Shown here in pieces: positions 1 to 63,277 of a stretch of DNA of 63,277 nt. Source of the stretch: Kiloniellales bacterium (GTDB lineage: Bacteria; Pseudomonadota; Alphaproteobacteria; Kiloniellales; JAKSBE01); NCBI GenBank assembly GCA_028282935.1, contig JANQGU010000093.1, forward strand, positions 1 to 63,277, in the 5' to 3' direction. Under the pieces are notes generated by a model. That model saw only the letters and a program-made list of their open reading frames with translations. It had not been told where the DNA came from and ran no database searches. The translations under genes and the position numbers were made by a program. Within the stretch, counting starts at the first letter, position 1, and each line of letters begins with the position of its first letter.

Positions 1-1
1 C

Positions 2-622
2 GCCGTCGCGCTCAACCACTACGGCCTGCCCTTCGAACGCCAGGTCCTTTCCGTGTTCCAGGACTTCGACGCCCTGCTCGAGATAAATCCCCTGGGCAAG
101 GTCCCGGTCCTGATCCTCGACGCGGAGGACGCGCTCTACGACAGCCGGGCGATCCTGGAATACCTGGAGGCGGCCGCACCGCCGGAGCGCCGCCTCCTGC
201 CGGCCGAGGCGGCGGCGCGGCGCGAGGTCTTCCGCATCGAGGCAGTCGGCGTCGGCCTGGCGGAGAAGCTCTACGAACGCGGCATCGAGTTCGCCCGCCG
301 CAGCCCGGGCACCCAGGACCCGGTCTGGATCGAGCGGCTGGAGCGTCAGGTCGACAGCGCGCTTCTCTGGCTCGAAGCGCGGGGGCTGGGGGCGCGCACC
401 GCCGGGCCCTGGCTGGTCGGCGAAGACCTGACCCGCGCCGATCTTGCCGTCGCGGTCGCCGTCACCCATGCCGTCGAGAAGCTGCCGCAGCTCTTCGACC
501 CTGCGCGATTGCCCGGTCTGGCCGCACATCGGCAGGCCTGCGAAGCGCTGCCCGCCTTCGCCGCGGCCGCCTATTCCGCCACCGAAGCCTCGGCCACGGG
601 CTGGCGCCCCGAGGTGCGTTAG
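2..622 (+). CDS. Glutathione S-transferase family protein (5' end outside window)
   Basis: The reading frame is open from the window edge. It has a thioredoxin-like GST N-domain (NPLGKVPVL, SRAILEYLE) followed by a helical C-domain. Confidence 0.8.
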   Translation, partial: AVALNHYGLPFERQVLSVFQDFDALLEINPLGKVPVLILDAEDALYDSRAILEYLEAAAPPERRLLPAEAAARREVFRIEAVGVGLAEKLYERGIEFARRSPGTQDPVWIERLERQVDSALLWLEARGLGARTAGPWLVGEDLTRADLAVAVAVTHAVEKLPQLFDPARLPGLAAHRQACEALPAFAAAAYSATEASATGWRPEVR

Positions 623-648
623 AGCGGACTTGCTCAAACGCCGGTGTT

Positions 649-751
649 TCACCCCCACCCCGGCCCTCCCCCATCAAGGGGGAGGGAGAAAACTAGGGCC
701 GCTGCCCGAAAAAGCCCTCCCCCTTGATGGGGGAGGGTTGGGTGGGGGTGA
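649..751. repeat. Family A nested-palindrome intergenic repeat, copy A1
   Basis: The outer arms TCACCCCCACCCC and GGGTGGGGGTGA pair. Each half also carries a CCCTCCCCC-N4/5-GGGGGAGGG hairpin. The same architecture recurs at five other sites. Confidence 0.9.
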
Positions 752-934
752 CTCTCCGATAATCCGCAAGTCGGCACTCCGCCCTGCAGGGTCCCCTCCG
801 CGTCGGAGGCCCTGGCGGAGAGCCCAATAGACGCGGGCCAGGATCGCCGTTAAGCTGTGAAACAACCAAGAAACACAAAGAACACAGGCTTGGGAAAGCA
901 GGATACAGGCTTACTCAAGGGGAGGATCACAAAA

Positions 935-2227
935 ATGAGCCTTGTAAGGACTCTCACCGCGGCCTCTGCGCTGGCCGCGCTGCTCACCGCGAGCGTCACG
1001 GCGCAGGCGGAGGTCCCGGTCAAACTGGAGCCCTACGTCACCGGTCTGAACGCCCCGCTGGCCATGGTCCAGCCGGAGGGCGACGACCGGATCTTCGTCA
1101 TCGAACAGTTCGGCCGGGTGCGGATCGTCAGGGACGGCGAGCTCGAGCCCGACCCCTTCCTCGACATCCGGAACCTGATTCCGCAGCTTTGGAAGGACTT
1201 CGACGAGCGCGGCCTGCTGGGTCTCGCCTTCCATCCGAACTTCGCGGAGAACGGCCGCTTCTACGTCGCCTACAGCGGCCACCTGGACTTCCAGGGCGAC
1301 CTGGGCAAGCAGTTCTGGTGGGACCACACCAACGTCGTGGCCGAATACAGGGTCTCGGCTGAGGACCCCGATGTCGCCGATCCCAAGTCCGGCAAGATCA
1401 TCACCTCGATTGACTGGCCGCAGTTCAACCACAACGGCCATTGGATCGGCTTCGGCAAGGACGGGATGCTCTACATCTCGACCGGCGACGGCGGCTACGC
1501 CAACGACTGGGGCATCGGCCACAACGTCACCGAGGGCAACGGCCAGGACCTGACCAGTCTGCTGGGCAAGATCCTCAGGATCGACGTCGACGGCGGTGAC
1601 CCCTACGGCATCCCCGACGACAATCCCTTCGTCGGCAACAACGACGCCATGCCGGAGATCTGGGCCTACGGCCTGCGCAACCCCTGGCGCTGCTCCTTCG
1701 ACACCGGCAGCGACCGGCTGATCTGCGCCGACGTGCAGCAGAACAGCTACGAAGAGGTCAGCGTCATCGAGAAGGGCGGCAACTACGGCTGGCGCAAGAT
1801 GGAAGCGACCCACTGCTTCGACTACCAGAACCCGGACAACCATCCGAAGACTTGCGACAGCGACGGCATGATCCTGCCGGTCCTGGAGTACCAGAACTGC
1901 ACCGCCAAGCCGGACGGCTGCAAGGGCATCTCGGTGACCGGCGGCTACGTCTACCAGGGCGGCCAGGACGCCTGGAAGGGCAAGTACATCTTCGGCGACT
2001 GGAGCAAGTCCTTCGGCGAGATGGACGGCCAGATCTTCGTCGGCTCGCGCGCCGACGACGGCACCTGGAGCATGGACACGGCCAAGGTCACCAACATGGA
2101 GGGCAACACGCCCTACATCCTGGCCTTCGGGCAGGACGCGGGCGGCGAGGTCTACGCCTTGACCTCGATCACCACCGGCCCGGTGGGCGGCCTGGACACG
2201 ATCTACAAGATCGTCCCGGCCAACTGA
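935..2227 (+). CDS. Secreted PQQ-dependent (soluble glucose/sorbosone-type) aldose dehydrogenase
   Basis: The ATG at 935 follows a GGAGG site and starts a signal peptide (MSLVRTLTAASALAALLTASVTAQA). Beta-propeller motifs are present: GLLGLAFHPNF, HNGHWIGFGKDGMLYISTGDGG, GKILRID, YGLRNPWR, GGNYGWR. The track start at 857 looks too early. Confidence 0.85.
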   Translation: MSLVRTLTAASALAALLTASVTAQAEVPVKLEPYVTGLNAPLAMVQPEGDDRIFVIEQFGRVRIVRDGELEPDPFLDIRNLIPQLWKDFDERGLLGLAFHPNFAENGRFYVAYSGHLDFQGDLGKQFWWDHTNVVAEYRVSAEDPDVADPKSGKIITSIDWPQFNHNGHWIGFGKDGMLYISTGDGGYANDWGIGHNVTEGNGQDLTSLLGKILRIDVDGGDPYGIPDDNPFVGNNDAMPEIWAYGLRNPWRCSFDTGSDRLICADVQQNSYEEVSVIEKGGNYGWRKMEATHCFDYQNPDNHPKTCDSDGMILPVLEYQNCTAKPDGCKGISVTGGYVYQGGQDAWKGKYIFGDWSKSFGEMDGQIFVGSRADDGTWSMDTAKVTNMEGNTPYILAFGQDAGGEVYALTSITTGPVGGLDTIYKIVPAN

Positions 2228-2258
2228 TCCGCGCCAGCGGAGAGAATAGATGGATCGA

Positions 2259-2289
2259 GGCGACCCCGGCGCAGGCCGCCGGGGTCGCC
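2259..2289 (+). other. Perfect 13-bp stem-loop between the dehydrogenase and cytochrome c genes
   Basis: GGCGACCCCGGCG-caggc-CGCCGGGGTCGCC lies 32 nt after the stop codon. There is no U-tract, so it may be an attenuator or an mRNA-processing/stability element. Confidence 0.4.
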
Positions 2290-2367
2290 TCCTCCTTGTG
2301 GCAAAGCGCGGTGACGACGAAGGACGAGTCCGGCACCGCCCGAGAGACGAGGGACTTCGGCCGAACC

Positions 2368-2730
2368 ATGACGCTGCGTGCTTTGAGCGCCTCGCTCGCC
2401 CTCACGTCGATCCTGGCCCTTTGCGGCGCGGTGGCGGCCGCGGACGGCGGCAAGGAGCCGTCGCCCGCCTTCAGCGACGACTTCCTTGCGACCCCGAGCA
2501 ACATCGAGGCCGGCAAGGAGATGTGGAAGGAGCAGTGCCGGCACTGCCACGGCCGCTCCGCCTATCCGGGCAAGGCCCCCAAGCTGAAGCCGCGCCGCTA
2601 CAAGCCCGACTTCGTCTACGACCGGGTCACCAACGGCTTCCGCAAGATGCCCGCCTGGAAGGAGGTCTACGACCAGGAGGAGCGGATGAAGATCGTCGCC
2701 TACGTCCTGAGCGAGGACTTCTCGCCCTGA
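2368..2730 (+). CDS. Monohaem c-type cytochrome (120 aa), likely electron acceptor of the adjacent dehydrogenase
   Basis: It starts at an internal ATG of track ORF 1852..2730. It has a signal peptide (MTLRALSASLALTSILALCGAVAAA), a single CRHCH haem-binding motif and a distal Met in FRKMPAW. Confidence 0.85.
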   Translation: MTLRALSASLALTSILALCGAVAAADGGKEPSPAFSDDFLATPSNIEAGKEMWKEQCRHCHGRSAYPGKAPKLKPRRYKPDFVYDRVTNGFRKMPAWKEVYDQEERMKIVAYVLSEDFSP

Positions 2731-2767
2731 GGGGTGGGGCGGGCGATCGATTCACTGCGTCGCCCAT

Positions 2768-2893
2768 CAACCACTCCTCTGTCATGCCCGGACTTGATCC
2801 GGGCATCCATCTTGCCGTTGACCCATGGATTGCCGGACCAAGTCCGGCAATGACAGACGAGTGGTGGAGCCGGACATGACAGCGGAGTGGTGG
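2768..2893. repeat. Composite palindromic element (two perfect hairpins plus flanking inverted/direct repeats) acting as a probable bidirectional terminator
   Basis: Hairpin ATGCCCGGA-cttga-TCCGGGCAT is at 2784-2806. Hairpin ATTGCCGGAC-caa-GTCCGGCAAT is at 2829-2851. CCACTCCTCTGTCAT (2771-2785) is complementary to ATGACAGACGAGTGG (2851-2865) and ATGACAGCGGAGTGG (2876-2890). The element sits between convergent genes. Confidence 0.8.
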
Positions 2894-2911
2894 TGAGGGT
2901 CGGGGGCGTGC

Positions 2912-3772
2912 CTACAGCCGGTAGAAGGCTTGCGCGTTGCCGCCGAAGACGGCGGCGCGTTCCGTCTCGGTCAGCCCGGCGGTCAGCGACTCGGCGGCGC
3001 GGCGCCAGGCGTCGTAGCTGGCGGCCAGGGTGCAGACCGGCCAGTCGGAGCCCCAGATCAGGCGCTCCGGGCCGAAGTTGGCGAGCAGGTGGTCGACGTA
3101 GGGACGGAGGTCGGCCTCGGTCCAGTCCGGCAAGGCCTCGGTGACCAGGCCGGAGAGCTTGCAGAGCGCGCGGGTCTCCCGGGCCAGGGCGGTCATGTCG
3201 TCGGCCCAGGCCTCGAAGGCGCGGTCGCGGATCTGCGGCTTCGAGCCGTGGCAGATGACCGTGCGCAGCTCGGGGTAGCGGCCGAGCAGCGCGAGCAGGT
3301 TCTTCAGGTGCCGGGGCAAGGTCAGGGCGTCGAAGCAGAGGTCGAGGTCGATCAGCGCCCGGAAGGCCGGGTCGAGCTCGGGCCGCAGCATCCAGTCGTC
3401 GTCCGGGATGTCCTGGATCATCGGACGGAAGCCCTTCAGGGTCCGATTAGCGGCCAGGCGGGCCATCTCGGCCGGGGCCGCGGGATCGGCGAAGTCGACC
3501 CAGCCGACGACGCCCCGGACCCAGGGCGTCCCGGCGGCGAGGCCCAGCATGTAGTCGGTCTCCGCCACGGTGGCCGCGGCCTGGACCAGGACCACGCCGT
3601 CGATGCCGTAAACCTGGCGCAACGGGTCGAGGTCGGCGGGAGCGAAGTCTCGGTATATCGCCGTAAAATCAGGCGTCAGCCAGTCGTAGTCGCCGCGGGC
3701 CAGTTGCCAGAAATGGACGTGCGCATCGATGCTGGGCGCATCGATGCCGGACGCGTCGGTGTTGGGGGCCAT
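2912..3772 (-). CDS. Amidohydrolase-2 family protein, sugar-lactonase-like (L-fucono-1,5-lactonase type)
   Basis: It has an N-terminal metal motif IDAHVHFW followed by DYDWL, and a C-terminal WGSDWP. It is the last gene of the sugar operon, just downstream of the aldose dehydrogenase-type AKR. Confidence 0.75.
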   Translation of the reverse strand: MAPNTDASGIDAPSIDAHVHFWQLARGDYDWLTPDFTAIYRDFAPADLDPLRQVYGIDGVVLVQAAATVAETDYMLGLAAGTPWVRGVVGWVDFADPAAPAEMARLAANRTLKGFRPMIQDIPDDDWMLRPELDPAFRALIDLDLCFDALTLPRHLKNLLALLGRYPELRTVICHGSKPQIRDRAFEAWADDMTALARETRALCKLSGLVTEALPDWTEADLRPYVDHLLANFGPERLIWGSDWPVCTLAASYDAWRRAAESLTAGLTETERAAVFGGNAQAFYRL

Positions 3773-3782
3773 GCCGCCGTCC

Positions 3783-4817
3783 TCAGGCCGGATCGGCCTC
3801 GGGCAGCGGCGAGTCGGCCCGGATCAGGCCCTCGGCCTTGAGGTCGCGCCACAGGGCCGCCGGCACCTTGGCGTCCAGGACCTCGAGGTTGCGCGTCACC
3901 TCCTCCGGCGCGGCGGCGCCGGGGATCACCGAGACGATCGCCGGATGGTTCAGCAGGAAGTGCAGGGCCGCCTCGACCAAGCGCACGCCGTGGGCCTCGC
4001 AGACCGCCTGCAGGCGCCCGGCCCGCTCCAGGATCTCCGGCGGCGCCGGGTGATAGTTGTACTTGGCACCCTCGACCGGGCCGGTGGCCAGGACACCGCT
4101 GTTGTAGGGCCCGCCGAGGATGATGCCGATGCCGCGCTCGACGCAGAGCGGCAGGAAGGACTCCTGCGCCTCCTGCTCCAGCAGGGTGTAGCGGCCGGCG
4201 AGCAGGAAGCAGTCGAAGTCGGCGCTCTTGGCCAGGCGCTCGCAGATGTCCCATTCGTTGATGCCGACGCCGATGGCCTTGACGTCGCCGGCGGCGCGCA
4301 GCTCTTCCAGGGCCCTGTAGCCGCCCTCCATCAGCTCGCGGATCTTGGCGTCGGAGGCCTCGCGGCTGCCGTGGGTCCAGATGTCGACGTCGTGGACCAG
4401 CAGGATGTCGACGCGGTCCGTGCCCATACGCTTCAGGCTGTCCTCGTAGGAGCGCAGCACGCCGTCGTAGCTGTAGTCGTAGTCGAAGCGGCGATCGGGG
4501 ATGTCGTGGAAGATGGTCTCGGGCACCTCCTCCGGCGGGCAGTCGATCAGGACCCGGCCGATCTTGGTGGAGAGCTGCAGCGCCTCGCGCGGCCAGCGCG
4601 CCAGGGCGCGGCCCAGACGTTCCTCCGAGAGGCCGAGGCCGTAGAGCGGCGCCGTGTCGAAGTAGCGGATGCCGGCCGCGTAGGCCGCGTCGAGGGTCGC
4701 CTGGGCGACCTCTTCCGGGATCGGCCGGTAGAGGTTGCCGAGCGGGGCACAGCCGAAGCCCAGGGCGGTCAGGGGCAGCGGGCCGTGCTTCCGGGTCTCA
4801 AGACTGCGCGTCATCAT
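3783..4817 (-). CDS. Aldo/keto reductase (D-threo-aldose / L-fucose 1-dehydrogenase-like)
   Basis: The start is ATGATG at 4817 (MMTRSLETR...), overlapping the stop of the upstream ATPase gene (ATGA). AKR motifs are GFGCAPLGN, YFDTAPLYG and LSTK. The upstream part of the track ORF is Arg/Pro-rich junk. Confidence 0.85.
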   Translation of the reverse strand: MMTRSLETRKHGPLPLTALGFGCAPLGNLYRPIPEEVAQATLDAAYAAGIRYFDTAPLYGLGLSEERLGRALARWPREALQLSTKIGRVLIDCPPEEVPETIFHDIPDRRFDYDYSYDGVLRSYEDSLKRMGTDRVDILLVHDVDIWTHGSREASDAKIRELMEGGYRALEELRAAGDVKAIGVGINEWDICERLAKSADFDCFLLAGRYTLLEQEAQESFLPLCVERGIGIILGGPYNSGVLATGPVEGAKYNYHPAPPEILERAGRLQAVCEAHGVRLVEAALHFLLNHPAIVSVIPGAAAPEEVTRNLEVLDAKVPAALWRDLKAEGLIRADSPLPEADPA

Positions 4818-5890
4818 GGTGCTTCGCTCTCCTCCGTCGCGGCCCGCAGGCGGTCGCCGCTCTCGCCGTCGAAAACGCAGAGCCGGGCCGGGTCCAGCGC
4901 GATCCCGACCTGGCTGTCGATGGGCAGCTCGAAGTCGTCCGGCATGCGGGCGACGATCTGGGTCTCGCCGAGCTGGCAGGTGACGATGCTCTCGCTGCCG
5001 GTCATCTCGACCGAGTAGAGCCGGCCCCGCAGGGCGCCCTCCTCGGGCGCCACCACGCGGCAATCCTCGGGCCGGAAGCCGAGCACCGCAGCGCCCGACG
5101 CGGCAAGGCCGGGGCAGGCGACCTGCCCGGCGCCGTTGACGAAGGCGCCGGCCTCCAGGCGGCCGGAGACCAGGTTCATCGGCGGCGCGCCGATAAAGCC
5201 GGCGACGAAGAGGTTGGCCGGGTTGCGATATATCTCGCGCGGCCGGTCGATCTGCTGGACCACGCCCTGGTTCATCACCGCCACCCGATGGGCCAGGGTC
5301 ATGGCCTCGATCTGGTCGTGGGTGACGTAGATCGTGGTCACGCCGAGCTCCTGCTGCAGGTGCTTCAGCTCGGCGCGCATGTGGCCGCGCAGCTTGGCAT
5401 CGAGGTTGGACAGCGGCTCGTCCATCAGGAACAGGCTGGGCCGGCGCACCATGGCCCGGGCCAGGGCGACGCGCTGGCGCTGGCCGCCGGAGAGCTGGCG
5501 CGGGTAGCGTTCCAGGTAGTCCTCCAGGTGCACCTTGCCGGCCGCCTCGCGCACCGCCGCGTCGCGCTCGGCCTGGGGCAGCTTCCGCAGCTTCAGCGGA
5601 TAGCCGATGTTCTCGGCCACCGTCATGTGCGGGTAGAGGGCGTAGGACTGGAAGACCATGGCGATGTCGCGGTACTTGGGCAGGACCTCGGTCACGTCGC
5701 GCTCGCCGATCAGGATCCGGCCCTGGGTCACCGGCTCCAGGCCGGCGACCATGCGCAGCGCCGTGGTCTTGCCGCAGCCGGAGGGCCCGAGCAGGACCAG
5801 GAACTCGCCCTCGGCGATCTCGAGGTCGAGGCCCTTGACCACCTCGACGACGCCAAAGGACTTGTGGAGGTTCTTCAGGGCGACGCGCAT
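4814..5890 (-). CDS. Sugar ABC transporter ATP-binding protein (MalK/UgpC type)
   Basis: It has Walker A GPSGCGKTT, signature LSGGQRQR, Walker B LFLMDEPLS, and a C-terminal MalK-like regulatory domain. The ATG at 5890 overlaps the upstream stop. Confidence 0.9.
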   Translation of the reverse strand: MRVALKNLHKSFGVVEVVKGLDLEIAEGEFLVLLGPSGCGKTTALRMVAGLEPVTQGRILIGERDVTEVLPKYRDIAMVFQSYALYPHMTVAENIGYPLKLRKLPQAERDAAVREAAGKVHLEDYLERYPRQLSGGQRQRVALARAMVRRPSLFLMDEPLSNLDAKLRGHMRAELKHLQQELGVTTIYVTHDQIEAMTLAHRVAVMNQGVVQQIDRPREIYRNPANLFVAGFIGAPPMNLVSGRLEAGAFVNGAGQVACPGLAASGAAVLGFRPEDCRVVAPEEGALRGRLYSVEMTGSESIVTCQLGETQIVARMPDDFELPIDSQVGIALDPARLCVFDGESGDRLRAATEESEAP

Positions 5891-6945
5891 CAGCCTTTCA
5901 CCGCTCCGATCAGCAGGCCGCGCGCGATGTAGCGCTGCAGCAGGACGGTCATCGCGACCACGGGCGCGATCATGATGATGATCAGCACCGACATGTACCA
6001 CCACTGCGGCCCGCGCGTGGCGTTCTGGGCCGCGACCAGCAGCGGCATGGTCTGGGCGTCGGCGGTCGAGAGGAAGAGCGCCAGCAGGTATTCGTTCCAG
6101 GCCAGGATCAGGACCAGCAGAAAGGTCGCGGCCAGGCCCGGCTTGGCGAGCGGCAGGACGATGGTGAAGAGGATGCGCAGCTTGGAGGCGCCGTCGATCT
6201 GCGCGCTCTCCTCCAGGTCGATGGGGATGCCGGCGAAGAAGTCGCGCAGGATCCAGACCGCGATCGGCAGGTTGACCGCCATGTAGGTCAGGATCAGCGC
6301 GGCGTGGGTGTCGAGCAGACGCATCTGCTGGAACATGATGTAGATCGGCAGCACCGCGACCACCGGCGGCAGGATGCGGTTGGAGATGATCCAGAACTGG
6401 ATGTCCTCGTTGCCCACCGCGCGCCGGAGGCGCGGCCCAAGCGTCACGACCAGAAGCAGGAAGAGCGCAACGCCGACGGCCAGGCTCAGCTGCCAAGGCA
6501 GGCCGAAGGCGGCGGTGGCGACGACAACCGCCGCCAGGATCAGCAGAAAGCCGAGGATCAGGCCGAGCTTCACCCGGTACTGGATGCGCACCAGGGCGTA
6601 GGCGGCGAAGGCGCCGAAGAGCACGGCCAGCAGGGTGCTGGCGAAGGCGATCACCACCGAGTTCAGGTAGGGCCGCAGGGTGTCGTTGCCGAGCTCGACG
6701 AAGACGTAGCGCCAGGCGTGGCCCGAGGGCGCGAAGTCGACGAAGGGCAGGTAGTCGGGCCCGTCGTTGACCTGCACCGGCAGCTTGAAGGAGGTGATCA
6801 GCAGCCAGTAGAGCGGGAAGAGCACGACGAAGGTCCAGCCGAGCAGGGCCGCGTAGGTCAGGACCTTGGTGCCCGGGGCCAGGGATTGCAGGTCCTTGGG
6901 CTCGAAGAGCCGGCGCCAGAGGGAGCTTTCTACGGGCGCGGTCAT
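5890..6945 (-). CDS. Sugar ABC transporter permease (MalG/UgpE-like)
   Basis: It is a multi-TM protein with an EAA loop (ESAQIDGASKLRILFTIVLPLAKPG). The ATG at 6945 overlaps the upstream stop (ATGA). Confidence 0.85.
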   Translation of the reverse strand: MTAPVESSLWRRLFEPKDLQSLAPGTKVLTYAALLGWTFVVLFPLYWLLITSFKLPVQVNDGPDYLPFVDFAPSGHAWRYVFVELGNDTLRPYLNSVVIAFASTLLAVLFGAFAAYALVRIQYRVKLGLILGFLLILAAVVVATAAFGLPWQLSLAVGVALFLLLVVTLGPRLRRAVGNEDIQFWIISNRILPPVVAVLPIYIMFQQMRLLDTHAALILTYMAVNLPIAVWILRDFFAGIPIDLEESAQIDGASKLRILFTIVLPLAKPGLAATFLLVLILAWNEYLLALFLSTADAQTMPLLVAAQNATRGPQWWYMSVLIIIMIAPVVAMTVLLQRYIARGLLIGAVKG

Positions 6946-8069
6946 GCCTCGTGCCTCCGGGCCGGTCGGACGACGAAGTTGAAGAAGGAGACGCAGGAGA
7001 TCACGGCGACGAAAAGCAGCATGTAGCCGACCGCCGCCGAGCCGCCGAGGTCCTGGGTGCGCCAGGCGATGAAGGCGTGCAGGGTCATGGACTCCGTGGC
7101 GATGCCCGGCCCGCCGTTGGTCAGGATGTTGGGCAGGTCGATGATCTTGAAGGCCTCGATCAGGCGGATCAGCACCACCGTCGCCGCGACCGGCGCGATC
7201 GCCGGCCAGGTGATGTCGCGGAAGACCTGCCAGGCGTTGGCGCCGTCGATGCGCGCCGCCTCGACCTGCTCGCGCGGCTGGTTCTCGATCGCGGCCAGCA
7301 GGATCAGGAAGAGGAAGGGCGTCCACTGCCAGGTGTCGCCGATCAGGACCACCAAGCGCGCCGACCAGGGGTCCGCCGACCAGGCGAACTCGGCCAGGCC
7401 GAAGAGCTGCCAGATCGGCGCGAAGGGCCCCTTGCCCATGTCGGCCAGCATGCGGAAGGCGTAGGCGATGCCGACCGGCGTCACCATCAGGGGTACGAAG
7501 AAGACGACCCGGAAGAAGTTGCGGCCGCGGATCTGCTGGGCGCAGAGCAGGGCCAGGCCGAGGCCGAGCGCGAACTGAACGGCGACCCCGGCCAGCACGT
7601 AGAACAGGGTAACCACCAGCGAGCCCGGAAAGCCCGGCGCGTTGAGGGTGATCAGCAGGAGCAGCAGCAGGCCCAGTGCGACACTAGCGGCGATCAGGCG
7701 CCCCAGGATGCCGACCACGCCCACCCGGCCGCGCCGGAGGTAGCGGAGGAAGCCGAAGACGACCGCCGCGGCCGCGGCCAGCAGCAGCAGCCATTCGAAC
7801 CAGGACAGGGCCCCGAAGGTGCCGAGGAAGTGATACTGCTGGGAGCCGAAGAGCAGCTTCCTGAAGTTGCGGAAGCCGACGTAGCGCAGCTCGTAGCCGC
7901 CGGGCGCCAGGCTGAACTTGGACAGCGCCAGGTAGGCCGAGATCAGCATCGGGAAGATCGACAGGCCCAGCAGGATCAGGACCGTCGGCAGGATCAGGAG
8001 CTGGGCGATCTGGCGGTCGAGCCATTCGGACAGCCGCGAGGACGGCACCTCCTGCAGCGTCGCGGTCAT
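6942..8069 (-). CDS. Sugar ABC transporter permease (MalF/UgpA-like)
   Basis: It is a multi-TM protein with an EAA loop (EAARIDGANAWQVFRDITWPAIAP). Confidence 0.85.
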   Translation of the reverse strand: MTATLQEVPSSRLSEWLDRQIAQLLILPTVLILLGLSIFPMLISAYLALSKFSLAPGGYELRYVGFRNFRKLLFGSQQYHFLGTFGALSWFEWLLLLAAAAAVVFGFLRYLRRGRVGVVGILGRLIAASVALGLLLLLLITLNAPGFPGSLVVTLFYVLAGVAVQFALGLGLALLCAQQIRGRNFFRVVFFVPLMVTPVGIAYAFRMLADMGKGPFAPIWQLFGLAEFAWSADPWSARLVVLIGDTWQWTPFLFLILLAAIENQPREQVEAARIDGANAWQVFRDITWPAIAPVAATVVLIRLIEAFKIIDLPNILTNGGPGIATESMTLHAFIAWRTQDLGGSAAVGYMLLFVAVISCVSFFNFVVRPARRHEA

Positions 8070-8156
8070 GCCGGGACTCCGGATCGTGAGCCGTCGGATA
8101 TGGGGGCGCTGCGGCAGGCCCCCGATCGGGGCCTGCCTCGCGTCGCGGTCATGCGC

Positions 8157-9632
8157 CTATTGTCCCAGCGTCGCCTTGTAGAACTTGAGCTGGTCTTCGA
8201 CGCCGTTGTCCTCGTTGAGCTCGACCCAGCCCTCCTCGATCGCGGCCATGGCCTTCTGCTTGTCGATCTCGCCGGCCAGGAGCCTGGCCAGCGCGGTGTC
8301 GAGGACCACCTGCTGATAGGCCTGGTTCTTGGGAATCCGCAGGTCGAGCACCATGTTGGGGCTGTTCAGGCTGGCCTGGATCGCGCCCAGGTAGTCGGCG
8401 GCGGCGGCCTCGCTCATCCCGGCCTTGATCCAGTTCTCCTTGTTCTCGAACTGGGACAGCCGGTAGGGGTTGAAGCCGGTGATGCCGATGGTGACGTCGA
8501 CGTTGGACTGCGCCGGCTGGCTCATGAAGGAGAAGAAGTCGTAGGCCGCAGCCTTGACCTTGGGGTCGGCCGCCTTGTTGATCCCGCCGGACCAGCCGCC
8601 GAAGGCGGCGAAGGGCGCGCGGTTGACGCCGTCGATGGCGTGCGGGCAGGTGCCGGCGTCGCAGGCCACCAGCTTGCCGGACTCGCGGTCCAGGACCTTC
8701 TTGGAGCCGGGCAGCATGACCGCGCCGACCTTGTCGACGACCTTGGAGTTCTCCGGGTCGATCGCCAGGGTACCGATGTCGCCCCAGTCCAGGGTCAGGG
8801 CGCAGCGGCCGGTGGTGAAGAGGCTGCGGGTGTCGCCGACGTCGAGGTTGATCTCGTCCGGCGGCGCGTACTTGGTGGTCTCCAGGTAGACGTCGAGCGC
8901 GGCCGAGAAGCCCTCGTTGTTGACCAGGGGCTTCATGTCGCCGGTGTCGAAGAAGGCGCCCTGGCTGGTGCCCTGGGACTGAAGGAAGCTGGCGGCGATG
9001 GAGGTGATCATCCAGTAGGACTGGGCGTTGCGCTTCTTGGCGATGCAGGAGCCGTAGTCGGCCTGGCCGTCGCCGTCCATGTCCTTGCCGTGCAGGGCCT
9101 TGGCCGCAGCGACGTAGTCGTCCCAGGTCGCCGGCGCCGAGAGCCCGGCTTCCTCGAAGAGGTCGCGGCGGTAGTAGACCATCTGGAAATCGCCATCCAG
9201 CGTGATCAGGTAGGTCCGGCCGTTGTACTGCTGCGAGAACTCGCGGAAGAAGGGCGCGATGTCGTCGACCGCGAGCGCGCTGTCGGCCGCGACCTTGTCG
9301 GTCAGATCCTCCAGGTAGCCGGGCCCGACGTAGTCGACCATCCACTGCGGGGCCAGGACCGCGGCGTCGACCGAGTTGGTGCCGGTCGCCCAATCGGTCA
9401 GCAGCTTGGTGTAGAGGTCCGAGAAGGGCACCGTGATCACGTTGACCTTGGCACCGGTCAGCTTCTCGAAGTCGGGCGCGCGGCGCTGTAGCGGCTCCGC
9501 GATCTGCGGGCCGGTGAAGGTCATGACGTTGACCGTGACGCCGTCGTAGTCGCCGGCGGCCGCCGGGGCGACCACAGCAAGCGACGAGATGCCGAGCGCC
9601 AAGCCCCCGGCAACCAAAGCCTTCCGAATCAT
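8157..9632 (-). CDS. Extracellular solute-binding protein family 1 (sugar-binding), 491 aa
   Basis: The ATG at 9632 lies 8 nt after GGGAGG. It has a signal peptide (MIRKALVAGGLALGISSLAVVAPAAA) and is the first gene of the operon. The track start at 9863 was rejected. Confidence 0.85.
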   Translation of the reverse strand: MIRKALVAGGLALGISSLAVVAPAAAGDYDGVTVNVMTFTGPQIAEPLQRRAPDFEKLTGAKVNVITVPFSDLYTKLLTDWATGTNSVDAAVLAPQWMVDYVGPGYLEDLTDKVAADSALAVDDIAPFFREFSQQYNGRTYLITLDGDFQMVYYRRDLFEEAGLSAPATWDDYVAAAKALHGKDMDGDGQADYGSCIAKKRNAQSYWMITSIAASFLQSQGTSQGAFFDTGDMKPLVNNEGFSAALDVYLETTKYAPPDEINLDVGDTRSLFTTGRCALTLDWGDIGTLAIDPENSKVVDKVGAVMLPGSKKVLDRESGKLVACDAGTCPHAIDGVNRAPFAAFGGWSGGINKAADPKVKAAAYDFFSFMSQPAQSNVDVTIGITGFNPYRLSQFENKENWIKAGMSEAAAADYLGAIQASLNSPNMVLDLRIPKNQAYQQVVLDTALARLLAGEIDKQKAMAAIEEGWVELNEDNGVEDQLKFYKATLGQ

Positions 9633-9700
9633 CTGTCTTGCCTCCCTCTTGTTCTTTTTTCTGATTCTCTTTTTGATTCTCGTTTTTTTGGCCGCCGCAA
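9633..9700 (-). promoter_or_regulatory. Unusual A/G-rich 5' leader of the sugar operon
   Basis: The minus strand reads CCAAAAAAACGAGAATCAAAAAGAGAATCAGAAAAAAGAACAAGAGGGAGG, with a GAGAATCA(A/G)AAAA direct repeat. This contrasts strongly with the surrounding GC content. Confidence 0.35.
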
Positions 9701-9837
9701 CCCAACGTTGTCCTGAACCTTCGGCCTGCCGGGACTCCGCGGCGCCAGGCCATGTTAGAGCGCCGGTTTCCGGGGTCAAGCCGCCTCGCATGACCCTTAG
9801 GTTGTAGAGCCGGGAGCGCTCCTGCGGTCCGGTTCCT

Positions 9838-9851
9838 TGACGCAAATCAAG
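9838..9851. promoter_or_regulatory. FNR/CRP-type box TTGAC-GCAA-ATCAA
   Basis: It has one mismatch to the TTGAT-N4-ATCAA palindrome. It lies in the divergent region between the Crp/Fnr-family gene and the sugar operon. Confidence 0.4.
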
Positions 9852-9856
9852 TCGCC

Positions 9857-10612
9857 GTGCCACGGGAGCCTCTAGGGTCTAGGCTCCGCGATATGAGGGC
9901 CGCCGCCATGGGACTGGCGTCATCGGGGCATCGACCCAAGCGGGCCGAGAGGCCCGGAGCCGACGGAAAGGAGGCGCTGCCCTTTGCCGCCTTGCTGCAA
10001 GGCCGGCAGGCCCCCGCCGGCTGCAGCCTCGCCCAGGAAGGCGGCGCCCTGCCCGACCTCTTGATCCTGAACCGCGGCCTGGTCGCGCTCTACCAGTCCA
10101 AGCCGGGCCAGGGCGAGCAGATGGTCGGCTGGTGCTTTCCCGGCGACCTGCTGGCCACCGCGACCGCGGAGGGCCGCTCGCCGGTGACGGCCCGGACCCT
10201 GGTGCCCTCGACGCTCTGGGCCCTGCCCTGGGACTCCTTGGACCGCTTCGCGCAGAAGCAGCCGGGAATCCACCGCTGCCTGCTGGACCTGGCGGAGCGC
10301 AGCATGGCGCGGATGCGGGCACACCTGATGGTGGTCCTGGCGAAGTCGAAGCTGGAGCGCCTGGCCGCCTTCCTGCTGGAGGTCCGGGACCACGAGGACG
10401 CGCCGCGGCGCAAGGCCGGGCTGATCGAGCTCGCCATGGACCGGGAAGTGATCGCCCAGTACCTGGGCCTGACCGTGGAGTCGGTCAGCCGCGCCTTCAC
10501 CGCCCTGAAGGACCAGGGCCTGATCGAGATGGAGGACCCCCGGCACATCCGGCTCTCGGACCTGGCGGGGCTGACGGCTTTGGCCAAGGGTGAGGGCGAG
10601 GTGGCCGGCTAG
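9857..10612 (+). CDS. Crp/Fnr family transcriptional regulator
   Basis: It has a cNMP-binding-like beta-roll region and a C-terminal HTH (REVIAQYLGLTVESVSRAFTALKDQGLIE). The start is uncertain: in-frame ATGs at 9893 and 9908 are alternatives, and the FNR-like box ends only 6 nt before 9857. Confidence 0.7.
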   Translation: MPREPLGSRLRDMRAAAMGLASSGHRPKRAERPGADGKEALPFAALLQGRQAPAGCSLAQEGGALPDLLILNRGLVALYQSKPGQGEQMVGWCFPGDLLATATAEGRSPVTARTLVPSTLWALPWDSLDRFAQKQPGIHRCLLDLAERSMARMRAHLMVVLAKSKLERLAAFLLEVRDHEDAPRRKAGLIELAMDREVIAQYLGLTVESVSRAFTALKDQGLIEMEDPRHIRLSDLAGLTALAKGEGEVAG

Positions 10613-10621
10613 GGGCGCCGT

Positions 10622-10732
10622 CCCCTCACCCTCCCACCGCTCCGCGGCGGGCTCCTCCCTCTCCCAGGGGGAGAGGGATGTGGAGGCTTGGCGAGGCCAA
10701 GGGCCGAGCCTTAGCCGGAGCTGGGTGAGGGG
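10622..10732. repeat. Family B intergenic repeat, copy B1
   Basis: It has termini CCCCTCACCC and GGGTGAGGGG, an internal CTCCCTCTCCC-ag-GGGGAGAGGGA hairpin, and a conserved core TGTGGAGGCTTGGCGAGGC...GCCGAGCCTTAGCCGGAGCTGGGTGAGGGG. It lies between convergent genes. Confidence 0.9.
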
Positions 10733-10750
10733 ATCGCCGGACATGACACC

Positions 10751-11452
10751 TCACACCGACAGCAGACCCAATAGCCGCTCCCGGTCGGCGGCGAGGGCGG
10801 CGGCGTCGCCCTGCCAGACGATGCGGCCCTTCTCCATCACGCTGTGGCGGTCGGCGAAGGCCGTAAGCTCCTTCAGGTTCTTGTCGACGATCAGGATGGT
10901 CAGGCCGGCCGCCTTGAGGCGCCGGAAGCAGGCCCAGATCTCGGCGCGGATCCTGGGCGCCAGGCCCTCGGTGGCCTCGTCGAGGATCAGCAGCCGCGGG
11001 TTGGTCATCAGGGCCCGGCCGATGGCGAGCATCTGCTGCTCCCCGCCCGAGAGGGTCCTGGCGTATTGGCCGCTGCGCTCCCGCAGCCGCGGGAAGAGGC
11101 CGTAGACGGCGTCCAGGTCCCAGGCCGTCCCCTCGGCGAGCGGCGGCCGGGCGGTCGCGACCAGGTTCTCCCGCACGGTGAGGGTGGGGAAGACCTGGCG
11201 GCCCTCGGGCACCAGCGCGATGCCCAGGCGGGCCATGCGGTGCGACGGCAGGCCGGTGACCTCGCGGCCGTCGAAGAGGATCCGCCCGCCGCTCGGCTTC
11301 AGCAGGCGCAGGATGGCGCGGATGGTCGTGGTCTTGCCCATGCCGTTGCGGCCCATCAGGGTGACGACCTCGCCGGCCGCGACCTCCAGGTCGACGCCGA
11401 AGAGCACCTGCAGCGGGCCGTAGCCGGCGCTGAGTGCTTCAAGACGCAGCAT
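10751..11452 (-). CDS. livF: Branched-chain amino acid-type ABC transporter ATP-binding protein (LivF-like)
   Basis: MLRLEALSAGYG..., Walker A GRNGMGKTT, signature LSGGEQQM. The ATG at 11452 lies inside the 3' end of livG (14-nt overlap). Confidence 0.85.
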   Translation of the reverse strand: MLRLEALSAGYGPLQVLFGVDLEVAAGEVVTLMGRNGMGKTTTIRAILRLLKPSGGRILFDGREVTGLPSHRMARLGIALVPEGRQVFPTLTVRENLVATARPPLAEGTAWDLDAVYGLFPRLRERSGQYARTLSGGEQQMLAIGRALMTNPRLLILDEATEGLAPRIRAEIWACFRRLKAAGLTILIVDKNLKELTAFADRHSVMEKGRIVWQGDAAALAADRERLLGLLSV

Positions 11453-12227
11453 CGGTGGCCTCCCCCTCCCCGGTCTGGTCCTCGCTTTCCCCAAGATAGG
11501 CCTCGCGCACCGCCGGATCGTCGCGCACCGCGGCCGGCGGCCCCTCGGCGATGACCCGGCCCAGGCTCATGACCGCGATGCGGTCGGCCAGGGCGAAAAC
11601 CGCGTCCATGTCGTGCTCGACTAGCAGCAGCGCAACCCGGCCCTTGAGGCCGCGCAGCACCTCGATCATGCGCTGCGAGTCGGCGCCGGCCATGCCGGCC
11701 ATGGGCTCGTCGAGCAGCAGGACCCTGGGCTCGGCGGCCAGGGTCATGGCGAGCTCGAGCTGGCGCTGCTCGCCGTGCGCCAGCTCGGCCGCCGGCAGCC
11801 CGGCGCGCTGGTCGAGGCCGACCGCCTCCAGGGCGGCCCGGGCCGGCGCGGTCAGGCGGACATCGCCGCCGGCCGGGCGCCAGAGGCCGAAGCTGCGGCG
11901 GCTCTGGGCCTGGACCGAGAGCATGACGTTCTGCAGCACGGTGAACTCGGGAAAGATCGAGGAGGTCTGGAAGGTCCGGCCGAGCCCGGCCAGCGCCCGG
12001 GCGTGGGCCGGCAGCCGGGAGATGTCCCGGTCTTCGAAGAGGACCTGCCCCGCGTCGGGCGCCAGGGCGCCGGCGAGCTGGGCCAGCAGGGTCGACTTGC
12101 CGGCGCCGTTGGGGCCGATCAGGGCCAGGCACTCCCCGGCCGTAAGGTCCAGCGTCACCGCCTCGGAGGCGACGACAGCGCCGAAGCTCTTGCAGAGGCC
12201 GCGGACGGAGAGCAGGGCGGCGGTCAT
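11439..12227 (-). CDS. livG: Branched-chain amino acid-type ABC transporter ATP-binding protein (LivG-like)
   Basis: Walker A GPNGAGKST, an LSHGEQR-like signature (LAHGEQRQLE), and ATGA coupling to livM. Confidence 0.85.
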   Translation of the reverse strand: MTAALLSVRGLCKSFGAVVASEAVTLDLTAGECLALIGPNGAGKSTLLAQLAGALAPDAGQVLFEDRDISRLPAHARALAGLGRTFQTSSIFPEFTVLQNVMLSVQAQSRRSFGLWRPAGGDVRLTAPARAALEAVGLDQRAGLPAAELAHGEQRQLELAMTLAAEPRVLLLDEPMAGMAGADSQRMIEVLRGLKGRVALLLVEHDMDAVFALADRIAVMSLGRVIAEGPPAAVRDDPAVREAYLGESEDQTGEGEATDAAS

Positions 12228-13198
12228 CGGCTCAGCCTCGCCTCGAGCCAGCCGAGCAGGCCGCGGCGCGAGAAGAGCGCGACCAGGACCAGGATCGGCC
12301 CGAGCACGAACATCCAGTGCTCGGTGAAGCGGCCCAGCACCTCCTCCAGCAGGACCAGGGCGGCGGCGCCGAAGACCGGACCGATCAGGGTCCCCATGCC
12401 GCCGAGCAGGACGATGACCACCAGCTCGCCGGACTGATGCCAGGACAGCAGGGTCGGGCTGACGAAGAGGTCGAGCTCGGCCTGCAGGGCGCCGGCCAGG
12501 GCGGTCCCGGCGCCGGAGATGGCGTAGACCGCGAGCTGGTAGCGGCGCAGCGGGAAGCCCAGCGCCGCCATGCGGCCCGGGTTCTGCTTGGCGCCGCGCA
12601 GCACCATGCCGAGCCGGGCCGCGACCAGGCGCCGGGCCAGCAGGAAGTAGCCGCCGAGCAGGATGAGACAGAGGTAGAAGAAGGTCACGTCGTCGCCGAG
12701 GTCGAGGCCGGGAAACTCGGCGCGGGCGAAGAGCACCAGGCCGTCCTCGCCGCCGTAGCGCGGCAGCGAGATGAAGAAGTAGTAGAGCATCTGGGCGAAG
12801 GCCAGGGTGATCATGATGAAGTGGACCCCGGCGGTGCGCAGGCAGATCGGCGCCAGGACCGCCGCCAGGAGACCGCCGGTCAGCATGGCCAGGGGCCAGG
12901 TTACCAGGGCCTGGGCGCTGCCACCGATCTCGAAGGGCCAGGTCATGAAGGCGCTGCCGTCGAAGGCGTGGCTGGCCAGGATGCCGGCGGTGTAGGCGCC
13001 GATGCCGAGGAAGGCGGCGTGGCCCAGGCTGACCAGCCCGCCGTAGCCGAGCACCAGGTCGAGGGCGACCGCCGCCAGGGCCAGGATCACCACCCGGGTG
13101 AAGAGGGTGACCAGGAAGGGGTCGTCGAAGAGCCAGGCCGCCAGGGGCGAGAGCGCGAGCAGGCCGAAGGCGGCGGCGATCAGGAGGACCCGGGTCAT
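12224..13198 (-). CDS. livM: Branched-chain amino acid-type ABC permease (LivM-like)
   Basis: It is a hydrophobic multi-TM protein with typical LivM length and position. Confidence 0.8.
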   Translation of the reverse strand: MTRVLLIAAAFGLLALSPLAAWLFDDPFLVTLFTRVVILALAAVALDLVLGYGGLVSLGHAAFLGIGAYTAGILASHAFDGSAFMTWPFEIGGSAQALVTWPLAMLTGGLLAAVLAPICLRTAGVHFIMITLAFAQMLYYFFISLPRYGGEDGLVLFARAEFPGLDLGDDVTFFYLCLILLGGYFLLARRLVAARLGMVLRGAKQNPGRMAALGFPLRRYQLAVYAISGAGTALAGALQAELDLFVSPTLLSWHQSGELVVIVLLGGMGTLIGPVFGAAALVLLEEVLGRFTEHWMFVLGPILVLVALFSRRGLLGWLEARLSR

Positions 13199-13199
13199 C

Positions 13200-14123
13200 T
13201 CACGCGCCCTCCGCCGGGAAGAGGCCGTGCGGCCGCCAGACCAGGACCAGGGCCATGACGATGTAGATCATCATCGAGGCGAGTGAGGCCGCGACCCCGG
13301 CCGCCGCCGAGGGCTCCAGGAAGGCGCCGAAGGCCAGGGGCAGCAGGACCCGGGCCAGGGTGTCGGTGACCCCGACCAGCAGGGCCCCGACCAGGGCGCC
13401 CTTGATCGAGCCGATGCCGCCGATGACGATGACCACGAAGGTGAGGATCAGGATCTCCTCGCCCATGCCGATCTGGACCGAGAGCAGCGGCCCGATCATC
13501 GCCCCGGCCAGGCCGGCGAGCAGGGCGCCGAGCCCGAAGACCAGGGTGTAGACCAGGCGGATGTTGACCCCCAGCGCGGCCACGATCTCGCGGTGGGTGG
13601 CCCCGGCGCGGATGATCATGCCCAGCCGGCTGTGGCGGATCAGCAGATAGAGGCCGAGGGCGACGGCGATCCCGACGCCGATGATCGCCAGGCGGTAGGC
13701 GGGATAGGGCAGGCCTGGCAGCAGCTCGACCGCGCCCGAGAGCAGCGCCGGCGGGTCGAGCAGCAGGGGCCGCGGGCCGAAGAGGATCTTGACCAGCTCG
13801 TTGAAGAAGAGGATCAGGCCGAAGGTCGCCAGGACCTGGTCCAGGTGGTCGCGGTCGTAGAGCCGGCGGATCACCAGGAACTCCACCGCCGCCCCGACCA
13901 GGGCGGCCCCGGCCAGGCCGGCGAGCAGGCCGAGCAGGAAGGAGCCGCTGGCCCCGGCGGCCAGGGCGCAGAGGTAGGCCCCGACCATGTAGAAGGAGCC
14001 GTGCGCCAGGTTGATCAGGCGCATGATGCCGAAGACCAGGGTCAGCCCGGCCGCCATGAGGAAGAGCATGACCCCGAACTGCAGGCCGTTCAGCACCTGC
14101 TCGACGAACAGCAGGGCGGGCAT
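13200..14123 (-). CDS. livH: Branched-chain amino acid-type ABC permease (LivH-like)
   Basis: The ATG at 14123 gives MPALLFVEQVLNGLQFGVMLFLMAAGLTLVFG, a typical LivH N-terminus. The track start at 14174 runs into repeat A2. Confidence 0.8.
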   Translation of the reverse strand: MPALLFVEQVLNGLQFGVMLFLMAAGLTLVFGIMRLINLAHGSFYMVGAYLCALAAGASGSFLLGLLAGLAGAALVGAAVEFLVIRRLYDRDHLDQVLATFGLILFFNELVKILFGPRPLLLDPPALLSGAVELLPGLPYPAYRLAIIGVGIAVALGLYLLIRHSRLGMIIRAGATHREIVAALGVNIRLVYTLVFGLGALLAGLAGAMIGPLLSVQIGMGEEILILTFVVIVIGGIGSIKGALVGALLVGVTDTLARVLLPLAFGAFLEPSAAAGVAASLASMMIYIVMALVLVWRPHGLFPAEGA

Positions 14124-14175
14124 CAGGTGGCGCCCGGAGCCAACGCTTGTAGCTCTGTGTCCGGCAAGGACCAAT

Positions 14176-14276
14176 ACCCCCCACCCTGGCCCTCCCCCTC
14201 AAGGGGGGAGGGGAAATGTGCCGCGACGCCGACGCGTCCCCTCCCCCTTGAGGGGGGAGGGTTAGGGTGGGGGTGA
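14176..14276. repeat. Family A repeat, copy A2 (inside the operon, between the binding-protein and permease genes)
   Basis: ACCCCCCACCCTGGCCCTCCCCCTCAAGGGGGGAGGGG ... CCCCTCCCCCTTGAGGGGGGAGGGTTAGGGTGGGGGTGA. Confidence 0.9.
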
Positions 14277-14334
14277 TCCCCCGGCCCGAACGAGCGGCGC
14301 AAGGTTCGGTGACGACTAAGGTGCCCGCCCGCCC

Positions 14335-15495
14335 CTAGAGCTTGCAGTCGGCGGCGTAGGCGTCCCGGTGGTCCTTTAGGGCGACGCCGAGGGTCTGGTT
14401 GGTCAGCACCGGGGCCTCGCGCACCACCTTGCGGACGTAGATGTCCTGGATCGGGTGATGGTTCGCGCCGAAGGCGAAGTCGCCGCGGACCGACTCGAAG
14501 TCCGCCGCCTTCAGGGCCTCGCGGAAGTCATCGGCCTTGGAGACCTCGCCGCCGACCGCCTCGAGGGCGCTGGCGATCAGGCGCGCGGCGTCGTAGCCCT
14601 GGCTGGCGTAGAGCGAGGGCAGGCGGCCGTACTTGGTCTGGAAGGCGGCGACGAACTGCTTGTTGGCCGCGTTGTCCAGGTCCTTGTTCCACTGCGAGGT
14701 GTTGATCACGCCGAGCGCGGCGTCGCCGACCGCCTGCAGGATGCCCTGGTCGAAGGAGAAGGCCGGGCCGAAGACCGGCAGGCCGACGCCCGACTGGCCG
14801 TACTGCTTGAGGAAGGCGATGCCCATGCCGCCGGGCAGGAAGAAGAAGACCGAGTCGGCGCCCGAGGCACGGATCTGGGCGATCTCGGCGGCGTAGTCCT
14901 TCTGCCCCAGCTTGGTGTAGACCTCGGCCAGGGGCGCGCCCTGGTAGAAGCGCTTGAAGCCGGTCAGGGAGTCCTTCCCGGCCGGGTAGTTGGGCGCCAG
15001 GATGAAGGGCTTCTTGAAGCCCTCCGCCTTCATGTACTCGCCCATGGCCTCGTGCAGGTTGTCGTTCTGCCAGGCGACGTTGAAGTAGTTCTCGTGGCAG
15101 CCCTTGCCGGCCAGGGCCGAGGGCCCGGCGTTGGGGCTGACGTAGAAGACCCCGGCCCGCGTCACCTGCGGGACCACGGCCATGGCCAGGTTCGACCAGA
15201 TGATCCCGGTCATGATGTCGACCCGGTCGCTCTTCTGGAAGCGGGTGGCGATGGACTTGGCCTTCTCCGGCTTGCGGGCGTCGTCCTCGATCAGGACCTC
15301 GACCGCCTGGCCGCCCAGGGTCCCACCCTCCTGCTCGACCGCCAGCATGAAGCCGTCGCGGACGTCGACGCCCAGCGAGCTGCCGCCGCCGGAAAGGGTG
15401 GTGATCATGCCGATCTTGACCGGCTCCGCCGCCTGGACGGCGCCACAGATCGTCGCGGCCGCCAGGGCGGCCCCTGCCAATAGCTTGGTGGTCAT
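14335..15495 (-). CDS. LivK/Leu-Ile-Val-type periplasmic substrate-binding protein (probably for an aromatic acid)
   Basis: It has a signal peptide (MTTKLLAGAALAAATICGAVQAA), a type-I PBP fold pattern, and sits in an aryl-CoA pathway operon. Confidence 0.8.
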   Translation of the reverse strand: MTTKLLAGAALAAATICGAVQAAEPVKIGMITTLSGGGSSLGVDVRDGFMLAVEQEGGTLGGQAVEVLIEDDARKPEKAKSIATRFQKSDRVDIMTGIIWSNLAMAVVPQVTRAGVFYVSPNAGPSALAGKGCHENYFNVAWQNDNLHEAMGEYMKAEGFKKPFILAPNYPAGKDSLTGFKRFYQGAPLAEVYTKLGQKDYAAEIAQIRASGADSVFFFLPGGMGIAFLKQYGQSGVGLPVFGPAFSFDQGILQAVGDAALGVINTSQWNKDLDNAANKQFVAAFQTKYGRLPSLYASQGYDAARLIASALEAVGGEVSKADDFREALKAADFESVRGDFAFGANHHPIQDIYVRKVVREAPVLTNQTLGVALKDHRDAYAADCKL

Positions 15496-15588
15496 GTGCT
15501 ACGTCTCCCTTGCTGCTCCCTGCGGGCCGGGACGGGCCCTTGGTTGTCGTTTCTTGTCCTTGGTCTTGTCCTTGGCCGTTGCCCGCGA

Positions 15589-15987
15589 TCAGGGCTCCGG
15601 CACCACCGCGGTGGACTCGATCTCGACCCGGGCCCGGTCCTCGACCAGGGCCGCGACCTGGACCAGGGTCATGGCCGGGAAGTTCCGGCCCATGACCTCG
15701 CGGTAGACCGCGCCCAGCTCCGGGCCGCGGGTCTTGTACTCCTGCTTGTCGAGCACGTACCAGGTCATGCGCGCGACGTGCTCGGGGCCCGCGCCCGCGG
15801 CCTCCAGCACGCTGACCGTGTTGCGCAGGGCCTGGCGCACCTGGTCGACGAAGTCGTCGCTCTCGAAGACCTCGGCCGGGGTCCAGCCGATCTGCCCGGC
15901 GACGAAGACCAGGCGGCCGCTGGCGCTGATCGCGTTGGCGTAGCCGCGCGGCCGGGGCCAGGCCTCGGGGTTGACGATCTCGTTCAT
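15589..15987 (-). CDS. RidA/YjgF/L-PSP family enamine/imine deaminase
   Basis: It is 132 aa. RGYANAISASGRLVFVAGQIG and the C-terminal VEIESTAV are typical of the family. Confidence 0.85.
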   Translation of the reverse strand: MNEIVNPEAWPRPRGYANAISASGRLVFVAGQIGWTPAEVFESDDFVDQVRQALRNTVSVLEAAGAGPEHVARMTWYVLDKQEYKTRGPELGAVYREVMGRNFPAMTLVQVAALVEDRARVEIESTAVVPEP

Positions 15988-16120
15988 GCCGCGGCCTCCT
16001 GCGCTACGGGCGGCGGCCCGAGGCGGCGTCGGCGCCGGGCCAGGTCATCGGGGATCGGGAGGACCCGCGAGGCCTCCCCCGCCCCGCGGGCCCGCAGTCT
16101 CCCGGCACGGCGGCGGCAGG

Positions 16121-17763
16121 TCAAGACGCCCCCTCCGTGCGCAGGCGGAAGCGCTGCAGCTTGCCGGTCTGGGTCTTGGGCAGGGTCTCGCGCCATTCGA
16201 TCTCGCGCGGGTACTTGTAGGGCGCGATGCTTGCCTTGACGTGGTCCTGGATCGCCTTGGCCAGCTCTGGGCTCGCCTTGACCTCGGGCTTGAGGACGAC
16301 GAAGGCCTTGACCAGGGCGCCGCGCTCCGGGTCGGGCGTGCCGACCACGGCGCATTCGGCGACCGCCGGATGGGTCAGGACCGCGTTCTCGACCTCGGGC
16401 CCGGCGATGTTGTAGCCGGAGGAGATGATCATGTCGTCGGCCCGGGCCTGGAACCAGAAATAGCCCTCCTCGTCCATGAGGTAGGCGTCGCCGGTGATAT
16501 TCCAGCCGTCCTGCACGTACTTGCGCTGCCGGGCGTCGGCCAGGTAGCGGCAGCCGGTCGGCCCCTTGACCGCGAGGCGCCCGACCCGGCCCGGCGGCAG
16601 GGGCCGGCCGTCCTCGTCCAGCACGCTGGCGCTGTAGCCGGGCACGACCTTGCCGGTGGCACCGGGGCGGATCTCCTCCTCGCGGGCGGAGATGAAGATG
16701 TGCAGCAGCTCGGTCGCGCCGATGCCGTCGATCAGGCGCAGGCCGGTGGCGTCGAAGAAGGCGTCGGAGGTCGCCTTGGGCAGGGCCTCGCCGGCCGAGA
16801 CGCCCTTGCGCAGGCTGGAGACGTCGTGGCCCTCCAGCGCGGCCAGCATGGCGCGGTAGGCGGTCGGCGCGGTGACGCAGATCGTCGCCTTGTGGGCCTC
16901 GATCGCCTTGACCAGCTCCGGCGGGCTCGCCTTCTCCAGCAGCAGGCTGGCGGCCCCGACCCGCAAGGGGAAGAGCAGCAGGCCGCCGAGCCCGAAGGTG
17001 AAGGCCAGCGGCGGGCTGCCGCAGAAGAGGTCCGAGGCCTCTGGCCGGAGGACCTCGCGCGAGAAGCCGTCGCAGATCGCCAGCAGGTCGCGGTGGTTGT
17101 GCAGGCAGCCCTTGGGCTCGCCGGTGGTGCCCGAGGTGAAGGCGATCAGGCTGATGTCCTCGGCCGCGGTGTCGACCGCCTCGAAGTCGGCCGGCTGCTC
17201 GGCCATCAGGGCGTCCAGGGAGTCGTCGCCCGGCGCATTCCAGTAGCGCAGGGTGGTCAGGCCGGGGCAGCTCGCCCGCGCCGCCTCCAGCTCCTCGGCG
17301 AGGGCGGCGTCGCAGAGCGCGTGGCTGATCTCGGCCTTGCGGATAATGGCCTTGAGCTCGGCGGCGCGCAGCAGCGGCATGGTGCCGACCGCGATGCCGC
17401 CGGCCTTGAGCACCGCGAGGTAGCAGGCCGCCATCATCGGCGTGTTGGCCGAGCGCAGCAGGACCCGGTTGCCCGGCACCAGGCCGAGGTCGCGGGTCAG
17501 GACGTTGGCGATGCGGTTCACCCGCTCTTGCAGATCGCGGTAGCTCCAGGTCGCCCCGCCGCCGATCAGGCAGCGCGCCGCGCCGTGGCCCTTTTCGATC
17601 CAGCGGTCGAGCAGCTCGGCCGCGGCGTTGAGCCGCTCCGGATAGGCGTAGTTGGGATGGCTGAGGTCGATCTCCGGCCAGGTGTCCGCGGGCGGCAGGT
17701 GGTCCCGGGCGAAGGGGTCGAGGTGGGCGGAATATGACATCGTTGCAGGTTGCGGCTGTGCCA

Positions 17764-17764
<1 letters not shown>
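16121..17764 (-). CDS. Aryl-CoA ligase (2-aminobenzoate/benzoate-CoA ligase-like, AMP-forming)
   Basis: It has the AMP-binding motif FTSGTTGEPKG, GWNITGD, and a C-terminal PKTQTGKLQRF. The N-terminus has the AHLDPFARDHLPP pattern of anthranilate-CoA ligases. The ATG at 17764 overlaps the ACAD stop; an alternative ATG is at 17740. Confidence 0.85.
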
Positions 17765-18927
<1,163 letters not shown>

Positions 18928-18930
18928 GGC

Positions 18931-19743
18931 TCAGTCGCCCTCGAAGACCGGCTTGCGCTTGGCCGCGAAGGCCTCGAAGGCGCGGCGGAAGTCCTTGGTC
19001 GCCATGCAGAGCGCCTGGGCCTGGGCCTCGGCCTCGATGGCCTCGTCGATGCCCAGGTCCCATTCCTGGTGGAGCTGAGTCTTGGTGATGCCGTGGGCGA
19101 AGGTTGGGCCCTCGGCCAACGATTGCGTCAGGGCCTGGGCCTCGGCCAGAACCGCCTCGGGCGGGCAGATCCGGTTGTAGAAGCCCCAGCGCTCGGCCTC
19201 CTCGGCCGACATCGAGCGGCCGGTGTAGAGCAGCTCCGCCGCCCGGCCCTGGCCGATGACCCGCGGCAGCAGGGCGCAGGCGCCCATGTCGCAGCCGGCC
19301 AGGCCGACCCGGGTGAAGAGGAAGGCGACCTTGCTGTCCGGCGTGCCCAGGCGCAGGTCCGAGGCCAGGGCCAGCATCGCCCCGGCGCCGACGCAGACAC
19401 CGTCGATCGCGGCGACGATGGGCTGCGGACAGGCGCGCAGGTTCTTCACCACCTGCCCGGTCATGCGGGTGAAGGCGAGCAGCTCCGGCATCGCCATCCG
19501 GGTCAGCGGCTCGATGATCTCGAAGACATCGCCGCCGGAGCAGAAGTTGCCGCCGGCGCCGGTCAGGACCACGGCCTTGACCTTGGGGTCCAGCCGGAGC
19601 GCGGCGAAGAGGTCGCGCAGCTCGGCGTAGGACTCGAAGGTCAGGGGGTTCTTCTTCTCCGGCCGGTCGAGGGTGAGGGTCGCGACCTTGCCCTCGACCT
19701 GCCAGCGGAAGTGCTCTGCCTTGTAGCTGCCCAGTTCGGTCAT
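18931..19743 (-). CDS. Enoyl-CoA hydratase/isomerase (crotonase) family protein
   Basis: [29 protein letters not shown]; 270 aa. Confidence 0.9.
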
Positions 19744-20258
19744 CGCGCCGCTCCGTTGCTGCGCCGGCCCGGGCGCGAGACCGAGGCCTTGAGCCGGGCG
19801 AGGAGGCCGAAGAGCCGCTGTTCGTCCTCGCGCGGCAGGTCGGTGAAGAGCTCGGTGATCCAGCGCTCGTGCTCCGCCGCCATGGCCTCGAAGCGCTTGC
19901 GGCCCTTGGCGGTCAAGCGCACGAACTGGCTGCGCCGGTCTTCGGCCGAGCGGACCCGGGCGACGAAGCCGTCGCGCTCCAGGCGGTCGGTCAGGCCGGT
20001 GACGTTGCCCTTGGAGACCATCATCAGCTCGCCCAGGGCGCCCATGCCCAGGCCCTCCTCGGGGCCGCGGTAGAGCTGCGCCAGGAAGTCGAACTGCGGC
20101 AGGGTCATCGCGTAGCGGCGGCGCAGGCGCGAGCGGATCTCGGACTCGATCAGGTTGGTGCAGGTCAGGAGGCGCAGCCAGAGCCGCAGCTCGTCCTTGG
20201 CCTGCTCGCGCCCGGTCTCCAGGTCGACCGCCTCGGCCGCGCCGCCCAGCCCCTTCAT
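19740..20258 (-). CDS. MarR family transcriptional regulator
   Basis: It has a winged-HTH region ([12 protein letters not shown] ... [19 protein letters not shown]) and is coupled by ATGA to the crotonase gene. Confidence 0.85.
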
Positions 20259-20259
20259 C

Positions 20260-21048
20260 TCACATCACCTCCCCGCCGGAGACCGAGATCGCCTGGCCCG
20301 TCACCGCGCCCGAGGCCGGCAGGGCGAGCCAGAGCACCGCCTCGGCGACCTCCTCCGGCGCGACGAAGCGGCCCTGGGGGTTGGCGGCTCTGAGCCGGGC
20401 CGCGGCATCCTCGCGGCCGCGTCCGGTCGCCGCCTCGATCCGCGCCAGGGAACGCTCCAGCAGGTCGGTCTCGGTGAAGCCGGGACAGACGGCGTTGACC
20501 GTGACCCCGTCGCGTGCGGTCTCCAGCGCCAGGGCGCGGACCAGGCCGAGCACCCCGTGCTTGGCGGCGCAGTAGGCGGCGACGTAGGGATAGCCTTTCA
20601 GGCCGGCGGTGCTGGCGACGGCGACGACCCGGCCCCAGCCGCGGCCCCGCATGTCCGGCAGGACCGGGCGGAGGCTGTTGAAGACCCCGGTCAGGTTGAC
20701 CGCCAGCATGGCCTCCCAGAGCGCGGAATCGGTCTCGCCGAAGGGCGCGCTCTCGGCCGCGCCGGCGTTGCAGACCAGGACGTCGAGGGGGCCCTGGGCC
20801 TCGGCGATGGCCGCCAGGGCCGCGGCGGTCCCCGTCGCATCGGTGACGTCGGCCTGGGCCCAGGCACCGGGCCGGGCGAGGCCGGCAAGGGCCTCCTCCA
20901 GCGGTCCGGGTCGGCGGCCGAGCAGCGAGACCACGGCGCCCGCCGCGGAGAGCCGCTGCGCCACCGCGCGGCCAATGCCGCTGCCGCCGCCGGTGACCAG
21001 GGCGTGGCGGCCGTCCAGCGGCAGGTCTGAGATCGGCGCGTCAGACAT
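20260..21048 (-). CDS. Short-chain dehydrogenase/reductase (SDR)
   Basis: The ATG at 21048 gives [29 protein letters not shown]. The catalytic YCAAK motif is present. It overlaps the upstream stop by 8 nt. Confidence 0.85.
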
Positions 21049-23344
21049 TGATCGCCATCTCCAGCTTGCGCTCCAGCAGGCGCAGGTATTGCTCGCGCCC
21101 GGCCAGGTAGGGCTTGGGCCAGGGCTGCTCGGCGAAGCCCAGCTCGGCCGCCGCGTGCAGGCTCCAGTAAGGATCGGAAAGGTGCGGCCGGGCCAGGGCG
21201 ACCAGGTCGGCGCGGCCCGAGAGCAGGATCGAGTTGACCTGGTCGGCCTCGAAGATGTTGCCGACCGCCAGGGTCGCGATGCCGACCTCGTTGCGGATCC
21301 GGTCGGCGAAGGGAGTCTGGAACATGCGGCCATAGACCGGCTTGGCCTCGGTCGAGGTCTGCCCGGCCGAGACGTCGACCAGGTCGACGCCGCGGGCCTT
21401 GAGCCGGCGGGCGATCTCGACCGCGTCCTCGGGGGTCAGTCCGTCGGGGTGCCAGTCGCTGGCCGAGATCCGCACCGAGATGGGGCGGTCCTCGGGCCAG
21501 ACGGCGCGGACCGCGTCGAAGACCTCCAGGGTCAGGCGCAGGCGGTTCTCCAGCGAACCGCCATAGGCGTCGTCGCGCTTGTTGGTGAGCGGCGAGATGA
21601 AGGCCGAGAGCAGGTAGCCGTGGGCGGCGTGGATCTCCAGCATGTCGAAGCCGGCCGCCAGGCCGCGCTCGGCCGCGGCGACGAAGTCGGCCTTGACCGC
21701 CGCCAGGTCCTCGGGCGTCGCCGCGCGCGGCACCTGGTTCCGGGGGCTCCAGGGGATCGGCGAGGCCCCCAGCACCTCCCAGTTGCCGGTCTCCAGGGGC
21801 TCGTCCATGCCTTCCCAGCCGAGCCCGGTCGAGCCCTTGGGGCCGGAGTGGCCGAGCTGGAGGCAGATCCTGGCCTCGCCGTTGGCGTGGACGAAGTCGA
21901 CGATCCGGGTCCAGGCCTCGGCCTGGGCGTCGTTCCAGATGCCGGTGCAGCCCGGGGTGATCCGCGCCTCGGGCGAGACGCAGGTCATCTCGGTGAAGAT
22001 CAGCCCGGCGCCGCCCAGGGCCCGGCTGCCCAGGTGGACCAGGTGGAAGTCGCCGGGCAGGCCGTCCTCGGCGCTGTAGGTCGCCATGGGCGAGACCACG
22101 ACCCGGTTGGCCAGGGTCATGCCGCGCAGGCGGAAGGGCGTGAACATCGGCGGCAGAGCGGTTTCGCTCGGCTGCCTCCCGGCTCGCCCCAGGGCGCGCT
22201 CGGCGAACCACGTCTCGGCCCGAGCCAGCCAGTCCGGGTCGCGCAGGCGCAGGTTCTCGTGGCTGACCCGCTGGCTGCGGGTCAGCAGGGCGTAGGCGAA
22301 CTGCACCGGATCGTGGCGGACGTAGCGCGGCACCGCCTCGAACCATTCGGTGGAGTTGCGCGCCGCGCTCTGCAGCTTGAGCACCTCGACCCGGCGGACC
22401 TCCTGGTAGTCGGCCAGGGCCGCCTCGAGGCTCGGCTTCTCGTGGAGCAGGCGGGCCAGGTCGATGGCGTCCTCCAGGGCGAGCTTGGTGCCGGAGCCGA
22501 TCGAGAAGTGCGCGGAGTGCGCGGCGTCGCCCATGAGCACGATCTTGCCGTGGTGCCACTTCCCGCAGGAGACCCGCGGGAAGTTGAGCCAGGCCGAGCC
22601 GCGCAGGTGGGCGGCGTTGCTCATCAGGCGGTGGCCGTCGAGGTAGGGCGCGAAGCGGGCCTCGCACCAGGCCACGGTCTCCTCGGTGGTCATGCGGTCG
22701 AAGCCGAGGCCGGCCCAGGTCTCGGGCCCGCACTCGACGATGAAGGTCGAGGTTTCGGCGTCGAACTGGTAGGCGTGGACCCAGATCCAGCCGTGCTCGG
22801 TCTCGTCGAAGATGAAGGTGAAGGCCTCGAAGGTCTGGTCGGTGCCGAGCCAGATGTACTTGTTCTCGCGCAGCTCGACGTCGGGCTCGAAGGCCTCGGC
22901 GAAGCGTTCGCGGATCCGCGAGTTGATGCCGTCGGCGGCGACGATGAGGTCGCAGTCCTCGTAGGGCGAAAGGTCCTCGGCCCCGACCTCGCTCTCGAAG
23001 TCGAGGACGACGCCGAGCTCGCGGGCGCGGTCCTGCAGGATGCCGAGCAGGCGCTTGCGGCCGATGCCGATGAAGCCGTGGCCGCCCGAGGTGATCTTCT
23101 CGCCCTTGAAGAAGACGTCGATGTCGTCCCAGTGGGCGAAGCTGGCCTCGATGGTGGCGGCGGAGACCGGGTCGTTGACCCGGAGGTTCTCCAGGGTCTG
23201 GTCGGAGAAGACCACGCCCCAGCCGAAGGTATCGTCGGGGCGGTTGCGCTCGACCACCCGGACCTCGTGGGCCGGGTCGCGCAGCTTCATGGAGATGGCG
23301 AAGTAGAGCCCCGCCGGCCCACCGCCGATGCAGGCGACCTTCAT
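21041..23344 (-). CDS. Bifunctional flavin monooxygenase / Old-Yellow-Enzyme reductase (2-aminobenzoyl-CoA monooxygenase/reductase or salicylyl-CoA 5-hydroxylase type)
   Basis: The N-terminal FAD monooxygenase starts [15 protein letters not shown] and contains [15 protein letters not shown]. The C-terminal OYE/TIM reductase contains [10 protein letters not shown] and [10 protein letters not shown]. An alternative start is the ATG at 23416. Confidence 0.85.
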
Positions 23345-23463
23345 CGAAGTCCCGTTGCTTCGGCCGCTTTCCAGGATCGCGGTCTCCCCGGGGCCGCTGT
23401 CGCTCGGGTCGCGCATGGCGTCGTCACCTGGCCTCTGATTCCGACCCAAGACTATCAATACCT

Positions 23464-23487
23464 AAATAGTTTGTATATAAATTATTT
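23464..23487. promoter_or_regulatory. 24-bp AT-rich imperfect palindrome in the operon promoter region (candidate MarR operator)
   Basis: AAATAGTTTGTATATAAATTATTT matches its own reverse complement at 20 of 24 positions. It is the only strongly AT-rich island for kilobases and lies about 120 bp upstream of the 23344 start. Confidence 0.4.
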
Positions 23488-23535
23488 GCCGGGACGAGAT
23501 CCTGGTTTCAAGGGGACGGCCGCGCCGCGGCGCCT

Positions 23536-23569
23536 GCCGTGCCGCCGACGCTTTGGCCGGCGGCACGGC
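23536..23569 (-). terminator. Stem-loop downstream of the 23587..24333 gene
   Basis: GCCGTGCCGCCG-N10-CGGCGGCACGGC is a perfect 12-bp stem, 17 nt after the stop. There is no clear U-tract. Confidence 0.4.
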
Positions 23570-23586
23570 GAGTCGCGGGCGGAGCG

Positions 23587-24333
23587 TCAGAGCACGCGCT
23601 TCATTTCCCGATAGGCGCCGCTGGCGCGGAGAGTCAACGTGACATCCCTGTCGGTCCGGTTGCGCCAGAACCAACCGTGGTCGCCGTCGAAGGCGGCGAC
23701 CAGCACGCCCTCGTCGCCGGGCACGCCGCGGCCCTTCTCGTAGGATATGGACTGGCCGCCGCCGTTGCCGTGGGTGTCGTAGTTCAGCCGTCCGCCGTTG
23801 GCGGTCCACTCGAAGCGCGCCTGCGCGCCGGCCTCCATGACGAGCTTCACCTCCGTGCCCTGGCCCGGCGAGAGCGTGATGCTGATCTCGTCCCTCCAGG
23901 CCGCCGGCTCGGGTGCCGCCTCGGCCGCGGCCTCGGCCATGGCTTCGGGCGGGCGCTCGGCGAGGACCGCCTCGCTTGGGCCTTCGCTTTGGACCGGCGC
24001 GCTTTCCGTGGCGGCCGGCGCCGGCTCGGCCGCCGGGGGTGGCGCCGTGGCCTCGGCTTGTGGCGCCGGCGTCTCGGCGGCAGCCGCGGCGGCTTCGGCT
24101 TCCGCCGCGCGGCGGCGGTCGGCCTCGGCCTCCTCGGCGAGCTGGGTCTTGATCTCGCCCATCTCGGTGAGGCCCAGGATCCGGCCGACGCCCGTGGGGT
24201 CGATGCCGTACTCGGCGGGCAGCACGGCGGTCATGAGGATCGCCGCCGCGGCGACGATGGCGAGGGCGGTCGAGCGGAGCAGGCGCGCCGCGCTCGGAAG
24301 CTCCTCGGCGGCGGGCTTGTTGGCGTTGTACAT
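23587..24333 (-). CDS. Membrane-anchored protein with Ala/Pro/Glu-rich linker and C-terminal beta-rich domain (unknown function)
   Basis: It has one N-terminal TM segment (LLRSTALAIVAAAAILMTAVL), a low-complexity linker, and then a ~110-aa domain (SPGQGTEVKLVMEAG...FDGDHGWFWRNRTDRDVTLTL). It is the last gene of the HupE-type operon. Confidence 0.7.
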   Translation of the reverse strand: MYNANKPAAEELPSAARLLRSTALAIVAAAAILMTAVLPAEYGIDPTGVGRILGLTEMGEIKTQLAEEAEADRRRAAEAEAAAAAAETPAPQAEATAPPPAAEPAPAATESAPVQSEGPSEAVLAERPPEAMAEAAAEAAPEPAAWRDEISITLSPGQGTEVKLVMEAGAQARFEWTANGGRLNYDTHGNGGGQSISYEKGRGVPGDEGVLVAAFDGDHGWFWRNRTDRDVTLTLRASGAYREMKRVL

Positions 24334-24368
24334 GTCGATCTCTCTTCCTGAATATCCAGTAGAGGCCG

Positions 24369-25103
24369 CTAGGCGACGAAATAGCCGGTGAGCTGATAGC
24401 CGATGAGCACGAAGCCCGCGGTCATCATCGCGACGTTCGCCGTGTAGGCGTGCGTCCAGAAGCCGGGCCTTCGCCGCCAGTAGCCCATTACGATCAGGAT
24501 GGCGGCCAGCGCGAGGAGCTGGCCGATCTCGACGCCGACGTTGAAGGCGATCAGGTTGGCCAACAGGCCGTCGGAAGCGATCTCGTAGTCGAGGATCTTG
24601 CTCGACAGGCCGAAGCCGTGACAGAGGCCGAAGATCAGGGTCGCCGCCTTGGTGTCCGGCTGAAAGCCGAACCAGCGTTGATAGGCGCCCAGGTTGTCGA
24701 GCGCCTTATAGACCACCGAGAGGCCGATGATCGCGTCGATCAGGTAACTGTTGATGCCGATGTTGAAGTAGACCCCGAGCAGCATCGTCGTCGAATGGCC
24801 GAGGGCGAAGAGGCTGACGTATATCGCGATGTGCTTCAGCCGGTAGAGGAAGAAGATCACGCCGAAGAGGAACAGCAGGTGATCGTAGCCCGTGACCATG
24901 TGCTTGGCCCCGAGGTAGGTGAAGGGCAGCAGGTGGACGCCGGAGATCTCCTGGATGTAGCCCTTGTCGCCTTCGGCGACGGCGTGGGCGGCGGCGGCGC
25001 CGGTGAGCGCCAGCAGGGCTCCGGTCGTCAGGAGCGGAAGGGAGAGGAGGGCTCGGAGCGCAGGGCGCGCCCGCGGGCCATCCCCCGGACAGGGGTGATG
25101 CAT
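24369..25103 (-). CDS. HupE/UreJ-type membrane protein (putative Ni/Co or other metal permease)
   Basis: It has a signal-like N-terminus and then 6 TM segments. It carries conserved His motifs (HMVTGYDHLLFL, ALGHSTT, GLCHGFGL) as in the HupE/UreJ_2 family. Confidence 0.75.
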   Translation of the reverse strand: MHHPCPGDGPRARPALRALLSLPLLTTGALLALTGAAAAHAVAEGDKGYIQEISGVHLLPFTYLGAKHMVTGYDHLLFLFGVIFFLYRLKHIAIYVSLFALGHSTTMLLGVYFNIGINSYLIDAIIGLSVVYKALDNLGAYQRWFGFQPDTKAATLIFGLCHGFGLSSKILDYEIASDGLLANLIAFNVGVEIGQLLALAAILIVMGYWRRRPGFWTHAYTANVAMMTAGFVLIGYQLTGYFVA

Positions 25104-25165
25104 GATTCGATCCGTCGTTGCGTTGCCGAGACAAGCCCCTGGAGAGGGGCGCCTTCAAATCCCGG

Positions 25166-25534
25166 TCAGGCGCGCGGCGGTCGATCTATGCAGAAGCAGG
25201 GGCCGTGGTCGCAGGAGCGGGGCGGTGGCGCATCCCAGGAATCGCAGGTCCGAAGGAAGGAGAAGCCCTGAGGGTCGGCGGCCGCCTGGGTGACGTGATC
25301 GTGGTCGGCCGGGTTGTGCCCCTGCGCGGGGACGCCTTCCGCAGCCCAGCGCCAGCCGTGGTCGTGGCCATGATCCTCGTCCTCGGCCGCCTCGGCGACG
25401 TGACGCTCGATCTCGGCGAGGACCAGGGCCGGGTCATGGGACGCGGAATGACCCACGGGGGACAGCAGCGTCGACAGCGCCATCGCGAGTGCGAGCGCCA
25501 GACAGAGGCCCCTGCGACCGACCCGAGTTCCCAT
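25166..25534 (-). CDS. Small secreted His-rich / Cys-rich protein (122 aa), function unknown
   Basis: The ATG at 25534 starts a signal peptide (MGTRVGRRGLCLALALAMALSTLLSP). An acidic His cluster follows (EDEDHGHDHGW...GHNPADHDH), then a C-terminal four-Cys patch CDSWDAPPPRSCDHGPCFC. It is the first gene of the operon. Confidence 0.6.
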   Translation of the reverse strand: MGTRVGRRGLCLALALAMALSTLLSPVGHSASHDPALVLAEIERHVAEAAEDEDHGHDHGWRWAAEGVPAQGHNPADHDHVTQAAADPQGFSFLRTCDSWDAPPPRSCDHGPCFCIDRPPRA

Positions 25535-25888
25535 GTTTCGCGTCTGCTCCAACGACCCAGACGAAGCGGTCCCGGAGGGTCGGCCCCTTAGGTGCGAGGC
25601 CCTGATACGGACTCTCCGAGCGGCGCCGGCGATCTTTGGCCGAGTTGGGTGCCAATGCAAGCAAAAGAGGAAGGCGGCCAGCCGGCGCGCCCGGAAGCCC
25701 GTCGCGGAGAGCCTGCGTCCGATGCCCTCTTGAAGACGCTCACGATCCCGGGCAAGCTCACGACAAGCGCCGCGACCAGAGACGGAACGAAAAGGCGCGA
25801 AGTCGAGGCACGGCTCGACATCACCCGGGCGCGCGAGACCCGATCCAATCGGGACGCGGGCTTTGGGAGGCTTTCACTGGGGGATATC

Positions 25889-27484
25889 ATGACCATGAAA
25901 AAACTGATCGGCGGCCTGGTGTTTGCGGCCGTCCTTGTCACCGGCAGCTTCGCCGCCCAGGCGCAGAAAGCGGGCGGCACCTTCGTCTTCCTGGTCCAGC
26001 CGGAACCGCCGTCCCTGGCGTCCTACCTCTCGACCTCGGGGCCGATCGGCCTGGTCGCGCCGAAGATCTACGAGGGCCTGCTGGACTACGACACGGACCT
26101 CAACCCGGTGCCGGCGCTGGCGGAGAGCTTCGAGGTCAGCGAGGACGGCAAGACCGTCACCTTCAAGCTGCAGAAGGGCGTGACCTGGCACGACGGCAAG
26201 CCCTTCACCTCGGCCGACGTGCAGTTCACGGTCATGGAGGTGCTGAGCAAGGTGCATCCGCGCGGGCCCAACTCCTTCCGCGAGGTCACCGCGATCGAGA
26301 CGCCGGACGAGCACACCGCGGTCTTCAAGCTGGCCAACCCGGCGCCTTACATGCTGCGCGCGCTCTCGGCCTATGAATCGCCGATGGTGCCCAAGCACCT
26401 GCTGGAGGGCCAGGACCCGCGCAACGCCGACCTGGCCAACAACCCGGTGGGCACCGGGCCCTTCAAGTTCGTCGAGTGGAAGAAGGGCCAGTACGTCCGC
26501 CTGGACAAGAACGAGAACTACTGGAAGGAGGGGCTGCCCTACCTCGACCGCGTGGTCGGCCGCTTCATCCCGGACGCCTCGACCCGCACCGCGGCGATGG
26601 AGAACGGCGAGGTCCACTACGGCGCCTACGGCGCGATCCCCAACGTCGACGTCGTGCGCCTGCGGGAGATGGACCACATCGGCGTGACCACCGACGGCTA
26701 CGCCATGATCAACCCGGTCTCGCTGATCGAGTTCGACACCACCCGGCCGCCCTTCGACAAGCCGGAGGTCCGCCAGGCCATCTCCATGGCCCTGGACCGG
26801 CAGTTCCTGATCGACAACATCTGGTTCGGCTACGGCAAGCCGGCGACCAGCGCGCTCTCGACCAACTTCGCGGCCACCGGGCTCTACGCCGAGGGCATGC
26901 CGAACTATCCGGCCAAGGCCGACGTCGCCGCCGCCAAGAAGATCCTGGACGACGCCGGCGTCGCCCCGGATGCCGACGGCGTGCGCGCCAGCGCGGTGCT
27001 GGACCTGATCCCCTACGGCGAGGACTGGCGCCGGGCCGGCGAGTACATGAAGCAGGCCCTGGGCGATATCGGCATCAAGGTGGAGCTGCGCTACGAGGAC
27101 GTGCCGACCTGGCTGAAGCGGATCTATGCGGACTACGACTTCCGCATGAACGTCAACTACTTCTACCAGCTGCCGGATCCGGTGCTGGGCGTGCACCGCC
27201 ACTACGGCACCGACCAGATCCGCCAGGGCACCCACTTCGTCAATTCCTCGCGCTACAGCAACCCGAAGCTGGATTCGCTTCTGGCGGCGGGGGCAACCGA
27301 GGCGGACGCGACCAAGCGCGGCGCGATCTACAAGGATATCCAGTCGATCCTCGCCGAGGACCTGCCGGTGGTGAACCTCTTCGAGATGCAGTTCCTCACC
27401 GTCTACAACAAGAAGCTGAAGGACCACGAGACCTCGGCGCTTGGGGCCTACGGCTCCTTCGAGCGCGCCTGGCTGGACGAGTAG
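25889..27484 (+). CDS. ABC transporter substrate-binding protein, family 5 (peptide/nickel/opine type)
   Basis: The ATG at 25889 starts a signal peptide (MTMKKLIGGLVFAAVLVTGSFAAQA). It has DppA/OppA-like architecture and is 531 aa. Confidence 0.85.
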   Translation: MTMKKLIGGLVFAAVLVTGSFAAQAQKAGGTFVFLVQPEPPSLASYLSTSGPIGLVAPKIYEGLLDYDTDLNPVPALAESFEVSEDGKTVTFKLQKGVTWHDGKPFTSADVQFTVMEVLSKVHPRGPNSFREVTAIETPDEHTAVFKLANPAPYMLRALSAYESPMVPKHLLEGQDPRNADLANNPVGTGPFKFVEWKKGQYVRLDKNENYWKEGLPYLDRVVGRFIPDASTRTAAMENGEVHYGAYGAIPNVDVVRLREMDHIGVTTDGYAMINPVSLIEFDTTRPPFDKPEVRQAISMALDRQFLIDNIWFGYGKPATSALSTNFAATGLYAEGMPNYPAKADVAAAKKILDDAGVAPDADGVRASAVLDLIPYGEDWRRAGEYMKQALGDIGIKVELRYEDVPTWLKRIYADYDFRMNVNYFYQLPDPVLGVHRHYGTDQIRQGTHFVNSSRYSNPKLDSLLAAGATEADATKRGAIYKDIQSILAEDLPVVNLFEMQFLTVYNKKLKDHETSALGAYGSFERAWLDE

Positions 27485-27562
27485 CATGAGCCGCCCGGGC
27501 GCCGGCCGGCACGCCAAGAGGCCGGCGCCCGGACGCTTTTCCCCAGGACGCTCCGGTACGGC

Positions 27563-28549
27563 ATGAACCACTCGGTCAAACGCCTGCGCTACGTGCTCAA
27601 GCGGCTGCTTCAGGCGCTGCCCATCGTGCTCGCCATCGTGGTCGTCAACTTCTTCCTGCTGCACATGGCGGAGGGCGACGCGGTCGACGTGCTGGCCGGC
27701 GAGGCGGGCTCGGCGACGCCGGAGTACATGGCCGAGCTGCGCCAGAAGTTCGGCCTGGACAAGCCGCTGCCGGTGCAGCTGGCGATCTATCTGAAGAACG
27801 TCCTGAGCTTCGACCTGGGCTATTCCTTCCGCCACGAGATGCCGGTCTCGCAACTGGTGCTCGACCGCTTCGTGCCGACCCTGCTGCTGATGGTCAGCAC
27901 GATCCTGCTGGCGGTCGGCCTGGGCATCGTGCTCGGCCTGATCGCGGCGGTGGGGCTCAACACCTGGCGCGACAACCTGATCTCGGTCTTTGCGCTGGTC
28001 ACCTACGCGACGCCGCTGTTCTGGGTCGGGCTGATGATGATCGTGGTCTTCTCGCTCAACCTCGGCTGGTTCCCGACCAGCGGCATGGAGAACATCGCAG
28101 CCTTCCACACCGGCTGGGACCGGGTCTGGGACATCGCCCATCACTTGGTGCTGCCGACCATCACCCTGTCGCTCTTCTACCTGGCCCTCTACACCCGCCT
28201 GATGCGCGCCTCCATGCTGGAGCAGGCGGGCATGGACTACGTGACCACCGCCCGGGCCAAGGGCGTGACCGAGCGGCGGATCGTCTTCGTCCACGTGCTG
28301 CGCAACGCCCTGCTGCCGGTGGTCACCATGGCCGGGGTGCAGGTCGGCGCGCTGATCGGCGGCTCGGTGATCGTCGAGTCCGTCTTCGCCTGGCCGGGCC
28401 TGGGCATGCTGGCCTTCGAGGCGCTCTTCGCCCGCGACCTCAACCTGCTGCTCGGCATCTTTTTGCTGTCCGCGCTGCTGGTCGTGGCGGTCAACCTGGT
28501 GGTCGACATCGTCTACTCCCTCCTGGACCCGCGCATCGAGGTGAGCTGA
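27563..28549 (+). CDS. ABC transporter permease (DppB/OppB-like)
   Basis: The N-terminus is typical (VLKRLLQALPIVLAIVVVNFFLLH) and the EAA-type loop is TARAKGVTERRIVFVHVLRNALLP. Confidence 0.85.
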   Translation: MNHSVKRLRYVLKRLLQALPIVLAIVVVNFFLLHMAEGDAVDVLAGEAGSATPEYMAELRQKFGLDKPLPVQLAIYLKNVLSFDLGYSFRHEMPVSQLVLDRFVPTLLLMVSTILLAVGLGIVLGLIAAVGLNTWRDNLISVFALVTYATPLFWVGLMMIVVFSLNLGWFPTSGMENIAAFHTGWDRVWDIAHHLVLPTITLSLFYLALYTRLMRASMLEQAGMDYVTTARAKGVTERRIVFVHVLRNALLPVVTMAGVQVGALIGGSVIVESVFAWPGLGMLAFEALFARDLNLLLGIFLLSALLVVAVNLVVDIVYSLLDPRIEVS

Positions 28550-28573
28550 TGCCGAACTGCAGACATCGGAGTT

Positions 28574-28676
28574 TCACCCCCACCCCGACCCTCCCCCGTC
28601 AAGGGGGAGGGAGAGGTCCGCGGCCGTCGCCTTATCAAGCCCTCCCCCTTGAGGGGGGAGGGTTGGGAGGGGGTGA
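28574..28676. repeat. Family A repeat, copy A3 (inside the operon, between the two permease genes)
   Basis: TCACCCCCACCCCGACCCTCCCCCGTCAAGGGGGAGGGAG ... CCCTCCCCCTTGAGGGGGGAGGGTTGGGAGGGGGTGA. Confidence 0.9.
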
Positions 28677-28706
28677 ACCACCGAAGTCAGCAGGTGAGTT
28701 CCAAGC

Positions 28707-29555
28707 ATGACCCGCGAGAACCTGGCGCACTTCTGGCGGCTCTATCGGCGCAACTATTCCGCGGTCGCCGGCCTGGCGATCCTGGCTGCGATCATCGCCC
28801 TGGCGGCGACGGCGCACTTCTTCTTCCCGGACGATCCCTTCAAGCTGGCCGGGCGGCCGATGTCGCCGCCGGCCACGGGCGGCTTCCTGCTGGGCAGCGA
28901 TTCCCTGGGCCGCGATGTGGCCGCCGGCATCGCCCACGGCGCCAAGACCTCGCTCCTGATCGGCCTGGTGGCGACCCTGGTCGCGGTCGGCTTCGGCGCC
29001 CTGATGGGCGGGCTTGCGGGCTACTACGGCGGCTGGATCGACGACCTCTTGATGCGCACGACGGAGATGTTCCAGACCATCCCCTCCTTCGTCTTCGCGA
29101 TCCTGCTGGTCGCCATCATGAAGCCCTCGATCGAGAGCATCGTCATCGCCATCGCCGTGGTCTCCTGGCCGGCGGTGGCGCGCCTGGTGCGCGGCGAGTT
29201 CCTGTCGCTGCGCAATCGCGAGTTCGTCCAGGCCTGCCACACCCTGGGCATGAGCGACCTCAGGATCATGCTGGGCGAGATCCTGCCGAACTGCCTGTCG
29301 CCGATCATCGTCACCGGCTCCCTGATGGTCGCGACCGCGATCCTGATCGAGAGCGGGCTGTCCTTCCTCGGCCTGGGCGATCCCAACATCATGAGCTGGG
29401 GCTTCCTGATCGGCGCCGGACGGACGGTGCTGCGCAGCGCCTGGTGGGTCTGCACCTTCCCGGGCCTGGCGATCCTGATCACGGTGCTGGCGATCAACCT
29501 GGTCGGCGAGGGCTTCAACGACGCCCTCAACCCGCGCCTCCGGGAACGACGGTGA
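28707..29555 (+). CDS. ABC transporter permease (DppC/OppC-like)
   Basis: It is a multi-TM protein with the loop QACHTLGMSDLRIMLGEILPN; 282 aa. Confidence 0.85.
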   Translation: MTRENLAHFWRLYRRNYSAVAGLAILAAIIALAATAHFFFPDDPFKLAGRPMSPPATGGFLLGSDSLGRDVAAGIAHGAKTSLLIGLVATLVAVGFGALMGGLAGYYGGWIDDLLMRTTEMFQTIPSFVFAILLVAIMKPSIESIVIAIAVVSWPAVARLVRGEFLSLRNREFVQACHTLGMSDLRIMLGEILPNCLSPIIVTGSLMVATAILIESGLSFLGLGDPNIMSWGFLIGAGRTVLRSAWWVCTFPGLAILITVLAINLVGEGFNDALNPRLRERR

Positions 29556-29562
29556 GGACGGA

Positions 29563-31200
29563 ATGACGGGACAACTGCTCGAGATCCGAGACCTGCACGT
29601 CGCCCTGCCCGAGGGCTCGGAGCGCCGCTACGCGGTCGAGCAGGTCGACCTGGAGCTGGCGCCCAACGAGATCCTCTGCGTGGTCGGGGAGAGCGGCAGC
29701 GGCAAGTCGCTGACCGCCCGCGCGGTCATGGGCCTGCTGCCGGCGCCCCACGTCAAGGTCGAGAAGGGCGCCATCCGCTTCGGCCAGGAGGACCTGACCC
29801 GGGTCGGGGACGCGCGGCTGCGCCAGATCCGGGGCAGCGAGATCTCCATGATCTTCCAGGAGCCCATGACCGCCCTCAATCCGGTCATGACCATCGGCGA
29901 CCAGATCGACGAGGTCTTCCGCTTCCACGCGCGCATGGGGCGCAAGGAGCGGCGGCAGAAGGCGACGGCCCTGCTGGACGACGTCCACCTGCCGGACCCG
30001 GCGCAGATCATCGGCGCCTATCCCCACGAGCTCTCGGGCGGCCAGCGCCAGCGGGCGATGATCGCCATGGCCCTGGCCCTCGACCCCAAGATCCTGATCG
30101 CCGACGAGCCGACCACGGCCCTGGACGTCACCACCCAGGCGCAGATCCTGAAGCTGATCAAGGAGCTGCAGGCCGGGCACGACACCGGGGTCCTGTTCAT
30201 CACCCACGACTTCGGCGTGGTCGCCGACATCGCCGACCGGGTCGCGGTGATGCAGCAGGGCCGCGTGGTCGAGGCCGGCAGCGCCGACAAGGTGCTGAAC
30301 GCGCCCGAGCATCCCTACACCCGGGACCTGATCGCCGCGGTCCCGAGCCTGGTCCCGCGGGCGGCGCGGCAGCGCTCGGCGGAGCCGGTGCTGCAGGTCC
30401 AGGGCCTGACCAAGGTCTACCGCAGCGGCGGCGGCTTCTTCGGGCTCGGCGGCAAGGAGCGCAAGGTCACGGCGGCCAAGGAGGTCGCCCTGGAGCTGCG
30501 CCGCGGCGAGACCCTGGGCATCGTCGGCGAGAGCGGCTCGGGCAAGTCGACCGTCGCCCGCTGCATCGTCCGCCTGAACGATGCCGACGAGGGCCAGATC
30601 CTCCTTCACGGCAGCGACCTCAGGCCCCTGGGTCGGGCGGCCATGCGGCCCTTTCGGGCCAAGATCCAGATGGTCTTCCAGGACCCCTTCGCCTCGCTCA
30701 ACCCGCGCACCCGGGTCGGCCGGATCATCGCCCAGGGCCCGTTGATCCAGGGCCAGTCGCCCGCCGCCGCCCAGGACCGGGCGCGGGAACTGCTGGAGAT
30801 CGTCGGGCTCGACGCGCGGGCCTTCGACCGCTATCCGCACGAGTTCTCGGGCGGCCAGCGGCAGCGCATCGGCATCGCCCGGGCCCTGGCCCTCGATCCC
30901 GAGGTGCTGGTCGCGGACGAGCCGGTCTCGGCGCTGGACGTCTCGATCCAGGCGCAGATCCTGCGCCTGCTGGACGAGATCCGGGACCGCCTGTCGCTGT
31001 CGATGATCTTCATCACCCACGACCTCAGGGTCGCGGCCCAGGTCTGCGACCGCATCGCGGTGATGCGCTACGGCGTGGTGGTCGAGACCGGATCGACCGG
31101 CGAGATCTTCCGCGATCCCCAGGACGCCTACACCAAGGACCTGCTGGCCGCCGTGCCCGGCCGGCACTGGCTGCCGGCCCGGCAGGACGCCATCGCCTGA
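29563..31200 (+). CDS. Fused double ATP-binding protein of the peptide-type ABC transporter (DppD/DppF fusion)
   Basis: It has two Walker A sites (GESGSGKS twice), two signatures ([16 protein letters not shown]) and two Walker B sites. Confidence 0.9.
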
Positions 31201-31273
31201 GGCCCCGGCAGGAGCGGGACGATTTGGTCTGAATCCCGCCCTACTTCAGCGGCCTGGAACACGCTTCAGAGGG

Positions 31274-31377
31274 TCACCCCCACCCCGGCCCTCCCCCATC
31301 GAGGGGGAGGGAGTAGTGGACTGATCCGCTTGGGAAGTTCCCTCCCCCCTTGTGGGGGAGGGTTAGGGAGGGGGGTG
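31274..31377. repeat. Family A repeat, copy A4
   Basis: TCACCCCCACCCCGGCCCTCCCCCATCGAGGGGGAGGGAG ... CCCTCCCCCCTTGTGGGGGAGGGTTAGGGAGGGGGGTG. It lies between convergent genes. Confidence 0.9.
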
Positions 31378-31402
31378 TCGCTGGCTTCAGCGCCTTTGGG
31401 CA

Positions 31403-32296
31403 CTACATCGCCTCGTCGTAAGTCCGAAAGGCCTTGCCCTTGCCCTGCGACTGGATCTCGTAGATCGACCCGGCCTTCTGCGGCTGGGGCTGCGGGATGC
31501 GGACCGGGACGGGCGCCAGGCGCGGCGCCCTGGTCGCCTCGCCGCAGAGCAGGCGGGCGTCGAAGGCCTCGATGCTGTCGAAGGCCGTCATCGACCCCAT
31601 GACCGGGAAGGCGTCGGCCGCCATGATCTCGTAGAACAGCATCTGCCGGTCGCACTGCGAGGTATTGAGCGCGGAGCCGTGGAGGATGCGGGCGTGATGG
31701 ATCGACAGGCTGCCGGCCGGCCCGGTGAGCGCGACGCCGTCCTCGGGGGAATAGCCGGCCTCGGCCAGATCGCAGGCCCCGGCGAAGACGCCCTCGAGAT
31801 GGTGGTCCAGGATGGGCCCCTTGTGCGATCCCGGGATCACCTGCAGCGGCCCGTTCTCCAGCGTCATGTCGTCGAAGACGATGCCGACCGCCAGCAGGTC
31901 GTCGTTGGTGTGGGGATAGAAGGCGAAGTCCTGATGCCACTGGACCGGCGCGCCGTACTCCGCCTTCTTCATGTTGAGCTTGGCCGTATGCAAGCGGAGG
32001 TTCGGCCCGATCAGCTCGCGCACCGGGCCCAGAATCGCGTCGCTGCGCATCAGCTCATCGAAGAAGGCGCTCTGGAGGTCGGGCCGCTTGATGCGGCGGA
32101 TCCGCGGCTCGGCCCGCGTGTGGCGGTCCTCCAGGTCGATCAGGTCGTCGCTGGCGTCGATGGTCCCGGCGTGCTCCGACAGCCGCGCGATCTCCGCCCG
32201 GCCCCGGGCGACGGTCTCGGCGGAGAGATGGCCTTCGAGCAGGAGGTAGCCGTCCTCGTCGTAGGCCCGCCGCTGGGCCGCGCTGAGATAGGCCAC
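31403..32296 (-). CDS. Phytanoyl-CoA dioxygenase (PhyH) family Fe(II)/2-oxoglutarate oxygenase
   Basis: The GTG at 32296 lies 6 nt after GGGAGGAG. It has the facial triad pattern WHQDFAFYP ... HHARILHGS. The rest of the 1042-aa track ORF is in-frame read-through over the TRAP genes. Confidence 0.8.
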   Translation of the reverse strand: MAYLSAAQRRAYDEDGYLLLEGHLSAETVARGRAEIARLSEHAGTIDASDDLIDLEDRHTRAEPRIRRIKRPDLQSAFFDELMRSDAILGPVRELIGPNLRLHTAKLNMKKAEYGAPVQWHQDFAFYPHTNDDLLAVGIVFDDMTLENGPLQVIPGSHKGPILDHHLEGVFAGACDLAEAGYSPEDGVALTGPAGSLSIHHARILHGSALNTSQCDRQMLFYEIMAADAFPVMGSMTAFDSIEAFDARLLCGEATRAPRLAPVPVRIPQPQPQKAGSIYEIQSQGKGKAFRTYDEAM

Positions 32297-32382
32297 CTCG
32301 CTCTCCTCCCATGCTTCCGCTAGAAGACCGGGGATGATAGCCCGCGCGGTCCGGGACCGCCAAGCCGGGGCCCTTTCCGGCG

Positions 32383-33966
32383 TCAGAGGAAGATGGTGGT
32401 GATCTCGGGAACGCAGAGGATCAGCGCCAGAACGACGAGCTGGATGCCGATGAAGGGCAGGAAGCCGCGGAAGATGTCCGGCAGGGAGATGTGCGGCGGC
32501 GCCACGGACTTCAGATAGAAGGCCGCCGGCCCGAAGGGCGGCGAGAGGAAGGACACCTGCATGTTGACGCAGAAGAGGATCCCGAACCAGACCGACACCA
32601 GGCGGGCCTGATCTGCGAGCCCGCCGGTCAGGCCGAGCTCCGCCACCGGCAGCTTCAGGACGATCGGCAGGAAGACCGGCATCACCAGCAGCACGATGCC
32701 CGTCCAGTCCATGAAGGCGCCGAGGAACAGGAAGATGATCATCATGACCAGGATCACGCCCATGGTCGGCAGCTCGTAGCCGACGATGAGGTTGGCCACG
32801 TAGGTCGGCCCGCCGGCGATGGTGTAGGCGCCGGCCAGCGCCGTCGCGCCGAAGGTCACCCAGATGATCGTGCCGGTCGACCTGAAGGTGCGCATCGAGG
32901 CCTCGCGCAGCAGGCCGAAGGAGAACTCCTTGCGGGCGATGATCAGCAGCAGCACCGCCACCGAGCCGATCCCCGCCGCCTCGGTGATGCCGGTGATGCC
33001 GCCGTAGATGGAACCCAGGACGACGAAGACGATGAGCAGCGGCGCGATCAGCCCCTTCCCCCGATCCCAAGCCTCCTTGGTCCGGCCCGGCCCGATGTAA
33101 AGGGCCAGGTAGGCCAGCGCCGCCGCCAGGTAGACGGCGAGGCCGGCCAAGGCCTCGGTCGACACGTAGCTCATGTCCTCGGTGACCTGGCCGGTGACCA
33201 CCACGAAGGTCCCGCGGACGAGGAACATCAGGGCCAGGCCGCCCGTGACCAGCGCCAGCAGGGCCGAGCCGTAGACCGCCTTGTCCCGGCCGGTCATGTC
33301 CTCGGCCGAGGGCTCGGGCAGCGGCGCCTCCTCCGGATTGAGCCGGGTGCGCACCAGGATGTAGACGATGTAGAGGCCGGCCAGGATGAAGCCGGGCAGG
33401 AAGGCCGCCTTGAACAGGGCGTGGATCGAGGTCTCGGTGATCAGCCCGTAGAAGATCAGCACGATCGACGGCGGGATCATCGTCCCCAGCGAGCCCGAGG
33501 CGCAGATCGTGCCGATGGCCAGGTTCTGGTTGTAGCCGAGCCGCAGCATCTGCGGCAGGGCGATCAGGCCCAGGAGCACCACCTCGCCGCCGATGATGCC
33601 CGACATCGCCGCCATGACGATGGCCATCAGGGCGGTCACCACCGCGATGCCGCCCCGGGTGCGCGACAGCCACATGTTGAGCGAGGAATACATGTCGCGC
33701 GCGATGCCGGAGCGCTCCAGCAGGGTCGCCATGAAGATGAACAGGGGCACCGAGATCAGCACGTAGTTGGTCGTGATCCCGTAGAGGCGCTGCGCCAGGA
33801 CGTTGAGCGGCCCCGTGCCGAAGTTCGAGAACAGAAGGTCCGGCCCGAACTTCAGCACCATGACGACCACGGCGAGGAAACCGGAGGCGAAGCCGAGCGG
33901 CATGCCGATCGCCAGCAGGAAGAGCATGCCGAACAGCAGGATGAGCGAGATCGTGCCGATGTCCAA
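32383..33966 (-). CDS. dctM: TRAP transporter large permease subunit (long, 527-aa form)
   Basis: It is a highly hydrophobic multi-TM protein whose N-terminus MDIGTISLILLFGMLFLLAIGMPLGFA is typical of DctM. Confidence 0.85.
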   Translation of the reverse strand: MDIGTISLILLFGMLFLLAIGMPLGFASGFLAVVVMVLKFGPDLLFSNFGTGPLNVLAQRLYGITTNYVLISVPLFIFMATLLERSGIARDMYSSLNMWLSRTRGGIAVVTALMAIVMAAMSGIIGGEVVLLGLIALPQMLRLGYNQNLAIGTICASGSLGTMIPPSIVLIFYGLITETSIHALFKAAFLPGFILAGLYIVYILVRTRLNPEEAPLPEPSAEDMTGRDKAVYGSALLALVTGGLALMFLVRGTFVVVTGQVTEDMSYVSTEALAGLAVYLAAALAYLALYIGPGRTKEAWDRGKGLIAPLLIVFVVLGSIYGGITGITEAAGIGSVAVLLLIIARKEFSFGLLREASMRTFRSTGTIIWVTFGATALAGAYTIAGGPTYVANLIVGYELPTMGVILVMMIIFLFLGAFMDWTGIVLLVMPVFLPIVLKLPVAELGLTGGLADQARLVSVWFGILFCVNMQVSFLSPPFGPAAFYLKSVAPPHISLPDIFRGFLPFIGIQLVVLALILCVPEITTIFL

Positions 33967-33984
33967 GGCGAGCGCCCCCGCGGC

Positions 33985-34572
33985 TCAGCGCTTGCCGGGC
34001 GGCGGCCCGGGCGGCGGCTCGTCGTTCGTGATCACCTCGTCCGGGCTGATCTCGAGGTCGTCCGAGGGATCGTGGACTTCCGGCGCCCGCTTCCAGTCGT
34101 AGATCAGGTTCGAGATCGACTGGGCGGCGAGGAACACCAGGGTGATGAGGATCAGCGGCTTGATCGTCGCCGGTATCGGCGGATCCCAGGCGGTCCCGAA
34201 GGTCTCCCAGCGCATCAGCTTGGCATAGGCCTCGCCGAAGCCGCCCCAGATGACGGCGAAGGAGAAGACGCAGACGCAGAGCACCGAGAGGACGTCGAAG
34301 AAGCGCTGAACCGGCCGCGGCACGATGTCGTAGATGATGAAGATCCGGATGTGGCTGCGCTGCTGCAGGGCATAGAGCCCGGCGGTCAGGTAGATCGCGC
34401 CGGCCACCCAGAGCGACATCTCGTTGACCCAGAGGGTCGGCCGCTGGAAGACGTAGCGCATCACCACTTCGTAGAAGATGATCGCCACGATGAAGGCCGG
34501 CAGCCACATGGCGACCCGGCTGAAGCTCCATGTGACCAGGTCGAGCAGCCCCGTGCGCTCGTGTTCGACCAT
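33985..34572 (-). CDS. dctQ: TRAP transporter small permease subunit
   Basis: It has 4 TM segments, an ATG 6 nt after GGGGGAGGG, and lies between the dctP and dctM genes. Confidence 0.8.
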   Translation of the reverse strand: MVEHERTGLLDLVTWSFSRVAMWLPAFIVAIIFYEVVMRYVFQRPTLWVNEMSLWVAGAIYLTAGLYALQQRSHIRIFIIYDIVPRPVQRFFDVLSVLCVCVFSFAVIWGGFGEAYAKLMRWETFGTAWDPPIPATIKPLILITLVFLAAQSISNLIYDWKRAPEVHDPSDDLEISPDEVITNDEPPPGPPPGKR

Positions 34573-34651
34573 GGCGCCCTCCCCCTGCAGCTGCAGCGTC
34601 TCGGGAAAGTCCGGCGGCCCCTGGACGGGGGCCGCCGTCGAACCCTAGGGC

Positions 34652-35674
34652 CTACTGGGCGAGCCCGAGCTGACGCAGATAGGCGAGGTGGCTCTCGACC
34701 AGGGCCTTGGCTTCCTCGGTCGTCGCGAAGTCGGCCCAGGCCGACTGCGCGGCCTTGCGGAAGGCCAGCCGGTCCTCGGTGCTCCAGTCGTAGAGGGTGA
34801 CGCCCTTGGCCGACAGCTCCGCGGCGGCCTCGGAGTTCTTCTTTTCGAACTGGACGGCGGTCCGCAGCGCCAGGGACTCCATCGCCACGGTCATGATCCG
34901 CCGGTGATGCTCCGGCATCGCGTCCCACCGCGCCTTGTTGCAGGCCAGGTGGTCCATCGGCATGGAATGGAAGCCCGGATAGGTCGCGTGCTTGACCAGG
35001 TCGTAGAGCCCGAGGCCGACGTTGTTGGCCAGGCCGGAGGCGTCGGCGCCGTCGATGATGCCGGTCTCGAGCGCCGTGAAGATCTCGGTGAAGTCCATGA
35101 CGATGGGCTTGGCGCCGAGGTTCTCGAAGATCTTGGTCTCGAGCCCCGGGGGCGAGCGGAACTTGAAGTCCTTCAGGGCCGCCGGGCCGGGGATCGGCTT
35201 GGACGACGACAGCGATTCCTGGCCGTAGACCCACCAGCCGACCGGCTCCATATCGAACTTGTTGTAGAGCTTCTGGGCCGCCTCGCGGCCGCCGCCGTAG
35301 TAGAGCCAGGACAGAAGCTGATAGGGCGTGTCGTAGCCGCCCATCACGTCGCCGACGAACTGGAAGGCGGGGTTCTTGCCGGTCTGATAGCCACCGCCGG
35401 TCATGTCGCAGTCGAGAATGCCCGTGGCGGCCGCGTCGAAGGTCTCCACCGACTTGACGACCGACGAGGAGTAGAACATCTCGATCTGGATCTCGCCGTT
35501 CGACATGGTCTGGACGTTGTCGATGTACTCCGCCGCCAGCTTGCCGGACACGGTCTCCGGCGCGTAGTGGGTCTGGATGCGCAGGTTGGTCGTCTCCGCC
35601 ACCGCGGCGGCCGACAGGCCAACCGAAATGGCGACGGCGGCTGCCGAAGTCGTCAAGCTCTTCATCGAAGTCAT
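34652..35674 (-). CDS. dctP: TRAP transporter periplasmic substrate-binding protein
   Basis: The ATG at 35674 lies 7 nt after GGGAGG. It has a signal peptide (MTSMKSLTTSAAAVAISVGLSAAAVA) and is 340 aa. Confidence 0.8.
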   Translation of the reverse strand: MTSMKSLTTSAAAVAISVGLSAAAVAETTNLRIQTHYAPETVSGKLAAEYIDNVQTMSNGEIQIEMFYSSSVVKSVETFDAAATGILDCDMTGGGYQTGKNPAFQFVGDVMGGYDTPYQLLSWLYYGGGREAAQKLYNKFDMEPVGWWVYGQESLSSSKPIPGPAALKDFKFRSPPGLETKIFENLGAKPIVMDFTEIFTALETGIIDGADASGLANNVGLGLYDLVKHATYPGFHSMPMDHLACNKARWDAMPEHHRRIMTVAMESLALRTAVQFEKKNSEAAAELSAKGVTLYDWSTEDRLAFRKAAQSAWADFATTEEAKALVESHLAYLRQLGLAQ

Positions 35675-36048
35675 AAATGCCTCCCTAGGACTTTTTTTGT
35701 TTCGCCGACAACGTCCGTGAAGAAACTGCACTTCACCGACCGGGCGGTTTGTCTTCAAAGACTGACTGCAGCCTCCCATCCGACCCAAACAAAGGACAAA
35801 GACGCAGACAGCGAACCCGAAGTTCTCATGCTAGAGAACTAACAGGTGGAAATCCTCGCCGCAACCGGCAGAACGAGCGGGTGGGCAGGCCCAGCTCAGA
35901 TCCAGGCTCAGCCCCAGGGCCTGTTCCGGCGGCCGGCGGCGGTGCACGGGCTCCGGATCGAAGGCTGGCGCCGGGAAGCCGTCCGAGTCATGCTCACGGT
36001 CGCCAGGGCCGAGGGTCCGGCGGCGGAGCAAAGGGGAGAGAGGCAGGG

Positions 36049-36948
36049 ATGAGCAAGGTGGGCGTCGTGGGCATCGGGGACATGGGCTCCGGCCTCGCCA
36101 AGAACCTCCTGAAGGCCGGATTCCAGGTCTGCGGCTTCGACCCGTCCGCCGAGCGGCTGGCCGCCTTCGTCGAAGCCGGCGGCGCGGCGATGGAGTCGCC
36201 GGCGGCGGTCGGCGCCGAGTCCGAGGCCGTCTTCGTCATGGTCCTGAACGGCCGGCAGGTGCAGGAGGTCGTCCTCGGCGCCGAGGGGCAAAGCGGCCTG
36301 CGCGCGGCCATGGCACCGGGCTCGGTCATCGTCCTGACGGCGACGATCAAGCCGGAGGAGGCGCGCGAGGTCGCCTCTGCGCTGGAGGGCTCCGGCATCG
36401 ACCTGGTCGACAGCCCGGTCAGCGGCGGCTTCCCCGGCGCGCAGAACGGCACCCTGACCATGATGGCGGCCGGCAGCGACGCGGCCCTGGAGACCGCCCG
36501 CCCGGCGATGGAGGCGGTCAGCGCCACCATCCACCGGGTCGGCGAGGAGGCCGGCATGGGCCAGACGGTCAAGGCCTGCCTGCAGGCCCTGATCGGATCG
36601 GTCTTCTCGGCGACCTTCGAGGCCTCGGCGCTGGCGGCCAGGGCCGGCGTCAAGGGCGAGGTCCTGCACAAGGTCGTGTCGACCTCGAGCGCGGGCTCGA
36701 CGATCACCAGCGGCGCGCTGGAGAACGTGATCGACCGCCGCTTCGAGGGCACGGGCAGCCATATCAACACCATGCACAAGGACCTGACGATCTCCGTCGA
36801 TCTCGCCCGGGAGCTGGGCGTGCCCCTGTTCATGGCGGCGACCGCCATGCAGCTCTTCGAGGCCGCCAGGACCAGATACCCGGAGGGCGACAACCAGGTG
36901 GTCGCCCGGATCTACGAGGACATCGTCGGCACCGGCCTCAAGCGCTGA
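36049..36948 (+). CDS. NAD(P)-dependent beta-hydroxyacid dehydrogenase (3-hydroxyisobutyrate / tartronate-semialdehyde reductase family)
   Basis: The ATG at 36049 gives MSKVGVVGIGDMGSGLAKNL (Rossmann GxGxxG). A family-typical C-terminal helical domain follows. Confidence 0.8.
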   Translation: MSKVGVVGIGDMGSGLAKNLLKAGFQVCGFDPSAERLAAFVEAGGAAMESPAAVGAESEAVFVMVLNGRQVQEVVLGAEGQSGLRAAMAPGSVIVLTATIKPEEAREVASALEGSGIDLVDSPVSGGFPGAQNGTLTMMAAGSDAALETARPAMEAVSATIHRVGEEAGMGQTVKACLQALIGSVFSATFEASALAARAGVKGEVLHKVVSTSSAGSTITSGALENVIDRRFEGTGSHINTMHKDLTISVDLARELGVPLFMAATAMQLFEAARTRYPEGDNQVVARIYEDIVGTGLKR

Positions 36949-36984
36949 TCCCAGAGGACGGCGAGAGGACGACGAGAGGACGAC

Positions 36985-37851
36985 ATGAAGCTCGGCGTGA
37001 TCACCGACGGGATCAGCAGGGACCTGGGCCACGCGCTCGCCGTGATGGACGAGTTCGGTATCGACCAGGCCGAGCTGCAGTTCATCGGCGACAAGGAGGT
37101 CGGCGACCTCGACCGGGACGAGCGGCGGGCCGCGCTGGAGCTCCTCCGTCGGCACGAAAAGCAGGTCGCCTGCATCTCGCGCCACGTCTTCGCCGGCATG
37201 GTGATGGCGACCTCCAGGCCGGGGGACGCGCTGCACAGCCGCCACATGGAGGCCCTGAAGCGCTGCATCGAGATGGCGCAGGAGTTCGGCTGCCCCAGGG
37301 TGCGCATCATGAGCGGCAAGAAGGAGATGATCCTCTGGGGCCGCAACGGCGCCGAGCAGTGGAACGTCGCCAAGGGCGCCTGGGAGGCGCTGCTGCCGCT
37401 GATCGCGCCCGCCGTGGAGCTGGCGCGCCGCGAGGGCGTCACGCTGGTCGTCGAGACCGGTAACGGCACCATGGTCAATTCCTGCTACACCGGGCGGAAG
37501 CTGATCGACGACCTCGACGCCAAGGACGTCCTGCAGGTCCTCTGGGATCCGGCGAACAACTGCTGGTGCGGCGAGACCGCCTTTCCGGACGGCTACGACG
37601 AGCTTCGCGACGGCTACCTCGGCCACCTCCACATCAAGGACGTCCAGGCCGACCCGCCCCGGGCCACGCTGGAGGTGCGGCCCATGCTGCAGGGCCAGCT
37701 CGCCGATCAGTTCCGGCCCCTGGCCGCCGCGCTTCGGGCGGACGGCTACGACGGCGTGGTGTCCTACGAGAGCGTCTACCACCCCGGCGACGGCGACTTC
37801 GAGGCCGGGTTCCGCCAGAACATCGGGATCTTCAAGGAGATCTTCGGATAG
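36985..37851 (+). CDS. Xylose-isomerase-like TIM-barrel protein (sugar phosphate isomerase/epimerase family)
   Basis: It is 288 aa with the metal-site pattern VVETGNG ... WDPAN ... HLHIKD ... SYE. Confidence 0.75.
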   Translation: MKLGVITDGISRDLGHALAVMDEFGIDQAELQFIGDKEVGDLDRDERRAALELLRRHEKQVACISRHVFAGMVMATSRPGDALHSRHMEALKRCIEMAQEFGCPRVRIMSGKKEMILWGRNGAEQWNVAKGAWEALLPLIAPAVELARREGVTLVVETGNGTMVNSCYTGRKLIDDLDAKDVLQVLWDPANNCWCGETAFPDGYDELRDGYLGHLHIKDVQADPPRATLEVRPMLQGQLADQFRPLAAALRADGYDGVVSYESVYHPGDGDFEAGFRQNIGIFKEIFG

Positions 37852-37904
37852 GGCCATCCCTCCGGCCACGGCGAGGAGGGCGCAGGAAGCGAAAGGACCC
37901 CGCC

Positions 37905-46918: not shown

Positions 46919-47842
46919 TTGCCTGATGAACAACGAAACAAGCAAATTGTTCCCGAGGACGCTTGGCGGCTGATCCTCGCGGTCCGGCAAAGGCTTCGCG
47001 GTGACGGCTTTCCTCTCGACGGCCTCGGCTTGCGCGGCGACCCGGCCGGGTCGACCGGCTTCGTGGCCGCAAACGAAGCAGACGCGCTGCTCGCGGTCAA
47101 CCGTGATGGCACCTGGACCAGTATTACCGAACCCTCTCAAGAGGTTAGACACCTGCTCGACCTCTATCTGCCGGTCGCGCTGGGCTCCGAGAGCCAGCCC
47201 TCGACCCTGGGCCATCTGGGCCAGAGCCTGGACGGCCGGATCGCGACCGAGGCCGGCGACTCGTACTACGTCACCGGCGAGGAAAACATCCTCCACCTGC
47301 ACCGCCTGCGGGCGCTGAGCGACGCCGTGATCGTCGGCGCCGGCACGGTCCTGCACGACGATCCGCAACTGACAACGCGCCGGGCGCCGGGCGACAACCC
47401 GGTGCGCGTGGTCATCGACACCGAGCGCCGCCTGGAGGGGCACTACAAGGTCTTCACCGACAGTGAGGCGCCGACCCGGCTGGTCAGCCGCGCCGGCGCA
47501 GGGACGGGATCGGACCCGCTGCCGGAGCACGTCCAGGTCATGGAGATCGAGGCCCCGGAGGGCCGGATCCCGCCGGCCGCGATCGTCGCCGCGCTGCGCG
47601 CCGAGGGCCTGCACAGCCTCTTCGTCGAGGGCGGCGGCGTGACGGTCTCGCGCTTCCTGGCCGCCGGGGTACTGGACCGGCTGCAGGTCGCGGTGGCGCC
47701 GCTGATCATCGGCTCCGGACGCCCGGCCTTCACCCTGCCGGCGGTCGACAGCCTGGCCGAGGCGTGGCGCCCGCCCTGCCGCCGCTTCGAGATGGGCGAA
47801 GACGTGCTGTTCGACTTCGATCTGCGGGGGCAGGAGGGCTAA
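46919..47842 (+). CDS. RibD C-terminal domain (DHFR-like pyrimidine/pterin reductase fold) protein without deaminase domain, with ~95-aa N-terminal extension
   Basis: The TTG at 46919 lies 6 nt after GGAGAG. Motifs are GQSLDGRIA, DAVIVGAGTVLHDDPQLT, VRVVID and LFVEGGGVTVSRFL. There is no HAE/PCxxC deaminase motif. Confidence 0.7.
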   Translation: MPDEQRNKQIVPEDAWRLILAVRQRLRGDGFPLDGLGLRGDPAGSTGFVAANEADALLAVNRDGTWTSITEPSQEVRHLLDLYLPVALGSESQPSTLGHLGQSLDGRIATEAGDSYYVTGEENILHLHRLRALSDAVIVGAGTVLHDDPQLTTRRAPGDNPVRVVIDTERRLEGHYKVFTDSEAPTRLVSRAGAGTGSDPLPEHVQVMEIEAPEGRIPPAAIVAALRAEGLHSLFVEGGGVTVSRFLAAGVLDRLQVAVAPLIIGSGRPAFTLPAVDSLAEAWRPPCRRFEMGEDVLFDFDLRGQEG

Positions 47843-47851
47843 GGGGCCTGG

Positions 47852-47966
47852 CCCCTCACCCAGCTCCGGCTAGGCTCGGCCAAAGGCCTCGCCAAGCCTC
47901 CACATCCCTCTCCCCCCGGGAGAGGGAGGGGCCCGCAGCGCGGCAGCGCTGTGGGAGGGTGAGGGG
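47852..47966. repeat. Family B repeat, copy B3 (inverted relative to B1 and B2)
   Basis: CCCCTCACCCAGCTCCGGCTAGGCTCGGC...GCCTCGCCAAGCCTCCACATCCCTCTCCCCCCGGGAGAGGGAGG...GGGTGAGGGG. Confidence 0.9.
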
Positions 47967-47983
47967 TGCGCCTCTCCCTCTCC

Positions 47984-48790
47984 TCACCCCTCGCTGGGAA
48001 AGGCGAAGAGGTCCTCGTGGCCGACCCGGAGGCGGGCGTCGGCGCGGGTCGCGAGGCGGCGGCGGCGGGCCGCCCAGTCGCGGAGCTCCTCGGCGCGGGC
48101 CGGGCCGATCTCCTCCGCCGCGGCCAGAAAGCCCTCGAGCAGGGCCAGCTGCAGCTTCCGCTCGCCGGCCTCGATGACCCAGTCGCTGGGCGCGGTCTCG
48201 ACCCGGAAGCCCTTGGCGATCAGGGCCCGCGCCATGTGCTTGGGCGCCTCCGGCCCGAGCGCCGGGCCGAAGCCCTTGTCCTCGCCCTGATGCCGGTTGA
48301 AGAGCTCGCGGACCAGTCCATCCAGGCGCTCCGTAGGCCTGAACTCCATGACGCCGTCGTAGGTCAGCACGAAGAAAACCGCGCAGCCGGCCGCCCGGCA
48401 GGCCGCGGCCAGGCGGTCGAACCAGTCCGCCGACACCAGGTCCATCAGCGCCGAACCGGTCACCAGGTCGATCCCGGAAAGATCCAGGCCGGCCAGATCC
48501 TTCGCCAGATCGAGCTGGCGGCAGGCGATCTCGACCCCGGCGGGAACCTCGTTGGCGGCGGCCCGCTCCAGCAGGGCCTCGTCGTGATCGACCAGGGTCC
48601 AGCTCTGCGCCACCTTCAGCCGGGGCGCGAGGAAGCGGAGGTTGGAGCCGGTGCCGCTGCCCAGGTCGAGGATCCGGAGCTTCTGCTTGCCGGCGCAGAA
48701 GGCGGCCAGCCGCTTGGTCAGCTCGGGCGCGCGGGCCCGGGCGTCGGCGGGCTCGCGCAGCGCCAGCCAGTCGGCGGAGAAGCCGCTCAC
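47984..48790 (-). CDS. Class I SAM-dependent methyltransferase
   Basis: It has SAM motif I ILDLGSGTGSN, is 268 aa, and has ATGA overlap with the glycosyltransferase gene. Confidence 0.8.
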   Translation of the reverse strand: MSGFSADWLALREPADARARAPELTKRLAAFCAGKQKLRILDLGSGTGSNLRFLAPRLKVAQSWTLVDHDEALLERAAANEVPAGVEIACRQLDLAKDLAGLDLSGIDLVTGSALMDLVSADWFDRLAAACRAAGCAVFFVLTYDGVMEFRPTERLDGLVRELFNRHQGEDKGFGPALGPEAPKHMARALIAKGFRVETAPSDWVIEAGERKLQLALLEGFLAAAEEIGPARAEELRDWAARRRRLATRADARLRVGHEDLFAFPSEG

Positions 48791-49887
48791 CGTGCCGCCC
48801 CTTCCGCACTGTATCCCCCCGCTCCGTAACCCAGGGCCTCGGCGAAGAGCGCGGCGCTGTCGGACCAGCGCCGCAGGCCGTCACGGGCGCTTCGGGCCTT
48901 GGCGCGGAGCTCGGCGTAGGCGGCCGGCTCCGCGAGCAGGCGGCGCAGCGCCGCGGTCAGCGCGGCCTCGTCGCCCGGCGGCACCAGGATCGAGGCCTCG
49001 GCGGGCGCCGCCTCGGGGATTCCGCCCGTCCGGGTCGCCAGGACCGGGATGCCGTGGGCGACCGCCTCGGGAAAGACCATGCCGTAGCCCTCGTAGTGGG
49101 AGGCCAGCACGAAGAGATCGGCTCCATGATAGAGCGCTTCCAGCTCGGCGTCGCCGATTTCGCCCCGGAAGGTCACACGATCGTCCAGGCCGGCCTCGCC
49201 GCAGAGGCGGCGCAGGCGGCCGGTCCAGTCCGGATCGCGCGCCTGGCTGCCGGCGCAGGTCAGCCGCCAGTCCAGGTCCGCGAGCCGCGCCAGGGCGCCG
49301 AGCAGCAGGTCGTGGCCCTTGCGCGGCACCAGGTTGGCGACGCAGAGCAGGGCTAACCCGCCTTCGCCCGGCCCCCCCGACCCCGAAGCCCCCGACCCCT
49401 CAGCCAGGGGCGCCGGGTCGACCCCGGGCGGCACCGGCGTGATCCGCCCGGCGGGCACGCCGTAGGGCGCCAGGGCCTCGGCGGTGTGCCGGCTGGTGGT
49501 GATGACCTGCGAGACCAGTTCCAGCGCCGTCCTCTCCGAATCGAAGAGCGCCTGCTGCCGCTCGGGGGCCAGGCCGCTCTCGGCGGCCAGGGGATGGTGG
49601 ACCAGGCCGATCAAGTCGAGCCGGGCCGCGGGGCCTTTCAGCTCCTCGGGCAGGACGCCGAGGGCCAGGCCGTCGACCACCACCCTTGCGCCCTCCGGCA
49701 GGCCGGCGAAGAGCGCCCTGGCCTGCGCCCGGGTCGCCGGCGAGGGCTCGGGGAAACCGTCGGGCAGGCTGTGCACCACGACCTCGAGGCCCCGCGCCCG
49801 CAGGCCTTCGATGATCCGGGCATCGTAGATGAAGCCGCCGGTCCGGGTCGCCGGATCGCCGGGCAGGACGAAATGGAGCCCCGTCAC
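48787..49887 (-). CDS. Glycosyltransferase family 4 (GT-B, group 1)
   Basis: It is 366 aa. The C-terminal region has an EX7E-like stretch (SHYEGYGMVFPEAVAHGIPVLATRTGGIPE). Confidence 0.8.
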   Translation of the reverse strand: MTGLHFVLPGDPATRTGGFIYDARIIEGLRARGLEVVVHSLPDGFPEPSPATRAQARALFAGLPEGARVVVDGLALGVLPEELKGPAARLDLIGLVHHPLAAESGLAPERQQALFDSERTALELVSQVITTSRHTAEALAPYGVPAGRITPVPPGVDPAPLAEGSGASGSGGPGEGGLALLCVANLVPRKGHDLLLGALARLADLDWRLTCAGSQARDPDWTGRLRRLCGEAGLDDRVTFRGEIGDAELEALYHGADLFVLASHYEGYGMVFPEAVAHGIPVLATRTGGIPEAAPAEASILVPPGDEAALTAALRRLLAEPAAYAELRAKARSARDGLRRWSDSAALFAEALGYGAGGYSAEGAAR

Positions 49888-49908
49888 GCTGGTTTGCGGC
49901 CCCTCGTC

Positions 49909-50307
49909 CTAAAGAGTGCCTTCGTAAGCCGCCCAGGCCACGTGGGACTCGTTGAGCGTGACCTTGAGCGCGGTGAGGCCCGAGGCGTTGGGGCCCAGGT
50001 CGCCGCGGGCGATGGCAGCCGCCATGCGGTCGAAGATCACCCGGGCCATGAACTCGGTCGTGGTGTTCTTGCCGTCGAACTCGGCCACCTCGTCGAGGTT
50101 CTGGAAGTTGAACTCGCCGAGCGTCTTGTGCAGCTGCTCGCCGGCCAGCCCGATGTCGACCACGATGCCGTCGGCGTCCAGCTCGTCGCGGCGGAACTCG
50201 ACGTCGACCACGTAGGTGGCCCCGTGGAGCTTCTGGGCCGGGCCGAAGACCTCGCCCCGGAAGCTGTGCGCGATCATGAAATGGTCTCTGACGCAGACGC
50301 TGTACAT
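49909..50307 (-). CDS. Atypical 6-pyruvoyl-tetrahydropterin synthase / QueD-fold (T-fold) protein
   Basis: It is 132 aa with FMIAHSF and [12 protein letters not shown]. The canonical CxxxHGH is replaced by AQKLHGA, so the catalytic Cys and the third zinc His are missing. Confidence 0.65.
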
Positions 50308-50310
50308 TCC

Positions 50311-51288
50311 TCATTCCCCATAGGTGATCCGGTGACAAAGCACACCGGCCGGGGCTTGGTATAGCGAGCGCAGGGTCTCTGGCAATGCCCGAAACGCGGA
50401 CTCGCCGCTGATCAGAGCGTCGAGCCGCGGCTCGGCCAGCAGCTCCAGGGCCTTGGCCAGGCGCCGGCGATGGCTCCAGCGGGCCCGCCGGGCCGTCGCC
50501 ACCTGGCCGACCTGGGACGACTTGAGGGTCAGGCGCCGGGCGTGGAAGGCCTCGCCCAGGGGCAGGGCCACCGCGCGGTCGCCGAACCAGCTCATCTCGA
50601 CCACCGTGGCCTCGAAGCCGGCGAGGCCCAGCGCCGTGACCAGCCCCTCCGGGGCCCCGCTGGCGTGGACCACCAAGTCGCAGTCGGCCGCGGCGGCCTC
50701 CGGCAGGGCGAAGGGGACGCCGAGCGCCTCGGCGATCCCGGCCTTGTCCGGGTCGATGTCGAGGAGCTGCACCCGACAGCCCGGGATCCGCGCCGCCAGG
50801 TGGGCGACCAGGCAGCCGACCACACCGGCACCGATCACCGCGATCCGGTCGCCCGACCGCGGCGCGGCGTCCCAGAGGCCGTTGAGCGCGGTCTCCATGT
50901 TGGCGCCCAGCACGGCGCGGCCGGCGGGCAGGCCCTCGGGCAGGGGCAGCGCCACGGCCTCCGGCACGAGGTAGCGGGTCTGGTGCGGGTGGAGGCAGAA
51001 GACCTCACGGCCCAGAAGCGCCTCGGGGCCCCGCTCGACCAGGCCGACGCTGCAGTAGCCGTACTTGACCGGCCAGGGAAAGTCGCCCTCCTGGAAGGGC
51101 GCGCGCATGGCCTGGTACTGGCTGGCTGGCACCCCGCCGCCGAAGACCAGGCACTCGGTGCCGCGGCTGATGCCGCTGAACAGCGCCCGGACCAGGACCT
51201 CGCCTTCGCCGGGCGCCGGCAGCTCGGCGGCGCGGATCTCGCCGGCCAGCGGCCCGGTGATCCAGAAGGCCTCGGCGGCGTCTGTCAC
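50311..51288 (-). CDS. Medium-chain dehydrogenase/reductase, BchC-like (no catalytic-zinc Cys/His)
   Basis: It has a GroES-like N-domain with GISRGTE in place of GxCGSDxH, and a Rossmann motif [13 protein letters not shown]; 325 aa. Confidence 0.75.
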
Positions 51289-51294
51289 GGCGGG

Positions 51295-52047
51295 TCAGGC
51301 CCGGGCTTTGAGGCGGCAGTAGACGTCACCCGAGAGGTCGTCGATGGCCAGGTTGTCGAGCCAGGCGCCCAGGGCGCCGGCGTCGCTCCACTGCGGCAGC
51401 TCGAAGCGCATGTGCTCGCCCATGGAGACGTTGAACTCGTAGTCGCCGAGCGTCAGCAGACGCTCGATGCAGGCGTGGGCGCCGTCGAGCGCGGCCGGGA
51501 TGAACTCGAAGGAGAGGCAGGGCAGGGCCGCGCCCAGGCCCTTCAGGACCTCCGGCTCGAAGCCCTCGACGTCGATCTTGCAGTAGGCCGGCGGGCCGTG
51601 CTGCGCGATCAGGCTGTCGAGGGTGGTGACCTCGACGGTGACGCGGCTGTCCCAGGAGACCTGGCTGAAGGAGGCGGCGCGCCCGACCGACTTGATCCAG
51701 TCGCGCGACAGGGTAGTCACCGTCGGAAAGCGGCTGCTGACGTAGAGCTCGGCCTCGCCGGGGCCGGCGCCCAGGGCCTTGTCGACCAGGGTGACCTCGG
51801 GGTTGTCGCCGTAGAGCCGGCGCAGCAGCCACTGGAAGCGGGGCTGCGGCTCGACCGCGACCACCTTGGCGCCGAGCTTGAGCATGGTCCGGATATGGTT
51901 GCCGACGTGCGCCCCGACGTCGAAGCAGAGGTCGCCGGGGTTGATGAACTGCCGGTAGAAGCTCCGGTGGGCCCGGCTGCGCAGCGGGTTTCCATAGTAG
52001 ATCGAGACCGAACGGGCGAGCCCGCGGAGCTCGCTGAAGGCCATCAT
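51295..52047 (-). CDS. FkbM family methyltransferase
   Basis: ATGATG at 52047 lies 11 nt after GGGAGGA. Motifs are FDVGAHVGNH, AVEPQP and KIDVEGFE. Confidence 0.8.
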   Translation of the reverse strand: MMAFSELRGLARSVSIYYGNPLRSRAHRSFYRQFINPGDLCFDVGAHVGNHIRTMLKLGAKVVAVEPQPRFQWLLRRLYGDNPEVTLVDKALGAGPGEAELYVSSRFPTVTTLSRDWIKSVGRAASFSQVSWDSRVTVEVTTLDSLIAQHGPPAYCKIDVEGFEPEVLKGLGAALPCLSFEFIPAALDGAHACIERLLTLGDYEFNVSMGEHMRFELPQWSDAGALGAWLDNLAIDDLSGDVYCRLKARA

Positions 52048-52072
52048 GACAGCTCTTGTCCTCCCAAAGCTG

Positions 52073-52097
52073 GCGCCCGCCGGGGAGCGGCGGGCGC
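52073..52097 (-). other. Perfect 10-bp stem-loop between the CDP-OH-transferase/YceI gene and the FkbM gene
   Basis: GCGCCCGCCG-gggag-CGGCGGGCGC lies 10 nt after the stop. It has only a weak U-tract, so it may be a partial terminator. Confidence 0.35.
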
Positions 52098-52106
52098 GAC
52101 AGGCAT

Positions 52107-53513
52107 CTAGTCCTGGCGGATCGCCTCGAACTCGATGATCAGCTCGACCTCGTCGCCGACCCAGCCGTTCTCGACGGCGTAGGTCATGCCGAACTCGCTG
52201 CGCTTCACGGTGCCGCGCACCGAGACGCCGACGACGTAGGGCGGGCCGGCGCCGAAGGGGTAGTCGCCGATCTTGTTCTTGGTGACCTGCAGGGTGATCG
52301 GCCGGGTGACGCCCAGGATGGTCAGGTCGCCGGTCACCTCGCCGCTGTTCTCGCCGGTGGCGCGGGCCTCGCGGCCGACGAAGCGGATCTCCGGATGGTC
52401 GTCGACGTCGAGGAAGTCGCCGCCCTTGACGTGCTCGTCGCGCCGGTCGTGGTTGGTGAAGACGCTGTCGGCCTGGATCGTCACCTCGATATCGGAGACC
52501 GCGGGCGCGGCCTCGTCGAAGGTGAAGCTGCCGCCGCCCTTGAGGAACATGCCCAGGGTGTCGGCATAGCCGATGTGGTGCACCAGGAAGCCGACGCTGA
52601 AATGGGCCGGGTCGATCTCGTAGCGGGCCGACGCCGCCTTGGCCGGCGACGCCACGGCGAGCGACAGGACGCCGCCCAGGACCGCGACCAGGGCCAGCCA
52701 GGTCGCGCGCTGGCTGCAGGCCAGCCATCTCGAATCTCTCGACACGCTTTCTTGTCTCCTCTGCCAAGCCTGTCCGATCAGCCCGGAAACGTCGCGGACG
52801 AAGGACGCGATCAACGCGGTCAGGCCGATCGCCGCGAGCCAGGCGCTCCAGTCGGCCGGCACGACGGGTGCCAAGCATATGACCAGCGCACCGACTTGTA
52901 GAGCGCAGATTGCCTTACGGCGCAAGCTGGGCGGCAGGGGCGCGCGCAGCGGCGCCCAGGCCAGGCTGGCGGCGACGAAGAGGTAGCGCAGCAGCCCGGA
53001 CAGCAGGATCCAGGGCCCCGCCTTCTCGGCGTTCAGGACCAGCAACGAGAGCACCAGGACGAAAAGGGCATCGGTCTCCATGTCGAAGCGGGCGCCAAAG
53101 TGGGTGCATTCCTGGCGTTTCCGGGCCACCCAGCCGTCGACGCCGTCGAGCAGGAAGGCGACCAGGGCCAGGGAGAAGAACAGCCAGGACAGCCGCGCGT
53201 CCAGCGCGGCCAGCACCAGAGCCCCGGCGAGCGGGCAGATCAGGATCGCCCGGGCCAGCGTGATCCCGTTGGCGCAGCCGAAGCTGCCGCCGGGCAGGAA
53301 GCGGCTGGCCGCGACCAGCACCCCCAGGACGACCAGGGCGCCCAGGCACAGCGAGGCGGCATAGTAGGGCAGGCCCAGGTCCATGCCCGTGGCAATGCCG
53401 GCGGTGAGGCCGGTCAGGAGGGTGGTCGCGCCGAGCAAGGCCAGGACGATGCTGGGAGCGGGGACGGTCGGCAGGCTGGTCGGTCTCGGTCGCATTCTTG
53501 GTCTCGGGATCAT
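52107..53513 (-). CDS. CDP-alcohol phosphatidyltransferase fused in frame to a periplasmic YceI-like (polyisoprenoid/lipid-binding) domain
   Basis: The N-terminal multi-TM part has a complete DGx2ARx8Gx3Dx3D motif (DGVDGWVARKRQECTHFGARFDMETD). One extra TM/signal-like segment (WLALVAVLGGVLSLAVASPAKAA) follows. Then comes a YceI domain (YEIDPAHFSVGF...TGDLTILGVTRPI...EFEAI). There is no stop codon between the two parts. Confidence 0.75.
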   Translation of the reverse strand: MIPRPRMRPRPTSLPTVPAPSIVLALLGATTLLTGLTAGIATGMDLGLPYYAASLCLGALVVLGVLVAASRFLPGGSFGCANGITLARAILICPLAGALVLAALDARLSWLFFSLALVAFLLDGVDGWVARKRQECTHFGARFDMETDALFVLVLSLLVLNAEKAGPWILLSGLLRYLFVAASLAWAPLRAPLPPSLRRKAICALQVGALVICLAPVVPADWSAWLAAIGLTALIASFVRDVSGLIGQAWQRRQESVSRDSRWLACSQRATWLALVAVLGGVLSLAVASPAKAASARYEIDPAHFSVGFLVHHIGYADTLGMFLKGGGSFTFDEAAPAVSDIEVTIQADSVFTNHDRRDEHVKGGDFLDVDDHPEIRFVGREARATGENSGEVTGDLTILGVTRPITLQVTKNKIGDYPFGAGPPYVVGVSVRGTVKRSEFGMTYAVENGWVGDEVELIIEFEAIRQD

Positions 53514-54010
53514 TTTTGTCCCCTGAGGTGTTTATCAGGGCGGTTCCTAGTCTAACGCCGGGCGGTCCCGGTCTATTCCGTGCCGCCCAAATCCGACTGG
53601 CCCCCCGACTGGGCCGTGAACAACAATGGTCACGAAACCGTGGCCAGCCCTGGCGAAGAGGCCCAAAAGGCTTTATGTCCTTGGCGCGATGCGGGCCCAG
53701 GTCCAGCCGACCGGGGCCGCCGGAAAAACCGGCGGGGATGAGGCTGGACCGACGGCTCGAATCACTTGCCGCAGAACGAATTTCCTGCGGTGTCGCCAGG
53801 TTCGGCCCGTCGGGGGAGACGGATTAACTATATGCCGTGGGAGGATGCCTGCCGTGAAGACTTCGCTAAATATTGCCACAAAACTGTTCCTTTTCGTTGC
53901 GCTGCACAACAGCCAGTTTTCCCGCCGTGCGAGTGCATGAAGTCTCCCGCTTCCTGCGTTTGGACACTACGGACCTGTCAACAACTACTGGTTGAATTGC
54001 TTTGCGTGCC

Positions 54011-55921
54011 ATGATTGCTCCTTTACCCGACGCGCTCGACCGTTCCTGGTCCCTGACCGTTCGGCGGCGCCGCCTCCTCTTTGCCCTGCTGGTCGGCCTG
54101 ACCGTCGCCGCGGCGGTCTTCGTCATGGCCCGGATCCTTCTGGGCGACGGCCTCAACCTCTTCGAAGCGGGGATCCTCGGCTGCTTCGTGATGACCATCC
54201 CCTGGATCGCGATCGGCTTCTGGAACTCGGTCATCGGCGTGATCCTGGCCCTGGGCGGCCGCGGCGTCGAGAAGACCAGCCCCTTCATGTCCCGGGTCGA
54301 CCGCACGGCGCCGATCGGGACCCGGACCGCCCTGATCATGCCGATCTACAACGAGGATCCGGCACGGGTCTTCGAGCACATCGAGAGGATCCTCGGCTCG
54401 CTCGACGAGACCGGCGAGGCCCGCCACTTCGAGTTCTTCCTGCTGAGCGACACCAACAAGCCGGAGATCGCGGCCGAGGAAGAGCGCCGCTTCGCCGAGC
54501 TCTCGGCCCGCGACCCGCGGCCGGGGCGCCTGCACTACCGGCGGCGCCCGGACAACGTCGGCCAGAAGGCCGGGAACGTCCGGGACTTCTGCGAACGCTG
54601 GGGCGAGCGCTTCGACTTCATGATCGTGCTCGACGCCGACAGCATCATGACCGGCGGCAGCCTGCTCAACCTGGTCCGGACCATGCAGGCCAACCCGCGG
54701 CTCGGCATCCTGCAGACCCTGATCGCCGGCCTGCCGGCGCGCAGCGCCTTCGCCCGCATCTTCCAGTTCGGGATGCGCCAAGGCATGCGGACCTACACCA
54801 TGGGCAGCGCCTGGTGGCTGGGCGAGGACGGACCCTATTGGGGCCATAACGCGATCATCCGGGTCGCGCCCTTCATCGCCCATTGCGACCTGCCGGTCCT
54901 GCCGGGACGGGCGCCGCTGGGCGGCCGGATCCTGAGCCACGACCAGGTCGAGGCGGCGATGATCCGCCGCGGCGGCTACGAGGTCCGCGTCCTGCCCGCC
55001 GAGACGGGCAGCTACGAGGAGAACCCGCCGACGATCCTCGACTTCATCAAGCGCGACCTGCGCTGGTGCCAGGGCAACATGCAGTACTTCAAGCTGCTCC
55101 GCATGCCCGGCCTCCTGCCGATGGGCCGCCTGCAGCTGGTCCTGGCGATCCTGATGTACGCCTCGTCGCTGTTCTGGCTGGGCTTCCTGACCCTGAGCCT
55201 GGGCCAGGCGGTCGTCTTCGGCCTCGGCGCCGATCCCGGCGAGATCGCGCCGCTGGTCGGGACCTACTGGGGCAGCATCGATGCCGGCGCGGGCCTCGCC
55301 TTCTTCGTGGTGATGCTGGGCATGACCTTCACGCCCAAGTTCCTGGGCGTCATCGAGATCATGGCCCAGAGGACCAAGCGGCGGAGCTACGGCGGCAGCC
55401 TCCGGCTCCTGGTCAGCGCCCTGGTGGAGTTCGTCTTCTCGGTGCTGATCGCCCCGATCCTGGCGGTGGTGCACAGCATCTTCATCATCGGCCTGATGTT
55501 CGGCCGCTGCGTCACCTGGGAAGCCCAGGACCGTGACGGCCACCAGATCGGCCTTCGGGAGGCGGCCTCCGCCTTCTGGCCCCAGACCCTCGCCGGCCTG
55601 GGCTGGACCGGCGCGCTGGCCCTGACGGCCCCCAGCGTGCTGCCCTTCGCCTCGCCGATCCTGATCCCCTTGACCTTTGCGATACCTTTTGCCCTGATCA
55701 CCTCTCGTATGGATTTCGGCCGACTGCTCGCCCGCGTGCAGCTCTGCCCCATGCCCGAGGAGCTGATGCAGAGCAAGCGGATCGTCTTCGGCCAGGCCAG
55801 GCCGTCCCTGGCCGGCACCGGCGTCGAGGGCGTGCCGATCGTGGCCGAGGCGAGCCGGCAGGCGCCGGCCGCGGCCCTGGTGCGGACGCCGGAACAGACA
55901 GCGGACGGACGCTGGATATGA
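54011..55921 (+). CDS. opgH: Osmoregulated periplasmic glucan glucosyltransferase (OpgH/MdoH, GT2)
   Basis: Motifs are MPIYNED, LDADS, the RWCQGN-type motif (DLRWCQGNMQ) and flanking TM segments. An alternative start is the TTG at 54002. Confidence 0.85.
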   Translation: MIAPLPDALDRSWSLTVRRRRLLFALLVGLTVAAAVFVMARILLGDGLNLFEAGILGCFVMTIPWIAIGFWNSVIGVILALGGRGVEKTSPFMSRVDRTAPIGTRTALIMPIYNEDPARVFEHIERILGSLDETGEARHFEFFLLSDTNKPEIAAEEERRFAELSARDPRPGRLHYRRRPDNVGQKAGNVRDFCERWGERFDFMIVLDADSIMTGGSLLNLVRTMQANPRLGILQTLIAGLPARSAFARIFQFGMRQGMRTYTMGSAWWLGEDGPYWGHNAIIRVAPFIAHCDLPVLPGRAPLGGRILSHDQVEAAMIRRGGYEVRVLPAETGSYEENPPTILDFIKRDLRWCQGNMQYFKLLRMPGLLPMGRLQLVLAILMYASSLFWLGFLTLSLGQAVVFGLGADPGEIAPLVGTYWGSIDAGAGLAFFVVMLGMTFTPKFLGVIEIMAQRTKRRSYGGSLRLLVSALVEFVFSVLIAPILAVVHSIFIIGLMFGRCVTWEAQDRDGHQIGLREAASAFWPQTLAGLGWTGALALTAPSVLPFASPILIPLTFAIPFALITSRMDFGRLLARVQLCPMPEELMQSKRIVFGQARPSLAGTGVEGVPIVAEASRQAPAAALVRTPEQTADGRWI

Positions 55922-57195
55922 GCCAAACGCCAAGCCGCGAGAGGAGCGAACGGGACGTCCGTCTGGACTTCTTCCGCGGCTTGGCGATGTTCATCATCTT
56001 CATCGCCCACGTCCCGGCAAATCCCTGGGGCCGCTTCATCCCGGCCAAGTTCGGGCCCTCGGACGCGACCGAGATCTTCGTCTTCTGCTCCGGCTTCGCC
56101 TCCGCGCTGGCCTTCGGCAGCGTCTTCGTCAAGCGGGGCTTCTTCCTGGGCGCGGCGCGCATCATCTTCCGCGCCTGGCAGATCTACTGGGCCCACATCT
56201 GCCTCTTCCTGATGACCGCGAGCGTCGTCGTCCTGGGCACCGAGTACATCGCCATCAAGGACTACATCGGGCGGCTCAACCTCCATTACTTCTTCGACGA
56301 CCCGGCCAAGGGCGTCGTTCACCTTCTGACCCTGACCTACGTCCCGAACTACTTCGACATCCTGCCGATGTACTTCGGGGTGCTGATGATGATCCCGCTG
56401 GTCATGGCGCTGAGCCGGGTCCATCCCTGGCTGGCGATGGGCTTCTGCCTGGCGCTGTGGAGCCTCAACATGGCCCTGGGCTTCAACCTGCCAGCGGAGT
56501 GGTGGTCGGACCGGCCCTGGTTCTTCAACCCCTTCGGTTGGCAGCTCATCTTCTTCACCGGCTTCGCCTTCGCGTCGGGCTGGATCCGGCCGCCGGCGCC
56601 GAACAAGTGGCTGATCGGCCTGGCCCTCGCCTTCGTCCTGTTCATGATCCCGATGAAGTACGGCCCGATCTGGAAGAACGTCGAGGTCATCAACGCCATG
56701 AGCTACAGCCTGCTCTGGGGCTTCCAGAAGACCGACTTCGGCTTCCTGCGCTGGGTCCATTTCCTGGCTCTGGCCTACCTGGCGCTCTGCCTGCTGTCGG
56801 GCCGCGAGCAGGTCCTCAAGGCCGCCGCCTTCAAGCCGATCGTCAAGGTCGGCCAGCAGGCCCTCGCGGTCTTCGTCACCTCGATGGTGGCGGCGCAGGC
56901 CGGCGGCATGCTCCTGGATGTGATGGGCCGCGATCCGCTCGACTTCCTGGTCGTCAACCTCGGCGGCTTCGCCCTGCTGATCGCGGTGGCCTACACCGTG
57001 GGCTTCTTCAAGTCGGCGCCCTGGCAGCGCAAGCCGCAGCCGCAGCCGCCGCGCCTGGAGGTCGCGCCGGCGTCGGTTCCGGTCGCCGAGCCGGGCGGCG
57101 AGGACTCCAAGCCCGAGCCCACGGCCAAGCCGGTCGGCCCCCAGCCCACGCCTCTGATCCCGGCCGCACGGCGCCGGCAGCACCAGCGCCGCTGA
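55918..57195 (+). CDS. opgC: OpgC family acyl(succinyl)transferase membrane protein
   Basis: DFFRGLAMFIIFIAHVP, a multi-TM protein, with ATGA overlap to opgH. Confidence 0.8.
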   Translation: MSQTPSRERSERDVRLDFFRGLAMFIIFIAHVPANPWGRFIPAKFGPSDATEIFVFCSGFASALAFGSVFVKRGFFLGAARIIFRAWQIYWAHICLFLMTASVVVLGTEYIAIKDYIGRLNLHYFFDDPAKGVVHLLTLTYVPNYFDILPMYFGVLMMIPLVMALSRVHPWLAMGFCLALWSLNMALGFNLPAEWWSDRPWFFNPFGWQLIFFTGFAFASGWIRPPAPNKWLIGLALAFVLFMIPMKYGPIWKNVEVINAMSYSLLWGFQKTDFGFLRWVHFLALAYLALCLLSGREQVLKAAAFKPIVKVGQQALAVFVTSMVAAQAGGMLLDVMGRDPLDFLVVNLGGFALLIAVAYTVGFFKSAPWQRKPQPQPPRLEVAPASVPVAEPGGEDSKPEPTAKPVGPQPTPLIPAARRRQHQRR

Positions 57196-57271
57196 GCCCG
57201 CCGGAAGGCGTGCTTTCCCAGGCACCGACACGCTAACCTGAAGCTGCGCCGAGGCAGCTTCGGGAGCCAGA

Positions 57272-58735
57272 ATGCGAACCCCGCAGAGCAGATCCGGCGG
57301 CCCCGCCCGCCGGGCCGGGCCGCCGAGCGAGGTCGTCGTCGCCGGGGCCGGTCCGGCCGGGGTCCTGACCGCGGTCCTGCTGGTCCGCCTCGGCTTGGAG
57401 GTGCTGCTCCTGACCGGCGGCCGGCAGCGGCCCCGGATCGAGGGCCTGTCGCAGCGGGTGGTCGAGACCCTGAAGGCCCAGGGCCTGGACCGGGCCGCCG
57501 CGGCGGTCGGCCCGCCGCTGCCCCGCGAGGTCCTCTGGAACGGCGAGGCCGGCGCCCGCAACCTGGAGCACGTCACCGCCCGCGCGCCCTTCGACGCCGC
57601 TTTGCTGCGCGACGCCGAGGCTTCGGGCGTCCGCGTCCGGGAGGCGCGGCAGCTGGCGGTCGGGCCGGGGCCCGAGGGGGCGGTGGTCGACTACCTCTGC
57701 GCCGAGGGCCGCGCCGTCCGGGAAGAGGCACGGCTTTTCGTCGAGGCCCGGGGCCGCGCCGCGCCCGGCGCCAAGGCCCGCCAGACCCGCGGTCCGGAGA
57801 CGACCGCGATCACCCGCCGAATCGTCGGGGCCGAGCGCCGGGCGGGCACGGCCTTGGAGAGCTTCCGCGACGGCTGGGCCTGGTACGTCGCCGACGGCGA
57901 GGCGGCCTTCCTGCAGATCTTCGTCGACAGCGGCGAGGGCCTGCCCAAGCGCGCGGCGCTGCCGGCCTTCTTCGACCGCGCGGCGGCCCGGCTGCCGCTG
58001 ATCGGCGGCGCGATCGGCGCCGGGCGGGCCCAGGGCGCGGTGACGACCCGCAACGCCACGCCCTACCTGACCCGGGACCTGATGGCGCCCGGCCGGCTGC
58101 GCGTCGGCGACGCGGCCCTGGCGATCGATCCGCTCTCCGGCCACGGGGTCTTCCAGGCCCTGGGCTCGGCCCTGGCCGCGGCGGCGGTGGCGAACACCCT
58201 GCTCCGCCGGCCCGAGCGCGGGGCCCTGGCCCGGCGCTTCTATCTCGAGCGCGCCGAGACCGGCTTCCTGCGCGCCTGCCGGACCGGCCGCGACTTCTAT
58301 GCCCTCGAGACCCGCTGGCCGGAGCGGCCCTTCTGGCGCGCCCGGGCCGCCTGGCCGGACCGGACGCCGGCCCATCCGCCGGCGACCGCGGAGGGCGTTG
58401 CGGTGGTGCCGCGTCCGGTGGTGGAGGCCGGCCTGATCGCCGAGCGCCGGGTCGTGGTCACGCCGGACCAGCCGCGCGGCATCTGGCGGGTCGACGAGGC
58501 GCCGCTGGCCGAGCTGATCGACCTGCTGCGCGACCGCGAGGGCCGCCCCCTCGCCGACTGCGCCGCCGAGATCGCCGGCCGCCTGGCGGTCACGGAAGGC
58601 CAGCTCGCGACGGCCCTGGACTGGCTGCGGGCGCGCGGCCTGCTCGTCCCCGGCGCGCGGGTCCGGCTGCAGGGCGCGGCCAAGTCTCCGGGCGAGGGCG
58701 CCGCGCCGCGACCTGAGGTCGCCTCGCCAGGGTGA
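57272..58735 (+). CDS. qhpG: FAD-dependent monooxygenase, QhpG-like (Trp hydroxylase for CTQ cofactor biogenesis)
   Basis: It has the dinucleotide fold VVVAGAGPAGVLTAVLL and GDAALAIDPLSGHG. It sits at the end of the qhp cluster but on the opposite strand. Confidence 0.65.
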   Translation: MRTPQSRSGGPARRAGPPSEVVVAGAGPAGVLTAVLLVRLGLEVLLLTGGRQRPRIEGLSQRVVETLKAQGLDRAAAAVGPPLPREVLWNGEAGARNLEHVTARAPFDAALLRDAEASGVRVREARQLAVGPGPEGAVVDYLCAEGRAVREEARLFVEARGRAAPGAKARQTRGPETTAITRRIVGAERRAGTALESFRDGWAWYVADGEAAFLQIFVDSGEGLPKRAALPAFFDRAAARLPLIGGAIGAGRAQGAVTTRNATPYLTRDLMAPGRLRVGDAALAIDPLSGHGVFQALGSALAAAAVANTLLRRPERGALARRFYLERAETGFLRACRTGRDFYALETRWPERPFWRARAAWPDRTPAHPPATAEGVAVVPRPVVEAGLIAERRVVVTPDQPRGIWRVDEAPLAELIDLLRDREGRPLADCAAEIAGRLAVTEGQLATALDWLRARGLLVPGARVRLQGAAKSPGEGAAPRPEVASPG

Positions 58736-58778
58736 AAGGTCGAGCCGCCGCGAGTAGCAAGGCGTGCTGATCAGGGAC

Positions 58779-59473
58779 TCACCTGGCCGGGCTTGCCTGC
58801 CCGCCCGCCACGCGCTCCGGCCCGCTGTAGGCCGCCGCGGCACGGAAATGCGCCAGAACCGCCTCGGCCTTGACATCGGGCCGCTCCAGCAGCAGGCGGG
58901 CGGCCAGGCCGGTGAAGTGCGCCGCCGCCGCGCTGGCCCCGGAGATGGCGCCGCCGCCCCGCTCCGGCGAGGCGCACCAGGTTCCGAGGTCGGCCTGGCG
59001 GCCCTGCAGGTCCGAGACCTCGCCCGCGAGGCAGCGGGCGTCCCCGGTGACCGCCAGCACGCCGGGGTAGGCGGCGGGGAAGCAGGGCGGCCCCTGGGCC
59101 GGCGCCGCCGCGACCAGCAGGATATCGCGCGCCGCGGCGGCCCGGCAGGCCGCCCTCAGGACCGCGCGGTCGGCCCGGAGCCCGAAGCTCATGTTGACCA
59201 GCGCGACCCCCTGGCCGCGGAGCCAGTCCAGGCCGGCGGCCACCAGCGCCGGGCTGGTCGTGAAACGCGCGCCGAAGACCTGGGCGTGGATGACCCTGGC
59301 CTCGGGCGCCGCGGCGCTGATCAGGCGGCCGACCGCGCTGCCGTGGCCGAGCCGGTCGTCGAGGCCCTCGCGCGTCTCGACGCCGCCCTCCGCGCCGGCC
59401 AGGAAGCGGCGGCCCGGGTGGCCCGCCGCCGCGACGGCGCCGCTGTCGACGATGCCGATGCGCAGCGCGCCGC

Positions 59474-59477
<4 letters not shown>
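58779..59477 (-). CDS. qhpE: Small subtilisin-like serine protease, QhpE-like
   Basis: It is 232 aa. The Asp/His/Ser contexts are IVDSG, GHGSAV and GASAAAAHFTG. It has ATGA overlap with the ABC exporter gene. Confidence 0.75.
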
Positions 59478-61225
<1,748 letters not shown>

Positions 61226-61233
61226 CTAGATGC

Positions 61234-61272
61234 CTCCTCCCCCTTGATGGGGGAGGATCGAGGAGGGGGTGG
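61234..61272. repeat. Family A repeat, right-arm-type half copy (A6a)
   Basis: CCTCCTCCCCCTTGATGGGGGAGGATCGAGGAGGGGGTGG lies directly upstream of the qhpF start codon. Its complement provides GGAGGAGG 8 nt before the ATG. Confidence 0.8.
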
Positions 61273-61323
61273 CGGCCGCTAGGCCGCAAGACGGCTCAGC
61301 ATCATCGAGCCTCGGGCAAACAA

Positions 61324-61361
61324 TACCCCCCACCCCACCCTCCCCCTCAAGGGGGGAGGGA
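61324..61361. repeat. Family A repeat, left-arm-type half copy (A6b)
   Basis: TACCCCCCACCCCACCCTCCCCCTCAAGGGGGGAGGGA. It lies to the right of the right-arm-type half, which is the reverse of the order in all other copies. Confidence 0.8.
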
Positions 61362-61447
61362 GTTAAGCGCTTCCTCGTCATCGAGTGGTCGGCCGAATCC
61401 ATGGCGAGTACTGCCCCCAGGAGGGCCCCAACCGAAGTGCAAGACCC

Positions 61448-62545
61448 TCAGCGCCGGATGACGCGGAGGGTGGCCAGGGCCTGGTTGGCGCCGCCGGGCA
61501 TCTCGATGCTGCCGAGCTTCTTCAGGGTCTCGGCGTCGTAAACGGCGATGTCGGACATGGTGCCGCCGACGTAGACCTCCTTGCCGTCGCTGGAGATGTT
61601 GACCGCGTAGTAGCTGTGGTCCAGCTCGACCCGGCCCAGGGGCTTGCCCTGGGCGGCGTCGAGCTTGCTGAGGTTGTTGTAGACGCCGTAGAGCAGGTCC
61701 GGGTTGGTCGGGCTGACCACGGTCGAGAAGTAGAAGATGTCGGTGTTCTCGACCTCCTTGAGCTTGAAGTCGCCGCTGTCCAGGTCGAGGGTCAGGAGCC
61801 CGGTCCAATAGGCCGCGGGGTCCTCGAGGCTCATGTCCGAGCGCGCCGTGTAGTAGGGGGTCGAGAAGACGCCGGCCTGTTCCCACTGGCTCCAGACCGA
61901 GAGGATGTCCGGCGGATAGAACTCGGCCCGGTCCCAGCCCTGGGTCTTGTGCTCGGCGATGACGTCGCCGGTCGCGGGATCGATGACGTGGACCGCCCGG
62001 CCCAGGCCGTAGAGCCTGGAGCCGTCCTTGGCGTACATCAGGATCGTGACCTGCCGCGGCGCCGGGATCGAGCGCAGGCGCTGGGCGCCCTTGCCGGCCC
62101 CGGTGTCGAAGAAGGAGATCCGGGTCGGCAGGACCTGGTACTCGCCGAGCTCCAGCCGGACCGGGGATTCATAGACCGCCAGCGTCTTGCCGTCGGGCGA
62201 GATGTCCATGCCGAACATGACCTTCGCGCGTTCCCGCTCGCTGGAGAGATCGGCGCGGAAGACCTCCTCGCCGCTCTCCAGGTCGATGCCGGAGACGCTT
62301 TCCCAGCGGTTGACGACGACGTAGGCGGTCTTGCCGTCCGGCGACGGCGTGATGGTCACCGGGCCGGGCGCCGCCTGGGGAATGGTGTGGACCTTGTCGA
62401 CCTGCCGGGCCGCGGCATCGACCACGACCAGCTTGTCCGGCTTGAGCCCGGTCAGCAGGTAGTCCTTGGCTCGGGCGTCCTGAGCGCCGCCGAGGGCGAA
62501 GCCTGCGGCCAGGGCCAGGGCGGCGGCCGTCGTGAGCGTCTTCAT
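61448..62545 (-). CDS. qhpB: Quinohemoprotein amine dehydrogenase beta subunit (beta-propeller)
   Basis: It has a signal peptide (MKTLTTAAALALAAGFALGGAQDA), is 365 aa with a propeller-like repeat pattern, and lies immediately after qhpC. Confidence 0.75.
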   Translation of the reverse strand: MKTLTTAAALALAAGFALGGAQDARAKDYLLTGLKPDKLVVVDAAARQVDKVHTIPQAAPGPVTITPSPDGKTAYVVVNRWESVSGIDLESGEEVFRADLSSERERAKVMFGMDISPDGKTLAVYESPVRLELGEYQVLPTRISFFDTGAGKGAQRLRSIPAPRQVTILMYAKDGSRLYGLGRAVHVIDPATGDVIAEHKTQGWDRAEFYPPDILSVWSQWEQAGVFSTPYYTARSDMSLEDPAAYWTGLLTLDLDSGDFKLKEVENTDIFYFSTVVSPTNPDLLYGVYNNLSKLDAAQGKPLGRVELDHSYYAVNISSDGKEVYVGGTMSDIAVYDAETLKKLGSIEMPGGANQALATLRVIRR

Positions 62546-62567
62546 CGCACGATCCTCCTGCAGCCGA

Positions 62568-62891
62568 TCAGGTGTCTTCCGGGAACACCGACTGCAGCTT
62601 GCGCCAGTCGCGCTGCGCCGCCGGGGCGTCGGCGTTCCAGTTCGGATAGCTGTTCAGCGTGTCGGCGACCTGGGCCGGCCACCAGCAGGGATCGGAGCAG
62701 CCGTAGAGATCGGCCTCCATGGGCTGGCAGAGCGCGGCGACGCCGCCGAAGGCATCGACCTCCCACCCCGGGTCCAGGGTGGCGGTGCAGCCGACCATGG
62801 TCTGCATCAGCCGGACCTCCTCCTCGCGCCCTTCCTCGGCTGCCTCGGTGAGCTGCCGCGCCTTGGCGTTGATGGGTTTCAGATGCTTCAT
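62568..62891 (-). CDS. qhpC: Quinohemoprotein amine dehydrogenase gamma subunit precursor (CTQ- and thioether-bearing peptide)
   Basis: It is 107 aa with an N-terminal charged leader and then four Cys in an Asp/Glu/Trp-rich core ([14 protein letters not shown]...[23 protein letters not shown]). It has ATGA overlap with the radical-SAM gene. Confidence 0.8.
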
Positions 62892-63277
62892 GGCGTCATC
62901 CTCCGTGGCTCCACATGGCGTCGCAGGAAGCCGGGGTTGTGTTGCAGGATGGTCGAATAGGCCTCGATGCCGAAGTCGACCCAGTCCCGCATCAGCTCGC
63001 AGTAGTGCCAGACCGGCGAATGCGGGTCCTCGTAACGGGCGTAGGATTCGTGATAGCAGCCGCCGGCGCAGAGGTTGCGGATGCGGCAGGTGCCGCAGGC
63101 GCGCGCCGACTTGTCCTGGGCCTGCTCGATGAAGGCGCCCAGGCTACCCGCCTCGATGCCGGTCTCGACGTTGCCGAAGGTCGGCAGCTTGGAGCCGGTG
63201 AAGCGGTGGCAGAGGTGCAGGTCGCCTTCCTTGCCGACCGCCAGCATGCCCAGGCCGGCACCGCAGGGCACCGCCTT
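62888..63277 (-). CDS. qhpD: Radical SAM/SPASM maturase, QhpD-like (C-terminal 129 aa only; 5' part outside window)
   Basis: It has a SPASM Cys-rich C-terminus (CGAG...LHLCHRF...[20 protein letters not shown]). The frame is open to the window edge. Confidence 0.75.

Follow-up and report, generated by a model that had tools for sequence, protein, structure and literature searches.

Gene content of the locus

The window, here the whole 63,277-nucleotide stretch of contig JANQGU010000093.1 (Kiloniellales bacterium, Alphaproteobacteria), contains five co-directional minus-strand genes that are packed tightly into positions 47984–52047. The ORF listing and codon-position GC contents (GC3 of 0.91–0.94) agree on this arrangement, which a sequence-only reading of the same DNA had described with gaps of -4 to 21 nt. 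Intergenic distances along the FkbM, MDR, T-fold and GT4 genes are 6, 3 and 21 nt, respectively, and the GT4 and SAM-MT genes overlap by 4 nt. The five genes are listed first, followed by their neighbours.

51295–52047, minus strand: FkbM methyltransferase, 250 aa (Methyltransf_21 E 5.7e-14; TIGR01444 90.7 bits, cut-off 37.7)
50311–51288, minus strand: zinc-less MDR-fold dehydrogenase, 325 aa (sub-threshold Pfam ADH_zinc_N; AlphaFold/Foldseek)
49909–50307, minus strand: PTPS-IV T-fold protein, 132 aa (Pfam PTPS E 2.3e-25; PDB 3D7J E 4.4e-50)
48787–49887, minus strand: GT4 (GT-B) glycosyltransferase, 366 aa (Glycos_transf_1 E 2e-30; Glyco_trans_1_4 E ~1e-30)
47984–48790, minus strand: class I SAM-MT, 268 aa (Methyltransf_25 E 3e-08); its start overlaps the GT4 stop
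52107–53513, minus strand: CDP-alcohol phosphatidyltransferase::YceI (CDP-OH_P_transf E 2.8e-16; YceI E 3e-40)
46919–47842, plus strand: deaminase-less RibD_C reductase, convergent with the operon (Pfam RibD_C E 2e-37)
45623–46900, minus strand: GTP cyclohydrolase II, GCH II (TIGR00505 215.7 bits, cut-off 205.85)
44547–45440, plus strand: creatininase-family amidohydrolase (Pfam Creatininase E 1.4e-71)
42811–44463, plus strand: ManC, mannose-1-phosphate guanylyltransferase/phosphomannose isomerase (TIGR01479 577.7 bits, cut-off 373)
54002–57195: opgH and opgC, directly downstream in the window

An NDP-sugar epimerase/dehydratase gene and ManC are neighbours of the cluster in the window.

The T-fold protein

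The T-fold protein matches SCO6650 of Streptomyces coelicolor (PDB 3D7J; E 4e-50, ~60% identity) over its full length and, by sequence, is assigned as its orthologue and as a PTPS-IV member of COG0720. It contains FGPAQ, the signature that defines PTPS-IV (PMC5445326), a named subfamily that also appears in PMC5041015, and it shares with SCO6650 the longer motif FGPAQxLHGA and the loss of the Cys and of the Asp-His pair. The T-fold (PF01242) is common to QueD (PTPS-I) and mammalian-type PTPS (PTPS-II), and the window protein keeps the first zinc His (AHS, within DHFMIAHSF), the central HGH His, the NTTTE motif at a helix start and the anchoring Glu near the C terminus of those enzymes. It differs from them in having AQKLHGA for CxxxHGH or CxxxxxHGH and Asn-Phe for the Asp-His pair. 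Absence of the catalytic Cys and of one zinc His, as read earlier from the sequence, is seen in the translation: alignment to QueD indicates that two of the three zinc His are kept, with Ala at the third, and that the Cys-Asp-His triad is lost, so the protein cannot be a PTPS. It also falls below the NCBIfam cut-offs for QueD and PTPS (TIGR03367, 44 bits against 89; TIGR00039, 33 against 125). The pterin/purine-anchoring C-terminal Glu, E120 (NESH), is retained, and 60 columns are invariant in a cross-phylum alignment of 16 sequences. SCO6650 was crystallised in 2008, and Spoonamore et al. (2008) are said to have found neither metal nor ligand in the crystal, which would allow the T-fold protein a binding or scaffolding role instead of a catalytic one.

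The sequence-only reading knew of no characterised pathway with this gene set, which overlooks the named PTPS-IV subfamily (PMC5445326, PMC5041015), the 3D7J structure and the published linkage of PTPS-IV to GCH II (PF00925) and RibD_C (PF01872), a neighbourhood that is the same in the window. Nothing essential differs from the SCO6650 system; traits of the window copy are its alphaproteobacterial host, FkbM in first position, CDP-OH::YceI upstream and ManC nearby. The T-fold protein is thus not new, and the window holds a further copy of a described, functionally unsolved family. No experimentally established PTPS-IV function or cluster product was found in the literature searched, in which the sole functional statement is an unpublished remark in Zallot et al. 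that ties PTPS-IV to F420. Close homologues bear generic names only, and none has an assigned unrelated function.

The MDR dehydrogenase

Replacement of the zinc-site motif GxCGSDxH by GISRGTE, which had been noted previously, is present in the MDR translation, where KYGY also stands in place of GHE. The Rossmann motif GAGVVG is followed by Asp177 at the end of strand beta-2, which is invariant in the alignment and suggests a preference for NAD(H). When the AlphaFold model (pLDDT 86.9) is compared by Foldseek, threonine, butanediol, idonate, sorbitol and xylitol dehydrogenases, all of MDR type, come out on top (TM 0.73–0.79, 14–19% identity); judged from this model, the protein belongs to the polyol-dehydrogenase structural neighbourhood. 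The earlier label ‘BchC-like’ reflects an N-terminal motif only (TIGR01202, 39.5 bits; cut-off 291). Every motif previously cited for the T-fold and MDR proteins was found in the translations, and motif comparison agrees that both core enzymes are without textbook active sites.

Conservation across phyla

Synteny, counted over 53 full-flank loci that represent six or more phyla, is very strong. A collinear block of MDR, T-fold, GT4 and SAM-MT genes occurs in at least 50 of these, beyond what chance would give, with individual counts of 52 for MDR, 52 for GT4 and 50 for SAM-MT. The block is found in Burkholderiales, Halomonadaceae, Rhodospirillales, Acidobacteriota, Gemmatimonadota, Myxococcota and Actinomycetota. 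Its median gaps are short (27 nt from MDR to T-fold, -4 nt from T-fold to GT4 and -8 nt from GT4 to SAM-MT), and in almost every locus the T-fold gene is immediately preceded by the MDR gene. GT4 and SAM-MT are fused in eight loci, and a T-fold::GT4 fusion occurs once (P0324). The five-gene operon is one copy of a cluster that is spread over many bacterial phyla.

Clustering of the five genes was expected from the sequence-only reading, and synteny in relatives holds for four of them; FkbM, first of the five in the window, is an accessory gene of varying position elsewhere (20/53). Co-occurrence with ribA-like, RibD_C, creatininase and CDP-OH-transferase genes nearby holds across phyla as well: RibD_C is linked in 47 loci, the CDP-alcohol phosphatidyltransferase in 44, GCH II in 24 and creatininase in 22. 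A functional unit was correctly recognised, but it is larger than five genes and takes in RibD_C and the CDP-alcohol phosphatidyltransferase. The PTPS-IV cluster has no conserved cytidylyltransferase or phosphatase, and the T-fold gene has no linkage to folE, queC or queE.

Neighbouring enzymes and membrane components

GCH II has a degenerate, RibB-like N-terminal region, and its true start is probably near 46813; the gene is called at 396 aa in a close relative (L081). The protein passes the equivalog cut-off and keeps the catalytic Tyr (KLRAYWLQ), which is conserved in 27 of 27 cluster-linked GCH II proteins. GCH II of the Tyr type releases formate itself and a deformylase is not needed, which leaves the role of the creatininase homologue in the cluster unexplained. 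That homologue scores below the MftE, creatininase and IolN cut-offs and, like RibD_C, below those of riboflavin enzymes. RibD_C has an N-terminal extension of ~95 aa and no deaminase part; its best PDB relative, 6p8c, is a 2,5-diamino-6-ribosylamino-4(3H)-pyrimidinone 5'-phosphate reductase (E 5.6e-32). For GCH II and for creatininase alike, fewer than half of the loci have a copy within 10 kb, so the case for a GTP origin rests mainly on RibD_C and the T-fold protein. ManC could supply the sugar donor. Its position is likewise occupied in L081, loci L001–L080 have no ManC match, and it is a neighbour in the lineage of the window only.

The CDP-alcohol phosphatidyltransferase::YceI gene shares its strand with FkbM and precedes it by 59 nt. 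It encodes the complete DGx2DGx2ARx8Gx3Dx3D motif and a YceI periplasmic lipid-binding domain, and the same fusion occurs in one other locus (L004). Further membrane-associated genes are frequent among the 53 loci: a sulfatase-like membrane protein in 29, YceI in 19 and an MprF-type flippase-like protein (LPG_synthase_TM) in 18. Membrane-component genes remain linked in Myxococcota and Actinomycetota despite rearranged gene order; seven of the 53 loci have none within 10 kb. The frequency of these genes, together with the CDP-OH transferase, argues for a lipid-linked or envelope product rather than a soluble glycoside. CDP-alcohol phosphatidyltransferases are also able to form soluble phosphodiesters, and their presence is therefore no proof of a lipid product.

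The best solved relatives of GT4 are sucrose-phosphate synthase Tll1590, MshA and PimB', whose acceptors are sugar-phosphate, inositol-phosphate or phosphatidylinositol. The SAM-MT model (pLDDT 95.8) has only generic small-molecule methyltransferases as Foldseek matches. Sugars are often methylated by FkbM-family enzymes. The conserved cluster genes support the earlier proposal that the pathway includes glycosyl transfer and methylation; the latter would occur once or twice.

Proposed pathway and alternatives

The analysis establishes the gene identities, the loss of canonical catalytic residues, the conservation of the GCH II Tyr, the co-localisation across phyla and the natural gene fusions. 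With them in hand, we tentatively propose, with a probability of roughly 0.4, that the cluster product is a GTP-derived, sugar-decorated and methylated molecule with a phosphodiester link to a lipid or envelope target, made by chemical steps that we infer as follows. Canonical GCH II would convert GTP to 2,5-diamino-6-ribosylamino-4(3H)-pyrimidinone 5'-phosphate, which the deaminase-less RibD_C paralogue would reduce to its ribityl form. In this product the 2-amino-4-oxo edge, which the anchoring Glu of T-fold pockets recognises, would be retained. The MDR and T-fold pair may then transform the ribitylaminopyrimidine or a pterin-like intermediate: in a plausible route, the MDR enzyme, zinc-less and probably NAD+-dependent, would oxidise a side-chain hydroxyl, and T-fold-assisted rearrangement or ring closure would give a pterin-like heterocycle. 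GT4 would add a sugar, with GDP-mannose from the adjacent ManC as the probable donor here, and SAM-MT, plus FkbM where present, would methylate the product. The CDP-alcohol phosphatidyltransferase could link it by a phosphodiester to diacylglycerol or another alcohol. In many genomes, the MprF-type LPG_synthase_TM protein may flip the product, the sulfatase (LtaS/EptA-like) membrane enzyme may transfer the head group and periplasmic YceI may bind it.

A soluble cytoplasmic or secreted pterin glycoside, like biopterin glucoside or cyanopterin, with membrane genes that are unrelated or serve export only, is rather unlikely. Methylated sugars occur in cyanopterin, and a T-fold protein with the anchoring Glu, a reductase, GT4 and one or two methyltransferases, including an FkbM family that often acts on sugars, are all present. 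RibD_C reduction followed by MDR oxidation at C2' would formally equal the Amadori step of GTP cyclohydrolase I and could give dihydroneopterin phosphate. The logic of T-fold protein, reductase and GT-B glycosyltransferase is shared with the cyanobacterial/Chlorobium pterin-glycoside route, but that route uses GCH I, PTPS-II, a sepiapterin reductase (SDR) and a pteridine glycosyltransferase, whereas the window has GCH II and no GCH I, a T-fold protein that is not a PTPS, and MDR plus RibD_C but no SDR of the sepiapterin-reductase type. The nearest solved GT4 relatives are not pterin glycosyltransferases, and the membrane transferases have no counterpart in that route. Conservation of the CDP-OH transferase equals that of RibD_C (44 versus 47 of 53); its linkage survives gene-order changes in distant phyla, and in the window it forms a fusion with YceI. 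The analogy is weak, and the soluble pterin glycoside suggested by the sequence-only reading is borne out in part: the conserved unit with its sugar transfer and methylation stands, but that reading gave no weight to the membrane genes.

Decoration of an envelope glycan or periplasmic glucan, in which GT4, the methyltransferases, the CDP-OH transferase and the sulfatase-like transferase would modify LPS, osmoregulated periplasmic glucans (OPG) or a glycolipid with no GTP-derived heterocycle, is improbable. The T-fold, MDR and RibD_C proteins would then act on a sugar or polyol, such as a nucleotide sugar recognised via its guanine. The immediate proximity of opgH and opgC, the adjoining ManC and NDP-sugar epimerase/dehydratase genes and the sugar and polyol dehydrogenases among the structural neighbours of MDR are consistent with this. 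OpgG and OpgH families lie near the cluster in only 8–10 other loci of 80, however, and OPG and ManC links are limited to few lineages, whereas RibD_C, for which we know of no role in sugar metabolism, is linked in 47/53. To our knowledge, T-fold family substrates are purines and pterins only.

Least probable, in our view, is an ‘archaeal-type’ riboflavin/F420 precursor route to 5-amino-6-ribitylaminouracil phosphate, in which PTPS-IV could act as the missing pyrimidine deaminase for deazaflavin/flavin synthesis: the remark of Zallot et al. on F420 favours it and GCH II, creatininase and RibD_C mirror the ArfA, ArfB and ArfC (Rib7) logic of archaea and fungi, where ArfB is a creatininase-family formamide hydrolase, but unbiased clustering of all ORFs from 80 loci yielded no recurrent Fo-synthase or F420-type family, the Tyr-type GCH II would need no deformylase, and the window genes sit among MDR, GT4, methyltransferase and lipid-type transferase genes. 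MDR, GT4, SAM-MT and the CDP-OH transferase are linked to the T-fold gene more tightly than GCH II and creatininase, and none of them is known to take part in making riboflavin or F420.

For the preferred phosphodiester-linked, GTP-derived product, phosphatidylinositol-mannoside pathways, in which a CDP-alcohol phosphatidyltransferase uses a polyol phosphate before a GT4 mannosyltransferase acts, offer a comparison. They share with the window the pairing of a CDP-OH transferase with GT4 and a GDP-mannose supply gene, and differ in that the window has no inositol-phosphate synthase and the presumed alcohol is GTP-derived. To the models of PgsA, PssA and PIP synthase the CDP-OH transferase of the window is related only distantly, with E values of 1e-4 to 1e-6 and scores well short of the cut-offs.

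Organization of the gene cluster

Genes of the window were identified by translation and by Pfam and NCBIfam scans. Shadow frames crowd raw ORF lists because the window has a G+C content of ~70%; codon-position GC singles out one coherent minus-strand gene set at 47984–53513. The genes of this set and its neighbours are listed below.

Genes of the cluster and its surroundings
52107–53513, minus strand: CDP-alcohol phosphatidyltransferase fused to a YceI domain (Pfam), directly upstream of the FkbM gene with a 59-nt gap
51295–52047, minus strand: FkbM-family methyltransferase (TIGR01444, 90.7 bits)
50311–51288, minus strand: MDR-like dehydrogenase (325 aa)
49909–50307, minus strand: PTPS-fold (T-fold) protein (PF01242, E 2.3e-25)
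48787–49887, minus strand: GT4 glycosyltransferase (Glycos_transf_1, E 2.1e-30; Glyco_trans_1_4, E 1.4e-30)
47984–48790, minus strand: class I SAM methyltransferase (SAM-MT; Methyltransf_25)
46919–47842, plus strand: RibD_C protein
44547–45440, plus strand: creatininase
within 40610–44463, plus strand: ManC (GDP-mannose synthesis), adjoining the cluster in this lineage
41853–42812, minus strand: NDP-sugar epimerase/dehydratase, divergent from ManC
40610–41836, minus strand: class I/II aminotransferase, near ManC

The sequence-only reading had described five tightly packed minus-strand genes, from FkbM to SAM-MT, and this observation is confirmed by spacings of 6, 3, 21 and −4 nt and by the T-fold and GISRGTE motifs, which were found as quoted. 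A GC-rich inverted repeat without a T-run (GCGCCCGCCGCTCCCCGGCGGGCGC, 52060–52100) separates the stop codon of the CDP-alcohol phosphatidyltransferase gene from the ribosome-binding site of FkbM; an attenuator, a site of RNA processing and a REP-like element are possible roles for it. A scan of 44400–54200 returned no sigma-70-like promoter sites, and terminator-like sites there are no more numerous than in shuffled sequence. Neither the whole window nor seven related loci gave an Rfam match to a riboswitch or RNA leader at the gathering threshold. The arrangement of ManC, epimerase/dehydratase and aminotransferase recurs in a close relative of the locus (L081), which suggests a lineage-specific source of a modified GDP-sugar that is possibly the GT4 donor. 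Directly past the cluster, at 54002–57195 on the plus strand, lie genes for an OpgH-like GT2 (639 aa) and then OpgC (PF10129, E 1e-100); OpgG- or OpgH-like genes occur within 10 kb of the cluster in 8–10 other loci, mostly Halomonadaceae. They may reflect a link to periplasmic glucan decoration, or coincidence.

The T-fold protein is a PTPS-IV homologue

PTPS-IV is a COG0720 subfamily with an FGPAQ signature, set apart from PTPS-I/QueD (CxxxHGH), PTPS-II (CxxxxxHGH) and PTPS-III (ExxHGH), and its genome neighbourhood with PF00925 (GTP cyclohydrolase II, GCH II) and PF01872 (RibD_C) has already been published (PMC5445326). We place the window locus in this PTPS-IV/SCO6650 family because the three defining features tested are all present. 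The T-fold protein carries FGPAQ, with F21, G22, P23, A24 and Q25 invariant in an alignment of homologues (A1), and GCH II and RibD_C are both encoded within 3 kb of its gene. Its sole strong match among PDB sequences is 3D7J, 'Uncharacterized protein SCO6650' of Streptomyces coelicolor (phmmer E 4.4e-50 over residues 1–131, the full length; 60% identity). Sixteen sequences from Alpha-, Beta- and Gammaproteobacteria, Acidobacteriota and Streptomyces share the same residue at 60 of 132 columns.

Departure from the PTPS/QueD active site, already noticed by the sequence-only reading, is borne out. When aligned with E. coli QueD, the T-fold protein keeps H14 (first zinc His), H28 (middle His) and E120, the C-terminal Glu that anchors the substrate; it has no Cys, the third His is Ala30 and the Asp-His pair is Asn67-Phe68. 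Identity with QueD/PTPS-I is thus ruled out by these losses and by a sub-threshold TIGR03367 score (44.2 bits; cut-off 89.25), and PTPS-II by the missing CxxxxxHGH motif and a TIGR00039 score of 33.1 against 125.5 bits.

A word-indexed search gave at least 8000 homologues, the best 120 of which are 74–98% identical to the window protein; no exact copy is on record, and the locus of a 97% identical homologue (P0002) has the same gene order. Identity is ~60% to actinomycete SCO6650 and 63–80% across 80 proteobacterial, acidobacterial, actinomycete and other loci.

A dehydrogenase without catalytic zinc ligands

The MDR sequence hardly registers as ADH_zinc_N in Pfam. It had been called BchC-like, a label that does not survive: the TIGR01202 match is confined to residues 10–57 and scores 39.5 bits against a cut-off of 291, and ORF clustering of related loci placed no bch family among the conserved neighbours, which rules BchC out. 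Its AlphaFold model, built with 26 homologues in the input (pLDDT 86.9, pTM 0.89), has the two-domain MDR fold (GroES-like plus Rossmann) and superposes on polyol, threonine, butanediol, idonate and sorbitol dehydrogenases (Foldseek TM 0.73–0.79, 14–19% identity). Neither catalytic zinc ligand is present: GISRGTE stands where GxCGSDxH would supply the Cys, and KYGYCSVG where GHE would supply the His. The first replacement, noted earlier, is upheld by translation, and Ser41 and Tyr78 are invariant at the former zinc positions in all 26 sequences of the MDR alignment (A2). In terms of catalysis, the residues show that the 50311–51288 protein is not a zinc MDR. An invariant Asp177 stands at the end of strand beta-2, after the GAGVVG Rossmann motif, and because of it the enzyme probably prefers NAD(H), by likeness to other MDRs.

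Conservation across phyla

When one genome per GTDB species was scanned with a degenerate pattern, more than 594 loci proved to encode a relative. The best 80 were taken, each with flanks of up to 10 kb, and the 53 with full flanks were counted. The 80 loci sample Burkholderiales (Variovorax, Hydrogenophaga), Halomonadaceae, Wenzhouxiangella, Competibacteraceae, Rhodospirillales (Inquilinus, Azospirillaceae), Acidobacteriota, Gemmatimonadota, Polyangiaceae and Actinomycetota (Actinoplanes, Spirillospora). Co-occurrence was assessed by tblastn with the window proteins, by assumption-free clustering of all ORFs and by targeted tblastn on recurrent families.

Families recurring beside the T-fold gene (number of the 53 full-flank loci)
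MDR: 52
GT4: 52
SAM-MT: 50
RibD_C: 47
CDP-alcohol phosphatidyltransferase: 44
Sulfatase-family polytopic membrane protein (about 590 aa): 29
GCH II: 24
Creatininase: 22
FkbM: 20
YceI: 19
LPG_synthase_TM (MprF flippase-domain) protein: 18

The cluster occurs in at least six bacterial phyla. An order of MDR, T-fold, GT4 and SAM-MT on one strand is near-universal, with median gaps of 27, −4 and −8 nt; loci from Myxococcota and Actinomycetota have a rearranged gene order, yet the same families remain together, including the CDP-alcohol phosphatidyltransferase and the flippase-like and sulfatase-like proteins. Median identity to the window proteins is 68% for T-fold, 61% for MDR, 48% for FkbM and RibD_C, 47% for GT4 and 42% for SAM-MT. 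Five-gene synteny in related genomes therefore holds for four members (at least 50 of 53 loci) but not for FkbM, which is present in 20 of 53 and is an accessory gene of shifting position. The suggested co-occurrence with ribA-like, RibD_C, creatininase and CDP-alcohol phosphatidyltransferase genes was found in 24, 47, 22 and 44 loci, respectively. The last of these had been listed as a neighbour; it adjoins the five genes and belongs to the conserved unit.

GT4 and SAM-MT form a single ORF of 634–681 aa in eight loci (L008, L019, L021, L035, L036, L045, L051 and L071, at about 10396–12400 in each) from Halomonadaceae, Lautropia and one Burkholderiales MAG; in the window the pair overlaps by 4 nt. 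T-fold is fused to GT4 in the homologue P0324. Solved relatives of GT4 have a phosphorylated sugar, a phosphorylated inositol or phosphatidylinositol as acceptor. No PDB relative of SAM-MT was found by sequence, and structure search with its confident model matched only generic class I small-molecule methyltransferases (TM ≤0.64) and so gives no substrate clue.

Membrane-associated components

The CDP-alcohol phosphatidyltransferase has a complete catalytic motif, in which DGVDGWVARKRQECTHFGARFDMETD fits D(x)2DG(x)2AR(x)8G(x)3D(x)3D (Pfam E 2.8e-16), and its only matches among PDB sequences are marginal ones to PssA (E 0.01). In the window an additional transmembrane segment connects it to YceI, a lipid-binding domain in the periplasm, and among 80 related loci this fusion recurs only in L004; elsewhere the two are separate adjacent genes. 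A membrane protein with a weak Sulfatase (PF00884) domain, reminiscent of the head-group transferases LtaS, EptA and OpgB, is encoded at L003:5869–7590 (minus strand), L038:3626–5320 (minus strand), L056:10004–11770 (plus strand) and in 26 more full-flank loci; the 63 kb of the window hold no copy of this ~590-aa protein. The recurrence of flippase-like, sulfatase-like (LtaS/EptA/OpgB-type) and YceI proteins beside the cluster argues that the product ends in or beyond the membrane.

The GTP branch

GCH II of the window scores 215.7 bits with TIGR00505 (cut-off 205.85), and its N-terminal ~230 aa have no Pfam domain and resemble nothing but the RibB-like portion of bifunctional RibBA models. 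Its longest ORF (45623–47614, minus strand, 663 aa) extends in antisense into the RibD_C gene; translation probably begins near 46813, since the gene annotated in the relative L081 has 396 aa, and this would leave a divergent promoter region of ~100 nt. The catalytic Tyr (E. coli Y105) is kept in KLRAYWLQ and in 27 of 27 cluster-linked copies. In 2008 Spoonamore and Bandarian reportedly found that SCO6655 of S. coelicolor owes its release of a formylated pyrimidine (FAPy) to a Met in this place. The linked enzymes should give the ordinary deformylated product because they keep Tyr rather than Met, and a FAPy-type GCH II with a deformylase is rejected for the cluster.

The RibD_C protein (Pfam RibD_C, 129 bits) has no deaminase domain and falls below cut-off for TIGR00227 (133.6 versus 150.15) and TIGR01508 (106.9 versus 186.45). 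Its best PDB relative is 6p8c, a 2,5-diamino-6-ribosylamino-4(3H)-pyrimidinone 5'-phosphate reductase (E 5.6e-32); the enzyme of M. jannaschii comes next. A Tyr-type GCH II next to a deaminase-less RibD_C protein resembling the 2,5-diamino reductases suggests an intermediate that keeps the 2-amino-4-oxo edge. That edge is the side bound in T-fold pockets through a conserved Glu. The creatininase is below the cut-offs for MftE, creatininase and IolN, with MftE the best NCBIfam match. A mycofactocin-like reading of the creatininase, glycosyltransferase and methyltransferase is rejected because MftE is sub-threshold and no radical-SAM enzyme or precursor peptide is among the conserved neighbours.

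A possible pathway and its alternatives

From the observed gene identities, lost catalytic residues, canonical GCH II, cross-phylum co-localization and fusions, we infer all the chemical steps of the following route. GTP would be converted to 2,5-diamino-6-ribitylaminopyrimidinone phosphate, a side-chain hydroxyl of which could be oxidized by the NAD-type MDR, and the T-fold partner may then rearrange or cyclize the product. A pterin is one possible outcome, since C1' reduction followed by C2' oxidation is formally equivalent to the Amadori step of GTP cyclohydrolase I. GT4 would add a sugar, with ManC adjoining the cluster in this lineage, one or two methylations may follow glycosylation, and the CDP-alcohol phosphatidyltransferase, with its complete motif, would make a phosphodiester. 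We give this composite, with a GTP-derived, glycosylated, methylated, phosphodiester-linked and membrane-directed product, a probability of about 40%. It is unlikely, though conceivable, that the cluster makes an envelope phospholipid or phospho-head-group of a hitherto unknown class, with a glycosylated, methylated GTP-derived heterocycle (ribitylaminopyrimidine or pterin-like, via GCH II) as its polar part. Such a head-group would be synthesized in the cytoplasm, attached by the dedicated CDP-alcohol phosphatidyltransferase, flipped and, in many species, passed on by a sulfatase-type enzyme.

A soluble pterin glycoside, the product originally envisaged for the five genes, would account for the cytoplasmic enzymes but leaves out the membrane set, whose conservation matches that of RibD_C, and we regard it as doubtful. 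The pterin-glycoside logic invoked for it fails on comparison: the cyanobacterial pathway combines GCH I and a catalytically competent PTPS with a sepiapterin reductase of the SDR type and a pteridine glycosyltransferase, whereas the window cluster has no GCH I or SDR and its T-fold protein lacks the PTPS residues. Decoration of an envelope glycan or OPG without a GTP-derived core could draw on the opgH and opgC genes adjoining the cluster here and on OpgG/OpgH in 8–10 other loci; these links are lineage-restricted and RibD_C is unaccounted for, which makes the idea improbable. An archaeal-type route to a riboflavin or F420 precursor is likewise improbable: an unpublished remark in Zallot et al. 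ties PTPS-IV to F420, and GCH, creatininase and RibD_C resemble the ArfA, ArfB and ArfC enzymes, but Fo-synthase or F420 families do not recur in 80 loci and MDR, GT4, the methyltransferase and the CDP-alcohol phosphatidyltransferase are left without a role.

Significance and eukaryotic homologues

PTPS-IV is among the most conserved 'known unknown' enzyme families of bacteria, with a crystal structure since 2008 yet no reported function; full-text literature searches for its experimental function, product or activity returned only bioinformatic papers. Beyond earlier descriptions (PMC5445326, PMC5041015), this analysis shows how large the conserved unit is and what it contains, above all the CDP-alcohol phosphatidyltransferase and other membrane proteins, and adds natural fusions and haptophyte triple-domain homologues. 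A conserved lipid-type phosphotransferase, often with flippase-like, sulfatase-like or YceI proteins, shifts the hunt for the product from soluble pterins to the lipid/envelope fraction. If this product is a GTP-derived lipid head-group or a cofactor-like glycoside, it would represent a new branch of purine-derived metabolism. The family is at once recognizable to a COG0720 specialist, and the window is no easier to test than cultivable carriers.

Haptophytes (Emiliania huxleyi, Gephyrocapsa oceanica) have proteins with three tandem PTPS-IV-like domains, in effect single-chain trimers (P0241, P0242, P0246, P0248 and P0253 among the homologues). Two forms, 824–855 aa in length, possess a long C-terminal extension that contains a motif like that of class I SAM-MTs; its similarity to the window SAM-MT is not significant (E 0.13), and its use as a Rosetta stone for that enzyme was rejected. 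Domains 1 and 3 of the haptophyte proteins keep FGPAQ.LHG, and domain 2 is degenerate.
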